A stretch of DNA of 64,000 nt from contig NC_082731.1 in assembly GCF_030144855.1 (NCBI RefSeq), positions 16,244,001 through 16,308,000 of the forward strand. The letters run 5' to 3'. The notes under the pieces were generated by a model. The model did not search any database, had not been told where the DNA came from, and was given only the letters and a program-made list of their open reading frames with translations. This document shows, piece by piece, positions 1 to 64,000 of this stretch. How positions within the stretch are numbered: position 1 is the stretch's first letter; each line of letters begins with the position of its first letter. This DNA is from Hypanus sabinus. Its lineage: Eukaryota. Both the position numbers and the translations under genes were made by a program.

Positions 1-540
1 TGTGTGTGTCAGCAGATCAGATAACAGAGTGATTCTCTTCCCAGACATGGAGCATTTGTCTCCGTCATGAACTCACTGGTGTGACTGTGGGTGGGCTGAG
101 TGAGTGAATTGCTTCCCACACACAGAGCAGGTGAATGGCCTCTCCACAGTGTGAACTCACTGGTGTGACTGTGGGTGGAATGAGTGAGCGAATACCTTTC
201 CACATTAAGAGCAGGTCAGTGATATCTCCCTGCTATCAATTGTCCGACAATTCACCAAGTCCGATGTTAGTCATAGTGAATCCCGTGTCAAATCAATCCA
301 GCTGAAGAACTGATCTCTGGTGAACAAATGCTGGTGTGTTCTCAGCACCCCGGTTCCAGGGGATTTCACTGAGTTGAAACTGAAAACTTCATTCAGACAC
401 ATAGCACCTTTCCAGCAGTGCCTTCATCTCCAAGGGTCGATGGCAAATATACTGGTGTTAAGGAAATATCTGGACACACAGAGAACTGATGTGTTGCTGT
501 GTTTGAGATTTCCGTTTGCAAATCCTTTGCCGTTTCCAAC
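1..540 (-). other. 5' part of the terminal exon of ZNF paralog A (decayed fingers; any CDS lies left of the window)
   Basis: Acceptor TTTTTACAG|GTTGG just above 540 on the minus strand, homologous to 13811, 34556 and 59371; degenerate finger-type sequence (gtgtgaactcac, gagcaggtgaatggcctctcc) at 1-215. Confidence 0.7.
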
Positions 541-1379
541 CTGTAAAAAGATTTTCAAAAGTCATCAGTGGGTGAACGAGAGCATTTCAGACAAGATAGT
601 TTCAGTGTCTGTGGAGAGATCTGTCGACGAAAAACTCGTCTTCTGACTGGGCACAGACCGGGCGGCCAGACTATCATTTTCTGTCTCTGTCAGAATGGAT
701 AATTTCTGTCCACCTTTCATCTACAAGCTTGCTCAGTTTGTCTCTCTCTATTAGAACCATTTCAAGTTCTGGGTATGTCCCGCAGCACTACACAAAGATC
801 ACATGATATTACATGGCTGATCCTTGAGACTTGGTGATTTGCAGTGGTGAACTCATTGATGACGATGCCAATGAGTATGAAGGGAAGAGCATTAGTCTTT
901 CTCATCAGAGATCATTGATTTGAGGCACGTTGTGAAGTGAAAGCTACAGGTCATTAGTTACCTTAGACAAAGGTATTTGATGTCATTACCCACTTGGAGA
1001 AAATGGATCGAAAACATGTTGTCATGGGTAGAAATGCCCAGAAACAGAGGAGGTTGAACAAAGGTGATTTCCTAAAGAATCAAAGCTGATGTAGGGTGTG
1101 TCTTTTCTTTGCAACACTTGTTAAGGCAAGTGCAAGTTCATAGTTCAAAGTACGTATATTGTCAAAGTATGTGTACCCCATAGAACCTTGAGATTGGTTT
1201 TCCTGCAGACAGCCCCAAAACAAATAAACACAATAGAACCCGCTTAAAAACATGCCCTCTTCAAAGACCACCAAAATGCCCAATGTGTGGGAAAAAAAGT
1301 ACAAATCGCGCATGACATGATGACGCACAGGGCATTTTCTGCAGAGTCCCTGAAAGTGAGCCCACACCTGTGGAACGAC

Positions 1380-1520
1380 ACACACAACATGCTGGAGGAG
1401 TTCAGCAGGCCGGGCAGCATCTATGGAAAAGGGTAAACAGTCGATGTTTCGGGCCGGGACCCTTCAGCCGGGCTGGAGAAAACGAAGATGTGGAGTCAGA
1501 GTAAGAAGGTGAGGGGAGTC
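1380..1520 (-). mobile_element. Short Penelope-derived element with a degenerate hammerhead motif
   Basis: gctggaggagttcagcaggccgggcagcatctatgg...cagtcgatgtttcgggccgggaccc family sequence; CUGAnGA box mutated. Confidence 0.7.
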
Positions 1521-2000
1521 TCAACTAAACACACTATTTACCAAGATTTCAACATCAGAACTGATCTCGATGTTCGTTAATCCGTTTATCTGAAAGGTTC
1601 CCTGGAAACTCTTCATTCAAGATTAACTGGAAAATGTATTTTTGTTCTGGGTTCCCGATCCTGGGACTTAGTCAGCTTAAGCTCAGCAGTGCCCTGCCTC
1701 TCTGTCTGCACTTACAAACACACCCTACAGACTGGCAGGGAAAGCACTGCAAACGTCACTCATGGTTGCCCCTCTACCCAGAAAGCTCTGCAAACTAGAT
1801 ACCTATCTATCTGTCATGGTCTCAGCAATAATTGAGTGCAGTGAAAATGGCACTGGCTGGCGCCTTCACTCATCAGCAGTAGATTCCCCAGGTCCCAGGT
1901 ATGGATCATGGGCAGAGAGAGGAGGAGAGAACTGGGATTGCGTCGGGCTGCATGGCCAGTGTGTCTAGTACTGATGAAACCTGCTCCCAGGGCCCCACTC

Positions 2001-2564
2001 TGTAACCAGAGTCGTTCCTGTCCTGTGACAGCACTGCCCTCACCTGGTTGGAGGTCACACCACCTGCTAGTCAACATTTCGCCCCCCCCCACCCCCAACT
2101 AATCAATGCACACTTAACCACTGGCCACCTTAATTGGATTAACCTGTCTAGCACCAAGCCATTGACCCCCTGACCTATAAAAGGTGCTACATGTGGTTGG
2201 CTCTCTCTCTTTTGCCATCCTCGAGGGACCACCCTGCTTCGCTCCAGGTAAAGTGTGCATTGAATAGGGCTGTGGGAGCGTTTATTGTTGTCCCTTTAGC
2301 AAAGAACCGTGCTTGCCCAGAGTCAAAGGGGGGCAAGTATTGTAGTTACTTTTCCCCTGCTTGTATGTGTACCTGTACTCTGTCCCCACACCGTTTTCCC
2401 AGTCCCGACTTTTCCCACGCTCTTCTATTCTAAGGGCATTTGTACGAATACTGTGTTGTCCCCAAGCTTTTCTCCCCTTATAAATAAACTCCTTATTGTT
2501 AAAATTGTGTGTCCAGAGCTGTTGCCTTGAGACCCAAAGAACCTTTCTCACTTCCATTACAACA
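2001..2564 (+). mobile_element. Solo LTR (564 bp)
   Basis: TGTAAC...TTACAACA termini; CACTC direct repeat at 1996-2000 and 2565-2569; TATAAAA near 2176 and AATAAA near 2483. Confidence 0.75.
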
Positions 2565-2574
2565 CACTCCTACC

Positions 2575-3590
2575 TGCTTCTTCTTGTAAGTTTAATGGTA
2601 ATTGGCACACCAAAACAGGAGCACTACTGCCATTTACTGGGTTGGAGTGTGGAGCAAAAAGACAGGAAGTATACCCCTTAAAAATCCCCAAATGATAACA
2701 AAATGTATAACACATTTCAAAGCGTCAAATATGTGCTTATACACATTGTGGTGGCAGTAACGTCTGAACAAATGTTCCGTGTTAAACTGTGTCTGCTGCA
2801 TGGATTTCAATTTAGCAATTAGATGTTTCCTTTGCACCACAAACAAAATATGCTGCACCATTTCTTGATAAGTGCACTGCCTATAAGTGCCCATATCATG
2901 CATATTAATTCCAAATAAGGAATTATTCAACCTAGTAAGTCCAATACCTAGACATGTAAGTATAACTTTCTCCCCCCCCCCCCGTTATAAGCATCTCCCA
3001 ACTGAGTTCCCACCTTCCTTTCTTTTGCTGATCCCAATTTTAATGCCACACTAATTGTACACACTTTCTAATCATGGCTTTCATCTCCCCCTTTTGCAAA
3101 AGCACCACTACGTTTACAGCCTCAATTTTAGGTGATCACTTGGCAAGAATGTCTGCCACCTCATTTCCTTCAACCTCAACGTGGGGAGGGACCCATAAGA
3201 AATGTGTATACAAGTCTAGACCCTGCAGCCTCAACAGATGTTGTCCAATCTCCAGAAGAATATGAAATGCCTGTTTTAATAGGTGTCAAAACTGAGAATG
3301 AATCAGAGTACAGAAGTACATAATCAGGGCATACTTCTGTGATCCATTTCAAAGCGAAAATGACAGCAACCATCTCAGGTGTGAATACTGATACTTTGCC
3401 TGATAATCTGTTCTTCATAGACACCTGAAATTTGGAACATAAAGTGAAACTGTCACAGGACTTTGAATCATCTCTGTAGATGTAAAAAGACATAATATCA
3501 TAAAGTAAGAAGTATATATCACTGAACTACCTGTGCCACTGATATACAATCGTTCTTCATCTTTTCTTGAATAAACCACAGACAAAGGGA
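2575..3590 (-). mobile_element. 3' remnant of an RNase H-bearing LINE (I/Nimb-like)
   Basis: Decayed RNase H motifs (YRDDSK, SVFTPEMVAV, YSDSFS, VPPHVEVEGNEVADILAK); decayed C-terminal LGIGLTRLN..H..G...C..E..HIL knuckle; short (GAA)n tail. Confidence 0.75.
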
Positions 3591-3599
3591 AAAACCATA

Positions 3600-3780
3600 A
3601 GGCCACAAAACATAGGAGCAGAATTAGGCCATTCAGTCCATCGAGTCTGTTCTGCCAACCATCAAAGCTGATCCATCATCCCTCTTGGCCCCATTTTGCT
3701 GTCTACCCCTCGTAAGCACTGGTGCCCTGATTAATCAGAAACCTATTAACCTTAGTATACCCTATAACTTGACCTTCACC
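3600..3780 (-). mobile_element. CR1 LINE 3' end fragment
   Basis: cataggagcagaattaggccattc...catcgagtctg tail shared with other CR1 copies in the window. Confidence 0.65.
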
Positions 3781-4089
3781 CAGGTCCTAAAGGATTAAAG
3801 ATGATGCAAGGATTTTGTTGTTTCTTTCTCCTGTTCAACAGTCATTGATAGCTTAATTGGCTGGAAACTTTCTTTAAAGCCTCAGTCTCACGAAGCATGT
3901 TCCCAAGATTTCAACGTCAACTGGTTCCAACATTGGAACTGATCTAAATGTTCCGTAATTCATTTGTCAGTCTTCATCCAAGATTAACTCAGAAATAAAC
4001 TTTGGTTCTGAGTTCCTAACCCTTTGGTTTAGATAGCTGGAGCTCGGATGTGTTTGAGAGATCCATCCGCCAGATGGGGGGGGGGGGGG

Positions 4090-4570
4090 GGGGCAGCGCC
4101 AACATGGCTGCGAATCTACCCAGAAAACCCCGCGAGCGAGAAACCCATCTGTCTGCAGCGACGCGCATGCGCGCAAAGTGACACCGTCCCTGCTCAGCGG
4201 GAAACTCCCTGGGGCCTGGTTCCGGATCGAAGGGCGGAAAGGAAGGGAATGGACTGGAACTGTTGTTGGTGCCACTGAAAGCCCCACCCGCAACCCTGCT
4301 CCTACCTGCTGCCGATCTTCCGGAACACAAGATGTTGGAGGAACTCAGCAGGCCAGGCAGCATCTGTGGGGGGAGAAAAACAGTCGACGTTTCGGGCCGG
4401 GACCCTTCGTCAGAACTTCACCCGGAACCGTCGGTCCACTGAGTGTCTGCGCGACTTTCGTCAACCGTCGGCGACCTCTACGCATGCGCATTCAGTCGGG
4501 ATGTCACAGACAGCGAGCCCTGAAGCGCGGAGATTTCTGGGCAACCAAAGTGCCATTCGAGCTGTCTGCA
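4090..4570 (-). promoter_or_regulatory. CpG-island promoter/first exon of ZNF paralog A
   Basis: CpG-rich; GCGCATGCGC (NRF1-type) at 4163-4172 and ACGCATGCGCA near 4480; homologous to the other three ZNF promoters. Confidence 0.65.
4327..4421 (-). mobile_element. Mini Penelope-derived element with an intact hammerhead core (4382-4417)
   Basis: Minus strand reads agtt-CTGACGA-agggtcccggccc-GAAAC-GTC-gact; CCGGAAC direct repeats at 4320-4326 and 4422-4428. Confidence 0.75.
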
Positions 4571-4744
4571 AGCTCCCGTTCCCCCTACCACATGCCTCAC
4601 AACCAATCTATGTTCTTATATGGAGAACACAGTTGTTCCTTTAACGCAGCAAAGTCCAACAAACCATATACTCCACACTAACAAGCTCTCAGTGTGTTAA
4701 AGTCAAAGTCACACTTACACATGCAGATATAAAGTAAACACACA

Positions 4745-4950
4745 AGGGCTTCTGCAGCTCGAGGAAATAATCGAACAGCGCACACAAAATGCTACACGAA
4801 CTCAGCAGCTCTGGCAGCATCTATGCAGGCTACAGGCCGAAAATCTTCACCAGCCACCAGTATGGTGTAGCATCTCAGCTCAAAATTTCGACCGTTTATT
4901 CCTCTCCATAGATGCTGTCTGACCTGTTGACTTCGTCCAGCATTTTGCAG
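4745..4950. mobile_element. Decayed inverted-pair Penelope-derived element
   Basis: cacacaaaatgc...ggcagcatctatg followed by the inverted catagatgctg...ccagcattttg. Confidence 0.6.
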
Positions 4951-5539
4951 AATTAAAACCGCTCTTTTTTTTTACACCAATCAGCTTCAAATGTTTCTTT
5001 TGTAGCCCAACCTCCTCCCCACAGACACCCCACCATCACTTTCTGGGGCTCCAAAGCCCTGCCTTATGCTGGCCCCGGTTTGCTCCGTCGAACATCTACC
5101 CGCCATTCTGCTCTCATATTTTAGAGGAGAGTAGTGTTTTGAATCAAAGCGGCTGTGTGAGGAACGACACGTAAAGTTAACAAGAACAGGGAAGAAGGGG
5201 TTTAACCAACCTTGACATTCCTCCTTCGCCCCGAGGAAAAAGGAATATGTGGGAGTGGGGGGGGGGGGGGGGGAACTCAGAGAGTCAGGAAGTCACAGAG
5301 GAAATTCGGGGCAAATTTCTTCACCCACAGAGTCACTCGTTACTTGTTACTAATTACAACGTGTCATCACCCGGAGAGCGAGGGTGAACAGCAGGGTGGA
5401 CTTAAACCGCCTGATATGGTTTAGAAACATGGCCACTGAGCAACTCGGCCGAGTAGCCTTTCTACTGTACCTCGGGGTATGGCAGAGACAGTAAGAACCT
5501 GGGACGCAGAACTGATACGTGTGCCACAGATCCACGTCA

Positions 5540-5735
5540 GCTGATATTAGTCTGAATGCTCAGTAGCCGGGTTCAGTCCTGGGTGTGAAGAGCAGCCACA
5601 ATAACCTCGGAATCTGACATTAACATTTCGTGGAGAACTTCCATCAGGGTTCAGCCACCATGATGGTTCAATATTTAACCTGCAGCTTATCTGAACCCTC
5701 CCTGACGTGAAGTTGCTGGCGTTTCGGCAACTGGA
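5540..5735 (-). pseudogene. Remnant of a ZNF gene 3' end/3'UTR
   Basis: Aligns by eye to the ZNF 3'UTR blocks at 52120-52290 and 32040-32140. Confidence 0.45.
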
Positions 5736-5739
5736 AATA

Positions 5740-6060
5740 CGAGGGGTGATTGATAAGTTCGTGGCCTACGGCAGGTGCAGTCAGTTTTAGAAAACCTCGA
5801 ACATTTATTTTTCAACATAGTCCCCTCCTACATTTACACACTTGGTCCAGCGGTCGTGGAGCACACGGATCTTGGACCTCCGGAAAGTGTCCACAGCGGG
5901 GGAGGGTGTGATTGATAAATTCGTGGCCCACGGTAGAAGGAGATGAGTTATACAGCTCTCGTTACAGGCACCTGCAGTTCAACTCTTTGAGTGATTATGC
6001 AGAAAGTTTAATAACTCATCTCCTTCCACCTTAGGCCACGAACGTATCAATCACCCCGGT
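5740..6060. mobile_element. Mariner-type MITE
   Basis: TA|CGAGGGGTGATTGATAAGTTCGTGGCCTA ... TAGGCCACGAACGTATCAATCACCCC terminal inverted repeats, plus an internal third TIR copy near 5903-5950. Confidence 0.75.
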
Positions 6061-6099
6061 TAACTTCAAACGTTAACAACACAAATACGTGATATTTAC

Positions 6100-6232
6100 A
6101 AAAAACAACACACACAAAATGCTGGTGGAACACTAAATATGTCAGGGATGGGGGTAAGAAGGGGAGGGGGGCATTAACGGAAGTTGGAGAAGTCAATGCT
6201 CATGCCATCAGGTTGGAGGCTACCCAGCCGGT
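6100..6232 (-). mobile_element. Internally deleted Penelope-like fragment with a 15-bp TSD
   Basis: ATACGTGATATTTAC at 6085-6099 and 6233-6247; encodes the LGSLQPDGMSIDFSNF end of the GIY-YIG ORF. Confidence 0.75.
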
Positions 6233-6399
6233 ATACGTGATATTTACTCCTTTATTTGCATTTGATCTGATCAAAAAACGGCCAGTTATACCCAAGATTT
6301 AGTTATTGTCCAATGGAAAATGTGTCCTTCTCTTTATCTCGCCTTCTGCTCCGGTCCTTGGAGTCAGTCCACGCTCCACCGACCACCAGACAATCAGAT

Positions 6400-6760
6400 T
6401 TCACAGTAATCGAGAAATGTGTGAAGTTCACTATAATACATCATAACGATAGAAAAGGCTGAATTTCAGTGAGTGTATATATATAAAATAGTTCAGTTAA
6501 AATAAATAGTGCAAAAACAGAAATTTAAGCTGTTCCTGAATCGTTGGGAGTGTGCCTTCAGGATGGTAACAGTGAGAAGAGGGCATGTCCTGGGTGACCG
6601 ACTGATCTTTGAAGGTATCCTGGATTCTACGGAGGCGAGTGCCCATGATAGAATTGTCTAATTTTACAACCTTCTGCAAATACTTCTGTCCGGAACCTTC
6701 CAATGACCTTGCTCTGTTTAGCTGCTGTCCAACTTAACCCTTGCCATGCCATTGAGGCCA
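6400..6760 (-). mobile_element. Rex1/Babar-like LINE 3' fragment
   Basis: LQKVVKLDNSIMGTRLRRIQDTFK resembles the Rex1 C-terminus seen at 54500-54740. Confidence 0.5.
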
Positions 6761-6879
6761 AAGGCGCTTCTCTTGATTTCGCTTCCCGCAGACTGAGCTC
6801 GATATTCCTCGCCGAATAACCACGGCAGAAGAAAAACGTGATAGGAATAGAACTATTTCCAACATTCATTTTTACCTGT

Positions 6880-7785
6880 GTCTTCCCGCTCTCTTCCTGC
6901 ATCTTTCCCCAAAACCCAACCCCCCTCTCCACCCTTTTCAGGGTCGTGCTTTTTCCAACTCTCCCTCTTTACGTCATCCATCCCTCTCCTGTTTCTGAAA
7001 CGCCCGTACTATTTCCCCACACCCGTCTCTTCAATGCACCCCCGCCCGCGGTCCGGATCTTCCTCCCTTTCCGAATCTCCGACGCACCCTTGCCCCTCCC
7101 TCCGCCTCTCACCTGTCTCTAGAACACCTCCTACGTTCCCCTGTCGGTCTCTGTGACACGCCCTGCCTTCCCACGCCCCGCCTTTCTCCCCCCCCCCTGT
7201 GACGCACCCCGCCTTTCCTCACCCCCCGTCTCTGCGACGCGCCCTGCCTTCCCACCTCCTTCCCCCCCCCGTCTCAGGGACGGCCCTCTCCCCGCTAGCC
7301 CCAGATCTCAGATGGCACTCTCCCCCCTCCCCACACGATTCTTGGATGCCTCTTCCCTCTCCCCACTTACATGGAAAGTCCCCTTTACCCTCGCCCCTTT
7401 ACTTCCTGGGCCGTCTGGGAATGCTCCCACCCCCTGCCCGTTCTTCCCACTCCCCCTCTACCTCTGGGTCGCCCCATCCCTCCCCCCTCGCGGCTCTTCA
7501 CCACTCCCGGGACTTCCCAAAGCTCTCCTAACCCTGATCTTCCTCTCACCGCCACACGCCGCACTTGTTCCCTCTCCCGAGAACTCACTCCAGCCCCCCT
7601 CCGCCGGGGACTTACGGCCTGCCTCCTCCATCTCTGGAACCCCGTCCCGCTTTACCCACCACTTCCCCGTCTTTGGGACCCAAGCCCACCGTCTCTAACA
7701 CAGCAACGCCTCCCCCCATCCCGTACGCCCCTCCCTCTCCCCTTCTCTGGCACAGCCTCTCCCCTCCCCGCCTCTGTGACTACCA
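6880..7785 (-). repeat. Strand-asymmetric C-rich (G-rich on minus) cryptic satellite
   Basis: Recurring ccgtctctgggtcgccc-like motif (reverse complement of GGGCGACCCAGAGACGG) among C runs. Confidence 0.7.
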
Positions 7786-8399
7786 AGCACCCGCCCAGGA
7801 AGTGGGAGAGGAGCTGGTAGGCGGACAGAGAGGTGAGAGAGACAGTGGGCGGTCAGTGAGAGAGATTCACCAGGAGATGTTCAGTGAGGGACACAGGGAC
7901 TGAGGGAGGGAGGGGAAAAGATTCTGCAGATGGTGGAAATCCCTGATCCTGATGAAGGGAACGTCGACTGTTCATTCCCGTCCACAGATGCTGCTTGGTC
8001 TGTTGAGTTACTGCAGCACTCTGTGTGTGTAGCTGAAGGGGAGGGGGCTCCAAGGGGAGACACATTGAGAGGTGAATGAAAGACTGAGAAATATCTGCAG
8101 GAGGATGGAGAGTGTGCGAGAGAGAAGGACAGTGAGGCGGGGAGCAGAGCTTTGTGAGGGGAGGGAGGAACATTTTTGAGAGACACTAAAGGGAGAGGGA
8201 CTGTACAGGTGGAGAACGGACTGTGTGAAGGTCTGTGAGGGAGGGACAGTGAGAGAGAAGGTTGTGGTAAGGTGGGGAGGGCAGGATTGGGGTTCGGGGA
8301 GGCGGGTTGAGGTTGTGTGAGGAGATAGACCACGAGCACGAGCGAGGTCACACGGAAGACAGGCAAGTTCCCCCCCCCCCCCCCCCCCGCCCCAGCAGA

Positions 8400-8770
8400 G
8401 GTCGGTATGGAATCGGGGTTGCTGGAGGGGCGGAGCGGGGGAGGGGCGAGTCACGTGGCTGTACCTCACGTTAAAAGGCGAAATCGCAATCAGCTGACGA
8501 CACTATAAATGGATGAATACTAATAAGTGGTAGAATTTCATTTGCCTGCGGGAGTGAGATAGTAGACGGACAGAAGGGCACTCAGAGGGGCAGGAAAGTA
8601 GATTCGTGCGCACGCAGACTGGCACACACACACGAAGAGACACAGATAATAGAAACGGGGAGAGGGGGACACGGCGTGGGACGGACGCGGCTGAATGGGG
8701 CTGCTGAGAACGCCCACGGCTGGTGGAGATGAGCTGACACGTATATATCGACGAGCACAATTGTCGAATC
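8400..8770. promoter_or_regulatory. Promoter-like CpG-rich patch with no assigned gene
   Basis: GC boxes GGGGCGGAG/GGGGCGAG and E-box GTCACGTGG near 8450; high CpG density. Confidence 0.4.
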
Positions 8771-9463
8771 TGAGGTTGTGACAATCCCTGCAGGGATATG
8801 GCTGTGGAGGCCGTCATTAGATATATTTAAAATAGATTCAGAAGGATGTTCATGGTTATAAAGAGAGAGCAGGAGAATGGGGTTGGGAGAGAAAATAAAT
8901 CAAAAAGTCGATTGGCTGAATGGACTAATTCTGTTCCTAAGGTTTAATTTTTATGATCAGATCGATTGATTTGTTGGGTTTTCAACATGGCCAATATTGG
9001 CTTAAGGACATTTGTGAAATCAAAACCTTTTATTTAATGAGGGATGGTCAGAAGGGGTAAAGCGACGATAGTGTTTAGCACTGACTCCCTGGATTCTTCT
9101 GTGAAAGCAGATTAGTGTCTACCTTTCATACCTCCTTTGTCCTTTTCAAGGTGCATGGGGTTCTATCTGAGACCCTGACCCGGGGTTACACTCAGAATGG
9201 TTCTTTATGGTAGTGGGACTCCTACACGGGGCTCACGACCAGACATTTTTCGGTATCGCAAGGNNNNNNNNNNNNNNNNNNNNNNNNNNNNNNNNNNNNN
9301 NNNNNNNNNNNNNNNNNNNNNNNNNNNNNNNNNNNNNNNNNNNNNNNNNNNNNNNNNNNNNNNNNNNNNNNNNNNNNNNNNNNNNNNNNNNNNNNNNNNN
9401 NNNNNNNNNNNNNNNNNNNNNNNNNNNNNNNNNNNNNNNNNNNNNNNNNNNNNNNNNNNNNNN

Positions 9464-10000
9464 ATGTACCCTCTGCTTATATATAACACACAATGACTTG
9501 GCCTCCACAGCTTTATGTGGCAATGAATTCACAGATTCCCCACCCTCTGGCTAAAGGAATTCCTCCTCACCTCTGTTCTGAATGGATGTCCCTCTATTCT
9601 GAGACTGTGCCCTTTGGTCCTCGACTCCCTCAGTATACCTCAGTTTCTCAGACTCCACATCCACTCTATCTAGGCCTTTCAATATTCAATAGACTTCAAT
9701 GAGATCACGCCTCATTCTTTTAAACTCCAGTAAATACAGCTCCACAGTCATCACACACTCCTCATACGTAAACCCTTTCATTTCTGAAATCATTCTCGTT
9801 GACCTCCTCTGGACACTGTTCAGTGCCAGTACATATTCAGTTAGATAAGGGCCTCAAAACTGTTCATAATACTCTGAGTTCAACGCCTTTTAAAACCTCA
9901 CCATTGCTTTTATATTCCAGTCCCCTTGAAATGAATGCTAACATTTAATTTTTCTTCATACCACCGATTCAACCTGCAAATTAACCTTTAGGGAATCTTG
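9464..10000 (-). mobile_element. Old CR1 LINE fragment
   Basis: Decayed CR1 RT C-terminal sequence (cacagattcccaccctctggctaaaggaattcctcctc), truncated by the N-gap at 9264-9463. Confidence 0.7.
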
Positions 10001-10254
10001 TTGAGGTGTTAAGCTCTTTCCCTGCTATGGGTCATTTTCACTGACTTCAAACGGCCGCGCCTCACACAGCTGGGCTGTGTGAGCATTACACTGCACTGTT
10101 GTCCTCTAATCCACGGAGGGGCCAGCACTGGACTCTGCTCTGGGGTTCCAGAAAGTGTCGTTGTGGAGGAGGATGAAATCAGACCAGAAGAATGTGGCTA
10201 AAAATGAAAGATCAGGAATATTTGGAACTGATTGACTAAAAAAAATACTTATTT

Positions 10255-10415
10255 CTATGAAATGCTGAAGGAACAGCAGATCAGACATCTATGGAGAGGA
10301 ATAAACAGTCAATATTTCGGGCCCAGACCTTGCTGGCGACTGTTTTCAACCTGAAGTCACGGCTGTTGATTCCTCAGCCTGGCTTGATGAGTTCCTCCAG
10401 CATTTTGTGTGCGTT
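10255..10415. mobile_element. Decayed inverted-pair Penelope-derived element
   Basis: aaatgctg..catctatggagagg..cagtcaatatttcgggc, then the inverted tgagttcctccagcattttgtgtg. Confidence 0.55.
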
Positions 10416-10599
10416 GCTCTATATATTCAGCACTTTCAGACTACCTAGTGTTTTTGAGTTATATCTGCATTTGTAAGTGGGTCGTACTTTGATTTTTGAC
10501 AGACAGAATGCTTGTTGATATTACTCATATTGGTTGTGGGAGCTTGCTGCGTGAAGGTAGCTGCTGACAATGCAATATGAAACGATGCCCGGTTTTGAG

Positions 10600-11060
10600 T
10601 CATGTGACACAGGGGTTCCCGAATGGCACCTCGCTTACCCAGGTGACCCCGCGCTTCAGAAGTCGCAGTCGCAGCCCTGCCGATCAAGTGCGCGTGCGTG
10701 GGAGGGGGAGGGGATTGCAGCCGTTCCGGGAAGCTGCGCATGCGCCCGGCGGACGAATGGCTGGGCAGGGTCGGCGGCAGGTAGGAGCGGGACTCCGGGA
10801 GGGGGCTTTCACTTCATCGGCCTCGGCACCCCGGGCTGGGCGACGATCGCAGCGGGCTCTGGGCCTACCGTGGCCCCGCACTGCGGGGCAGCCTCGGTCC
10901 TCGCGACCCGCACCCGGAGGCCGGGAGATTTTCTGCCGAGAGGGGCGAAGCTGCTGCGCCATTTCTGCGGCGCATGCGCCTCGGCGGGCATCTCCTGGTC
11001 ACTTTCGGGGTGCAGAGACAGTCCTGGGTGACCCTTGCAGCCTCTTCCCCCCAGTAAGTG
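10600..11060 (+). promoter_or_regulatory. CpG-island promoter and non-coding first exon of ZNF paralog B
   Basis: TGCGCATGCGC 10735-10745, GCGCCATTT (YY1-type) 10956-10964, GCGCATGCGC 10970-10979, donor CCA|GTAAGT near 11053. Confidence 0.75.
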
Positions 11061-11279
11061 CCGGCGCGGGGAATGGGACGCTGCCGAGTTATCTGAATGC
11101 AGGGAGGAGGACCTCGGGATAGACATAGAGCTCCGGTTTAATCTCGGCTGAAGAGTCCTTTTCAGCCACTGAAACTGTCATCAGGCGCTGCAGAGCAAAA
11201 TAAAAATCCTTGCATCAGCTTCAGTTCTTCTGAAAATCCTTTGTTCTACTCCCTGTTGTTCTATATCCTATTGTTCCTT

Positions 11280-12265
11280 AAAGCCATAAGGCACAGGAAG
11301 AGCATTAGGCCTTTCGGATCTGTCATTCCATTATCCTTCTCCTGCCCTCTCCCCGTTAATCTTTCGGGCCCTGACTAATCAAGATCCGATCAACCTGAGC
11401 TTTAACTATACCCAGTGACTTGGCCTCAGATTCACAGATTTCCACAGAATTCACAGAATTCCACAGATTCACCACCCTCTGGCTAAAGGAATTCCTCCCC
11501 ATCCATATTCTAAATGGACATCCCTCTGTTCTGAGGTTGTGCCCCCTGGTCCTGGACTCTTCCCACAATAAGAAACGTACTCTGCCCAGCCACTCGATTT
11601 AGGCCCTTCAGTATTCCGTAGGTTTGAATGAGAGCCCCCGCGTTCTTCTAAACTTCAGCGTGTATAAACTCAGAGCCATCAAATGCTGTTCCTACGTTAA
11701 GTCTCTCGTTCCTGGAATCATTCTCATGAACTTTCTCGCGACCTCTCCAGTGCTCCCATTTAATTCCCTAAATAATGGGCCCAAAACTGCTCTCAGTCCG
11801 CCAAGTACAATCTAAGAAATGACTGATAAAGCCTCAATATTACATCATTGCTTTTATATTCCGGTGTTCTCAGAATTAACATTGCATTTGCCTTCCTCAC
11901 CTCTGACTCAACCTGTAAGTTAGCCTTTAGGGAATCCTACACAAGGACTCCCAAGTCCCTTTGCACCTCTGAATATTGAATTTTCTCCCCTTTTACAGAA
12001 TAATCTACACCTTTATTTCTTCTGCCAAAGTGCATGACTTCACACCTCCCTGCCCTGTTTTCCATTTGCGCCCTGCTTCTGTAACCCCGCCTGTCCCTCC
12101 GCCTCTCTTGGTGTCATCTGCAGACCCGGCCACAAAGCCGTCAATTCCTTCTTCCGAATCATTTACGTTTACTGTGAAAAGAAACAGTTCCAACTCCAGA
12201 CATCAGCAACAAATCAGGAAAAGGCCCCTTTCTTCCTTGCCTTTACATTCTGCCAGTCAGCCGCC
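11280..12265 (-). mobile_element. Old intronic CR1 LINE, antisense to ZNF B
   Basis: ESRTRGHNLR..FSQRVVNLWNS and FVAGSADDTKRGG peptides in the ORF track. Confidence 0.75.
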
Positions 12266-12484
12266 CTTCTACCCATTCCAGTGGTGGTGAGGACATGTTT
12301 TGCACCATTCTGTCTGGGTACATAACGATATCAAACACCGTTGTCCTGGGTAACTAACGTGCTGTAGCTCAGACATCACAAAACTGCCACAGCTGAACAA
12401 TCGCCAGTGAGAAAGACCAGTGTCCTCCCTTCGTATTCGTTGACATTGCATCACTGTCAAATACCCAGGGGGGGAGGGGTCACG

Positions 12485-13250
12485 ATAGACAATAGGTGCA
12501 GGAGTAGGCCATTCGGCCCTTCTAACCAGCACTGCCATTCACTGTGATCATGGCTGATCATACACAATCAGTACCCCGTTCCTGCCCTCTCCCCATATCC
12601 CTTGACCCCGCAAGAGCTCTATCTAACTCTCTCTTGAATGCATCCAGAGACCTGGCCTCCACTGCCTTCTGGGGCAGAGCATTCCACATATCCACCACTC
12701 TCTGGGTGAAAAAGTTTTTCTGCATCTCTGTTCTAAATGGCCTACCCCTTATTCTTAAACTGTGGCCTCTAGTTCTGGACTCACCCATCAGCGGGAACAT
12801 GCTTCCTGCCTCCAGCGTGTCCAATCCCTTAATAATCTTATATGTCTCAATCAGATCCCCTCTCATCCTTCTAAATTCCAGTGTATACAAGCCCAGTCGC
12901 TCCAATCTTTCAACATATGACAGTCCCGCCATTCCGGGAATTAACCTTGTGAACCTACGCTGCACTCCCTCAATAGCAAGAATGTCCTTCCTCAAATTTG
13001 GAGACCAAAACTGCATACAATACTCCAGGTGGGGTCTCACCAGGGCCCTGTACAGCTGCAGAAGGACCTCTTTACTCCTATACTCAATTCCTCTTGTTAT
13101 AAAGGCCAACATGCCATTAGCTTTCTTCACTGCCTGCTGTACCTGCATGCTTGCTTTCATTGACCGATGTATAAGAACACCTAGATCGCGTTGTGCTTCC
13201 CCTTTTCCTAAATTGACTGCATTTAGATAGTAATCTGCCTTCCTGTTCTA
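12485..13250 (-). mobile_element. Young 5'-truncated CR1 LINE
   Basis: Largely open RT C-terminal ORF 12558-13160 (LYRALVRPHLEYCMQFWSP...FFTQRVVDMWNALP); CTATTGTCTAT tail. Confidence 0.9.
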
Positions 13251-13264
13251 TTGTCTATTGTCTC

Positions 13265-13490
13265 CGCCTCACGACCCACACCCGGACGCCGGGAGATTTT
13301 CTGCCGAGGAGCGAAGCTGCTGCGCCATTTCTGTGGCGCATGCGCCTCGGCAGGGCCGCGGCGGGCATCTCCTCCTTGTCACTTTCGGGGTATTGAGACA
13401 GTCCTGGGTGACCCTTCCAGCCTTTTTCCCCCCAGTAAGTGCCGGCGCAGGGAATGGGAGCGGGAGCATCTCTCAGACGCTGCCGAGTTA
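13265..13490 (+). promoter_or_regulatory. Duplicated copy of the ZNF B first exon/promoter
   Basis: Close copy of 10900-11095 that keeps GCGCCATTT, GCGCATGCGC and the CCA|GTAAGT donor. Confidence 0.75.
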
Positions 13491-14470
13491 CAGTTACAAA
13501 GAATAATTACAAAGTCATGTGATGTGATTTGCTCTTTGCAGTGGAGTGGGACTTGACCAGATCTAGAAATAATTTCATTGGAGAGAGACAAACTGAGCCA
13601 AGTCACAGATTGAAAATTTGACAGAAATGTCCATTCTGATACAGACAATAAAACAGAGAATTTGATGGTCAGTCTAGGTTCCCAGTTCCTCCAGTTTGTG
13701 TTGAACCTCACTGTAACAGTGTGATGTCAGAGTTTACCTTAGAGAGTATAAGAAACTCGTCTCAAGTGTTGTTATTTACCCATTCGTGTCTTTTGTAAAT
13801 CTTTTTACAGGTTAGAAACGGCAAAGGATTTGTGTACGGGAATCTCGCACACAACAACCAGTCAGTTCTGCTGCGTCTGCCCAGATATATAACGAGAGAC
13901 CTGATTTTACATTGTAACACCAGTATTTCTGCTGTTGATTGTTGGAGATGAATATGGCTTTCACCCAGATCCAAATGTGCTTTGTCTTTGAAGTGAGGTT
14001 TTCTGTTTAAATTCAGTGAAATCCACTGGAACCGGGGTGCTGAGAGCATCCCCAACATTTGTTCACCAGAGATTAGTTCTTCATCTGCATTGATTGTTCG
14101 AGGAATTCAGTACGTCTCTCATCTGACTTGGTGACCCCCTCCCCCCGGAGAATTGAGAGCAGGGAGATATCATTCGTCAGCTCTCAGTGGGAGAAGGGAT
14201 TCAGTCACTCAGCCCACCCACCGACACACCAGGGGGTTCACAGTGTGGAGAGGCCATTCACCAGCTCTGAGTGTGGGAGGGATATATTCAGCCATCCAGC
14301 CTGAAGATCCATCAGCAAGTTCACACCATAGTGAGAGTGTACACCATTTCCATCAGTGAGAATAGCTTCACTCGCTCCACCCTCTGCAGGCACACCAATG
14401 TGCCCACAACGGAGAGGGCTCATTCATCTGTTCCATGTGAGGAAAAGGATTTGCTAATTCATACCCTGGG

Positions 14471-15769
14471 ATGAGTCACCAGCAAGTCCACCTCGAGCAG
14501 AGGCCATTCTCTTGCTCAGACTGCGGAAAGGCATATATTCGGTCATTCGATCTGCGGAGGCACCAGAGAGTCCACACCGGGGAGAGGCCGTACATCTGCT
14601 CTGAGTGTGGGAAGGGATTCACCCGGTCATCCTACCTACAGGCACACCAGTCAGTTCACACTGGGGAGAGGCCGTTCACCTGCTCAGACTGTGGGAAGGC
14701 ATTCACTCGGTCATCCGCCCTACAGACACACCGGTCAGTTCACACTGGGGAGAGACCATTCATCTGCTCAGACTGTGGGAAGGGATTCACTCGGTCATCC
14801 TACCTACAGACGCACCAGTTAGTTCACAGTGGGGAAAGACCGTTCATCTGCTCGGACTGTGGGAAGGGATTCACTCACCCATCTCGCCTACAGACACACC
14901 AGCGAGTTCACACAGGGGAGAGGCCATTTATCTGTTCTGTTTGTGGGAAGAGCTTCACACGGTCGTCAGATCTGTTGACACACGAGCGATTTCACACTGG
15001 GGAGAGGCCATACATCTGCTCTGTCTGTGGGAAGGGGTTCACTCGGTCATCTGATCTGCTGACACACCAGCGAGTTCACACTGGGGAGAGACCGTTCACC
15101 TGCTTAGATTGCGGGAAGGGATTCACTCAGTCATCCCAACTGAAGATACATCAGCGAGTTCACTCCGGGGAGAGGCCATTCATCTGCTCAGAGTGTGGGA
15201 AGACATTTACCCACCCATCTCACCTGCAGAAACACCAGCGAGTTCACACTGGGGAGAGACCATTTATCTGTTCCGTGTGTGGGAAGAGCTTCACTTGGTC
15301 ATCTGATCTATTGACACACCAGCGAGTTCACACTGGGGAGAGGCCGTACACTTGTTCTGAATGTGGGAAGCATTTCAGTCGGTTGTCCCATTTGCAGACA
15401 CACCAGACAGTTCACACTGGGTGGAGACCGTTTACTTGCTCTGAATGTGGGAAGGGATTCACCCGGTCATCCCACCTACAGAGGCACCAGTCAGTTCACA
15501 CTGGGGAGAGGCCATTCAGTTGCTCAGTCTGTGGAAAGGGATTCACTCAGTCATCTGACCTGCTAGCACACCAGTCGGTTCACACCGGGGAGAGGCCGTT
15601 CACCTGCTCAGATTGTGGGAAGGGATTTTCGCTGTCATCTCAACTGAAGGTCCATCAGCGAGTTCACACTGAGGAGAGGCCATTTACCTACACTGAATGT
15701 GGGAAGGGATTCACTCAATTATCCCACCTTGTGAAGCACTTCCAAGTTCACACTGTGGAAAAGGTTTAA
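14471..15769 (+). CDS. C2H2 zinc-finger protein (paralog B), 14 intact fingers plus 1 degenerate, no effector domain visible
   Basis: 432-aa ORF of tandem CxxC..H..H repeats with TGERPF linkers; acceptor at 13810/13811; AATAAA 15956-15961. Confidence 0.92.
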
Positions 15770-17774
15770 ATCAGTTGCAAGATGGAAATTTAAGCACCCC
15801 TGCCGAATCCAGAGACAAGTTCAAAGATGACTGTTGATGTCAGAATCTGCAATGATCACTGCTGCTCATCACCCCCTGGTCACTGGGCCTGAGAGGAGTT
15901 CCTTCTGCTGTTCACCTCTATTTCGATTGGAGTTTAATATCCTGGTTCTGTTACAAATAAATCAGGTCTATTTTAAATGCTGTGTCGGGTACTTATTTAA
16001 TCTGCAACACACTCAGTGCACTATAGAGCGTCAGCTTAACTCAGCTAGTCCCCCTCCATGTTTCCATTCCATGACTCTCCTGTTAAATTCATCCCTGATG
16101 CTCACCTCTTGCTCTATCTGTGGTGAGATAGTCTCCACTCTATGGGTGAAGAGGTTTCACTTGAATTTCCCGCTCGTCTTTCTGCGGACCGAAAGAGAAG
16201 AAGGCGAGCTCCCTGTGGTTGGCTAGACGTGCCCTTCAACTCTCAAACGTCTGGGCTGGCAAAGAATTGGTTGTTAACCCTCCTCATTCCCTGCTCTTCG
16301 CAACATTGCGGGTCACGCAGTACTTTCGATGGGCTGCGTCTCCCACAGCTGGTTGTTACAGTACACCGCTGTCCTCTGAAGGTGAGTGGGGGACCATTAG
16401 TTGGATGTTGAGTGAGGGCAGGATTTGCGGCTCTGGACTGGTGGGGGTAAGAGCGTAAGATGATGAAGGATGAAACCAGGAGCTGTGACAACCAAAGGCA
16501 GAATACCACATTTGGAAGCTGATTGACAGAAAAGCAATGGTCGACTTTGTGACACACGCGATCCTTAATGACATTGAGTATGTTGGTTACGGGAGCTTCC
16601 TGTGTTCAACTGTATACCGAGTTTTAATAAGAATATTGATTGCATTGGTGCCATTTCACAGAAGGAAGGCAATACTTGTAAACGCGTTGTTCTTACCCAG
16701 AGAGCTCTGAGCTTAAGAATTCGCTGCAACTGGGAATCAAGCATGCGGGTGAGTGTCCAAAGTTGTGCTAAAAGGCACTCAGTGGACAACAGATTCTGGG
16801 TGTTTGGCAGCAGGGAGGGGAGGGGTTCCAGGCTGGAACCGAGGGTGATGGAAGGATTTGGGACGCAACCAAAATGATTTCTCTGAGTTCATCTCAGATT
16901 GTAAATTTCTAATAAATCTTTCAGACAAGTAAGGAAGCAATTTTCTACCAATTGAAGTGGAACATTGTGATCAGGTGCAATGTCAGACCGGCTGATGTCC
17001 ATATCTCGATAGATGATAATAGTTGAGACTGTCCCAAAAGAAGGTACTAGTTCCATATTCCAGTGAATTAAAATGTCATTTAGAACTGGATGGAGAAAAT
17101 CTCCTTCCAGCATCATTTTCGGTTCTTCAGTAAGTCACTTTTGTTGAACGTTATCTGGTTCTGGAACCTGCCAAGCAAGACCATTGTTTCTTCCATTTTG
17201 TCTGCGTGTATAATGATAATAAACACCTCAGTCTTGGGGGACGAGTCCTGTAGCATTCACACCTCAAAAGGTCCTCACATTGACGGTCTCCATTGCCACT
17301 GTGGAGTTCACCACCGTCAATCACCTCGGGGTCACACTGATCAGAAAATCTCCAGGAGCAGGCGTGTAAGTACTGTGTGCTCCTAGTGGGACGTGTCCAC
17401 GTGTTAGACTGTAGCAGTGGGTAGAGACGCAGATAATTGACTGGGTTGACCCATTATGATATGGACAGGTAGACAGTCACAGAATTTAACGGTGAGCACA
17501 AATGCCGAAGGATGAGGATTTGTTCTCTTAAATTGTGTAGAGCCTCACTCTAACAGTGTGATGTCAGAACTCAACTTGAAGACTAATGTCTCCTCTGAAA
17601 TGTCCGTCCTTAACCTAGTGATGTTATTTGTAGACTTTTTACAGGGTAGAAATGACGAAGGATTTATTTGCAGCAAAGTCAAACACGAGAACATATCATT
17701 TCTGCTATGAATATGGGTTCACCAGCAGTTGAAGAATACCATCGATCTTGGGATGTGGTGGTACAGATGTATCT

Positions 17775-18520
17775 CGTAGGAAAAGGGGAGATGCAACGAG
17801 ACCTGGGTGTCATTGTACACCAGTCATTGAAGGTGGGCATGCAGGTACAGCAGGCAGTGAAAAAGGCAAATGGTATGTTGGCATTCATAGCAAAAGGATT
17901 TGAGTACAGGAGCAGGGAGGTTCTACTGCAGTTGTACAAGGCCTTGGTGAGACCGCACCTAGAATATTGTGTGCAGTTTTGGTCCCCTAATCTGAGGAAA
18001 GACATTCTTGCCATAGAATGAGTACAGAGAAGGTTCACCAGATTGAATCCTGGGATGGCAGGACTTTCATATGAAGAAAGACTAGATCGACTAGGCTTAC
18101 ACTCTCTGGAATTTAGAAGATTGAGGAGGGATCTTATTGAAACGTATAAAATTCTAAAGGGATTGGACAGGCAAGATGCAGGAAGGTTGTTTCCGATGTT
18201 GGGGAAGTCCAGAACGAGGGGTCAGAGTTTAAGGATAAAGGGGAAGCCTTTTAGGACCGAGATGAGGAAAAACTTCTTCACACAGAGAGTGGTGAATCTG
18301 TGGAATTCTCTGCCACAAGAAACAGTTGTGGCTGGTTCATTGGCTATATTTAAGAGGAAGTTAGATATGGCCCTTGTGGCTAAAGGGATCAGGGGGTATG
18401 GAGAGAAAGCAGGTACAGGGTTCTGAGTTGGATGATCAACCATGACCATACTGAATGGTGGTGCAGGCTCGAAGGGCCGAATGGCCTACAGCTGCACCTA
18501 TTTTCTATGTTTCTATGATA
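17775..18520 (+). mobile_element. 5'-truncated CR1 LINE
   Basis: RT C-terminal peptides in ORFs 17668-18021 and 18043-18426; (TTTCTATG)n-like tail. Confidence 0.9.
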
Positions 18521-18644
18521 GATAGCATTCAAGTCACAGCAAGGAGAACCCAGTGTAGGGGTAAGATTTGCATGACACAAGCTGGAGGTAAACCTTATAA
18601 ATTGCCTTCAAGTTATCGAAGGAGTGAACAAATATTTCCTTGGT

Positions 18645-19400
18645 GATAGACCATAAGACATAGGAGTAGAATTAGGCCATTTGGCCCATCGAGTCTGCTC
18701 TGGCACTTAATATGGCTGATCCTATTTTCCCCTGCTCTGCCCCACTCCCAGCCATGCCCAATCAAGAAACTATCAATCTCTGTCTTAGTACACCCAACAA
18801 CCTGCCCTCCACAGCTGCCTGTGGTAATAAATTCCACAAATTTGCTACCCTTTGGCTAAAGAAATGTCTCTGCATTCCTGGTTTAAATGGATGCCCTCCA
18901 TCCTGAGGCTGTACCATCTCGTCCTAGATTCCCCCAACATCCTTTCTGCATCTATTCTGTCTAGGCCTTTTAACATTTGAAATGTTTCATTGAGATCCTC
19001 ACTCATCCTAAATTCCAGCGAGTACAGACCCAGAGCCATCAAACGTTCCTCGTATGAGAACCCCTTTATCCCCAGAATCATCCGTCCGGGCCTCCTCTGA
19101 ACCCTCTCCAATGCCAGCACATCTCTTCCTAGATAAGGAGCCAAATGCCTTCCAAAGCCTCAGCATCACATACTGCTCTTGTATTCTAGACCTCTTGAAA
19201 TGAATGTTAACATTGCTTTTGCCTTCTCCGCCACTGACTCTGCCTGCAAGTTAACCTTCAGGGTGTTCTACACAAGGACTCCGAAGCCCCTTTGCATCTC
19301 AGATTGTTGGATTTCCTCCCCACGGAGAAAATCGTCCGCACATTTATTTCTGCTACCAAAGTCCGTGACCGTGCATTTTCCAACATTGTATTTCATAATA
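18645..19400 (-). mobile_element. CR1 LINE fragment
   Basis: APYLGRDVLALERVQRR..LGLYSLEFR peptide; CR1 3' tail at 18650-18710. Confidence 0.8.
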
Positions 19401-20124
19401 CCGGTGTATCATTGGTAAAGGAGACATCTCTCACCAGAACCAGGAATGTGCATTTACTTTGTATTTGGAATTGTTTTATGTTTCAAAATCTCATTTAACC
19501 CATTCGATTCAGTGCCCTGTGAACATAACAGCATATCTTTCACAGACGCTCAACTGCTTGAAGTGTGTGAGGGATTCACTTCACCATCTGCTTGCTGAGG
19601 CACCAGAGAGCGCGTAGCAAGGAAAAAGCCATGCATTTGCTCTGAGAGGGTGAATGGGTTAAGTTGCCTACCCGGCCTGGAGACACACCACGAGTTCATA
19701 CTGGGGAGAAGCCATTCCTTAGCTCGATGTGGGACTCGATTACATTGGGGAATTTGAGAGAGATCTCAGGCGGTCTGACAGCAGGAGTGGATACTGCAAG
19801 TTCACACAGCGGCATTAATTTCAAAAGAAGACTTCCGCATGAATTTCTAACCATTAGGTTTGGAGAATCCATTTGCAAGTTTAAGAGTGACTGTTGTCAG
19901 TTCCTGTAGTTATTGCTGCTGTTCATCACACTGGGCTCGGGAGGAGGTTGTTCTGATGAAATTAGCCTTTAATTGGACTGCAGTTTAATGCTGTGGCTCT
20001 GTAATGAATAAATCAGTTCTATTTTAATTCTAGTGTTTCAAGTTCTTGCTGCCTTTGCTACAAACTCTGTGCACAGTAGAGGGACCATTCTGCCCCTCTG
20101 GTCCCTGCCAGTTGTCCTGTCCCA

Positions 20125-20345
20125 CCACCCTGTAGTGATGTTCTTGTCTCTATCTCTATTCTCTCAGCTTCCCCTTCAATCCATCCTTGCCGCTCCCCTC
20201 AGTCTGTCCCTGTCGTGACGGTCACCGCTCTGGGTGAAGTGACGTCACCGCTCACCTGGTCTCCCACAACTTGGGCTCGCTCTTCCTTCAAACTTTAGTT
20301 ACTTGTGCACCGGGACAACAGTCCGGCCCCCGTCACCGAACTGTT
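20125..20345 (+). promoter_or_regulatory. CRE-containing element with roughly one minisatellite unit
   Basis: GTGACGTCAC palindrome 20239-20248; inverted homolog of 62915-63120 and 51735-51786. Confidence 0.55.
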
Positions 20346-20639
20346 CTGAAACCTCAGCTCAGAGTTGTCAGTTTTATATCGATATTGACCGGTTGAAATC
20401 TTGTGAAACTTCTAATCCCTTATTCGCAGATATATAATCCCAATCATGAGGCATTCTGACAGGTCATATTAACCGGCAAGGCTGCATGGTCCTGGATTTA
20501 ATCTGATGACAAGCAGCAAATAATATTTTAGTTTTTGTTGGAGTGATTGTCCAATGGAAAATGCTTCTCGCTCCTTCATTACATGTCCGTCTGCTCAGGT
20601 CCTGGGCGTCTGCTGTACAAAGAAGATCTGTTCCTCCAA

Positions 20640-21590
20640 GGGAAGTCGAAGGGCGTCGCTGAGATGGGGGAGAGGGGGGTGAATGAACCGGGAATGGGCG
20701 GGTAAAGGGGAGGAGGTAGATTCAAAGGTAGGCAAGTCCGAAACACGGGGTGGGCGGGGAGGGGAAGGGGCAAACCTGAGGAAGAGCATTGTTAGAGGGA
20801 ATGGACAGCCCAGATACCGGGGACGTGTTGAGATGGGAGGTGCGACCCTTATGGGAAAATAGAGGAAAAGAGGCGTCCCAGAGATGTCGGTGGAGTTTGC
20901 CAGAGATCTGAGGAGATAGCGGACGACCCAGAGGAGGGAAGGTGATAAATCAGACGGAAGAATTGGACGAACTAGAGATAGTGAATTGGGAAGGGGGCAA
21001 TTCAGGGGTGGGGAGGGAAACGGTTCAATCAATAGACGTGGGGAGGACAGGAAGTGTGAAAGGTGGAAGGATGGAAAGGAGCTGGGGGTTGGGTCGGAGG
21101 GACCAAATATCAGTTGGAGGAGGATAGGGAGTGACCTAGAGACAGGATGGTGGGGGCAGACTTACAGGTGGTGAGACAAGGTAGCAGTGACCTATACAGT
21201 ATTTGGATGAATGAGGTAACGGTGTGGAGTGGGAACGGTTTGACCTAGAGAGGTGAGGATAGCAGGGAGTGACAGCGAGATCGAGAGTAGGGGGAGAAGG
21301 AAATGGAGAGACCAATAGGCAATAGCGGGGTGGAAGGGAGCGATCTGTTAATTGTGGAAAGGGGGGAAATTGGCTAAGTAGAGAGGGGGAGGGAGCGAGG
21401 GCCGGACCTAGAGAAGCTGATCAAGGGGACGGGGCTGGAGGAATAGTGTCTAGATGGAGGGGGGGAGGAGAGGTAGGTCAGGGCAGATAGGGGAAGTTGC
21501 AAGGGTGTGATCCAGAGAGTGGGTGGAAGTGGAAGGGTGACCCTTACACGATGACAGGCGGAAAGGGGGCAACAAAGAGATGGGGGGATT
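20640..21590 (+). repeat. G-rich cryptic satellite tract
   Basis: Purine/G-run-rich, with recurring GACCCAGAGA/GACCTAGAGA variants. Confidence 0.7.
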
Positions 21591-21594
21591 TGTG

Positions 21595-21730
21595 CTGTCT
21601 TCTCAAGCATCCACTGGTCCATTATCCAAAGATCGATTACATTTGAATGCTGGTGAACCAATCGTAACTGGTGTGTTGTGTCCGAGTTTGACATACACAA
21701 ATCCTTTGCCTTTCCACCCAGCAAAAGCGA
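21595..21730 (-). pseudogene. Fragment of a ZNF terminal-exon start
   Basis: Reverse complement ggaaaggcaaaggatttgtgtatg..cacaacacaccag matches 13811-13865. Confidence 0.5.
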
Positions 21731-22191
21731 GGCGAAGTCAAGATGGCATTAAGTGGCCACTCCTTCGCTCTATTCGGAAACAGCTCTATTTCTATCTTTT
21801 TCAGGGTTGGGGGGGGGGTTCTTTTGAAGACCCTGCCCTGGAGGCACACTCTGACTCCGGTTCTTTGCGGGAATGGGACCCGCTCTCAGGACCTCATGAC
21901 CGGTCGCCAAGGACGCGGCCTAGAAGACCAGCGCGACCTCAAGAGTTCCGGGATTTCCTGGCGCTGGGGACGTGCTGATTCTAGGCCGGCGCCCCTGGCT
22001 GAAGCTTCGCGGGAGAAGTTGCCGGGGGATTGTGTGCCTGGAGGGCTGCGCCTTTCTAATGCCGACTCTCCGAGCGCAGAGGTCGGAAAAACCGACGCAA
22101 CAGAGTTTTAACACCATAAATCAGCGGGTTGTTCTATTATGTCTCCCCTCTCACTGTGCAATGGGGGAGGAGGAGAGAGTGAGAGAGAGAG

Positions 22192-24923
22192 AGTAGGTGC
22201 GGAAGTAGACCATTCGGCCCCTCGAGCCTGCACCGCCATTTTGAGATCATGGCTGATCATCTACTATCAATACCCGGTTCCTGCCTTGTCCCCATATCCC
22301 TTGATTCCCCTATCCATAAAATACCTATCTAGCTCCTTCTTGAAAGCATCCAGAGAAATGGCCTCCACTACCTTCTGAGGCAGTGCATTCCAGACCCCCA
22401 CAACTCTCTGGGAGAAGAAGTTTTTCCTTAACTCTGTCCTAAATGACCTACCCCTTATTCTCAAACCATGCCCTCTAGTACTGGACTCTCCCAGCATCTG
22501 GAACATATTTCCTGCCTCTATCTTGTCCAATCCCTTAATAATCTTATATGTTGCAATCAGATCCCCTCTCAATCTCCTTAATTCCAGCATGTGCAAGCCC
22601 AGTCTCTCTAACCTCTCTGCGTAAGACAGTCCTGACATCCCAGGAATTAACCTTGTGAATCTACGCTGCACTTCCTCTACAGCCAGGATGTCCTTCCTTA
22701 ACCCTGGAGACCAAAACTGTACACAATACTCCAGGTGTGGTCTCACCAGGACCCTGTACAAATGCAAAAGGATTTCCTTGCTCTTGTACTCAATTCCCTT
22801 TGTAATAAAGGCCATCATTCCATTAGCCTTCTTCACTGCCTGCTGCACTTGCTCATTCACCTTCAATGACTGATGAACAAGGACTCCTAGATCTCTTTGT
22901 ATTTCTCCCTTACCCAACTCTACACCATTCAGATAATAATCTGCCTTCCTGTTCTTACTCCCAAAGTGGATAACCTCACACTTATTCACATTAAACGTCA
23001 TCTGCCAAGTATCTGCCCACTCACCCAGCCTATCCAAGTCACCCTGAATTCTCCTAACATCCTCATCACGTCACACTGCCACCCAGCTTAGTATCATCAG
23101 CAAACTTGCTGATGTTATTCTCAATGCCTTCACCTAAATTGTTGACGTAAATCATAAACAGCTGTGGTCCCAATACCAAGCCCTGTGGCACCCCACTAGT
23201 CACCACCTGCCATTCCGAGAAACAGCCATTCACCTCTACCCCTTGCTTTCTATCTGCCAACCAGTTTTCTATCCATGTCAATGTCTTCCCCCCAATGCCA
23301 TGAGCTCTGATTTTACCCACCAATCTCCTATGTGGGACCTTAGCAAACATCTTCTGAAAATCAAGGTACACTACATCCACTGGATTTCCCTTGTCTAACT
23401 TCCTGGTTACATCCTCGAAAAACTCCAATAGATTAGTCAAGCTTTATTTACCCTTGATAAATCCATGCTGGCTCGGCCCAATCCTATCACTGCTATCTAG
23501 ATATGCCAATATTTCATCTTTAATAATGGACTCTAGCATCTTCCCCACTACTGATGTTAGGCTGACAGGTCGATAGTTCTCTGTTTTCTCCCTCCCTCCT
23601 TTCTTAAAAAGAGGGATAACATTAGCCATCTCCAATCCTCAGGAACTGATCTTGAATCTAAGGAACATTGGAAAATGAATACCAATGCATCCACAATTTC
23701 CAGAGCCACCTCCTTTAGTACCCTAGGATGCAGACCATCTGGACCTGGGGATTTGTCAGCCTTCAGTCCCATTAGTCTACTCATCACCGTTTCCTTCCTA
23801 ATGTCAATCTGTTTCATTTCCTCTGTTACCCTATGTCCTTGACCCATCCATACCTCTGGGAGATTGCTAGTGTCTTCCTTAGTGAAGACAGATCTAAAGT
23901 ACTTATTAAATTCTTCTGCCATTTCTCTGTTTCCCATAACAATTTCACCCAATTCATTCTTCAAGGGCCCAACAGTGTTCTTAACTATCTTCTTTCTCTT
24001 CACATACCTAAAAAAGCTTTTGCTATCCTCCTTTATATTTCTGGCTAGTTTGCATTCGTAACTCATTTTTTCTCCCCGTATTGCCTTTTTAGTTAAGTTC
24101 TGTTGTTCCTTAAAAATTTCCCAATCATCTGTCCTCCCATTCACCTTAGCTCTGTCATACTTCCTTTTTTTTAATGCTATGCAATCTCTGACTTCCTTTG
24201 TCAACCACTGTGGCCCCTTTCCCCCCTTTGAATCCTTCCTTCTCCGGGGGATGAACTGATTTTGCACCTTGTGCATTATTCCCAAGAATACCTGCCATTG
24301 CTGTTCCACTGTCTTTTCTGCTAGGATATCCATCCAGTTAACTTTGGCCAGCTCCTCCCTCGTGGCTCCATAGTCTCCTTTGTTCAACTGCAACACTGAG
24401 ACCTCCGAGCTGCCCTTATCCTTCTCAAATTGCAGATAAAAACTTATATTATGGTCACTACCTCCGAATGGCTCCTTTACTGCAAGATCGCATATCAAAT
24501 CCTGTTCATTACATAACACTAAATCCAAAATAGTCTTGTCCCTGGTCGGCTCTCGTACAAGCTGTTCCAAGAATGCATCCCGTAGGCACTCTACAAACTC
24601 CCTATCCTGGGGTCCAGCACCAACCTGATTCTCCCAGTTCACCTGCATGTTGAAATCTCCCATAACGACTGCATTACCTTTAGCACATGCCAATGTTAAC
24701 TCCCTATTCAACTTGCACCCAATATCCATGCTACTGTTTGGTGGCCTATAGACAACACCCATTGGGGTCCTTTTGCCCTTACTGTTCCTCAGTTCTATCC
24801 ACACAGACTCCACTTCTCCTGACCCTATGTCCCACCTTGCAAAGGACTGAATCTCATTCCTCACCAACAGGGCCACCCCACCCCCTCTGTCCACATTTCT
24901 GTCCCTACGATAGCACGTATACC
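22192..24923 (-). mobile_element. Long young CR1 LINE: ORF2 with APE endonuclease and RT, a few frameshifts, runs into an N-gap
   Basis: GGGVALLV, VYRPPN, MGDFN, LDLVL, GSDHN endonuclease motifs; [37 protein letters not shown] motifs. Confidence 0.95.
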
Positions 24924-25112
24924 NNNNNNNNNNNNNNNNNNNNNNNNNNNNNNNNNNNNNNNNNNNNNNNNNNNNNNNNNNNNNNNNNNNNNNNNNNNNN
25001 NNNNNNNNNNNNNNNNNNNNNNNNNNNNNNNNNNNNNNNNNNNNNNNNNNNNNNNNNNNNNNNNNNNNNNNNNNNNNNNNNNNNNNNNNNNNNNNNNNNN
25101 CGGTGAACTAAT

Positions 25113-25900
25113 AGTCAAGTCAAGTCACTTTTATTGTCATTTCGACAATAACTGCTGGTACGGTACACAGTAAAAATGAGACAATGGTTTTTACAGGACC
25201 ATAGCTTAAGTCAAGTCACTTCTATTGTCATTTCGAGCATAACTGTTGGTACAGTGCATAGACTACAGACCTACCCAGGACTGCATATACCTGTGTGTAG
25301 TTAAGTGACAATACACTTCACTTGACTATAGTCAAGTCAAGTCACTTGTATTGTCATTTCAACCACAACTGCTGGTACAGTACATAGTAAAAATGAGACA
25401 ATGTTTTTTCAGGACCATGGTGTTACATGGCACAGCATAAAAGCTAGACTGAACTACACAAAAAAAAAACAACACAGAAGAAACAACTAGACTAGACTAC
25501 AGACCTACCCAGGACTGCATAAACTGCACAACGAGTCCAGGCAGTACAATAAATAATAAACAGGACAATCGGACAGTACGTTGGTGTCAGTCCAGGCTCT
25601 GGGTATTGCGGAGTCTGATAGCTTGGGGGAAGAAACTGTTACATAGTCTGGTCGTGAGAGCCCGAATGCTTTGGAGCCTTTTCCCAGACGGCAGGAGGGA
25701 GAAGAGTTTGTATGAGGGGTGCGTGGGATCCTTCATAATGCTGTTTGCTTTGCGGATGCAGCGTGTAATGTAAATTGAGTTTTGATAAATCTGTTTCATG
25801 TAGCACCGTGGTCCTGAACAACGTTGTCTCATTTTTACTGTGTACTGCACCTGCAGTTATGGTCGAAATGACAAAAGAAGTGCCTTGACCTGACTTGAAT
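25113..25900 (-). mobile_element. Rex1/Babar-like 3' end with triplicated and inverted tail
   Basis: KANSIMKDPTHPSYKLFSLLPSGKR..RLCNSFFPQAIRL; aagtcaagtcacttttattgtcatttc tail repeated near 25115, 25208 and 25335, and inverted near 25860-25897. Confidence 0.75.
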
Positions 25901-25964
25901 GCTTGTCTTGTATATAATTTGGCATAAAACCGGTAATCCAGCTGTCGGCAAGTGTCCTGGAGGT

Positions 25965-26190
25965 TCCACAAAATGCTGGAGATACTCGACCGGTCATACT
26001 ATGGAAAACAGGAAACATTCTGGGCCGAGATCTTATATCAGGACTGGATAGGAAGGGGAAGAAGCCAAAGGAGAAGGTGGGGAGGGGGGGGGGAGGACAA
26101 GCTGGATGGTGGTGGAGGAAGACGCGGAAAGACGATGAGGTGAAAAGGGCAAAAGGCTGGAGGAGAGTGGACAATGGGAGAAAGGGTGCA
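25965..26190 (-). mobile_element. Decayed Penelope-derived element
   Basis: cacaaaatgctgga..gggccgagatc..tcaggactgg family sequence. Confidence 0.55.
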
Positions 26191-26199
26191 GCTGGGGTT

Positions 26200-27060
26200 C
26201 AGTGAGAAGTTAAACGTTAAAATTCATTTCAAAGCTGATGGACCTTTGCAGCTGAGATGAGTTATGCCTTCTCTTCCGAGGGCCGACAACTGATACACCG
26301 GCGTTACAGAGGGAACATTTGTCCACTCCTTCAAGAACTTGAAAAAGCTCGTCTCCCGGCCGGCTTACTCCAAATCTTGCCCCTACACTGAATACCTACT
26401 CGAATTCATAATGCTACGATTGGTGTGCTGTCCTCTCGACCATCTGCACCTCCACATTCAATGTCCGGTGGCCTTCAGACAGACAGACAGACTTTATTGA
26501 TCCCGAGGGAAACTGGGTTTCGTTACAGCCGCACCAACCAAGAATAGTGTAGAAATATAGCAATATAAAACCACAAATAATTAAATAATAAGTTAATCAC
26601 GCCGAGTGGAAGTAAGTCCCGGACCAGCCTATTGGCTCAGGGTGTCTGACACTCCGAGGGAGGAGTTGTAAAGTTTGATGGCCACAGGCAGGAATGACTT
26701 CCTATGATGCTCAATGTTGCATCTCAAGTGCTATGAACTGACCAACACATCAGGACTGACGTGTTGTGTTTGAGATTCCCATACACCAGGTGTCCACGGA
26801 CTCCTTACTTAGTAGCACTGGTCCACGGGGACCCCTGCCATACTCAAATCCTTCTTCACTACAAAAAAATGTAGACGGTGAAGGGTAGTATTTCAGCTGA
26901 TATGTCTCCGGCATGGCAGTGTCACAATGAGGCTCAACACAATTTGGATAAATAACTCCCTTTCCAACTGGACACGGCGCAGGCATCCGGACAGAGCGTC
27001 GGTCCTCCTGTATTCTCAGAATGGGTCACTTCTGCCCTTCGTCAGCCTGTGACTTGGATC
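26200..27060 (-). pseudogene. Decayed ZNF intron/terminal-exon junction (C')
   Basis: gacgtgttgtgtttgagattcccatacac and gtcacaatgaggctcaacacaa blocks align to 59320-59500; 26280-26345 aligns to 53935-54000. Confidence 0.55.
26787..26837. mobile_element. 51-bp hAT-type micro-MITE
   Basis: CAGGTGTCC...GGACCCCTG termini; 8-bp TSD CCATACAC/CCATACTC. Confidence 0.65.
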
Positions 27061-27409
27061 TCAACTCCGTGACCCGGGCGTGTCCCACACGTGGAGCAGA
27101 GAGCGAGTTTGTAAATCCGACGGGAGCAAAAACTGTTGGGAATGGGGAGGGTGGAGCGCCGCGGGCGGGGTGGCAGAGAAGGAGGGCTTGGGGCGGGGAT
27201 TAAGCGGGTGCAGACACACCCAGCCCGGAGACACCAGGCAAGGTCATTTGATTCCAAACAATTGATCTATTGACCATTACAGAATGTCTCTCTAGTGCTT
27301 CCTGCTCCTTCATCTCAATATGAGTTGTGGATTCCATAGTTTGTGGGGGTGTCTGAAGTTGGGCTGACTTCACAACGAAGTCTGACGATGCTGACTGTTC
27401 CTGAACCTG

Positions 27410-29050
27410 GGAGGGGCGGCCCACAAATAAACGTGAAGAGCCAAGAGGAACGAGGGAGAGGAGGGAATGTGAGTTGGGGGCGTTACTGGAATCAGGGCGG
27501 AATGGGGGCCGGCTTGCGGACGGCTGCTGAAGCTGGAGGGTCGACTCTGAGAAATTGAGCTGAGGGGAAATGGGGTAACCTAGAGACAGGTGGGGGGGGG
27601 GAGTCAGGAATTGCAGACCTGGAAGAAAGAGAAAGGACGATCCAGAAACCCGGGGCTGTGGAGGGGGGGGGGGGAAGTGAGCCAAATATGGGGGAAATGG
27701 TGATGGGGGAAGAGGGCAACAGAGAGGGGGAGAAGGGAACAGGGCACCCCACATAAGAGTTACGGGGTGGCGGTTGGGGAGGAAGGGGAGTAAGTGGGGA
27801 ACTCAATGGCAGCTGAAAGGATCGGCGGGGAAGGGGTCCGGGACCACCAAATGACGGGGAATGTCGACAGAGCGAGGGCAGGGAAGAGGCAAGTGGCGCC
27901 TTAGAAAGGAGGGGAGGGTTTGAGGGTAAGGGGAGAGATCCAGAAACGGGGAAGGGCGGGGAGGGAGAGACAGGTCACGGTGTGAGGTGAAAAGCAGATG
28001 GGGACAGGGGGCAACCAGACATCAATTATAATGTGGGAAAAAGGAATTTACCCTGATAACGGGTGTGGGCCCCAGAGATTTCAGGATACAAAGACTGAAA
28101 GGGGAAGAGAACGACCAGTAGATGGGGTGTGGGGAGGGGGATTAAAAAGACCCAGAGAGAGAGGGAACTAAGCTGGTGACAAAGAGACGACTGAGGGGGT
28201 GAGTACGTGGGAAGGGGCAACCCAGAAACCAAATGAGAGAGTGACGGTGTCAGATGAGGGGTAGATGATGCAAGGGGGCGAGCCAGAGATGGGTGGAGGG
28301 AAGGGTGATTCAGGGAAGGGGGGGCGACCCAGGCAGAGCATGGGTGGAAGGGGGCGTCACAGAGACCAGGGAGAGGTGGTGCTAAACAGGAGGGTTAAGA
28401 GGGCAACATAGAGGCAGGGAGTGGGGGTAAATAAAGAATCCTCACATGGCAGGTGGTGACCTGGGGGGAGGGAGGGGCAATCAAGACACAGGGGAGGTAG
28501 TAAGGCGGTGACAGAGACGATAGGGTAACTGAGTGGTAAAGGGGCGAACAAGAGACAGGAGAAGGGGGAAACTGGGACCCAGGGAGGGAATAGTACGAGG
28601 AGAGGAGAATGATCCAGAAATGGGAGATATGGGCGGGGATTTGGGATGGGGTAAAGTGTGGACCCAGAGGTGGGAGACAGGGTTGGGGGAAAAGAGGTTT
28701 ACCTAGAGAAGGGGGTAACATTTAAACCGGTGGGGGTAGGGAGAATGATAGGGGTGGACCCCGACAGGGAGAGGGGGAAGGGCACGACCCAGAAACTCGA
28801 GGCGGTGGGGGGGGGGGAGGGCCATGCGGTAAAAAGGACGAACGGAATATATTAATGGGGAAACCCAGTCGCAGGAAGGGGGCAACACAGTGATAACATA
28901 AGAGTTAATGTGTTAACCCAGGGTCGGGGTAGGTGAGGGACTGGGGAAGAGGGCATCCTCATTGATGGGAGGAGGGTGTAGAAAAAGGGGGAGAGGGGGT
29001 GATCCAGAGACGGGACTGGGGGGGGGGAGGGTTGGTGGAGATAGGGTGAA
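27410..29050 (+). repeat. G-rich cryptic satellite tract
   Basis: Recurring GGCAACCCAGAAAC/GACCCAGAGA variants among G runs. Confidence 0.7.
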
Positions 29051-30265
29051 GGAAACCACTGCTCTCAAAACAAAAATTGTTGCATATCTCAAGTTTTCAA
29101 AAGACCACCTTGATATTCCACAATGCACCTGGGACAACGTTCTGTGGACAGATGAGACAAAAGTTCAACTTCTTGGCAAAAATGCACACCACTGTGTTTG
29201 GTGGGAAAAGGGCAGTGCACACCAACAGCAAAACCTCATCCCAACTGTGAAGCGCGGTGGACGGAGCATCGCGGTTTGGGGCTGCTTTGCTGCCTCAGGG
29301 CCTGGACAGCTGGAGGGAACAATGAATTCAAGACTGTGAGGAGGAATGGCCTAAAATTCATCCAAGTCGATGTGCAGGACTGATCAACAGTTACCGGAAA
29401 TGTTTGATTGAAGTTATTGCTGCATGAGGGGGACACACCAGTTCCTGAAAGCAAAGGTTCTCATACTTTTTCCAACAAATACATGTAATATTGGGTCATT
29501 TTTCTCAATATACGAATGTAAAGAGGGTTTCTTCTTTTTGTTAACTAGCAGGAATGCTAATTTACTGATAACGAGAATGGTATTCCTTTGTAAACCAAAT
29601 GGGGATTAATGTTCTTTCTTCTGAGTCTGTAAGCTTTTGTTGACGGGCTTTTGGGGAGATCGGCACGAGGGGGTCGAGAGAGAGGACGCAATGCTCTAAG
29701 CTGGGCGAGGATCGGACCCCAAAGGGGGGTCCGAGGCCGGGAGATTCTCCGAGGGGGGGGGGGGGTATGAAGCTAGATGTGCTTGGTTGACCACTCGGAG
29801 GGTCCTGAGCTGTTTGGAGAGTCCGAGGAGTTCGGAGGGTCCTGAGCTGCGAGTCGAGGAGTTCGGAGGGGATCGAATGGTGGCCAGAAGACTTCAGAAA
29901 TTGAGCTCCAACGGTTGTGCGCGAAGTGGTTTGGGCTTTGATAAGTTTGGCGCCTTTTCTTTAATTTTCTCTTCATATATACTGTATCGTTATTAATCAC
30001 TTAGTTATAGTAACCTTTATAAATTGTACTCATTTAATCGCATATGGTGTACTGTCTGTTTTTGGGTGAGGCGGGGACATCACACAGTATCCACACCAGC
30101 TGATTACCCAGTTTGGCGGAGCCGAAGGCTGCTCCCCCTAGACGAGAATGAGCTGAGCGAGCCTGAGGCGACCCAGGGGGTTACACGAATGAACAAGTAT
30201 GATGTTTTTGTGTTCATTATTTAAGTTAGGTTCTCTTTATCTAGTTGTCGGACTTACGTGACTTA
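29051..30265 (+). mobile_element. Tc1-like DNA transposon remnant (internally deleted transposase)
   Basis: WDNVLWTDETKVQLLG...LIPTVKRGGRSIAVWGCFAASGPG and C-terminal EEWPKI..RCAGLINSYRKCL motifs. Confidence 0.88.
29517..30185. mobile_element. Solo LTR (669 bp, Gypsy/ERV1-type) nested in the Tc1 remnant
   Basis: TGTAA...TTACA termini; 4-bp TSD CGAA at 29513-29516 and 30186-30189; Tc1 sequence resumes afterwards. Confidence 0.85.
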
Positions 30266-32139
30266 CACTTACTGACCACTGTGACCCCAAAATGATTGTC
30301 GGTGGTAAACTCTGAAATGGCAATGGTAATCAAGTCAAGTTTATTATAATTTAACTCTATGCATGTATGTAATGTATATAACCACATAATGTTTATAGAA
30401 AAGAGATGTTTCTGTGAGTCAGGGTGTAAACCATAACACACAGTAACTTACAGATAAAACCTACATATGTATCGCACATAAATAACAAACTAAAGTGGAT
30501 TAATATTAAATATTGTAAGGTATGGGACAGATTAACCAGTGATACTTTGAATGCAATGCGGTGGGGGGTTCAGAAGCCTAAAGGCCCGGTGGAAGGAATG
30601 TTTCTCGTCCTGACCGTTCTTGTTTTTGTCTTGAATATTAAGGCTGGGTGATGAGATTTTCTTGCTGAGGTTGTAAATGTGTGGAACTTCGGTGTTGTGA
30701 ATACTGCAAGTCACTTGTTTTCCCTAAACAGAGGTGTTTGTTATCGATGCGCACACAGACAGGACAGAGGAAACAATGGTCTCGCTTAGTCGAAGGATCC
30801 AGAACCAGATAACGTTTAACAAAGCTGACCTGCTAAAGAACTGGAAGTGATGTAAGGAGAAGATTTCCCCATGCAGATCTAAACGGCATCTTAATTCACA
30901 GAAAGTTGTACCCAGCCCTTTCCTTTGAGGCGCGGTCTCAACTATTCCCATGATTTACTGAAGTATCCACATCAGCTTGGTCTGCACATCCCACCCGATC
31001 TCAATGTTTCACTTCAATTGGTAGAAAATCGATCAACTACTTGGCTGAAAGATACGTTAGAAATCCATTATGCAAAATAAACTGGGAACTATCTACTTTT
31101 TTCCAACTCCCAAATCCTCAGATCATTTCCGTGCCGATGAAAGTCCGCCCCTACCTGCTGCCGCATGGCCGGTGCCTTTTGTCCGCCGTGGGCATGCACG
31201 CCGTTCAGCGCAACTTTGGACTTTGGGCACCTGCGCACTCGAGTCACGCCGGAATTAAATTCTGATGCTCAGAGATTAAGAACAGGGTGATTCAAAGTGT
31301 TCACAAGTACTGTCTCCCTTCTGGCAAATCCACTATTTCTTACTAGAACTCAGCATGCAATTCAACACAGCAAGCTCCCACAAGCAAGGAACTCAATGAC
31401 AACAGTGAAAGTCAACCAGATTTTTTCTCTATCAATCAGCTTCAAAATATTGCCACTCTGTCATTCATCGGCGGTGCCCTCCCGCTCTATTTCCCTGCTC
31501 CTCATCTCAAGCTCTTACCCCTACCCTGCCCTGTGCAGACCTGTCTCTGGTCTCTGACCCTGCTCCACTAAACATCCAACTAACGGCGCACCATTCTGCT
31601 TTAGAGGCAGCCCAGCTGTGGGAGACCCAGGACATTGAAAAGAGCAGGGGGTAAGGACAGTCACAACCAGTGTCAGTCCTCCTCAGCCCGGAGATTCGAG
31701 GGACGAAGAGAATGAAAGACAACCACAGACAACTGAGCTCATCTTCTTCAGCCTGCAGAGAATCATGCAGGAAATTCAGCGGAAACCTCTTCACCCGGTG
31801 GTGGCCACTTGGAATCTATCATCACTGGGACAGCGAGAAGTGAGCAGCAGGGCTGCATTTAAAAGGACTGTTGCGGAACAGAAACATGGGCAGAACTGGG
31901 TCCTAACTGTACCCTGGGTGTGTTGTAGATTCACTAAGTACCTGAGACGAAGATTAAAATAGAACTGATTTATTTGTAACAGAAACAGGATATTAAACTC
32001 CAATTGTAATAGAGGTGAACAGCAGAAGGAACTCCTCTCAGGCCCAGTGACCAGGGGCTGATGAGCAGCAGCGATCATTGCAGATTCTGACGCCAACAGT
32101 CACTTTTGAACTTGTCTCTGGATTCGGCAACTGCGATGG

Positions 32140-33978
32140 TTAACTATTAGCTTGCATCTCACTAAACTTTTCCCTTGTGTGAATTCGGCCATGCTTCATA
32201 AGGTGGGATAATTGAGTGAATCCCTTCCCACAATCTGAGCAGGTGAATGGCCTCTCCCCAGTGTGAATTCGCTGGTGTACCTTCAGTTGAGATGACTGAA
32301 TGAATCCCTTCCCACAGTCCGAGCAGGTGAATGGCATCTCCCCAGTGTGAACTGACTGATGTGCCAGAAGGTCAGATGACCGAGTGAATCCCTTCCCACA
32401 CTCAGAGCAGATGAACGGCCTCTCCCCAGTGTGAACTGACTGATGTGCCTGTAGGTGGGATGACCGAGTGAATCCCTTCCCACATTCAGAGCAGATGAAT
32501 GGCCTCTCCCCAGTGTGAACTGACTGATGTGTCTGTAGGTGGGATGACCGAGTGAATCCCTTCCCACATACAGTGCAGGTAAAAGGCCTCTCCCCAGTGT
32601 GAACTCGCTGATGTACATTCAGTTGAGAGGACTGAGTGAATCCCTTCCCACAATCTGAGCAGATGAATGGCGTCTCCCCAGTGTGAACAGTCTGGTGCGT
32701 TTGTAAGTGAGATGATCGAGTGAATCCTTTCCCACATTCAGAGCAGATGAATGGCCTCTCCCCAGTGTGAATTCGCTGATGTACCTTCAGTTGAGATGAC
32801 TGAGTAAATCCCTTCCCACAGTCTGAGCAGGTGAACGGCCTCTCCCCGGTGTGGACTGACTGGTGTGTCTGCAGGTGGGATAACTGAGTGAATCCCTTCC
32901 CACATTCAGTGCAGATATACGGCCTCTCCCCGGTGTGAACTCTCTGGTGTGTCAACAGATCAGACGACCGAGTGAATCCCTTCTCACACACGGAACAGAT
33001 AAATGGCCTCTCCCCAGTGTGAACTCGCTGGTGTCTCTGCAGGTGAGATGGGTGGGTAAATGTCTTCCCACACTCTGGGCAGACGAATGGCCTCTCCCCG
33101 GAGTGAACTCGCTGATGTACCTTCAGTTGAGATGACTGAGTGAATCCCTTCCCGCAACCTGAGCAGGTGAACGGCTTCTCCCCAGTGTGAACTCGCTGGT
33201 GTGTCAGCAGATCAGATGACCGAGTGAATCCCTTCCCACACTCAGAGCAGATGTACGGCCTCTCACCTGTGTGAAACCGCATGTGCGTGAGCAGATCCGA
33301 TGACCGAGTGAAGCTCTTCCCACACACGGAACAGATGAACGGCCTCTCCCCGGTGTGAACTCGCTGGTGTGTCAGTAGGTGAGATGGGTAAGTGAATGTC
33401 TTCCCACAGTCCGAGCAGATGAATGGTCGTGCCCCAGTGTGAACTAACTGGTGTGTCTGTAGATACGATGATCGAGTAAAACACTTCCCACATTCCGAGC
33501 AGATGAACGGCCTCTCCCCAGTGTGAACTGACCGGTGTGTCTGCAGGTAGGAAGACCGGGTGAATCCCTTCCCACATTCAGAGCAGATGTACGGCCTCTC
33601 CCCAGTGTGAATTCGTTGGTGTCTCCGCAGTTCAGATGATCGAATATACGACTTGCCACAGTCGGAGCAGATGAACGGCCTCTCCTTGGAGTAAACTGGC
33701 TGGTGTCTCATCAGGTCGGACGAATCAGTGAATCCCTCCCCGGACACGGAAGAGATGAATAGTCTCTGCTCCTTCTGAACTTGCTGGTGTGTCTGCAGCT
33801 GGCTGAGTGAGTGAATCTCTTCCCACATATGGAAACGGTGAACTGTCTCACTAAGCTCTGAACTCGCTGATGTATCTTCCGGCTGGTGACTGAGTACATC
33901 CCCTCCCACGCACAGAAACGGTGAATGGCCGTAACCCAGTGTGAACTCACTGTCGGTGGGCTGAGCGAGTGAATCCAT
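32140..33978 (-). CDS. C2H2 zinc-finger protein (paralog C), 18 fingers
   Basis: Open frame; first ATG at 33978, while the ATG homologous to paralogs B/D is at 33711; acceptor at 34556; polyA signal 31969-31974. Confidence 0.92.
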   Translation of the reverse strand: MDSLAQPTDSEFTLGYGHSPFLCVGGDVLSHQPEDTSASSELSETVHRFHMWEEIHSLSQLQTHQQVQKEQRLFISSVSGEGFTDSSDLMRHQPVYSKERPFICSDCGKSYIRSSELRRHQRIHTGERPYICSECGKGFTRSSYLQTHRSVHTGERPFICSECGKCFTRSSYLQTHQLVHTGARPFICSDCGKTFTYPSHLLTHQRVHTGERPFICSVCGKSFTRSSDLLTHMRFHTGERPYICSECGKGFTRSSDLLTHQRVHTGEKPFTCSGCGKGFTQSSQLKVHQRVHSGERPFVCPECGKTFTHPSHLQRHQRVHTGERPFICSVCEKGFTRSSDLLTHQRVHTGERPYICTECGKGFTQLSHLQTHQSVHTGERPFTCSDCGKGFTQSSQLKVHQRIHTGERPFICSECGKGFTRSSHLQTHQTVHTGETPFICSDCGKGFTQSSQLNVHQRVHTGERPFTCTVCGKGFTRSSHLQTHQSVHTGERPFICSECGKGFTRSSHLQAHQSVHTGERPFICSECGKGFTRSSDLLAHQSVHTGEMPFTCSDCGKGFIQSSQLKVHQRIHTGERPFTCSDCGKGFTQLSHLMKHGRIHTREKFSEMQANS

Positions 33979-34109
33979 TCTCACGCTGAGAGCGGGGGAA
34001 TGGTATCGCCCGCTTATCAATTCTCTAGAAATTCATCAAGTCAGGCGTCAGACATTGAGAATCCGTCGCGCAAACGGTCGATGAACTGACCTCTAGTAAC
34101 AAGACCAGA

Positions 34110-34385
34110 ACAGGTTCTGCAGGGGGTGGAGATCCAAGGCCACGCGCACAAGATGCTGGAGGGACTCGGCAGGTCAGGCAAACTGCATGGAGTTGAACAA
34201 ACAGTCGATGTTTCTGGCCGAGACCCTTCTTCAGGACTGGAAAGGAAGGGGGAAGGTGGCCGAATGAAAAAAGTTGGAGGGAGGGGAAGGAAAACTTGCC
34301 AGAATGTGATAGGTGGGTGGGAAGGCAAAGGGCTGGAGAAGAAGTAATCTGATTGGAGAGGGGAGTGGACAATAGGTAAAACGGA
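34110..34385 (-). mobile_element. Penelope-derived element with a near-intact hammerhead motif (34202-34239) inside the ZNF C terminal exon
   Basis: Minus strand reads cagtc-CTGAAGA-agggtctcggcca-GAAAC-ATC-gactg; absent from the equivalent position in paralogs A, B and D. Confidence 0.75.
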
Positions 34386-35109
34386 GTCCAGTGGAGTTCA
34401 CTGAATTAAATCAGAAAACTTCATTTCTGAGACAAAGCATGCTTCCATCTTGGGCAAGGAAAATATCTGGTCACTCCTCAAATATCTGGGCAGACACAGA
34501 ACAGGCATGTTGTTGTCTTTGAGATTCCCGTACACAAATTCCTTGCTGTTTCTATCCTGTAAAAAGATTTACAAAAGACATCAGTGGGTGAAGGACAGCG
34601 TTTCAGGTTAGACAATTTCAGTGCCTGTGGTGAGATCTGACATCACACTGTCTCAGTGTGGTTCAACACAAGTTGGAGGAACAACTGGTCCTGTTACTGG
34701 GCCTCAGATCAGGCAGCCAGACTGACCATCGAATTCTCTGACTGCCTGGTTATCTGTATCAGAATGGACATTTCTGACCATCGTCAATCTGAGACTTCAC
34801 TGAGTTTGTCCCTCTCCAATGAAATTATTTCTAGTTCTGTGCATGTCCAATTGTGCCATAAAGAGCAGATCACATCACATGACTGATCCTGGAGACTTTC
34901 TAATTACTCTGACCTGCCCCCCCCCACCCCCTTGCAGATGATTGACAGCGATGCAAAGCCAAAGAACATGAAGGGAAGGGCATTGGTTTTTCTCACTGCA
35001 GATTGCTGATATGTGGCATTTTTATGATGTGAAAGCTACGGGGCATTAGTTATCCAGGACAAAGATGTCTGATGTCATTTACCAGAGAAAATGCGGCTAA
35101 ACATGTCCT

Positions 35110-36165
35110 CACGGCTGCTAGCACGGAAAGGAGGTAGACTCACAGGCAGGAGGAAAGGCTGGTTTCTGGTTGGCTGTTGGCTTTCTGGTTGGCTGTTGGG
35201 TATTAGTGAGGCATTTTCCATGGGCTGTGTTGGGACTGCTGCGTTCGGAATGTTATCAGAGACTCAGACGACGGGATTGATAGCTTTTGTGGCCAGGTTT
35301 GCAAAAGCCACAGGGATAGGTGGAGGGGCAGATAGCGCTTAGCAAGCAGGGAGTCTGCAGAAGGGCTTAAGACAGATTGTGAGAATGGAAGAAGAAGTGG
35401 TAGTTGGAATATAGTGTAGGGAAGTGTATTGTCATGCACATTGGCAGGCAAGAAAAAAGGCAGAGACTGTTTTCTAACTGGGGAGAAAATCCAAAGATCA
35501 GGGGTGCAAAGGGACTTGTGCAGGATTCCCTGAAGGTTAATTTGTAGGTTGATTGGGTAGTTAGGAAGGCAAACTACCATTCGTCTCGAGAAGACTGTAA
35601 TATGAAAGCCCGGATGAGAAGCTGAGGATTTATAAGGCGCTGGTCCAATTAGATTTGGTGCATTACCAACAGCAGTTTTTGGCCCCTTATCTAAGAAAAG
35701 ATGTTCCAGATTTGCAGAGGGTCCAGAGGACGTTCAGAAGATGCATAAACAACACACATGAATACAGAAATCACACCAGGATTGAATGGGTTAATGCACA
35801 AGGAGTGTTTGATGGGTCTGGGTCTGTAATCGCTGGAGGTTAGAAGAATGGGGGAGGGGGGAGTTCTTGGATCAGAGGGCACAGCCTCAGTATTGAACAG
35901 AAATGTTCAATCCGTGTAGCACAGAAATGAGGAGGAATTTATTTAGCCAGGGGGTCGTGAATCTGTGCCAAATACGGCCGAGGAAACGGATTCATTGGGT
36001 ATATTGAAAGCTGTGGGTGATAGGTTCCTGATTAGTCACGGCTTCATAGATTATGGGAGAAATCTAAAGAATGCGATGGAGAGGGATAATTAATTAGGCG
36101 TGGTGGAATGCAGAACAGACGACGAGACGAATGGCCTAATTCTGCTCCGATGTCTTACGGTTTTG
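35110..36165 (+). mobile_element. Old intronic CR1 LINE, antisense to ZNF C
   Basis: Decayed FVARFA.., FLAPYLRKDV..LQRVQR peptides and CR1 tail. Confidence 0.7.
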
Positions 36166-36369
36166 TGGACTTGGGGGTAACAAGGTCCTGAACCACAGGA
36201 GGTGTTACAAAGCTGCATCTCTTTTTGCTGTACCGCACTAATTGATATTTTCAGTGACTGAATGAGACGCTTCAGCCGAGAACTGTATCTTTGTTCCCAG
36301 CTCCCGGTGCTTGGATTTAGACAGCTACAACCCGGCAGTATCTGAGAGAAGCATCCGAACAAGTCTTAC

Positions 36370-36828
36370 ATACTGCCGGGGGGGATCACTCCTGACAGTC
36401 CCGACACCCAGAAAATGACAAGAAGGAGACCCCCGACAATCCGTCACCGTCGCACCGGTACGCATGCGCTGCAGAAATGGCGCAGCACTTCCGCTCATCA
36501 GCAGAAAAATTTTTTCCCGGGGCCTTGGATGCAGATCGTGGGGCCGGGTCCGAGCCGGGGGTTCGGGGCCGCGGTGTGTCCGGAGCTCGCAGCAATTGTC
36601 GCCCAGTCGGAGAGCGACGCCACCCAGGTAACGAAACCCCCCCGCCCCCGCATACCCGGTCCTACCTGCCCGCCTGCCGGCCATCGACCAGTCTTTTGTC
36701 CGCCGAACGCATGCGCACTTCCCCGAACCCAGCCGCAGCCCTCGCGCCTGCGCGCTTGGTGGGCGGCCCGCCACCGGCGCTTTCTGAGGCGCAGAGGCAT
36801 TTGGGTAAGCGAGATGCCATTCAACGCC
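36370..36828 (-). promoter_or_regulatory. CpG-island promoter/first exon of ZNF C
   Basis: ACGCATGCGC near 36460 and 36707; AAATGGCG 36475-36482; candidate donor GCA|GTATGT near 36373. Confidence 0.72.
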
Positions 36829-36830
36829 GC

Positions 36831-37432
36831 GCACACAAAAAAATGCTGCAGGAACCCAGCAGCCCGGGCCGCATCGACTGGAAAAAGTAAGCAGCCGACG
36901 TTTCGGGCCGGGACTCTTCATGGAGACGGGAGAAAAACGATGAGAAGTTACAGCAAGAGAGTGGGGGGGGGGGGGGAAGAAGTACAAGGTGGTAGGTGGT
37001 AGGTTGAACCGGGAGGGGGAGAGGGGTGAAGGAAAGAGCCGGGAAGTTGATAGGGGAAAGAGATAAAAGGCTGGAGAAGGGCAAGTCTGATGGGAGTGGG
37101 TAGAACACCATGGAGGAAATGGAAAAGAAAGGAGCACCAGAGGGAGGTGTTGGCAGGTAAGGAGAAAGGGTGAGAGAGGGGAATGGTGAAGGGATGGAGG
37201 TAATTAACAGGTTAGAAAAATCAATGTTCATGCCATCATGCTGGAGACTTCCCAAGTGGAATATAAAGTTTTGCTCCTCCAAACTGAGTGTGGCCTCATC
37301 GTGGCAGTAGAGGAGGCCATGGAATGATGTGTCGGAATGGGAATGGGAAATAGAATTGAAATGGGTGGCCACTGACAGGTCCCACTTTTTCTGGTGGACG
37401 AAGTGTAGGTGCTCCGCAAAGAGGTCTCCCAA
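36831..37432 (-). mobile_element. Penelope-like element 3' portion (GIY-YIG endonuclease C-terminus plus degenerate hammerhead)
   Basis: GDLFAEHL..VATHFNS..H..HGLLYC.DEATL.LEEQ.FIFHLGSLQHDGMNIDFS; GAAACGTC box kept but CUGAnGA box broken. Confidence 0.8.
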
Positions 37433-37464
37433 ACCACGCCATCTATTTCAATCCCAACATAGAT

Positions 37465-37660
37465 TTTTGACTGAGTATATCATTTCCTACACACGGACAA
37501 ATAAATGGCCTCTCCCCAGTGGGAATTCATAAATATACAGTATGCTTGAATGGATTCCTTCCTACAAATGGAGCAACTGAATGGCCTCTCACCAGTGTGA
37601 ACTTGCCAGGGTATCTGCAGGTGTGATAGCCAAGTGAAACATTTCCAAAATGAGAGCACC
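37465..37660 (-). pseudogene. Degenerate C2H2 finger remnant
   Basis: [29 protein letters not shown] followed by a frameshifted finger. Confidence 0.75.
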
Positions 37661-37664
37661 TCAC

Positions 37665-38180
37665 GGACATCAACTCCGGCGATTGAACCAAGCCAGAATG
37701 AAACCCAGAGGAATGAGATCCCCTCTCCCCAGCAGCTTGCTAGCAAATGTGCAGTCGCTGCAGAGCAAAACTGAGACCTCAAGGTTACTGTATCAGAGGG
37801 CAATGAGAGATTGTTGTGGTCTATGTTTGACCAAGACATGTCACCAAAATGTTACTACCAACATGCCAGATACAGCGATTCACAGGATGGATCAATCTGC
37901 TGATTCAGAAAAGGCAAAAGGTGGATGTGTCTGTTTCATGATTAACTCTCTGTGCTGGTCCGATGTGGCAGTTTTGTTGAACTTGTGTTCTCCTGACGTA
38001 TTATGACCAAATGCCATCTGATCTATTTACCTCACATACCTTTACCTCCCAGAGTGTACTTACCACCAGTGGCCAACTTGATGCCATCTCCAAACAGGAA
38101 ACAGTTAATCCTGACACATTTCAAATCATAGTTGGGGTCTTCAACCAGACTTGTTTGAAGAAATCCCTGTCCATTATAAA
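37665..38180 (+). mobile_element. Rex1/Babar LINE endonuclease N-terminal remnant
   Basis: PLPSSLLANVQSL..RDCCGLCLTKT..KAKGGCVCFMIN..CSPD. Confidence 0.75.
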
Positions 38181-39385
38181 CCCACTGACTCCCACAGCCA
38201 CCTGGACAATACGTCTTCCCGCCCTGTCACTTGTAAAAATGCCATCTCCTTCCCTCAATTATTTTGTCTCCATGCTTCTGCTCTCAGGATGAAGCCTTTG
38301 ATTCCAGAACTAAGGAGATGTCCTCCTTCAAAGAAAGCGGCTTCCCTTCCTCCACCATCAGCGCTGCCCTCAAGCACATCTCTTCCATTTCGCACATGTC
38401 TGCCCTCACCCCATCCTCCCACCACTCTACTAGGGATAGGCTCTGTATCCAGCACATAATTCTCTGCAGCATCCAGCATCTTCAACGGGCTCCCACCAGC
38501 AAGCACATCTTGCCCTCCCCACCACTTTCTGCTTTCCGCAGGGATCACTCCCTTGTACATCTGTCCCGTGCCACTGATCCTTGCAACGAATCAAGTGCTA
38601 CACCTCCTCCCTCACTACCATTCAAGGCCCCCACACAGTCCTTCCAGATGGGGGCCAAACTTCACCCGTGATCCTGTTAGGGTCATCTACTGTACTCAGC
38701 GCTCCTGGTGTGATCTCCTGTGAACCAGTGAGACTAGGAAACACTTTTGCCGAGACCTGCGCTCCATCCGCCAGAGAAACTGGGGTCTTCCAGTGGCCAC
38801 CCATTTTAACTTTGCATCCCATTCCCATTCTGCCATGCCAGTCCATGGCCTCCTCTACTGCGCGATGAGCCCTCAGTTGTTGGAAAAGCAACACCTTATA
38901 TTCCGTCTGGCTAGCCCCTAACCTGATGGCATGAACATTGATTTCTCAAACTTCCGTTAACGTCCCCTCCCCCTCTCCTTTACCATTCCCCATCTCCGTC
39001 CCCCTTCTCACCTTATCTCCTTACCTGATCATCACCTCCCTCTGGTGCTCCTCCCCCTTTCTTTTCTTCCATAGCCTTCTGCCCTCTCCTATCAGATTCC
39101 TCCTTCTCCAGCCCTGCATCTCTATCACCAATCAATTTCCCAGGTCTTGACTCCCCCTTCGGCCCCAACCCACCTTCTGATTCTGACTCCTCATCTTTTT
39201 CCTCCAGTTCAAATGAAGGATATCCTAGTGGCCACCCATTTTAATTCTACTTCCCATTCCCAATTTGACACGTCAGTCCATGGCTGTGATGAGGTTACAC
39301 TCGGGTTGGAGGGGCAGCACCTTATACTCCATCTGGGTAGCCTCAAACCTGATGGCAGGAACATCGATGTCTCGAGCGTCTGGTA
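38180..39385 (+). mobile_element. Penelope-like element remnant (post-RT region, GIY-YIG region, duplicated 3' segment)
   Basis: PTDSHSHLD, MSSFKESGFPSSTI, ATHFN..SH.., LGSLKPDG.NID peptides; the endonuclease end occurs twice (38790-38960 and 39225-39380). Confidence 0.75.
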
Positions 39386-39750
39386 CTTGCCCCCAGATGT
39401 TCCAGGGTTGCGTGAAGAACCAACGAGATGGCACCTGCTGTGGACCTGTCGTGCCGGGAAACAAATCGGGGCAGATCACAGTCGCTTTTCAGACAGGGTT
39501 TGCTATGTTTCACCACCAGCCCCTCAAAACGCTTCATCCCCGTGGGTGTATGTGTTACTGGATGATCATCACTGAGGCTTTTAAGCACCATGTTTCTTTT
39601 TAGGAATTGGTGAAAGTGAAGCCTGCTCGAAGCAGGTGGGTACCTCAGACTGCCAAAGCGACAGGTTGAAGATCTCAGTGAACACTCCAGCCAGTTGATC
39701 AGCACAGGTCTCTAATACTTGGCCAGGTACCCTGTCCAGGCCGGACGTTC
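39385..39750 (-). mobile_element. Rex1/Babar RT fragment
   Basis: LSDDHPVTHTPTGMKRFEGLVVKH resembles the LNDYRPVALTSxxMKCFERLV motif. Confidence 0.6.
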
Positions 39751-39836
39751 ACGTTTTCTACCACATGCAAGTAAGTAAACACACCCAGGGTATAAATGCC
39801 ATGAAGGTCAGAATCAGGTTTAATATCACCATCTTG

Positions 39837-39975
39837 GGATGGCACGTTAGCATAGTGGTCAGCACGACATTTTACAGTTCCAGAAACGCAGGTTTCATTC
39901 CCGTGGATTATCGGGGGTTACTGTGCTGTGAGGCTCGAAGGCCTATTCCACGCTGTATCTCAATAAATTAATAAA
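39837..39975 (+). mobile_element. Deleted tRNA-derived SINE
   Basis: ggcacgttagcatagtggtcagc (A-box-like) ... ggtttcattccc (B-box-like); AATAAA-type tail. Confidence 0.5.
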
Positions 39976-40510
39976 TGGGTTCACCCACTTGAAAGATGTT
40001 CCGTCGTCAGCCTCCGAGACTGAGATCACTGGGCTATGTGAAGGAATTTCGTTGCATTCTGAAGCAGAGAGGCAGTGGTTCCAAACCGTGTTCCATATAT
40101 TTGTTTGTGTGTTCCCCTACCCTGAATATGCATTTCTCATTCTCTGTTTTGTCCACTTCACATCATCCCTTATTGAAGAGACAGGCATTGTTTTCACAAA
40201 TATCTATCAATCAATATTGTCCATGTTGAAAACACAATAAAAACACTCAATATGATAACTATGAGAAAATAAAACAGGAACAGAATTAGTCCTCTGGATA
40301 CATTCAATCTTTGGTGATAACTCTTTCCTCTCAACCCTCTTCTCCCGCCTTCTCTCTGTAACTTCTGACACCCTTACAAATCAAGCAGCTATCAACCTTT
40401 ACTTTAAATATATGCAATGATGGCCTCTTCAGTGTGGTAAGGGATGGTGGCAAGATCACGGGAGGCTGATAGGGAACAATTTCAAAACTGGATGAGACAG
40501 AAGAGAAATA

Positions 40511-40725
40511 ACAACACACAAAATGCTGGTGGAACACAGCAGGCTAGGCAGCATCTATAGGGAGAAGCACTGTCGACGTTTCGGGTTGAGACCCTTCGTC
40601 AGGACTAACCAAAACGTCAACAGTGCTTCTCCCTATAGATGCTGCCTGGCCTGCTGTGTTCTACCAGCATTTTAATGTGTGTGTTGTTTGAATTTCCAGC
40701 ATCTGCAGATTTCCTCGTGTTTGCT
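40511..40725. mobile_element. Fold-back mini Penelope-derived element with an intact hammerhead core (40572-40605, minus)
   Basis: ~65-bp inverted arms; gtc-CTGACGA-agggtctcaaccc-GAAAC-GTC-gac; TSD CAGAAGAGAAATA/CAGAAGAGGAATA at 40498-40510 and 40726-40738. Confidence 0.8.
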
Positions 40726-41272
40726 CAGAAGAGGAATAGTTTTGTTTGCAGCAATTAATGTCAGACGTGTGAATTTAATCATATTTAAAGAGCTCTTTGA
40801 TACGTAGCGTGTCTGTAAGTGGAATTCGGGTAACCCAGTGACTCCCTGTTTGTGTTAGTCGCCCAATGTCATTATGTCTGTGTGCACTTCTGTGAGTTTC
40901 ACCTTCCTGAACAGAACCTGTCTGTTTCTCAGTGAACTTCTCTCTCCTGGTGAACGCACTTGTATGTCTGTAAACGGTTCAATGACCCACCTTTCTCCTG
41001 TGTTTTCTCTCTGTCTGTGTGTGTGTGTGAGAGAGAGAGATTCTCTCTCTATCTATCTATCTAAACCTCTACCTGTTAATGTTTGTTTCTGTACCTGTGA
41101 GTTTNNNNNNNNNNNNNNNNNNNNNNNNNNNNNNNNNNNNNNNNNNNNNNNNNNNNNNNNNNNNNNNNNNNNNNNNNNNNNNNNNNNNNNNNNNNNNNNN
41201 NNNNNNNNNNNNNNNNNNNNNNNNNNNNNNNNNNNNNNNNNNNNNNNNNNNNNNNNNNNNNNNNNNNNNNNN

Positions 41273-41500
41273 ATGTCGATCCCTGTCCATCTCTCTGCAT
41301 ATTACCTCACTCCCTCCGGAGGACAAATAGAACATGACTCCACTGTCACTGAGTGTGTGCTGGCCCTACCGGAACCCAAGTGCAGAGGAACGACAGACTC
41401 CGATCTAGAGATGGCAGAGTTTATTCATAATAATTCCAAAAGGACATCAATGGCTTGGCCGAGCGACTCTGCGGAAAGTAACATTCTATAAACTAGGACC
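41273..41500 (+). mobile_element. Possible highly decayed Gypsy integrase fragment
   Basis: SAYYLTPSGGQIE and LEMAEFIHNNS resemble SAYHPQSxGQxE and LxxAEFAYNNS. Confidence 0.3.
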
Positions 41501-42999
41501 CCACGATTAGCTCTAATCAGGCGTCTGCTTAAGTGATACATTTGACACAGAGTCTTCCGGCCTATCAAATAAAACATAACAAGCTCAAACAAAAAGCACC
41601 AGGAGACCGCATCAGAAAGAGCGAGACACTGGAGAAAAACACAATGAACTCTAAGTGATTAACAACTCGTTAAGCAGCAATTGATCGATTAAAATGCTCT
41701 GAAAACCTTAGCGCCCCAACGCGCTCCGGCACCATGCTCGATGCAGTACCCCCATCGTCATGACCAGCACCTGACGGCCCAGGGACACCTGAGATCCAGG
41801 CACATCTCGAAAAAGCTGGGGAACTCGAGAGGGAAGCATAGAGAACCTCGAGAAGGACCCTCCAGACTGTCAGTGAAGACTTGGGGACTTCGAGAGACGA
41901 GGGCCCAGGGAACCCCTACAGACAAGGAACCTACAGAAAATCCTGGCAATTCCAGACAATGTTACTCACTCTCTGCGAGCCACCCTGGCTGAGCAAGGGA
42001 GCACTTCTTCTAATGGACTACAACAACTGCGCTGTATGAGGTCATTCTTACCCTCGGCCATTGGCTCTTTAATGAGTCAACCTACAGCCGGGGAAATGAT
42101 GACCCCTCCTGTTTGACTGTTCGAGGTAACTTATTTTTTTATTCTTTCTTACTTCTCTTCTAATATTTGCCTATCTGTGCACTTGTAATGTTACTGTGGC
42201 ATTGTAATTTCCTTTGGAATCAATAAAGTATCTATATATCTATATATTTACTGTAATTCACATTTTCATTGTTATGTATTGCGTTCCACTGCTGCTGCAA
42301 AGACAACAAATTTCACAAGATATGCCGGTGATATAAAATCTGATTCTAATTCACAGAGATGTCACAGGATGGGAGCTGACCACTCAGCCCATCCAACCTG
42401 TTTGCACACTTGGCACAACAATCTCTTCCTTTCCAGTAAATTATCGCCCCTCCACAGCCCAACCCACTGTCATTCCGAGTTCTCACTACTGAGTCCCGAC
42501 ACTCACTGCCCGAGTCCCATTGACCCGACCGCCTGAGAACTGAGCTTCCCACTCTAATCTCTCTCAGTCCCTTACCCAATTTAAACTCTCCCCACACCCT
42601 GGGTGATGGTGGATAGATTCTCCCGTGAGGAGGGACTAAGCAGACCAGGCCTGTAGCCTCTGGAGTTGTGAGAAGATGTCATTGTGAATCCTCCACAAGC
42701 TCGACAGGTTCAATGGGGTGGAGGTGTCTCCCCCGACGGAATTGTTTCATTTGAGGGGGAGGGCCTGTCAGACTAAGACGTCAGCCATTGACGATGGAGA
42801 CGGGGAGAAATCTAGAGAGAGATGAATCTCTGGTGACCATTGAGAGGGTAGGATGGGTGGGGAGGGGTCCTCTGAATATTAAAGGAACTGAAGGACAAGG
42901 TTATAGAGTCATTGAGTCAGAGAGCAGGCTGCTTGGCCCATCTAGTCCATTAGCCTAGTCCCACTGACCTGCATCTGGACCATAATTTTCCATTCTATT

Positions 43000-43277
43000 A
43001 TAGGCATCTGTTAGTTTCATGAGACCATGGATTCTCAGGCCTGGGCAGGGTTGTATGGGAGACCGGCGGTTGCCCAAGCTGCAGGCCTTCCCCTCTCCAC
43101 GTCACCGATGTTATCCAAGGGAAGGGCACTAGGACCCAAGCAGCTTGGCACCGGTGCAGAGCAATGTGTGGTTGAGCCTTGTTCAAGGACACAACACGCT
43201 GCCTCAGCTGAGGCTCGAACCAGAGACCTTCAGATCACTAGACCTGATGCCTTATCCACTAGGCCACGCACCAACAC
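43000..43277 (-). mobile_element. tRNA-derived SINE
   Basis: A box TGGCCTAGTGG and B box GGTTCGAGCC, then a CORE-like GTGTCCTTGAACAAGG segment. Confidence 0.75.
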
Positions 43278-43313
43278 AAACCCTCCATTCACAATCTTGT
43301 GATCTGGCAAGGC

Positions 43314-43344
<31 letters not shown>

Positions 43345-44654
43345 GACGCGTGGGAGCAGGAGTCACGTGACGCGTCGCAGCAGCTTGGGCTGGAAGTGAA
43401 GTGGGATGGTGTTAGATCGTGGGATCGTGGGGTGGGGGGGGGACTGGCCATCACTCTGAAGAGCAGATACAAAGCCCCTCAGGGCAGTCATGACCGGCAG
43501 TGGCGGGTTGGGCTGGAAAGGAAGCGGGATCGCGGCTCATGGTCAAGAACCACCAGATTCTCTGCCCAACCTCAGACCCGAAGCAAATCCACCACCACCT
43601 GCTCAACCCCTAGACCTCAGGACCAAGGGGTCCACCTTTACGCCTAATCCCACCGCCCAACCTCCCTCCCCATCAGCTGAGGACCTGCTGTTCATAAGCA
43701 CATCCCCAACAACCCTATCCCTGGGCATTGATACTGAATACCGGGGACCTGGCCCCACGCCACTAACTAACACCCACCCTCTGAGACATAAATTCACGCC
43801 CCCCCACCACACACATACACACACACACACACACAATTCGACCCCACCCCCGGGACCGGATTCTCACCGTTCATGCCTCTGAGTTTCCAATCCCATTAAC
43901 CCCACTGCCTGGGAACTGATCTTTCCACTCTAATCTCCCTCTGTCCCTTTCCCAGTTTAAAATCTCCCCACACCCAGCTCCCTCAGCCCCTGCCCATCGC
44001 TGACTCTATGCCACCACGTGGGGCTACAGGCACTGGGCCACGTTGGCAGGGGTTCCGACTAACACTTTCCAGCTGCCGCCACGGGCGTTCCAGGTGAAGG
44101 CTGCGGACAGAGCATAACCGAGTGCCGGGTTGCGCGGTGGGAAAATCCCCGTCCCCGGTCTGGGGTGATCAGGCTCCCGGCTAGCACAGCCGCAGATCCC
44201 GCCGTGAGCAGACACGGACTGAAAGTCTCCCAGCATCCCAATTACAGGCAAACCCCCTACGGGCAAGCCTGGCCCAACTCAGCTTCTGGGTGTGGTGACA
44301 GGCAACCCGTTTAACTCTGTAAACCTGGTCTCAGCTTCAAGCGACCCCCGTGAACAAGCGCAGTTACAGCCGCTCCCGATCTCAGCCGCAGGTAAACACA
44401 TCGACTGTGTCACCATGTATCCCCGGGCCCCAGCTACGGTAAAACATTACCCAACTCAGCTACAGTAAACCCTGAGTGAACGCGACTGAATGTGCCTCTC
44501 AGCTACAGACAACCCTGCTTCCTCCCCTCCGATCTCACCACCTCAGTCAGATCCCTCCTAACACACCCCTCCCCTCTTCCCACAGGTCTGGTCAAAGAGG
44601 TACGTTTCCCTGGCGCACACCCCCGGTGTCTGTCTCCCTCCCTCCCTCACCTAC

Positions 44655-44787
44655 CTATCAGGTAGTTGCATTGCCTGTGGAAGACTCGGACAACGCCGAT
44701 CTCAAGCTGGGCCGAGAGGTAGAGGGAGAATCGAGGCCTGGAGGTGTTGGGGTAGGGCGGCAGGACCTGTATCTGACTGTCTGTCTA
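44655..44787 (-). pseudogene. rec8: Orphan frameshifted exon of meiotic cohesin REC8 (N-terminal kleisin domain)
   Basis: Translates to QVLPPYPNTSRPRFSLYLSAQLEIGVVRVFHRQCNYLI versus recalled human REC8 RVQPPQPGLPRPRFSLYLSAQLQIGVIRVYSQQCQYLV; acceptor CCCTGCAG and donor G|GTAGGT. Confidence 0.85.
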
Positions 44788-45284
44788 CTGCAGGGAGATG
44801 AACAGAGGGTCACAGCAGCTGGTGGGCGGGGTGGGAAGGGGAGTGTGAGGCGGAGAACGCCGATCTGGACGCGGCTGTCCCAGGAGTGACCTGCAGCAGG
44901 AGACCTAGGGAAGTATAAATAGTTCCCTGGGATGCAATGAGGGAACACGTGGATATACGAGGGGTAGAAGGAGTCCATTTTCGTAGAAGGGGTGGGGAGG
45001 GGCTTTCAGGGGAGAGGCGGAAAGGGGGAAGTGTATGAGCAGAGTTTGTGGGTTCTAAATCAGTCAGTGCATTGCGGGGAGAAGGCAGGAAAATGTGGTC
45101 GAGAGGGATTATAAATCAGCAATGATGGAAAGCCGGTGCGACCCGACGGGCTGAATGGCCTAACCCTACTCCTGTGTCTTAAGGTCCGGGTGTTGGATAG
45201 AGCTCTACAGCTCACGAACAGGGGTAAAGGTGGCGGGGAGGGGGGAGCAGGGGGGTGGAAGTGCGCGACGCAGAGACTGACGGT

Positions 45285-45680
45285 AAACACAAAAGTTCAC
45301 TGCAGATGCTGTGGTCAAATCAAGACGTATAAAAACGCTGGAGAAACTCAACAGGTCGGGCAGCATCGAATTCTCCAACTTTCGGTAATGCCCTCCCTCT
45401 CCCTTCCCCCATCCCACCTTCACTCTGCCTCCTTCTCCAGCTGCCTCTCACCTCTCATGACTCTGCCTTCTTCTACTACCCATAGTGCTTAAGATTCCTG
45501 CTTCACCTCTCCTGCCTATCCCCTCCCCCACCCCTTGATCTTTGCTCTGATTGGTTTTCCACCCTCCCCCCACCTGCCCCCTCCTTCTTCAGTCCTGACG
45601 AAGGGTTTCGACCCGAAACGTCGACTGCTCCTTTCCACGACCTGCTGCCCGACCTGCTGAGTTCCTCCAGCTTGTTTGTA
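45285..45680 (+). mobile_element. Penelope-derived element with an inverted 5' segment
   Basis: Inverted ctggagaaactcaacaggtcgggcagc arm, end of the GIY-YIG ORF (FSNFR*), pyrimidine-rich UTR and hammerhead. Confidence 0.75.
45590..45627 (+). ncRNA. Minimal type-I hammerhead ribozyme motif (best copy)
   Basis: Stem I CAGTC/GACTG; CTGACGA 45595-45601; stem II GGGT-TTCG-ACCC; GAAA 45615-45618; loopless stem III AC/GT; GTC cleavage triplet ending at 45622. Confidence 0.8.
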
Positions 45681-45689
45681 TGTCAGAGA

Positions 45690-48600
45690 CTGATGGGTTT
45701 GGAAGGGTGCGCCCCAGCGAGGGGAAGAGGCGACCGTGAATCAGAATGGCGACGGAGTGGGGGGGGGGGGAGCTCAGGTATGTAGGGGACAAAGAGTGGG
45801 GAGGTGGGGTGGTCAGAGAATGGAATGGAATGGAATGGAAGGAATGAGAGGGCATTGGCGTGGGGGCGTCACGGAAACAGGAGGGATGGGTTGCGTCGTG
45901 AGGAGTGTTGAGGGACGTCCTAGTGATGAGGGTGAGCGTTGTCCCAGAGACCAGGTAATGGGTGGGGGGGGGGGGGGAAGAAGCTTCTCAGGCTGTGGGG
46001 GGGGGGAGGGAGTAAATGAGTTTTCTTGCAGATGGGGAGGAGTAATGGGAAGGGGACACCCACGAGTTGTCCCAGACATGGGGAAAAGTGGGACAGGGTG
46101 GAGAGGGGAGGCTTCCCAGAGAGTGGGAAGGAAAGGGAGCACCCTGGAGACCGGGTGTGTGGGGGATGAGCACATCAGAGATGGGGAGGGAGGAGGCGGG
46201 ATGTGGGGAAGGACGCAGCAGAGTTTGGGAGGGGGGAGAGGTGGCGCCAAAGAAATAAGTAGAGGGAGGGACACCTCAAAGACGTGGGGGTGGTGTTAGA
46301 GGGTTTAGGGTCTATCCAGGGATGGGAGGGGGAGTGGGGTAAGATGTGGCAAGAGAGAAGAAGGGGTACGGGGTGACCCAGAGAAAGAGGAGATAGGAAG
46401 GGAAGGGGGGGCAACACAGGGAAGGCTGGGTGAAGGGTAACCGGGTGTTGTGGTGGGATGAGGGCAATTCACAGAGAGACAGGGGGTCCAGTGGCCGTTC
46501 AAGCTGGTCAGAGGTGGGTGCAGAGGGTGGAGGGCGACACACTACTGCAGAGCTCTGGAGGCAAAGGGGAAACCCAAGAGGGACATGTAAACAGGGCTGA
46601 GTGGGGTGGGGTGGGGTAAGGGGAAAGAGGGCGACCTAGAGAGTGGGGAATGGGGAGAAGGTGATCGAGATGTGGTAAGTATGGGTGGGAGGGGGTAGGA
46701 CCCAGTGAAGATGGGAGGTGGAAAGTGAGTGACCCCAAAGAGGGGATTAGAGGGAAAGGGCAACACACAGGTAGTTGTGAATGATGGTAAGAAGGACAAG
46801 AGTTGGGGGGAAGGGGCATTCTGGACACGGGCGTGAGGGGAACCCAGAATCGGGACTGAGGGTGGAGAGGCAGGGCTAACTAGGCAAGGGAGAGACCAGA
46901 GACTGTGATAGTCAGGGGGTGGAGTAACCCAGAGACGGGGGCGAGGGGGTGACATTGAACTAGTTAGGAGGAAGAGACAGAGGGACAGACAGGGGGAATG
47001 GGGGATCCCAGACCTGCATGAATGAGGGAAGGAGACGGTGATGCAAAGAAGGTATGGAGGGAGGGTGGATGGGGAATGAGATATTGCAGAGATAGGGGAG
47101 CGATAAGGTAGAGACCCATTGGCAAAGGAAGTGGTGGGTTTAAGCGAGGAGGGGGAAGGGGCGTCCCAAAGATGGCGATGGGGGGGGGGGAATAGGGGAC
47201 AATCAAGAGACAGGAGCAATGGAAGGGGAAACCCAAAGATGGATTGGGGGGGTGACCCAGAAAGGTTGGGAAGGGGCAAAGCCAGTGGGGGGAGGGTCGT
47301 TGCAGAGGCGGCAGTAGCCGGAAGGGGCAAAAGAGATATGGGGCTGAGGAGCAAGAGCTGACCCAGAAACGGGGGGACGTTGGGGGAAATAAGCCGATTT
47401 GGAGAAGAGCAAGTGGGATGGGGTGACAAAGACACGGTGAGGAGGGCTGTGGGAAGGGAGGAAGGGGGTCTACCTGGAGAGGGGCAACACAGAAACAGGG
47501 GTTGAGGTTAGAGTTTAATGTAAGTTTTACTATCAGGGTCCGTGTACAGAATGTCATAGGATATCGCCCAGAGATTCATTCACTTGCGGGCATTCACAGT
47601 AAGTACAAAGAAACACAACAGCATATGAGAAAAAACTGCATATAACAAGGACGGACAAACAACCCATGTGCCAAAGACAACAAATTGCGCAAATAGAGAA
47701 AGAAAAACCAAACAATAATAAATAAACAATATTGATAACATGAGTTGTAAAGTCCCAGAAAGACAGTCGCGAGTTTGCGGGATCAGTCCAGCGCAGGGCG
47801 AGTGAAGATATCTTCTCTGGGTTCAGGAGCCTAATGATAAAACTTGTTTTGGAATCTGTGGGACCTTAGGGGGGAAGGGGTGACCCCCAGGTAGGTTTGA
47901 GGTTGTGGGGGGGGGGGCGGAAGGAAGTGGCCAACAGACTGCGGAGACAGGGAGTGTGGGGTACTGGACTCGGGGGAGGGAGGTGGGCTTGGAGACCGGG
48001 ACTGAGGGTGGAGGGCCGACCCAGAGATCCAGAGCTGAGGGGGAATGTGGATAGGCAGAGACAGGTAGGGTGGATGAAGAGGGAGCGAGGACACAGAGAC
48101 AGGGAGACGGGAACGAGTGACGACCCAGAGACGTGGGCCTGAGGGGGAAGAGAGTGACCCAGGGACGGGAGAAGTGGTGCTAGGGTACGGGGCAACTCAG
48201 AGATGGGGTAAAAAAAAGGGAACGGGGCATCTCACAGATGAGTGAGTGGATGGAGGTTAGGGGAGGAATGGAAAGGGGGAGACCAAAAGCGGGTCGGTGC
48301 GTGGAGGGGTGACCCGGGGGGGGGAGTGGGCAATACTAGTTTGGTGAAAGGGTTAGCGGGGAGGGGGTAAGGGATGAACAACTGTCAGGAGATTGTGGAC
48401 TGATGGGGAGGAGGGAAGTGGGGCGTGGTTGGAGAAGGGAGCAATCCAGAAACATGGAGGGGGTTGATCCCGAGGCAGGGGCAGGTGTGGGGTGGGGTGG
48501 GAAAAGGGGGCAAACCAGACATGGTGATAAGCAGGAGAAAGAGAGAAAAGGGTTGACCCGGATAAGGGTTGGGAACCCCAGAGGTGGCAGGAGGGGTAAA

Positions 48601-50935
48601 GAGTGGGCAGTGGGGGTGGCGGTACGACCCAGGGAAGTGATGACATAGGACGAATGGCGGCAGCTCAGAGAGGGTAGGTCGGTGGGAAGGGAGTGTCTCA
48701 GGGATGGTCTGAGAGGCTCGGGGCGAGGGGTAACCCGGAGACAGGGTGAAGTGGTGACCTAGAGACGGGAGCGGGGTCAGGTGGGGAGGGGTCCAGGGTG
48801 CAAGGGGATGAGCCGGAGATGGATGGCGGGAGGGGTGAACCAAAGAGAGAGGGTCGACCAATCCGGGTGGGACATGGATAGAAGGGGTGACACAGAGACG
48901 GAGGGGTGGTGGTAAAGAGAGGAGGGTTGAGGGAGACATAGTGACAGGGGAGTGGGGGATGAAGGGAGAGGACTTGAACGGGAGGGAGCAGGCAAACGGA
49001 AGGTGGTGACCCAGAGAGGGGGGAGAGGGGTAAATGTGAGTGTAGTCAGGGGAGGTAGTCAGGCGGGGGAGGAGTGAAAGGGACGGTGACTGAGAGAGAA
49101 AGGGGCGACCCGGAGATGGAGGGGAGGGGGGAGTGGCAACCATATTCGGTACAGTGAGGGGTTAGGAGAGTGATCTAGTAACGGGAGAGAAGGGGGCGAC
49201 CCGGAGATGGGCAGGCACATGGAATGAGGTGAGGGGTGTCAACGCAGAGATGGGAGGGAGGAGGAAGAGGAAGACCCAGAGAAAGGGGTAATACCTAAAC
49301 TGGGAGGGGGTGGGGGAATGATGAGAGGGTGCAACAGGAGACGGGGAGGGGGGAAAGGCCGAGCCAGAAACCCCAAGGAAGGGGAGGAGGGCAACATGAT
49401 AATGGACAAGCCAGAGATGCGGGGAGGGGGACCCAGAAGGATGGGGTAAGGGAAGGTTGAGGGATTCACCCAGGGACAGTGTGGTTGAAGGAATAGGGAA
49501 AGCGGTCGTCCTCATTGATGCGAGGAAGGTGGGGGAGGGAAAGGGGTAAAACGAGGAGTACAAGGGGGCAGATGAAGGGATGGAGATGGGGAGGTGTTGG
49601 AGTAAAAAGGGGGCCAGAAGGAAGAGACGCAGTCATAGAGGGTGGAGACACAGAGATCTGGGAAGACAATGCCACCGAGAGACAGGGGAGGCAGATGACC
49701 CACTGGCAGGGAGTAAGGGTCGCCAAAGAGATGGGAGGGAGGAGGGGCGACAGACAATTGGAAGAAGTGTGGGTGACTCGGAGGCTGGTGAAACGGGGTA
49801 AGGTGCTGACGCAGAGATGGGGGAAGAGGTGTATGCCAGTGATTGGATGAGCCAGAGATAGGATGAGGGGAGCAGGGTGACCCAGGGACGGGAGGTGAGG
49901 TGGGACCCGGGGTGGGGGATGTTCCAGGAGACGAGTGAGGCTGTGGAGCAAGGGGGAAGGGGTTAGGGGGCAACCACGAACTGAAGGGGTAACAGAGAGG
50001 TGGAAAAGGGCCACACAAGCTTTGGAGAAGGATGGGGGTGTCCCAAGTGTGGGAGAAGTTGGATGTGAGGGACCCAGAGACGGGGGGTGGGTTGAAATGA
50101 GTGACCAAGAGATGGAGGGGGGGGGGATGTGACTAAACATAGGAAACTACAGACGGGGGAGGGGGAAGGGGAGTGATATAGTGAGGGGGGAGGGGATGTC
50201 GTATCACAAAGACGTGGATGAGAGTAAATGGGACAACCAAGAGATGGCGGTAGTGTAGGACATTGTCTGTGAGAGAGGGGAAACAGGAGTGAGCCAGAGC
50301 CTGGGGGTAAGTAGATAAACTAGAGGTGGGGGAAATGGGGGATAAAGGGAGAATTAAGGGCGGGGAGGAGGGGTGTGAGACAGACAGTGGGGGGAGATAA
50401 GGGCGACCCAGGGACGGAGCGGGTGGTGTTGACCCAGAGGCGGAGGAACTGGTTGAATGGGAGGAAGGGAGAAGAGGGAGATTCAAGAGATTGACCCAGA
50501 GTGTACGGGGGCACCCTGAGGTGGAAAGGGTAAGGTACTGAGGCAGAAGAGGGGGCAAATGAACAGTGAGAGATCCAAAAGGGGAGTGGAGGGAGAGGGG
50601 TGTGAACAAGGGGAATGGAAGCCGGGCGGTAAAGGGAGCGAATCAGAGATGGAGGGAAAACTCAAAGACGAGAGGGGGAGGGAAAGAGGGGGCGACTCAG
50701 AGATGAGCAGGGCGGGCGAATGTGCAGACCCTAAGACAGATGGGAGGATGGCGTTTGGGGCGAGGCAGACAGAGGTGGGTAAACCATAGTTGCCCGAAGA
50801 GGGATGACCCAGAATTGAGGCGAATGGGGAGGTTCACAGAGACGGTGCGGATCGGAGGCGTTTGGAAAGTGAAGGTGACATTGAGTAGTGGGGGGGGGGT
50901 ACGTGGGGGTACAGTGGAGGAGGGGCAGGGTCTCG
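45690..50935 (+). repeat. ~5-kb G-rich cryptic satellite tract
   Basis: Strong G/purine skew; dozens of GGYGACCCAGAGAYGGG variants at irregular spacing. Confidence 0.75.
47505..47865 (-). mobile_element. LINE 3'-tail/SINE-like insertion in the G-rich tract
   Basis: Abrupt A-rich composition change; resembles 1135-1375. Confidence 0.5.
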
Positions 50936-51574
50936 GTGTGGAACAGGTTTCACTCGATTCCACTCAGATCCTGCGGTTTCATTCATTGGTCTGTCTACCT
51001 GGTTCCAGTTCCCTCCTGGTGACAAAGCGTCTCCCAACCGCACCCCTCACCCCCACCCCCACCCAATCCACACACACCAACCTTTCATCATCTTGCTCTA
51101 GTTTCCGGCCCCTAACGTTTCCCCACTCCGGTCTCCGGGCTGCAGGCGACAGAGAGTCGCTGTAAAGAGGCGGCGTCTCCAGAAGTCAGAATCCATCATT
51201 AACGACCCCACCCTCCAGGACTTCCCCTCTTATTCCCCTCCACCCTCAGATTTCGGAATGGTGGATGGAGCCTCGCAGGGAAATCAGGGCGGTTGCTATG
51301 ACAGCTGCGGCATGGCGAGGGTTAAGTGAGGCAGCAGCGGAACGGAGCGCGGTGCTTGTGAGGAATTCTCGCTTTGTACAGCACGGGCACCCGGGACGCG
51401 AGCAGACCAGAACACGGTAACGGAGATGAAGGAGTGAGAAGCACACGGTTCCCATCGGACGATCACTCGAACAAAACTAAGGCCGTTTTAAACCAGATTG
51501 AATGCAAATAAAGGGGTAAATTTCATGTGGCTTTGTTGGTTGTTAACACCTGCAAGAATGTATCACGATTGCCG

Positions 51575-51735
51575 ACAGAGAAGAGGTCATCACCCTGACA
51601 CAGCGGTGTCAAGAAAACAACCTCAATGTCACAAAATCAAAGGAGCTGGTTGTGGACTACAGGGGGAATAGAGACATGTTAACCCCTATTGACATCAATG
51701 GATCTGGGGTTGAGAGGGTGAACAGCTTTAAGTTC
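51575..51735 (+). mobile_element. Rex1/Babar fragment
   Basis: Near-identical to 54128-54287. Confidence 0.75.
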
Positions 51736-52526
51736 AGGTGATCGGTGACGTCACGACAGGGACAGACTGAGGGGAGCAGTAGGGATNNNNNNNNNNNNNN
51801 NNNNNNNNNNNNNNNNNNNNNNNNNNNNNNNNNNNNNNNNNNNNNNNNNNNNNNNNNNNNNNNNNNNNNNNNNNNNNNNNNNNNNNNNNNNNNNNNNNNN
51901 NNNNNNNNNNNNNNNNNNNNNNNNNNNNNNNNGTGGTGGGACAGGAACACTGGTAGGGAGCAGAGGGCCAGAATGGCCTCTCCCCTGTGCACTGTGCTGC
52001 AGAGGCAGTAAGACCCTGAAATACAAGAATTGAAATAGAACTGATTTATTCATGACAAATTCACAATATTAAACTCCAGTCCAATTAAAGGCTAACGTCA
52101 TCGGAAAAAGCCCCTCCCGAGCCCAGTGACCAGGGTTCAGGTGTGATGAACAGCGGCGATAACTGCAGAATCTGACAACATTCACTTTCGAATCTGAAAC
52201 TGGATTCAGTAAAACTAATGGTTAATGATTCAACATGGGTTATTCAAACTGCCTCCGCTGTGTGAATTTGCCGGTGTTTCTGCAGGTGGGGGGTAATCCC
52301 TCTTTGCTGGAACAGGACAGGTGTATTGCCTTACAAGGTGGGGTAACTGGGCGATTCTCTCCCCACACACGGAGCAGGTCTCTCCCGCGTGTGAACTGAC
52401 TGATGTGCCTTCAGGTTGAATGAACCCTCAGTTGTGGCGAGGACTAGGCCTCGGCCTCGGGGTCGCCTCGGACACAGCCCGGGAGAGAGAGCAGGGGCCT
52501 CTGCTGGGGCTGGTCCCTCCCGTCCG

Positions 52527-52542
52527 TGCTGCCCTCTAGTGT
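52527..52542 (-). promoter_or_regulatory. CTCF-like motif inside a dispersed repeat
   Basis: Minus strand ACACTAGAGGGCAGCA matches the CTCF core except at its first base. Confidence 0.5.
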
Positions 52543-52647
52543 TCGCCGGACCAAGACAAACTCCGCTCCTGCTACTCAGGGACTTGGGCTGTATTATCTT
52601 TTTATTCTTTGTAACTGCATGTGTTTTTTTCCCTGAAATCCTAACGA

Positions 52648-53560
52648 TACTAAACTGGGTGGCAGTGTGACATGCGAAGAGGACGTTAGGAGAATACAGG
52701 GAGACTTGGATAGGCTGGGTGAGTGGGCAGATACTTGGCAGATGTCATTCAATGTGAATAAATGTGAAGTTATCCACTTTGGAAGCAGGAACAAGAGGGC
52801 AGAGTATTGTCTTAACGGTGTAGAGTTAGGTAAGGGAGAAATGCAAAGCGACCTAGGAGTCCTAGTTCATCAGTCTATGAAGGTGAATGAGCAAGTGCAG
52901 CAGGCAGTGAAGAGGGCAAATGGATGTTGGCCTTTGTTACAAGGGGAATTGAGTACAAGAGCAAGGATGTCCTTTTGCATTTGTACAGGGCCCTGGTGAG
53001 ACCACACCTGGAATATTGTGTACAGTTTTGGTCTCCAGGTTTAAGGAAGGACATTCTGGCAATTGAGGAAGTGCAGCGTAGATTCACTAGGTTGATTCCT
53101 GGGATGGCAGGGCTGTCTTACGCAGAGAGATTGGAGAGATTGGGCTTGTACACGCTGGAATTGAGGAGATTGAGAGGGGATCTGATTGAAACGTTTAAGA
53201 TAATTAAAGGATTTGATAGGATTGAGGCAGGAAATATGTTCCAGATGTTGGGAGAGTCCAGTACCAGAGGGCATGGATTGAGAATAAGAGGTCAGTTATT
53301 TAAAACAGAGTTGAGGAAGAGCTACTTCTCCCAGAGAGTTGTGGAGGTGTGGAATGCACTGCCTCGGAAGACGGTGGAGGCCAATTCTCTGGATGCTTTC
53401 AAGAAGGAGCTAGATAGATATCTGATGGATAGGGGAATCAAGGGATATGGGGACAAGGCAGGGACTGGGTATTGATAGTGAATGATCAGCCATGATCTCA
53501 GAATGGCGGTGCAGACTTGAGGGGCTGAATAGTCTACTTCTGCACCTATTGTCTATTGAT
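52648..53560 (+). mobile_element. Young 5'-truncated CR1 LINE (same subfamily as 22192-24923)
   Basis: RT C-terminal ORFs 52667-52999 and 52924-53475; CTATTGTCTATTG tail. Confidence 0.92.
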
Positions 53561-54004
53561 ACGCACTATGTGCTGTGGGTAATGTGTTTTGTGTTTGGCT
53601 GTATTCCTGTAATGATAAACTGTTTGTCCCATCCCACACACAGGGCAATGAAACAGCCTTTCCGCAGTGTGAACTCACTGCTGGGTCAGCAGGCTGCATG
53701 AACGACTGAATCCCTTCCCACACTCAGAACAGCTTATTTTTCTCTTGCTTGTCTCTCCAGGTCAGACGATGCAGCGAATCAAACCCTCCACACTTCAAGC
53801 AGCGGGCGTCTGATCTCTCACGAAGACATGCTGATCGATTCTCAGGGCCCTGGATTCACGGGTTTCAATGAGAAGTTAAAACAAAAAGTGCCATTTCAAC
53901 CACAAAGCTGGGGTGTGATGTGTATTTTTTCCCTAAGGATCGACAACTGATACAGGTTTTACAAAGGAAATATCTGGTTACTCCTTCAAAACCTTAAATA
54001 ACTG

Positions 54005-54885
54005 TGCCCTCCTTTACTCTCTGTATACCCATGACTGTGTCACCACCCACAGCTCCAATCTGCTAATTAAATTAGCTGACAATTCCACACTGATTGGCCC
54101 TATCTCAGATAAAAATGAGGCAGCCCGCAGAGAAGAGGTCATCACCCTGACACAGTGGTGTCAAGAAAACAACCTCAATGTCAGAAAAAGAAAGGAGCTG
54201 GTTGTGGATTACAGGAGGAAGAGAGACAGGCTAACCCCCATTGACATCAATGGATCTGGGGCTGAGAGGGTGAACAGCTTCAAGTTCCTCAGCATAAACA
54301 TCACTGAGGATCTCACGTGCTCTGTACATACCAGCTGTGGGGTGAAAAAGGCACAACAGCGTCTCTTTCACCTCAGACGCTTAAAGAAGTTTGGTATGGG
54401 ACCCAAATTCTATGAACTTTCTCCAGGGGCACAATTGAGAGCATCCTGACCGGCTGCATCACTGCCTGGTTTGGGAACTGAACTTCCCTCAATCGCAGGA
54501 CTCACAGAGAGTGGTGCAGACAGCCCAGTGCATCTGTAGCTGTGAACTTCCCACTGTTCAGGACATTTACAAAGAGAGGTGTGTGAAAAGGGCCCGGAGG
54601 ATCATTGGGGACCCGAGTCACCCCAACCACAAACAGTTTCAGCTGCTACCCTCTGAGAAAAAGCAACACAGCATAAAAGCCAGGACCAACAGGCTCCGGG
54701 ACAGCTTCTTCCACCAGGCCATCAGACTGATTAATTCATGCTGATAGAAGTGTATTTCTATGTTATATTGACTGTCCTGCTGGACATACTATTTATTATA
54801 AATGACTATAAATTGCACATTGCACCCGAAGACAGATGTAATGTGAAGATTTTTACTCACGTACATGAAGGATGTAAAGTCAATT
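54005..54885 (+). mobile_element. Rex1/Babar LINE 3' part
   Basis: LYSLYTHDC..IKLADNSTLIG..WCQENNL..KKAQQRLFHLRRLKKFG..TNRLRDSFFHQAIRLIN. Confidence 0.85.
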
Positions 54886-55086
54886 CAATTTAGAATTTAT
54901 TTTAATCCTACATCCATCCCACAACATGAGGGAGTAAAAAAAACTCTAATGGCTTGTAGAAAGAAGCTTTCTGTCCCCTCGCCTGCTGTTCCTGCAATTT
55001 GTGAGGATATCTCCAGGCTGGTTCATCCTGCACTGAACATGTGTCCCGGATTTCCTTGCTACAATTTGTGTGCTCTCTACTTACAT

Positions 55087-55162
55087 CAGGGGTCCCCAGC
55101 CTGTTTTGCCATGGACCCCCACCATTAACTGAGGGGTCTGTGGCCCAGGGTTGGAACCCCTG
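55087..55162. mobile_element. 76-bp hAT/Charlie-type MITE
   Basis: CAGGGGTCCCCAGCC...GGTTGGAACCCCTG inverted termini; no clear TSD. Confidence 0.6.
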
Positions 55163-57411
55163 ATCTGATGCTGTCTAGTATCTCCACCACCTCATTCAAA
55201 GATTGAAGACATTCAAATGCTACTGAACTTACGTTCACCATGGAACGGGTGTGTTCCTGTGTCTCAGATTGCCTTACTCAAGTCAATGGGTGAAGGACAG
55301 CATTTCAGAGGAGGGGCGTAGCCTCTGGTGAGCTCTGTTACAGCGAGGCTCCACACAAAATGACAAATTCTCATCTTCTATCTCATCATAGTTCAGGCAT
55401 CTGGAGTCAGCATCCAATTCCCTGCCCTGTCTACAGGTCTGGAACACAGAGGGTCAAGTTTACCGGTCAACCAGCTGTTTGGCTCGTTGTGTCTCCGATC
55501 ACTTCCAGAGCTTAGCAGTCCTGGGCTTGCTCACTGCCCTGCCAGGAACACGCAGTATTTCCGTGGCTGCTCCCGGAGCTTTTCTGATTACTGCGACCCC
55601 CAGGTGATTGACAATGGTAAACTCAGTAATGGTCATGCCCAGGCAAGGTGATTAGACTTTCTCATTGGAGATTATTAAGTTCAGGAAGTTTGTGGTCTGA
55701 ATGCTCAGGTCACTTGTTACCCAAGACAAATGTGTCTGTAATTATTATACACTCAGACAGAATAGAGGGAACAATGGCCTCACTTGGTAGGAGAGTCCAG
55801 AACCGGATAACATTCAACAAAGATGATCTGCTAAACTAAAAGTGCCAAAATAAATTTATTTTTCCCACACAGCTCTAATTGACATTTTAATTCACTGGAA
55901 GTCAGACCCGGTTCTTTCTTTCAGTCCCCAGTCTCAACTCTTCCCGTTATTGACTGAAGTATGGACATCAGCAGGGTCTGGATAACAGACCTGATCTCGA
56001 TGTTCTACTTCAATTGGTAGAAACTTGCTTATCTACTTGTCTGAGAGTTAATCAATAAATTCATCATGCGAGATAAACTTGGATCTAGGTTTCTGGTCTG
56101 AGTCCCAAATCGTTAGATTTCACCAGCAAGGTATCGGCTGAAGACCCACTGTGTCCATTCCCCCCACCTGGCATTCCACTCACGCCCTGCGCGAAAAGCT
56201 GTGGTCAAGTCACGAGTGTCTGCTCCTCCACCCGCACTCCGAGAACTGGGCAGTTCGTCACTGTCCCAGCGATACGCATGCACCCCAGAAGCTCCCCAGG
56301 CACCATCGCTCAGCAGCGGACGATTCCCCAGGGCCTTCTGCAGATTGTGGGGAGTAATCCTCCCTCACTTGGGCTGCGGGCGCTGGTGCAGATGACCCAC
56401 CCCTACCCGCTGCCGATCGTCCGGAGATCTTTGTCCACCGACAGCACTGGCACCTTTCGGTACAACCTTGGACTCCCGGCACCTGCGAAATCCATTCACA
56501 GTGATAGCAAATTCCGGTGCTCAGGGGATTCTGGGTAAGAACAGTCCCATTGAAAGTGTTTACATGCACACTACCTCCTGCCAAATCCCAGTCGATATTT
56601 TTCATAAGAACCCAGCCAGCAGTTTAACACACAGCAAGTGATATCAACAGTCAATGGAACTTTTTTCCTCTCAATCAGCCTCCAAATGTTGAAACTGTCA
56701 TTTGTTGCCACGACCACCCCCAACCCCCATCCCCGCTCTGATTCCCTGTTCCTCATCTAATGCTCTTACCCCTGCCACGGTCCACTGCCCCAAACCCTGC
56801 CCTCTGCTGACCCGGCTGCATTAAACATCCAGCTAGTGGTTCCCCATTCTGCTTCAGACTTCAGAACACCGTGGCAAATTGAAACAACCAGCAGTGGGAG
56901 ACGCCGGCCTGTGGAACCAGTGAAAGTGACCCGTAATGTTTTAAGAAGCTGGGAATAACCAATGTCGTTTTCTCTCGGCCCAGAGATTTGAGGGACAAAG
57001 AACATGTCAGACGTAACTGCAGAGAGCTCGTCTTAATCAGTCTGCAGAAAATTCAAGGGACACCTCTTTGCCCACAAACTGTTCGGTTATCTCAACAAAG
57101 GGAAATCGAAAGGTGGACGTCAGGAATGGATTTAGAAGGACAGTCGTGGAACAGAATCAAGCGCAGAGCCCAGTTGGGGTGAGTTGACCCCCTACTGTGC
57201 ACTGGGTGTGGTGTAGATTCACTGAGACAGAGTTTAAAATAGAACTGATTTATTTCTCAGAATCACAATGTTAAACTCCAGTAACGGTGAACAATCGCTG
57301 AAGAAACTGCTCCCTCGCCCAGTGACCAGATCTGGGTGGGATGAGAAGCAGCAATCATTATAGTCTGACACAGTCATCTTTGATCGCCCCTGAATTCAGC
57401 AATCACGATGG

Positions 57412-58881
57412 TTAATCATCCAGCATCCTGCTCACTGAAACACTTTCTCCAGTTTGAACTTGCCAGTGTTTCACAAGGTGGGACAACTCAGTGCAGGTGA
57501 ACGGCCTCTCCTCAGTGTGAACTTGCTGGTGTATCTGCAGGTGAGATGACTGGGCAAATCCTATCCCACAGTCTGAGCAGGTGAATGGCCGCTCCCCACT
57601 ATGAACTTGCTGGTGTATCTGCAGATGAGATGACTGGGCAAATCCCATCCCACAGTCTGAGCAGGTGAACGGCATTGCCCAGGTGTGAACTAACTGGTGT
57701 GCCAGTAGGTCAGATGACCGAGTGAATCCCTTCCCACAGTCTGAGCAGGTGAACGGCCTCTCCCCAGTGTGAACTGACCGGTGTGTCTGTAGGTGGGACA
57801 ACCGAGTGAATGCCTTCCCACATTCAGAGCAAATGAATGGCCTCTCCCCAGTGTGAACTGACTGGTGAGTCTGTAGGTGGGATGACCGAGTGAATTGTTT
57901 CCCACACTCTGAGCAGGTGAATGGCCTCTCCCCAGTGTGAACTCTCTGATGTACCTTCAATTGAGATGACTGAGTAAATGCCTTCCCACAGTCTGAGCAG
58001 GTGAACGGTCTCTCCCCAGTGTGGACTGACTGGTGTGTCTGTAGGTGGGATGACTGAGTGAATCCCTTCCCACATTCAGTGCAGATATACGGCCTCTCCC
58101 CGGTGTGAACTCTCTGGTGTGTCAATAGATCTGACGACCGAGTAAATCTCTTCCCACAAACGGAACAGATAAACGGTCTCTCCCCAGTGTGAACTCGCTG
58201 GTGTCTCTGCAGGTGAGATGGGTGGGTAAATCCCTTTCCACACTCAGAGCAGGTGAACGGCCTCTCCCCAGTGTGAACTCGCTGATGTATCTTTAGTTGA
58301 GATGACTGAGTGAATCCCTTCCCACAGTCTGAGCAGGTGAACGGCCTCTCCCCAGTGTGAACTCTCTGGTGTGTCAGCAGATCAGATGACCGAGTGAATC
58401 CCTTCCCACACTCAGAGCAGATATACGGCCTCTCACCTGTGTGAAATCGCACGTGTGTGAGCAGATCTGATGAGCGAGTGAATCTCTTCCCACAGACAGA
58501 ACAGATAAATGGTCTCTCCCCAGTGTGAACTCGCTGGTGTGCCTGTAGGTGAGATGGGTGAGTGAATGCCTTCCCACATTCAGAGCAGGTGAACGGCCTC
58601 TCTCCAGTGTGAACTCGCTGATGTCTCTGTAGGTGGGCTGACTGAGTGAATCCCTTCCCACATTCAGAGCAGATGAACGGTCTCTCCCCGGTGTGAACTA
58701 AGTTGTGTGTCTGCAGGTAGGATGACCGGGTGAATCCCTTCCCACATTCAGAGCAAATGTACGGTCTCTCCCCAGTGTGAACTCGCTGGTGTCTCTGCAG
58801 TTCGGAAAAACGAATATATGCCTTCCCACAGTCCGAACAGGTGAACGGCCTCTCCTCAGAGTGAACTCGCTGGTGTCTCAT
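57412..58881 (-). CDS. C2H2 zinc-finger protein (paralog D), 16 intact fingers plus 1 deleted finger
   Basis: ATG at 58881 (MRHQRVH); tandem fingers with TGERPF linkers; acceptor at 59371; polyA signal 57249-57254. Confidence 0.92.
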
Positions 58882-59899
58882 TGCCCAGGATGAATTATAT
58901 CCCTCCCACACTCAGAGCAGGTGAATGGCCTCTCCACACTGTGTACTCCCTGGTGTGTTGGTGGGTGGGCTGAGTGACTGAATCCCTTCTCCCACTGAGA
59001 GCTGACGAATGATATCTCCCTGCTCTCAATTCTCCAGGGGTGGGGGGGGGGCACCAAGTCAGATGAGAGACATACTGAATTCCTCGAACAATCAATGCAG
59101 ATGAAGAACTGATCTCTGGTGAACAAATGCTGGTGTGTCCTCAGCACCCCAGTTCCGGTGGTTTTGACTGAATTTAAACAGAAAACTTCACTTAAAGATA
59201 AATCACGTTTTCATCTGCGATGAGATACCTTTTCATCTTCAAGGATTGACAATGGAAGATTTGGTGTTGCAAAGAAAATGTCTGCTCACTCCTTAAATGT
59301 CTGGTCAAGCACAGCAGAATTGACGTGTTGTGTTTGAGATTCCCGTACACAAATCGTTTGCTGTCTCCAACCTGTAAAAAGATTTACAGAAGACATCAGT
59401 GGGTGAAGGACAGCGTTTGAGATGAGATAATTTCAGTGTCTGTGGAGAGATCTGACATCACACTGTCACAGTGAGGTTCAACACAAGTTGGACGAACAAC
59501 TCGTCGTCTGACTGGGCACGGACCAGGCGGCCAGACCGACCATCGAATTCTCTGACTGTTTGATTGTCCGTATCAGAATGGGCCATTTCTGCCCGTCATC
59601 AATCTGATACTTGGCTCAGATTTGCTTTCTCCATTGAAATTATTTCTAGTTCTGTGCGTGTCCACTGTGCCATAAAGAGCTCATCACATTACATGGCTGA
59701 ACCTGGGGGCTTTCTAAGTATTCTGATCTCCCACCATTCTGGTGACTGACAGTGGTGACTCATCGGTGTCACAGCCAATGAATGTGAAGGGGAGGGCATT
59801 GGTCTGTCTCACTCAGATGTGGCACTTTTGTGATGTGAAAGCTACCGGTCACTGGTCACCCAGGATAAAGGTGTTTGATGTCACTATGTAGCCAGAGAG

Positions 59900-60620
59900 G
59901 GGAACGGTGAAAAAGGAGTTTTCACGGGGACTGGCATGGATGGAAGATCGGCTGATTGGCAGGAGGCAAAGAGTGGGAACACAGAGAGCCATTTCTGGTT
60001 GGCTGTCAGTGACTAGTGGTGTTCTGCTGGGGTCGGTCTTGGGATTGCTTCTTTTCACGTTAAATGTCAATGATGTGGATGAAGGAACTGATGGCTTTTT
60101 TGCCTCGTTTGCAGCCGATACAAAGAGAGATGGAGAGGGCTGGTAGTGTTCAGATAGCAGAGAGTCTGCAGAAAGACTTTGAGAGGATGGGCAAAGAGGT
60201 GGCAGATGGAATACTTTATCAGGAAGTGTAATGTTCACCACTTTGTAGAAGGAATAAAGGCCTGTATCTCACTGAAACCTATCCAATATTAGACAGTCAA
60301 GATAGCATGGATGTAGAGAGGATGTTACCTATAATGGGGGAATCTCGCACCAGAGGGTACGGACTTAAAATAGAGGAGCGTTCATTTGGAACAGAGAGGA
60401 ATTTCTTTAGCCAGCAAGTAGTGAATGTGTGGAATTCATTGCCGCAGACGGCTGTGGAGGCCAAATCATTGGGTACATTTAAAACGGAGGTTGATATGTT
60501 CTTGGTTAGTCAGGGCATCAAAGTTTACAGCGAGAAGGCAGTGGAACGGGGTTGAGGGCGATAATCAATGAACCATGATGGATTTTCAGAGCCGAGTGGC
60601 CTATGTCTAATGGTTTTGTG
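59900..60620 (+). mobile_element. Old intronic CR1 LINE, antisense to ZNF D
   Basis: WMEDRLIGRRQRVG..VTSGVLLGSVLG..FAADTK and GESRTRGYGL..VVNVWNSLP peptides. Confidence 0.75.
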
Positions 60621-60809
60621 TTCTTAAGGGTAAAAAGTTCCAGAACAACAGGCGGTAGAACGAAGGTGATTTTCTAAAGAACTAAAGCTGGCGTAACGAT
60701 TCTCTCTGTTCACTCTGCAGCGCTAACTCACATCTTCAGTGACTGAAACGGACTTCAGCTGCCATTAACCCGGAACTCCAGTTTTGTTCCGAGTCTGAGG
60801 GATGCATCC

Positions 60810-61270
60810 GCTCCCATCCCCTCCGCCACCGGCGGGGGAAGCGCTGGAAGTGTCCCCCGTGTCGGTCACTTTCCCCGGGGAACGTCAGGACCAGATGCCC
60901 GGGGGGTCACGGTCCCCGCAGTGCGCATGCGTCATAGAAATGGCGCCAGCACCTTCGCTCATCAGCCCCAAATTCCCCGGGGCCCGGGGTGGAGGAAGGG
61001 GCAAAACTGTCCCGAGGTGCGGGGCCGCGGTGTGTCCACAGCTCGCAGCAATTCTCCCTCATTCGGGGTTGCGGGCCCGATGATATAAGACGCCCCCACC
61101 CGGAAACCAGCTCCTACCTGCCACCGACCATCCAGACTCCTCTGTCCACAGGACGCATGCGCGATGTACGGAAAACAGGAAATCTTTACGCCTGCGCGTT
61201 TGACCGTTGGGTCACGCCGGGCGTATTCTGACACGCGAGGTTATCTGGGTAGGCAAGGTACCATTCAAAA
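60810..61270 (-). promoter_or_regulatory. CpG-island promoter/first exon of ZNF D
   Basis: TGCGCATGCGT near 60922, AAATGGCGCC near 60938, ACGCATGCGCG near 61153. Confidence 0.72.
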
Positions 61271-61286
61271 TGTAGGCAAGCCACAG

Positions 61287-61492
61287 ACACACACAAAATG
61301 CTGGTGGAAGACAGCAGGCCAGGCAGCATCTAAAGGGAGAAGCACTGTCGATGTTGGAGTCCTGACGAAGGGTTTCGGCCCGAAATGTCGACAGTACTTC
61401 TCCGTATAGATGCTGCCTGGCCTGCTGTGTTCCACCAGCATTTTGTGTGTGTTGCTTGAATTTCCAGCATCTGCAGATTTCCTCGTGTTTGA
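61287..61492. mobile_element. Fold-back mini Penelope-derived element with a near-intact hammerhead (61359-61392, plus)
   Basis: Inverted arms; gtc-CTGACGA-agggtttcggccc-GAAAT-GTC-gac; same subfamily as 40511-40725. Confidence 0.8.
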
Positions 61493-61899
61493 CCAGGCAA
61501 GCGCCGGTTTCCCTCTGCCTCATGCCTCAAAACCAATCATTGTTTTTATGTGCAATACTCCGCAGCTACTGTAATGCAGCACGCTCACATAAACAATATA
61601 GCTCCTGAATCCCACCTGACCCAATGCAGTTCCCCAAGTCTTCATTTAATTCCCCAAATTCCAACGTAATAACAATTCCCTTCCCCAAATCTCCACTCAG
61701 TTCCCCAAATATTCGTTTAATCCTAATTTAATTCCCTGGACCTCCACTTATCAACAGTTCAATCTTCTAAACCCCCAAATACTGTAATTCCAACACGATT
61801 CTTCAAGTCCCATTCACCATCAATGCAGCTTCCCAAATTCCCAGTTAGACATTCAAACCAAGGTAGGAGCATGGTGAATGGCAAAGCACTGACGATACT

Positions 61900-62830
61900 C
61901 CAAGAGAAGGTGGGAGGGGTGAATGGGTAAGGGGATTCCTCAGAAATGCAGGGAAGGACGGCAACTCAAAGACAGGGAGGTGAGGTGGGGAATGAGTGAC
62001 CCAGAGATGGGGAGTAGGGAAGAGAGGGGCAATGACCAGTACATAAGGGAGTGAGGAAGGGGGTGACCTGTTGAATCTGGAGGGGGGAAGGGGGTAACCT
62101 AAAGACCAGGGAGTGTCTGGGGTAATAGGGAGGAGGTGGAAGGGGAAGACCCACAGACGTGTTAGAGGGGCAAAGCGGATGAGCAGAGACCCTGGGCTGT
62201 GGGGTGAAGGGGGCAACCTGGAGTCGGACAGCAATAAACCAGAGACGGTGAGGGGAGGGGAAAGGGGCCGGGTCTGGGGAGAGGGAAACGGGTAGTCCCT
62301 TGACAAGACAGAAGGGAAGTAGGTAACCGACAGAGGAGGGGGAGGTGGGGGGGGGAACAGGAGGCCGGTGGGGGGGGACTGTGGAAGGAGCTGCAGGGAG
62401 AAGGGGAGGGGCAACCCGTAGACAAGGGTGGTGCATAAAGTGGCGACCAAGTGAAGGGGGTGGGGGGGTCCCAGAGATGGGACACGAGACATGAACAGAG
62501 GATGAGACAAAAGAGGGGGAGTGAGGAGTGAAGAGAGCGACCCAGAAATGGGAGAGTGTCGGAGGGGGGGGTGTTGGGGGAGGTACCAAGACATGAGAGA
62601 GGGGCAGTGAGTAGCAGGGAGGTGAAAGGAGCGATTCAAGATGGACGAGGAGTTGGTTACGAGGGCAGGTGAGGAGGGGACCCACTGACGGGTGGCGAGG
62701 TAGTAAGGGCCGATCCACAGAAAGGCTGATCCAGAAATGTGGCGCAGGGACAGAGATGAGGGGACGATGCTGCCCGGGGTGGGAGCGGGAAGACGGAGGG
62801 GGAGGGGGGCCGGGACAGTCGGTGAGGTGC
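61900..62830 (+). repeat. G-rich cryptic satellite tract
   Basis: GTGACCCAGAGATGGGG, GCGACCCAGAAATGGG and GGTCCCAGAGATGGG variants. Confidence 0.7.
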
Positions 62831-63045
62831 TGGTTTGTCTAGGGCTTGGTGTGCAATAGGCGTCACAGGGTAGAATTCAGATCCTGCTGCTGTTTTACCC
62901 ACAGGCACGTTTTCCCATTTCTGTAACACGCACTGGACCGTAGTCCCGGTGCGCAAGTAAATAAAGTTTGAAGGAAGAGCGAGCGCAAGTTGTCGGAGAC
63001 CAGGTGATCGGTGACGTCACTTCACCCAGAGCGGTGACCGTCACG

Positions 63046-63562
63046 ACAGGGACAGACTGAGGGGAGCGGCAGGGATGGATTGAAGGGGAACAGAGAGAGA
63101 GATACAAGAACATCACTACGGGGACAGACTGAGGGGAGCGGCAGGGATGGACTGAAGGGAAACAGAGAGACAAGAACATCACTACGGGGACAGACTGAGG
63201 GGAGCGGCAGGGATGGACTGAAGGGAAACAGAGAGACAAGAACATCACTACGGGGACAGACTGAGGGGAGCGGCAGGGATGGACTGAAGGGGAACACAGA
63301 GAGAGAGAGAGAGATACACGAACATCACTACGGGGACAGACTGAGGGGAGCGGCAGGGATGGACTGAAGGGGAACAGAGAGAGAGAGAGAGAGAGAGAGA
63401 TACACGAACATCACTACGGGGACAGACTGAGGGGAGCGGCAGGGATGGACTGAAGGGGAACACAGAGAGAGAGACAAGAACATCACTACAGGGACAGACT
63501 GAGGGGAGCGGCAGGGATGGGTTGAAGGGGAACAGAGAGAGAGAGGAAAAAACCATTTCTAC
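63046..63562 (+). repeat. Minisatellite, 7 units of 66-86 bp with an internal variable (GA)n, next to a CRE palindrome (63011-63020)
   Basis: GACAGACTGAGGGGAGCGGCAGGGATGG starts at 63051, 63123, 63189, 63255, 63335, 63421 and 63493. Confidence 0.9.
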
Positions 63563-63825
63563 AGGGTGGTGGGACAAACAGACCAGGAACACCAACAGAG
63601 GGGCGGAATGGCCTCTCTAATGTAATAAACTATGCTATGGAGTCAGTCAGGATCAGAAACACAAAATTTAAAATAAAACTGACTTATTTACGACAGATCC
63701 ACAATATTTAACTGCAGACCGATTAAAGGCTGATATCATCGGGACAAACCTCTCCCGTGCCGGGTGACCTGGAGGCGGTGTCGCCCCGCGTTCCTGCGGG
63801 GTTGGGGGCCGGTCTCTCCCGTCTG

Positions 63826-63841
63826 CGCTGCCCCCTAGTGT
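63826..63841 (-). promoter_or_regulatory. CTCF-like motif inside a dispersed repeat
   Basis: Minus strand ACACTAGGGGGCAGCG; flanks resemble 52495-52600. Confidence 0.5.
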
Positions 63842-64000
63842 CCGACCAGTGGAATGACAATCTGGATCGTGTGTGCCTTTGTTCCTCCGCAGACAATTGA
63901 GAACCGCTTGTTCTCGCCGACAACATCCACCGATCATAAACTACAGCGCATGTCACTCAGGGACTTGGGTGAAATATACATCTTTTGTGTGAATGTATGT

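What the first reader, a model, noticed from the sequence alone, without database searches (positions are those of the whole stretch)
44655..44787. Orphan REC8 exon with intact splice sites and an inferred 10-nt frameshift inside a ZNF cluster
Seen: a 133-nt minus-strand exon, missed by the ORF track in this frame, encodes ...PPYPNTSRPRFSLYLSAQLEIGVVRVFHRQCNYLI. Established (recalled sequence): RPRFSLYLSAQL.IGV.RV is the REC8 N-terminal kleisin signature. The exon begins in another frame (RQTVRY ~ EEILNY). Alignment implies 143 nt, so about 10 nt are missing at AGATACAG, which fits an ATAC microhomology deletion (inference). No neighbouring REC8 exons were recognisable. It is therefore probably a DNA-level duplicated fragment rather than a retrocopy.
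Basis: partly seen in the sequence, partly recalled or inferred. Interest (0 to 1): 0.72.

Follow-up and report, generated by a model that had tools for sequence, protein, structure and literature searches.

The report
Broken lone REC8 exon copy
A single stray, damaged copy of one exon of the meiotic cohesin gene REC8 sits between zinc-finger genes in a stingray genome; it is an ordinary gene-fragment pseudogene, not a working gene.

Summary
Window 44655-44787 (minus strand) is a 133-nt copy of the third coding exon of REC8.

- **Identity:** it passes Pfam Rad21_Rec8_N (27.6 bits, cut-off 23.1). Its best match among 1.84 billion proteins is ray REC8 (E 3e-16). Its last 38 codons translate 38/38 identical to Hypanus sabinus and Hemitrygon akajei REC8.
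- **Length:** the true exon is 143 nt in an electric ray (Narcine, L001) and in a tortoise (L002). Alignment to Narcine places one 10-nt gap in the window copy.
- **Damage:** the first 19 nt are also heavily changed (conserved EEIIRY reads RQTVRY). TAG stands in the conserved frame, and the other frame ends in TGA.
- **Splice sites:** acceptor and donor are kept, and a 10-mer sits at the same intron offset as in Narcine. This is a DNA-level copy, not a retrocopy.
- **Isolation:** tblastn and a REC8 profile found no other REC8 exon in 19 kb upstream or 44.6 kb downstream.
- **Neighbours:** three C2H2 zinc-finger arrays and LINE/Penelope repeats.

I could not test the parent locus in this same genome, the TAC microhomology, raw reads or expression. 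Verdict: an ordinary duplicated gene fragment of low interest.

The parts
44655..44787 (-). REC8 exon-3-like pseudo-exon, 133 nt. The orthologous exon is 143 nt.
44656..44769 (-). Well-preserved 38-codon body, QVLPPYPNTS...RQCNYLI. It covers Rad21_Rec8_N profile positions 50-74 and is identical to Hypanus and Hemitrygon REC8 residues 52-89.
   Evidence: 38/38 to both stingrays, 37/38 to Mobula, 36/38 to Narcine; 14 synonymous differences to Narcine and no private non-synonymous ones.
44770..44787 (-). Scrambled 5' end of the exon. TAG lies in the conserved frame and RQTVRY replaces EEIIRY. The junction of the net 10-nt loss is at about 44770/44769. The stretch reads like an AGAC/AGAT tetranucleotide run.
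   Evidence: conserved CEEIIRYILV in all ray REC8 proteins.
44788..44812 (-). Retained 3' end of the upstream intron: pyrimidine tract and CAG acceptor. TGACCCTCTG sits at -25, against -26 in Narcine.
   Evidence: alignment (20 of 26 positions); it is the only 10-mer shared by the 700-nt upstream flanks, and it sits at the same offset.
44647..44654 (-). Retained splice donor, G|GTAGGTGA. The sequence beyond it is intron-like, not REC8 exon 4.
   Evidence: Narcine has G|GTATGTGG at the same place.

Best explanation
This is a non-functional, DNA-level duplicated fragment of the stingray REC8 gene. It holds one coding exon (the third) with both splice sites and a little flanking intron. It lies between C2H2 zinc-finger genes in a repeat-rich cluster. 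It cannot encode REC8. A net loss of 10 nt and a cluster of substitutions in the first 19 nt put a TAG in the conserved frame, and the frame that would continue from exon 2 runs into TGA at the exon's end. The rest of the gene is absent. Shown here: the REC8 identity, the 143-to-133-nt length change, the retained splice sites, the isolation within the window and the ZNF context. Inferred: the body of the exon has no private amino-acid change, yet 14 synonymous differences to Narcine. So the copy left the working stingray gene recently, or has been homogenised with it. The 5' damage looks like one complex event rather than slow decay. An intact parent REC8 elsewhere in this genome is also inferred, from the intact REC8 of two dasyatid stingrays.
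For: REC8 identity. Identity to stingray REC8: 38/38 over residues 52-89. Exon length: 143 nt in Narcine and in a tortoise, 133 nt here, with a single 10-nt gap under three of four affine-gap scoring schemes. Splice sites and the positional intron 10-mer are kept. No other REC8 exon appears by tblastn or profile in 19 kb upstream and 44.6 kb downstream. In Narcine, by contrast, exons 1-2 lie 6-8 kb upstream and exons 4-8 lie 6-12 kb downstream. The window shares nothing else with the Narcine REC8 locus except LINE pieces, and that locus holds no ZNF. The REC8 loci of Hypanus, Hemitrygon and Mobula list no gene nested inside them. The substitution pattern is 14 synonymous to 0 private non-synonymous.
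Against: The parent locus was not seen in this same genome, and the species was not identified beyond 'a stingray'. Stingray REC8 coding ranges are long (113 kb in Hypanus, 187 kb in Mobula), so very long introns cannot be ruled out from distance alone. Four masked N runs (9264-9463, 24924-25100, 41105-41272, 51787-51932) were not read. The very uneven spread of damage is not what simple neutral decay predicts.
Confidence: 0.78

Rival explanations
1. The exon was picked up and moved by a transposable element (transduplication, or 3' transduction by a LINE or Penelope-like element). It would then be part of a mobile unit, possibly present in many copies.
For: The surroundings are repeat-rich. 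A Penelope-like element with a hammerhead motif lies at about 45324-45684 and another dispersed repeat at 45065-45185. LINE ORFs are scattered through the window. AGACAGACA occurs at the exon's start and again 151 nt downstream.
Against: No terminal inverted repeats flank the exon, and no element-end sequences next to it were recognised in the sequence read. 43975-45065 has no second copy in the window. Homology to the REC8 intron runs upstream past the first AGACAGACA, so that repeat is not a target-site duplication. No look-alike was recorded elsewhere in this scan, though that blank carries no weight.
Confidence: 0.1
2. It is the genuine exon 3 of this genome's REC8 gene, set in very long introns. 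The defect is then an assembly error or a real lineage-specific lesion.
For: The REC8 coding range is 113 kb in Hypanus and 187 kb in Mobula, so a 64-kb window holding a single exon is arithmetically possible. The splice sites are intact and the exon body is perfectly conserved.
Against: The annotated REC8 proteins of both dasyatid stingrays, and of all the rays examined, carry intact CEEIIRYILV, which this sequence cannot encode. The defect is a 10-nt loss plus 8 mismatches, not a typical sequencing slip. Three long ZNF ORFs lie in the window, yet no nested gene is listed in any of the three REC8 loci. There is no collinear similarity to the Narcine locus.
Confidence: 0.06
3. The fragment has been put to a new use: as an exon of a non-coding or ZNF transcript, or as a germline source of antisense small RNAs against REC8.
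For: Both splice sites are preserved. The exon has the same orientation as the ZNF arrays at 57412-58911 and 32140-34020. Its 114 nt cover stingray REC8 codons 52-89 with an identical translation.
Against: There is no expression evidence of any kind. A probable 5' region of the downstream ZNF gene lies at about 36.3-37.1 kb, matching the stretch about 3.4 kb upstream of the first array, so the exon seems to be intergenic. Preserved splice sites are expected anyway in a young copy.
Confidence: 0.05

Closest known systems
REC8, the meiotic kleisin subunit of cohesin (Pfam Rad21_Rec8_N, PF04825), as annotated in Hypanus sabinus, Hemitrygon akajei, Mobula hypostoma and Narcine bancroftii
   Same: The fragment corresponds to residues about 43-89. 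This is the third coding exon, which encodes part of the N-terminal domain; in RAD21 structures that domain is the part solved with SMC3 (my own knowledge). Its last 38 codons translate identically to stingray REC8.
   Different: It is one exon out of about 20. It is 10 nt short, its first six codons are scrambled, and stops occur in both usable frames. There is no C-terminal winged-helix part (PF04824). It cannot make a kleisin.
Duplicated (non-processed) pseudogene fragments, as left by segmental duplication in vertebrate genomes
   Same: Exon-intron boundaries are retained, disabling lesions are present, and the fragment lies away from the rest of the gene in a duplication-prone gene cluster.
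   Different: Only about 170 nt of homology could be shown here, because the parent DNA was out of reach. The damage is concentrated in 19 nt while the rest is pristine.
Processed pseudogenes (retrocopies)
   Same: Both are dead copies of a gene.
   Different: A retrocopy would join exon 3 directly to exons 2 and 4 and would lack splice sites. Here intron sequence with a CAG acceptor and a GTAGGT donor flanks the exon.

Membership tests
Rad21/Rec8 kleisin family (REC8 subfamily) | Sequence match to Rad21_Rec8_N above Pfam's curated threshold | tested here: met
   27.6 bits against a cut-off of 23.1. Only profile positions 50-74 of 110 are covered.
Rad21/Rec8 kleisin family (REC8 subfamily) | Closer to REC8 than to RAD21 or RAD21L | tested here: met
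   the closest relatives whose names were looked up are REC8, with ray REC8 at 95-100% identity. RAD21 chains reach only E 0.05-0.6.
Rad21/Rec8 kleisin family (REC8 subfamily) | Complete N-terminal domain plus the C-terminal winged-helix domain (PF04824) in one open reading frame | tested here: not met
   no other REC8 exon in the window; stops in both frames. It is a fragment derived from the family, not a functional member.
Duplicated (non-processed) pseudogene fragment | Exon-intron boundaries of the parent are retained | tested here: met
   acceptor and donor are at the positions of the Narcine exon, and an intron 10-mer sits at the same offset.
Duplicated (non-processed) pseudogene fragment | Disabling lesion relative to the parent | tested here: met
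   133 nt against 143 nt. TAG and TGA stops.
Duplicated (non-processed) pseudogene fragment | An intact parent gene exists elsewhere in the same genome | not testable with these tools
   Intact REC8 is annotated in two dasyatid stingrays. The window's assembly could not be searched, and the stingray REC8 loci returned no DNA.
Processed pseudogene (retrocopy) | Adjacent exons joined without introns; poly(A) tail | tested here: not met
   after ...NYLI the sequence reads G|GTAGGT and translates GR-stop instead of EEIQHT. Before the exon lies a pyrimidine tract and CAG.

The most novel reading that the evidence does not exclude
The REC8 pseudo-exon is transcribed in the germline. Either it is spliced into a ZNF or non-coding transcript through its intact splice sites, or it is read antisense within this repeat-rich cluster. 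In the second case its 114 nt would yield small RNAs that act on the REC8 mRNA, in the way pseudogene-derived small RNAs act in mouse oocytes.
Probability: 0.04. Interest if true: 0.6.

Novelty: new member of a known kind. Interest (0 to 1): 0.15.

Why it matters
It matters little beyond annotation. The fragment could mislead gene predictors into calling a second REC8, or into building a chimeric or over-long REC8 model in stingray genomes. It also shows that ZNF clusters in rays collect pieces of unrelated genes. If the parent locus were compared, the fragment would give a small dated marker of segmental duplication in a slowly evolving genome.

Tried and rejected
- **Candidate exon 2:** KVNVVRFC at 52188-52165 matches the end of REC8 exon 2 in 7 of 8 residues. 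It lies just after a decayed zinc finger with no MFYFPDVLQ... upstream, so it is chance.
- **Low-stringency tblastn:** this gave only proline-rich noise in the G-rich tracts.
- **Parent DNA from stingrays:** the Mobula and Hypanus gene ranges were too long, and the Hemitrygon and Scyliorhinus files too large.
- **Short called ORFs carrying this exon in public assemblies:** none found.
- **Identifying the assembly:** exact look-up of nine window ORFs found none in the collection.
- **Intron homology by free local alignment to Narcine:** not above shuffles. Only the anchored acceptor region holds.
- **Target-site-duplication reading of AGACAGACA:** rejected, because REC8 intron homology continues upstream of it.
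- **Literature:** nothing on a REC8 fragment in rays.
- **Earlier scan notes:** no REC8 note in this genome and no look-alike by sequence.

Full report
**Observation**

The minus strand of window 44655-44787 reads cag|T AGA CAG ACA GTC AGA TAC AGG TCC ... CTG ATA G|gtaggt. Frame 0 gives a stop and then TDSQIQVLPPYPNTSRPRFSLYLSAQLEIGVVRVFHRQCNYLI. Frame 1 starts RQTVRY and ends in TGA. The 43-residue peptide passes Pfam Rad21_Rec8_N (27.6 bits, cut-off 23.1, profile positions 50-74 of 110). Solved RAD21 chains match only weakly, at E 0.05-0.6.

**Which gene**

phmmer over 1.84 billion representative proteins gave 126 hits. The best is 95% identical over 39 residues at E 3e-16. It is REC8 of the devil ray Mobula hypostoma. 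A word-indexed search with that protein brought REC8 of Hypanus sabinus and Narcine bancroftii; Hemitrygon akajei REC8 sits in the Hypanus cluster.

| Species | Identity of the 38 residues from QVLPPYP to NYLI |
|---|---|
| Hypanus sabinus, Hemitrygon akajei (dasyatid stingrays) | 38/38 |
| Mobula hypostoma | 37/38 |
| Narcine bancroftii | 36/38 |
| Scyliorhinus torazame (catshark) | 32/38 |
| A mammal-like REC8 (species not looked up); a caecilian | 26/38 each |

**Exon length and frameshift**

The Narcine REC8 locus could be fetched as L001. Its coding exons were mapped. The homologous exon is L001:13197-13339. It is 143 nt, with ccag|C at its start and ATAG|gtatgt at its end. The tortoise exon, L002:2101-2243, is also 143 nt with the same phases.

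Global alignment of the window copy to Narcine was run under four scoring schemes. Three place one 10-nt gap in the window at TA/CAGGT, about 44770/44769; the fourth splits the same 10 nt into three gaps. All four keep the acceptor and donor aligned.

The only 10-mer shared by the 700-nt upstream flanks is TGACCCTCTG. It sits at -25 in the window and -26 in Narcine. My rough estimate of the chance of a shared 10-mer at the same offset is about 0.002. Homology therefore crosses the acceptor. Free local alignment of the flanks alone is not above shuffles, so no more than about 25 nt of intron can be claimed.

**Pattern of damage**

The 114 nt after the gap differ from Narcine at 14 synonymous positions and at two codons. 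Both of those codons carry the residue of the working stingray protein (L54, N59). There is no private amino-acid change.

In contrast, 8 of the first 19 nt differ from Narcine. The motif C-EEIIRY-ILV, which all ray REC8 proteins examined keep apart from an R-to-S change in Narcine, becomes C-RQTVRY. The changed stretch looks like an AGAC/AGAT tetranucleotide run.

If spliced after REC8 exon 2, the first T would still complete the Cys codon. The frame would then run RQTVRYRSCRPT... to TGA inside the exon. The copy cannot encode REC8.

This uneven damage suggests one complex event, or a gene-conversion boundary, in a young copy rather than long decay. That is an inference. In Narcine the deleted stretch offers only 1-2 nt of microhomology.

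**Isolation**

- tblastn with ray, mammal-like and caecilian REC8 proteins found nothing else in the window, whether whole or in pieces.
- A 7-of-8 match, KVNVVRFC at 52188-52165, follows a decayed zinc finger and is chance.
- A profile of 46 REC8 proteins, run against all stop-to-stop pieces of the six frames, hit only this exon (E 8e-25; next best E 2.5).
- The window offers 19 kb upstream and 44.6 kb downstream. In Narcine, exons 1 and 2 lie 8.2 and 6.3 kb upstream, and exons 4 to 8 lie 6.4-11.6 kb downstream.
- Apart from the exon, the window shares only LINE pieces with the Narcine locus, and that locus holds no zinc-finger array.
- The REC8 coding ranges of Hemitrygon (49.6 kb), Hypanus (113 kb) and Mobula (187 kb) list no nested genes.
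- The window carries three long C2H2 arrays: 14471-15769 (+), 32140-34020 (-) and 57412-58911 (-), with 14-18 fingers each.

**Not a retrocopy**

A pyrimidine tract and CAG precede the exon. G|GTAGGT follows it, and the next residues are GR-stop rather than EEIQHT.

**Limits**

No reads were laid, and neither the gap nor expression could be checked.
- No stingray REC8 DNA could be fetched. The extent and age of the copy and the parent locus in this genome remain open.
- Nine window ORFs were not in the protein collection, so the assembly was not identified.
Together they are 691 nt and could hide at most a few short exons.

**Verdict**

This is a duplicated, non-processed pseudogene fragment of REC8: one exon with its splice sites, disabled at its 5' end, lying between zinc-finger genes. 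It is a known kind of object with a new instance, and its interest is low. The interest score of 0.72 is not.

Noticed in passing
window 14471-15769 (+), 32140-34020 (-), 57412-58911 (-): Three long open C2H2 zinc-finger arrays of 14-18 fingers each, with HTGERPF linkers. Similar ORF-like stretches at 10570-11122 (+) and 36325-37137 (-) lie 2-4 kb upstream of two of them. They may mark the 5' regions of a duplicated ZNF gene unit.
   Followed up: partly
window 45324-45684: Penelope-like element end with an inverted repeat (arms 45324-45365 and 45643-45684). Related copies lie at about 4336-4417, 36833-36919, 40514-40606 and 61358-61450. This was already noted by the scan as a hammerhead-bearing retroelement.
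   Followed up: partly
window 46000-52000 and 62000-64000: Strongly strand-asymmetric G-rich DNA (GC skew 0.3-0.58). It yields long proline/serine-rich pseudo-ORFs on the minus strand, which produce spurious low-complexity tblastn hits.
   Followed up: no
window 22267-24894 (-), 12558-13160 (-), 18043-18426 (+), 52924-53475 (+): A LINE with an endonuclease domain (Pfam Exo_endo_phos_2) and several copies of its C-terminal ORF tail. The same element family occurs in the Narcine REC8 introns at 64-70% identity.
   Followed up: partly
window 44280-44520 (-): The motif (G/A)AGCTGAG recurs five or six times at 40-125-nt intervals just downstream of the pseudo-exon. It is absent from the matching Narcine intron. 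It may be a decayed minisatellite.
   Followed up: partly
window 28962-29339 (+): An ORF with a WTDETK...LLGKN stretch that, from memory, resembles a Tc1/mariner transposase fragment. Pfam gave no hit at E 0.001.
   Followed up: partly
L001 (Narcine bancroftii REC8 locus): The REC8 coding range varies widely: 12.8 kb in a tortoise, 49.6 kb in Hemitrygon, 79 kb in Narcine, 113 kb in Hypanus and 187 kb in Mobula. The introns of the same gene differ greatly in length among rays.
   Followed up: no

What the first reader, a model, noticed from the sequence alone, without database searches (positions are those of the whole stretch)
45590..45627. Minimal, dimer-dependent hammerhead ribozyme carried by a dispersed short retroelement family
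Seen: CAGTC-CUGACGA-A-GGGU(UUCG)ACCC-GAAAC-GUC^GACUG. It has a perfect 5-bp stem I, both catalytic boxes, a stem II closed by a UUCG loop and a loopless stem III (palindromic ACGU). Cores are also intact or nearly intact at 4382-4417(-), 40572-40605(-), 61359-61392(+) and 34202-34239(-), with degenerate copies near 1440, 7950, 10320, 26020 and 36900. Stem II varies between copies (GGGU/ACCC, GGGU/GCCC, different loops) while pairing is kept. Established: Penelope-like elements carry minimal type-I hammerheads that cleave as dimers, and GIY-YIG remnants here (36831-37432, 38180-39385) link this family to them. Inference: what looks like a SINE in this genome is a high-copy source of ribozyme motifs, about ten in 64 kb.
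Basis: partly seen in the sequence, partly recalled or inferred. Interest (0 to 1): 0.82.

Follow-up and report, generated by a model that had tools for sequence, protein, structure and literature searches.

The report
Penelope retrotransposon hammerhead motif, stingray
The 38-base motif is a real minimal hammerhead ribozyme sequence, but it belongs to the 3' end of a very abundant Penelope-like retrotransposon of a stingray genome, a kind of ribozyme that has been described since 2014, so it is an ordinary finding.

Summary
Window 45590-45627(+) reads as a complete minimal type-I hammerhead. It has both catalytic boxes, an extra A after A9, a G10.1-C11.1 pair, a 4-bp helix II, a loopless palindromic ACGU in place of helix III, and GUC^G, with C17 at 45622. 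Three more copies have intact cores and about nine are degenerate.

It is not a SINE. The repeat is the 3' end of a Penelope-like element (PLE): the GIY-YIG ORF stop, about 290 nt of CT-rich UTR, the hammerhead, then about 105 nt of tail. It shows the PLE hallmarks of 5' truncation and head-to-head inverted partners. The genome is almost certainly Hypanus sabinus. The tail block occurs more than 57,000 times, and roughly 8% of copies keep an exact hammerhead; CpG decay destroys the rest.

No compensatory change occurs within this genome. Across distant PLE lineages that I fetched, helices I and II do covary around an invariant core.

This matches the min-HHR class of Cervera & de la Pena 2014. 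Cleavage was not tested. Folding favours an inactive rod, and a sub-lineage with a dead core (A6C) still amplified. Tandem retrozyme-like arrays are rare.

First readers of this scan noted the same motif in five other windows of this genome.

The parts
45590..45627 (+). Intact minimal hammerhead. Helix I 45590-45594 pairs with 45623-45627. CUGACGA is 45595-45601 and the bulged A is 45602. Helix II is 45603-45606 with 45611-45614, and its loop is 45607-45610. GAAA is 45615-45618 and the palindrome ACGU is 45618-45621. C17 is 45622, so the predicted cut lies between 45622 and 45623.
45589..45687 (+). PLE 3' tail copy of the older sub-lineage (GACTG linker). It contains the motif above and has a CT-rich UTR-like sequence upstream.
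4319..4420 (-). Tail copy with an intact hammerhead core (4381-4418). Its 5' end lies at helix I, with unrelated DNA upstream.
40506..40727 (.). Head-to-head inverted pair. The minus copy 40506-40615 has an intact hammerhead at 40570-40607. The plus partner 40609-40727 is 5'-truncated inside the hammerhead, at about A13. Together they form a long hairpin.
61256..61494 (.). Head-to-head inverted pair. The plus copy 61357-61494 has a hammerhead at 61357-61394 (C15.2>U). The minus partner 61256-61355 is truncated at about A14.
34111..34239 (-). Tail copy with a damaged hammerhead (34202-34239): C11.1>A and G16.2>A.
36821..37432 (-). PLE remnant running from the C-terminal GIY-YIG ORF end (...GMNIDFSNL) through the 3' UTR to a degenerate hammerhead and tail (36827-36921). 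This is the direct physical link between the ORF and the motif.
38816..39385 (+). Two further remnants of the PLE ORF end and 3' UTR (38816-39150 and 39250-39385). No recognisable hammerhead follows them.
1372..1475 (-). Degenerate tail copy with the first catalytic box destroyed (CCGGCTGA).
7944..8035 (+). Degenerate copy with an internal deletion that removes helix II and GAAA.
10260..10453 (.). Inverted pair of 5'-truncated tails. Both lack the first catalytic box.
4737..4947 (.). Inverted pair of 5'-truncated tails.
25959..26049 (-). Weak, old copy of the tail.
6088..6273 (-). Remnant of the PLE ORF end plus a short piece of tail.

Best explanation
The motif is the minimal, helix-III-less type-I hammerhead that canonical Penelope-like retrotransposons carry in their 3'/pseudo-LTR region. 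Here it belongs to a hugely amplified PLE family of a stingray genome, almost certainly Hypanus sabinus.

Shown:
- Element anatomy is RT-linker-GIY-YIG ORF stop, about 290 nt of CT-rich UTR, the hammerhead, about 105 nt of conserved tail, then a sharp 3' end next to AT-rich target DNA.
- Copies are 5'-truncated and often sit beside an inverted 5'-truncated partner.
- The copy at 45590-45627 is one of the minority (about 8%) whose core has escaped CpG decay.

Inferred from published PLE work:
- In a transcript that holds two copies (pLTR-ORF-pLTR or partial tandems), or in trans, the palindromic ACGU of two motifs pairs into a shared helix III (a double hammerhead).
- Each core then cuts after C17 (GUC^G). 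This is probably inefficient and probably helped by the PLE protein.
- Solo genomic copies such as this one are inert relics.
For: - Motif and chance: (6,196 exact 31-mers against 0 for the control).
- All sequence criteria that Cervera & de la Pena 2014 (PMC4209133) list for metazoan PLE min-HHRs are present: a nucleotide between A9 and G10.1, the G10.1-C11.1 pair, and a palindromic 15.2-16.2.
- PLE linkage: there is a sharp 3' boundary and a gradual 5' decay. The family profile runs from ..GMNIDFSNF-stop into the hammerhead. The ORF hits Pfam GIY-YIG just below the curated cut-off (best E 1.9e-4, 22.1 against 22.6 bits). Homologues carry PF00078, PF01541 and PF26215.
- Organism: contig C1 is 214,816,651 bases long, the same as the contig that holds Hypanus sabinus proteins.
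- PLE-style structures as described by Craig et al. 2021 (PMC8557442): inverted 5'-truncated partners with variable junctions and a partial tandem in L031.
- Conservation: across diverged sub-lineages, identity at non-CpG sites is 0.90-0.92 in the boxes and helix II, 0.65 in the linker and 0.71 in the distal tail, and the upstream UTR cannot be aligned.
- Distant lineages: 5 of 7 distant PLE loci carry a min-HHR 34-810 nt after the ORF stop on the sense strand, against 0.013 expected per locus.
- Covariation: across six motifs, four of them from those loci, 7 of 9 helix pairs show compensatory changes. 86.5% of cells are paired against 58.9% in shuffles (0 of 500 shuffles reach the observed value), and the core is invariant.
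- A whale shark PLE has the same hammerhead plus tail.
Against: - No cleavage evidence was obtainable. The runs found are assembled contigs with no information on RNA ends.
- The nearest-neighbour model prefers an inactive rod in which G5-G8 pairs with C15.2-C17 (monomer -14.2 kcal/mol). The double hammerhead scores -19.3, against -28.4 for two rods and -34.9 for an extended duplex.
- Within this genome there are no compensatory changes, and the major sub-lineage has only 3 Watson-Crick pairs in helix I.
- A sub-lineage with the core change A6>C reached at least 459 exact copies. That is about four times each of the other A6 substitutions, and it is linked to a loop variant. Catalysis is therefore not needed for spread.
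- Copies do not start at the predicted cut site (1 of 47).
- Published Anolis PLE work found that hammerhead mutants still insert in vitro, and found no RNA-seq ends at the cut site (PMC11167929).
Confidence: 0.85

Rival explanations
1. The conserved 32-nt block is kept for a non-catalytic reason, such as a rod hairpin bound by the PLE protein or needed for template recognition. On this view hammerhead catalysis is vestigial or dispensable in this family.
For: The rod hairpin is the predicted minimum-energy fold. The A6C sub-lineage amplified. No insertions start at the cut site. In the Anolis PLE, hammerhead mutants insert normally in vitro (PMC11167929). Naiad PLEs thrive without hammerheads (PMC8557442).
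Against: Across distant PLE lineages the invariant positions are exactly the hammerhead core. N7 and helices I and II change freely and in a compensating way. A simple hairpin-binding site would not show that pattern. Self-cleavage of PLE hammerheads has been published.
Confidence: 0.25
2. A distinct short non-autonomous element carries the ribozyme. It would be the roughly 135-nt unit of hammerhead plus tail, SINE-like in behaviour and mobilised by PLE proteins.
For: The 5' ends of short copies cluster within a few bases of the first nucleotide of helix I. In about 9 of 30 pattern-selected loci the DNA upstream of that point is unrelated. 15 of 47 unselected hits start at profile positions 5-12.
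Against: The unit has the same sequence as the last 135 nt of long PLE copies. There is no tRNA-like head. Several 'starts' are older sub-lineages whose UTR no longer aligns. Others are junctions with inverted or tandem partners. Preferential truncation, or reverse transcription of a short transcript, would explain the pattern equally well.
Confidence: 0.2
3. A non-LTR retrozyme: tandem arrays of hammerhead units that are transcribed, self-cleaved and circularised.
For: One contig from another organism joins the unit's end back to its start ('goes back 134'). A few short tandems exist.
Against: Only 11 hammerhead-to-hammerhead pairs at unit spacing exist genome-wide, against more than 11,000 motif copies.
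Confidence: 0.03
4. A chance resemblance to hammerhead boxes inside a repeat.
For: No Rfam hammerhead model matches, even at E<=10.
Against: Rfam models require helix III, which this class lacks by definition. All class-specific features are present. The same motif recurs at the same place in distant PLEs with covarying stems.
Confidence: 0.01

Closest known systems
Minimal hammerhead ribozymes (min-HHR) of metazoan Penelope-like elements (Cervera & de la Pena 2014, PMC4209133)
   Same: It has the same core boxes, the unpaired nucleotide between A9 and G10.1, the G10.1-C11.1 pair, no helix III or loop 3 but a palindromic 15.2-16.2, and a short helix I. It also shares the location in the PLE terminal repeat region, thousands of mostly solo copies, and opposite-strand pairs 100-700 bp apart.
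   Different: Helix II here is 4 bp, against 7-8 bp in the Schistosoma families. Within-genome sequence variety is low, with one dominant helix II. The host is a batoid, which I did not find described in the searchable literature.
Poseidon PLE of Anolis carolinensis (PAc) and its protein-assisted hammerhead (Frangieh et al. 2024, PMC11167929)
   Same: Both have a hammerhead about 85-105 nt upstream of the point where insertions end or reverse transcription starts. Both insert at AT-rich targets. In PAc both DNA strands are cut and extended, which would explain the inverted pairs seen here.
   Different: In PAc the hammerhead overlaps the ORF start. Here it lies about 290 nt after the ORF stop, and the short ATG frame in the tail stops at the insertion end.
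Non-LTR retrozymes (Cervera & de la Pena 2020, PMC7229834; Li et al. 2026 preprint 10.64898/2026.07.22.740005)
   Same: Both carry a type-I hammerhead with a weak helix III, and both are related to PLE pLTRs.
   Different: Retrozymes are tandem arrays that yield circular RNAs. Here tandem units are almost absent.
Rfam Hammerhead_1 (RF00163) and classic dimeric newt or ASBVd hammerheads
   Same: The catalytic core and the double-hammerhead logic are the same.
   Different: There is no helix III hairpin at all, so the covariance models do not score it.

Membership tests
PLE min-HHR (Cervera & de la Pena 2014) | Catalytic boxes C3-U4-G5-A6-N7-G8-A9 and G12-A13-A14, the A15.1/U16.1 pair, and C17 (H) at the cut site | tested here: met
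   One search shows CTGACGA ... GAAA-C-G-T-C. Searches show it exceeds chance.
PLE min-HHR (Cervera & de la Pena 2014) | One unpaired nucleotide between A9 and G10.1 | tested here: met
   A45602. It is present in all copies of the family and in 4 of 5 distant PLE motifs.
PLE min-HHR (Cervera & de la Pena 2014) | Conserved G10.1-C11.1 pair closing helix II | tested here: met
   G45603-C45614. The pair is G-C in 22 of 25 copies.
PLE min-HHR (Cervera & de la Pena 2014) | No helix III or loop 3; positions 15.2-16.2 palindromic, so that two motifs can share a helix III | tested here: met
   ACGU at 45618-45621. The double-hammerhead pairing is possible, at -19.3 kcal/mol, but it is not the minimum-energy fold.
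PLE min-HHR (Cervera & de la Pena 2014) | Lies in the terminal (pLTR or 3') region of an element encoding RT and GIY-YIG, on the sense strand | tested here: met
   Window copy 37348-36832(-) joins the ORF end to the motif.
PLE min-HHR (Cervera & de la Pena 2014) | Helices supported by covariation and compensatory changes | tested here: inconclusive
   Within this genome there are none (0 pairs with changes on both sides). Across six motifs from PLE lineages, 7 of 9 pairs are compensatory and 0 of 500 shuffles reach the score. That set is small, and helix II pairing was part of my scan. Helix I was not.
PLE min-HHR (Cervera & de la Pena 2014) | Self-cleavage as a dimer | not testable with these tools
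   Only contig-level runs were found. This needs in vitro transcription.
Canonical EN+ Penelope-like element | A single ORF with an RT followed by a C-terminal GIY-YIG endonuclease | tested here: inconclusive
   GIY-YIG scores E 1.9e-4 to 9e-3, just below the Pfam cut-off. Homologues carry RVT_1, GIY-YIG and HTH_animal. The RT of this family itself could not be read.
Canonical EN+ Penelope-like element | 5' truncation, partial tandems, and an adjacent inverted 5'-truncated copy | tested here: met
   matching the description in PMC8557442.
SINE | A pol III-type head (tRNA, 5S or 7SL derived) at the 5' end | tested here: not met
   There are no tRNA-like genes in the window. Short units begin directly with helix I of the hammerhead. 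5S and 7SL heads were not searched separately, apart from the Rfam scan.
Non-LTR retrozyme | Tandem repeats, each unit carrying a hammerhead | tested here: not met
   11 tandem pairs at 90-120 nt spacing genome-wide, against 11,454 motif 23-mers.
Rfam Hammerhead_1 / HH9 / HH10 / type II / type III | Score at or above the family's gathering threshold | tested here: not met
   There is no hammerhead hit at the site, even at E<=10 on a 101-nt search.

The most novel reading that the evidence does not exclude
In this stingray PLE family the hammerhead marks the 5' end of a retrotransposable mini-unit. It would do so because transcripts start at helix I, or because reverse transcription primed at the first tail copies only the hammerhead plus tail. 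Spread would not depend on catalysis, as the sub-lineage with a dead core (A6C) that still reached hundreds of copies suggests. The motif would then persist for a role other than processing the template for insertion.
Probability: 0.25. Interest if true: 0.4.

Novelty: new member of a known kind. Interest (0 to 1): 0.22.

Why it matters
It adds a batoid, and by the whale-shark copy elasmobranchs more generally, to the hosts of PLE minimal hammerheads. It shows a very large family: more than 57,000 tail blocks and about 187,000 first-look ORF candidates, some with open frames up to 677 aa. That makes a convenient natural data set for asking what PLE hammerheads are for. CpG decay, a dead-core sub-lineage and the lack of cut-site 5' ends all bear on the open question of whether cleavage is needed for PLE transposition. 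It does not change what is known about the ribozyme class.

Tried and rejected
- Rfam at gathering threshold, at E<=10 on the window, and on a 101-nt slice found no hammerhead hit at the site. This is expected for a motif without helix III.
- Pfam on the window's own ORF remnants gave nothing, because the fragments are too short or broken.
- The supplements of PMC4209133 are not held, so I could not compare with the published vertebrate motif alignments.
- RNA evidence: two run searches returned only Logan contigs of uncertain type and no raw reads. Read laying showed thousands of contigs carrying the family in four organisms. It gave no information on ends and no proof of transcription.
Long-ORF copies could therefore not be fetched.
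- I looked for a continuation of the element beyond the tail, to test a PAc-like arrangement with the hammerhead at the ORF start. Sequences diverge after ...GTGTTTGCTCTTTAAA, and the tail's ATG frame stops there. I rejected that anatomy.
- The Chiloscyllium locus had no DNA available. L041 had only a spurious A-rich hit.
- SINE, retrozyme and chance readings are rejected, as set out under the rival explanations.

Full report
**Observation.** Window 45590-45627(+) reads CAGTC-CTGACGA-A-GGGT-TTCG-ACCC-GAAA-C-GTC-GACTG. In hammerhead numbering:
- Helix I is 5 bp.
- C3-A9 is present, with N7 = C.
- One extra A lies between A9 and G10.1.
- Helix II is 4 bp, closed by G10.1-C11.1 and capped by UUCG.
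- G12-A14 is present.
- A15.1-C15.2-G16.2-U16.1 run contiguously as the palindrome ACGU, with no loop.
- C17 is at 45622.

The loose pattern CTGANGA..GAAACGTC occurs 3 times in the window against 0.01 expected. The 28-mer with up to 3 mismatches occurs 5 times against 0 expected. Copies 4386-4413(-), 40575-40602(-) and 45595-45622(+) are exact. Copy 61362-61389(+) has C15.2>U. Copy 34207-34234(-) has lost C11.1 and G16.2. No Rfam hammerhead model scores the site, even at E<=10 on a 101-nt slice. That is expected, because those models require helix III.

**What carries it.** Genome-wide, the exact 31-mer occurs 6,196 times and its reversed control 0 times. I fetched thirty of these loci. They show a sharp common 3' boundary about 140 nt after the start of CTGA, and a gradual loss of homology upstream. 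That is the signature of a 5'-truncated retroelement. The family profile reads upstream into an ORF end...GMNIDFSNF-stop, about 290 nt before the hammerhead. Several lines identify the ORF:
- Open copies of it (L017, L021, L024) hit Pfam GIY-YIG at E 1.9e-4 to 9e-3, just below the curated cut-off.
- Atlas neighbours are GIY-YIG, HTH_animal or 'reverse transcriptase family' clusters.
- Database homologues at 40-47% identity carry RVT_1, GIY-YIG and HTH_animal.

In the window itself, 37348-36832(-) aligns continuously from the ORF end through the UTR to a degenerate hammerhead (ORF 36821-37432). There is no tRNA-like head. The 'SINE' is therefore the 3' end of a Penelope-like element (PLE).

The genome is almost certainly Hypanus sabinus. 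Contig C1 is 214,816,651 bases long, the same as the contig that carries H. sabinus proteins. The ORF fragment has about 187,000 first-look candidates, some with open frames up to 677 aa.

**PLE-type architecture.** Head-to-head pairs of 5'-truncated copies, with their tails pointing outward, are common. At least 12 loci among the DNA I held show them, and their junction points vary. In the window they lie at 40506-40727, 61256-61494, 10260-10453 and 4737-4947. L031 shows a partial tandem. Insertions end ...GTGTTTGCTCTTTAAA and then diverge, which indicates an AT-rich target. These are the features Craig et al. 2021 describe for PLEs (PMC8557442): strong 5' truncation, partial tandems that form pLTRs, an adjacent inverted 5'-truncated copy, and hammerheads within the pLTRs. 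They also fit the finding that an Anolis PLE protein cuts and extends both DNA strands at AT-rich sites (PMC11167929). Tandem hammerhead units at unit spacing are nearly absent, with 11 genome-wide. This is therefore not a retrozyme array.

**Is it the known PLE hammerhead?** Cervera & de la Pena 2014 defined min-HHRs of metazoan PLEs by four features beyond the boxes:
- the G10.1-C11.1 pair;
- consensus families rich in compensatory changes.

The first three are met exactly. The fourth is not met inside this genome. On 25 copies there are no pairs with changes on both sides, and pairing does not exceed shuffles. In the dominant sub-lineage helix I has only three Watson-Crick pairs.

I therefore tested the structure across lineages. 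Of seven distant homologous PLE loci fetched by protein identity, five carry exactly one min-HHR-like motif. In each it lies on the sense strand, 34-810 nt after the ORF stop, against 0.013 expected per locus. On an alignment of six motifs the results were:
- The core is invariant.
- N7 varies.
- 7 of 9 helix pairs show compensatory changes.
- 86.5% of cells are paired, against 58.9% in shuffles (0 of 500 shuffles reach the observed value).
- The slid controls collapse.

Helix I was not part of my scan, so its five covarying pairs are independent evidence. A whale-shark PLE has the same helix II and tail. Within the stingray genome, older sub-lineages keep the boxes and helix II at 0.90-0.92 identity at non-CpG sites. 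The adjacent linker is at 0.65, the distal tail at 0.71, and the upstream UTR is unalignable.

**How it probably works, and the doubts.** Published work gives the model. Two copies in one transcript, or in trans, pair their palindromes into a shared helix III, and each core cuts after C17. Activity in vitro is low, and in Anolis it is protein-assisted. I could not test cleavage. The runs that hold the family are assembled contigs without end information, and their RNA status is a guess. Several observations temper the model:
- The nearest-neighbour model puts the monomer in a rod in which G5-A6-C7-G8 pairs with C15.2-C17 (-14.2 kcal/mol). The double hammerhead (-19.3) is less stable than two rods or an extended duplex (-34.9).
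- A tail-anchored sample shows that most copies have lost core positions through CpG>TpG/CpA changes. The motif holds five CpGs. There are 57,433 tail anchors (about 76,000 after correcting for the H position) against 6,196 exact hammerhead patterns, so about 8% are intact.
- A sub-lineage with A6>C, a position invariant in active hammerheads, has 459 exact 23-mers. G and T together have 229, and A has 11,454. The C variant is linked to a loop variant, so it amplified with a dead core.
- The 5' ends of copies cluster at the first base of helix I (15 of 47 unselected hits) and not at the cut site (1 of 47). Cleaved RNAs were therefore not the usual template.

These points agree with the published observation that hammerhead mutants still insert in vitro. 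They keep a non-catalytic role as a live rival.

**Verdict.** This is a correct reading of a known class in a host where I found no specific description. Calling the carrier a SINE is wrong, and the within-genome covariation claim does not hold. First readers of this scan noted the same motif in five other windows of this genome.

Noticed in passing
window 40543-40650 (-): The inverted pair of PLE tails folds into a long hairpin. It scores 43.7 bits to Rfam mir-1954 (gathering score 99, E 1.9e-6). This is a look-alike produced by an inverted repeat, not a member of the family. Such hairpins could still feed small-RNA pathways.
   Followed up: partly
genome-wide; window 1438-1475 (-) looks like a decayed member: A sub-lineage has the hammerhead core change A6>C (CTGCCGA). 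It has 459 exact 23-mers, against 229 for G and T together and 11,454 for A. It is linked to a TTTC loop variant. A catalytically dead core has therefore amplified.
   Followed up: partly
window 4418, 61357, 40615; loci L005, L007, L011, L022, L027, L029, L034: The 5' ends of short copies fall within a few bases of the first nucleotide of helix I, with unrelated DNA upstream. None pile up at the predicted cleavage site.
   Followed up: partly
window 61404-61491 (tail block): In contigs from four other organisms the conserved tail block is 5-30 times deeper than the hammerhead part. Many contigs diverge just upstream, into the older GACTGTTTATTC linker. The family, or its tail, is shared in near-identical form by at least 16 differently labelled organisms.
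   Followed up: partly
window 32013-32074 (+): Weak match to Rfam Hammerhead_II (24.7 bits, gathering score 37, E 1.2). It is unrelated to the PLE family and probably chance.
   Followed up: no
G000 C1:9.33-10.38 Mb: At least nine identical tail-to-flank junctions are spaced about 90 kb apart. This suggests a large tandem segmental duplication.
   Followed up: no
window 37650-38006 (+): An ORF that, from my reading of the translation, looks like the N-terminal endonuclease part of a LINE. It lies next to the PLE remnants and is not part of the PLE. I did not test it with a tool.
   Followed up: no
L042 3274 (+) and 4432 (-): A distant PLE locus also has two oppositely oriented hammerheads flanking the region after the ORF. 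The inverted-partner architecture is therefore shared across lineages.
   Followed up: no
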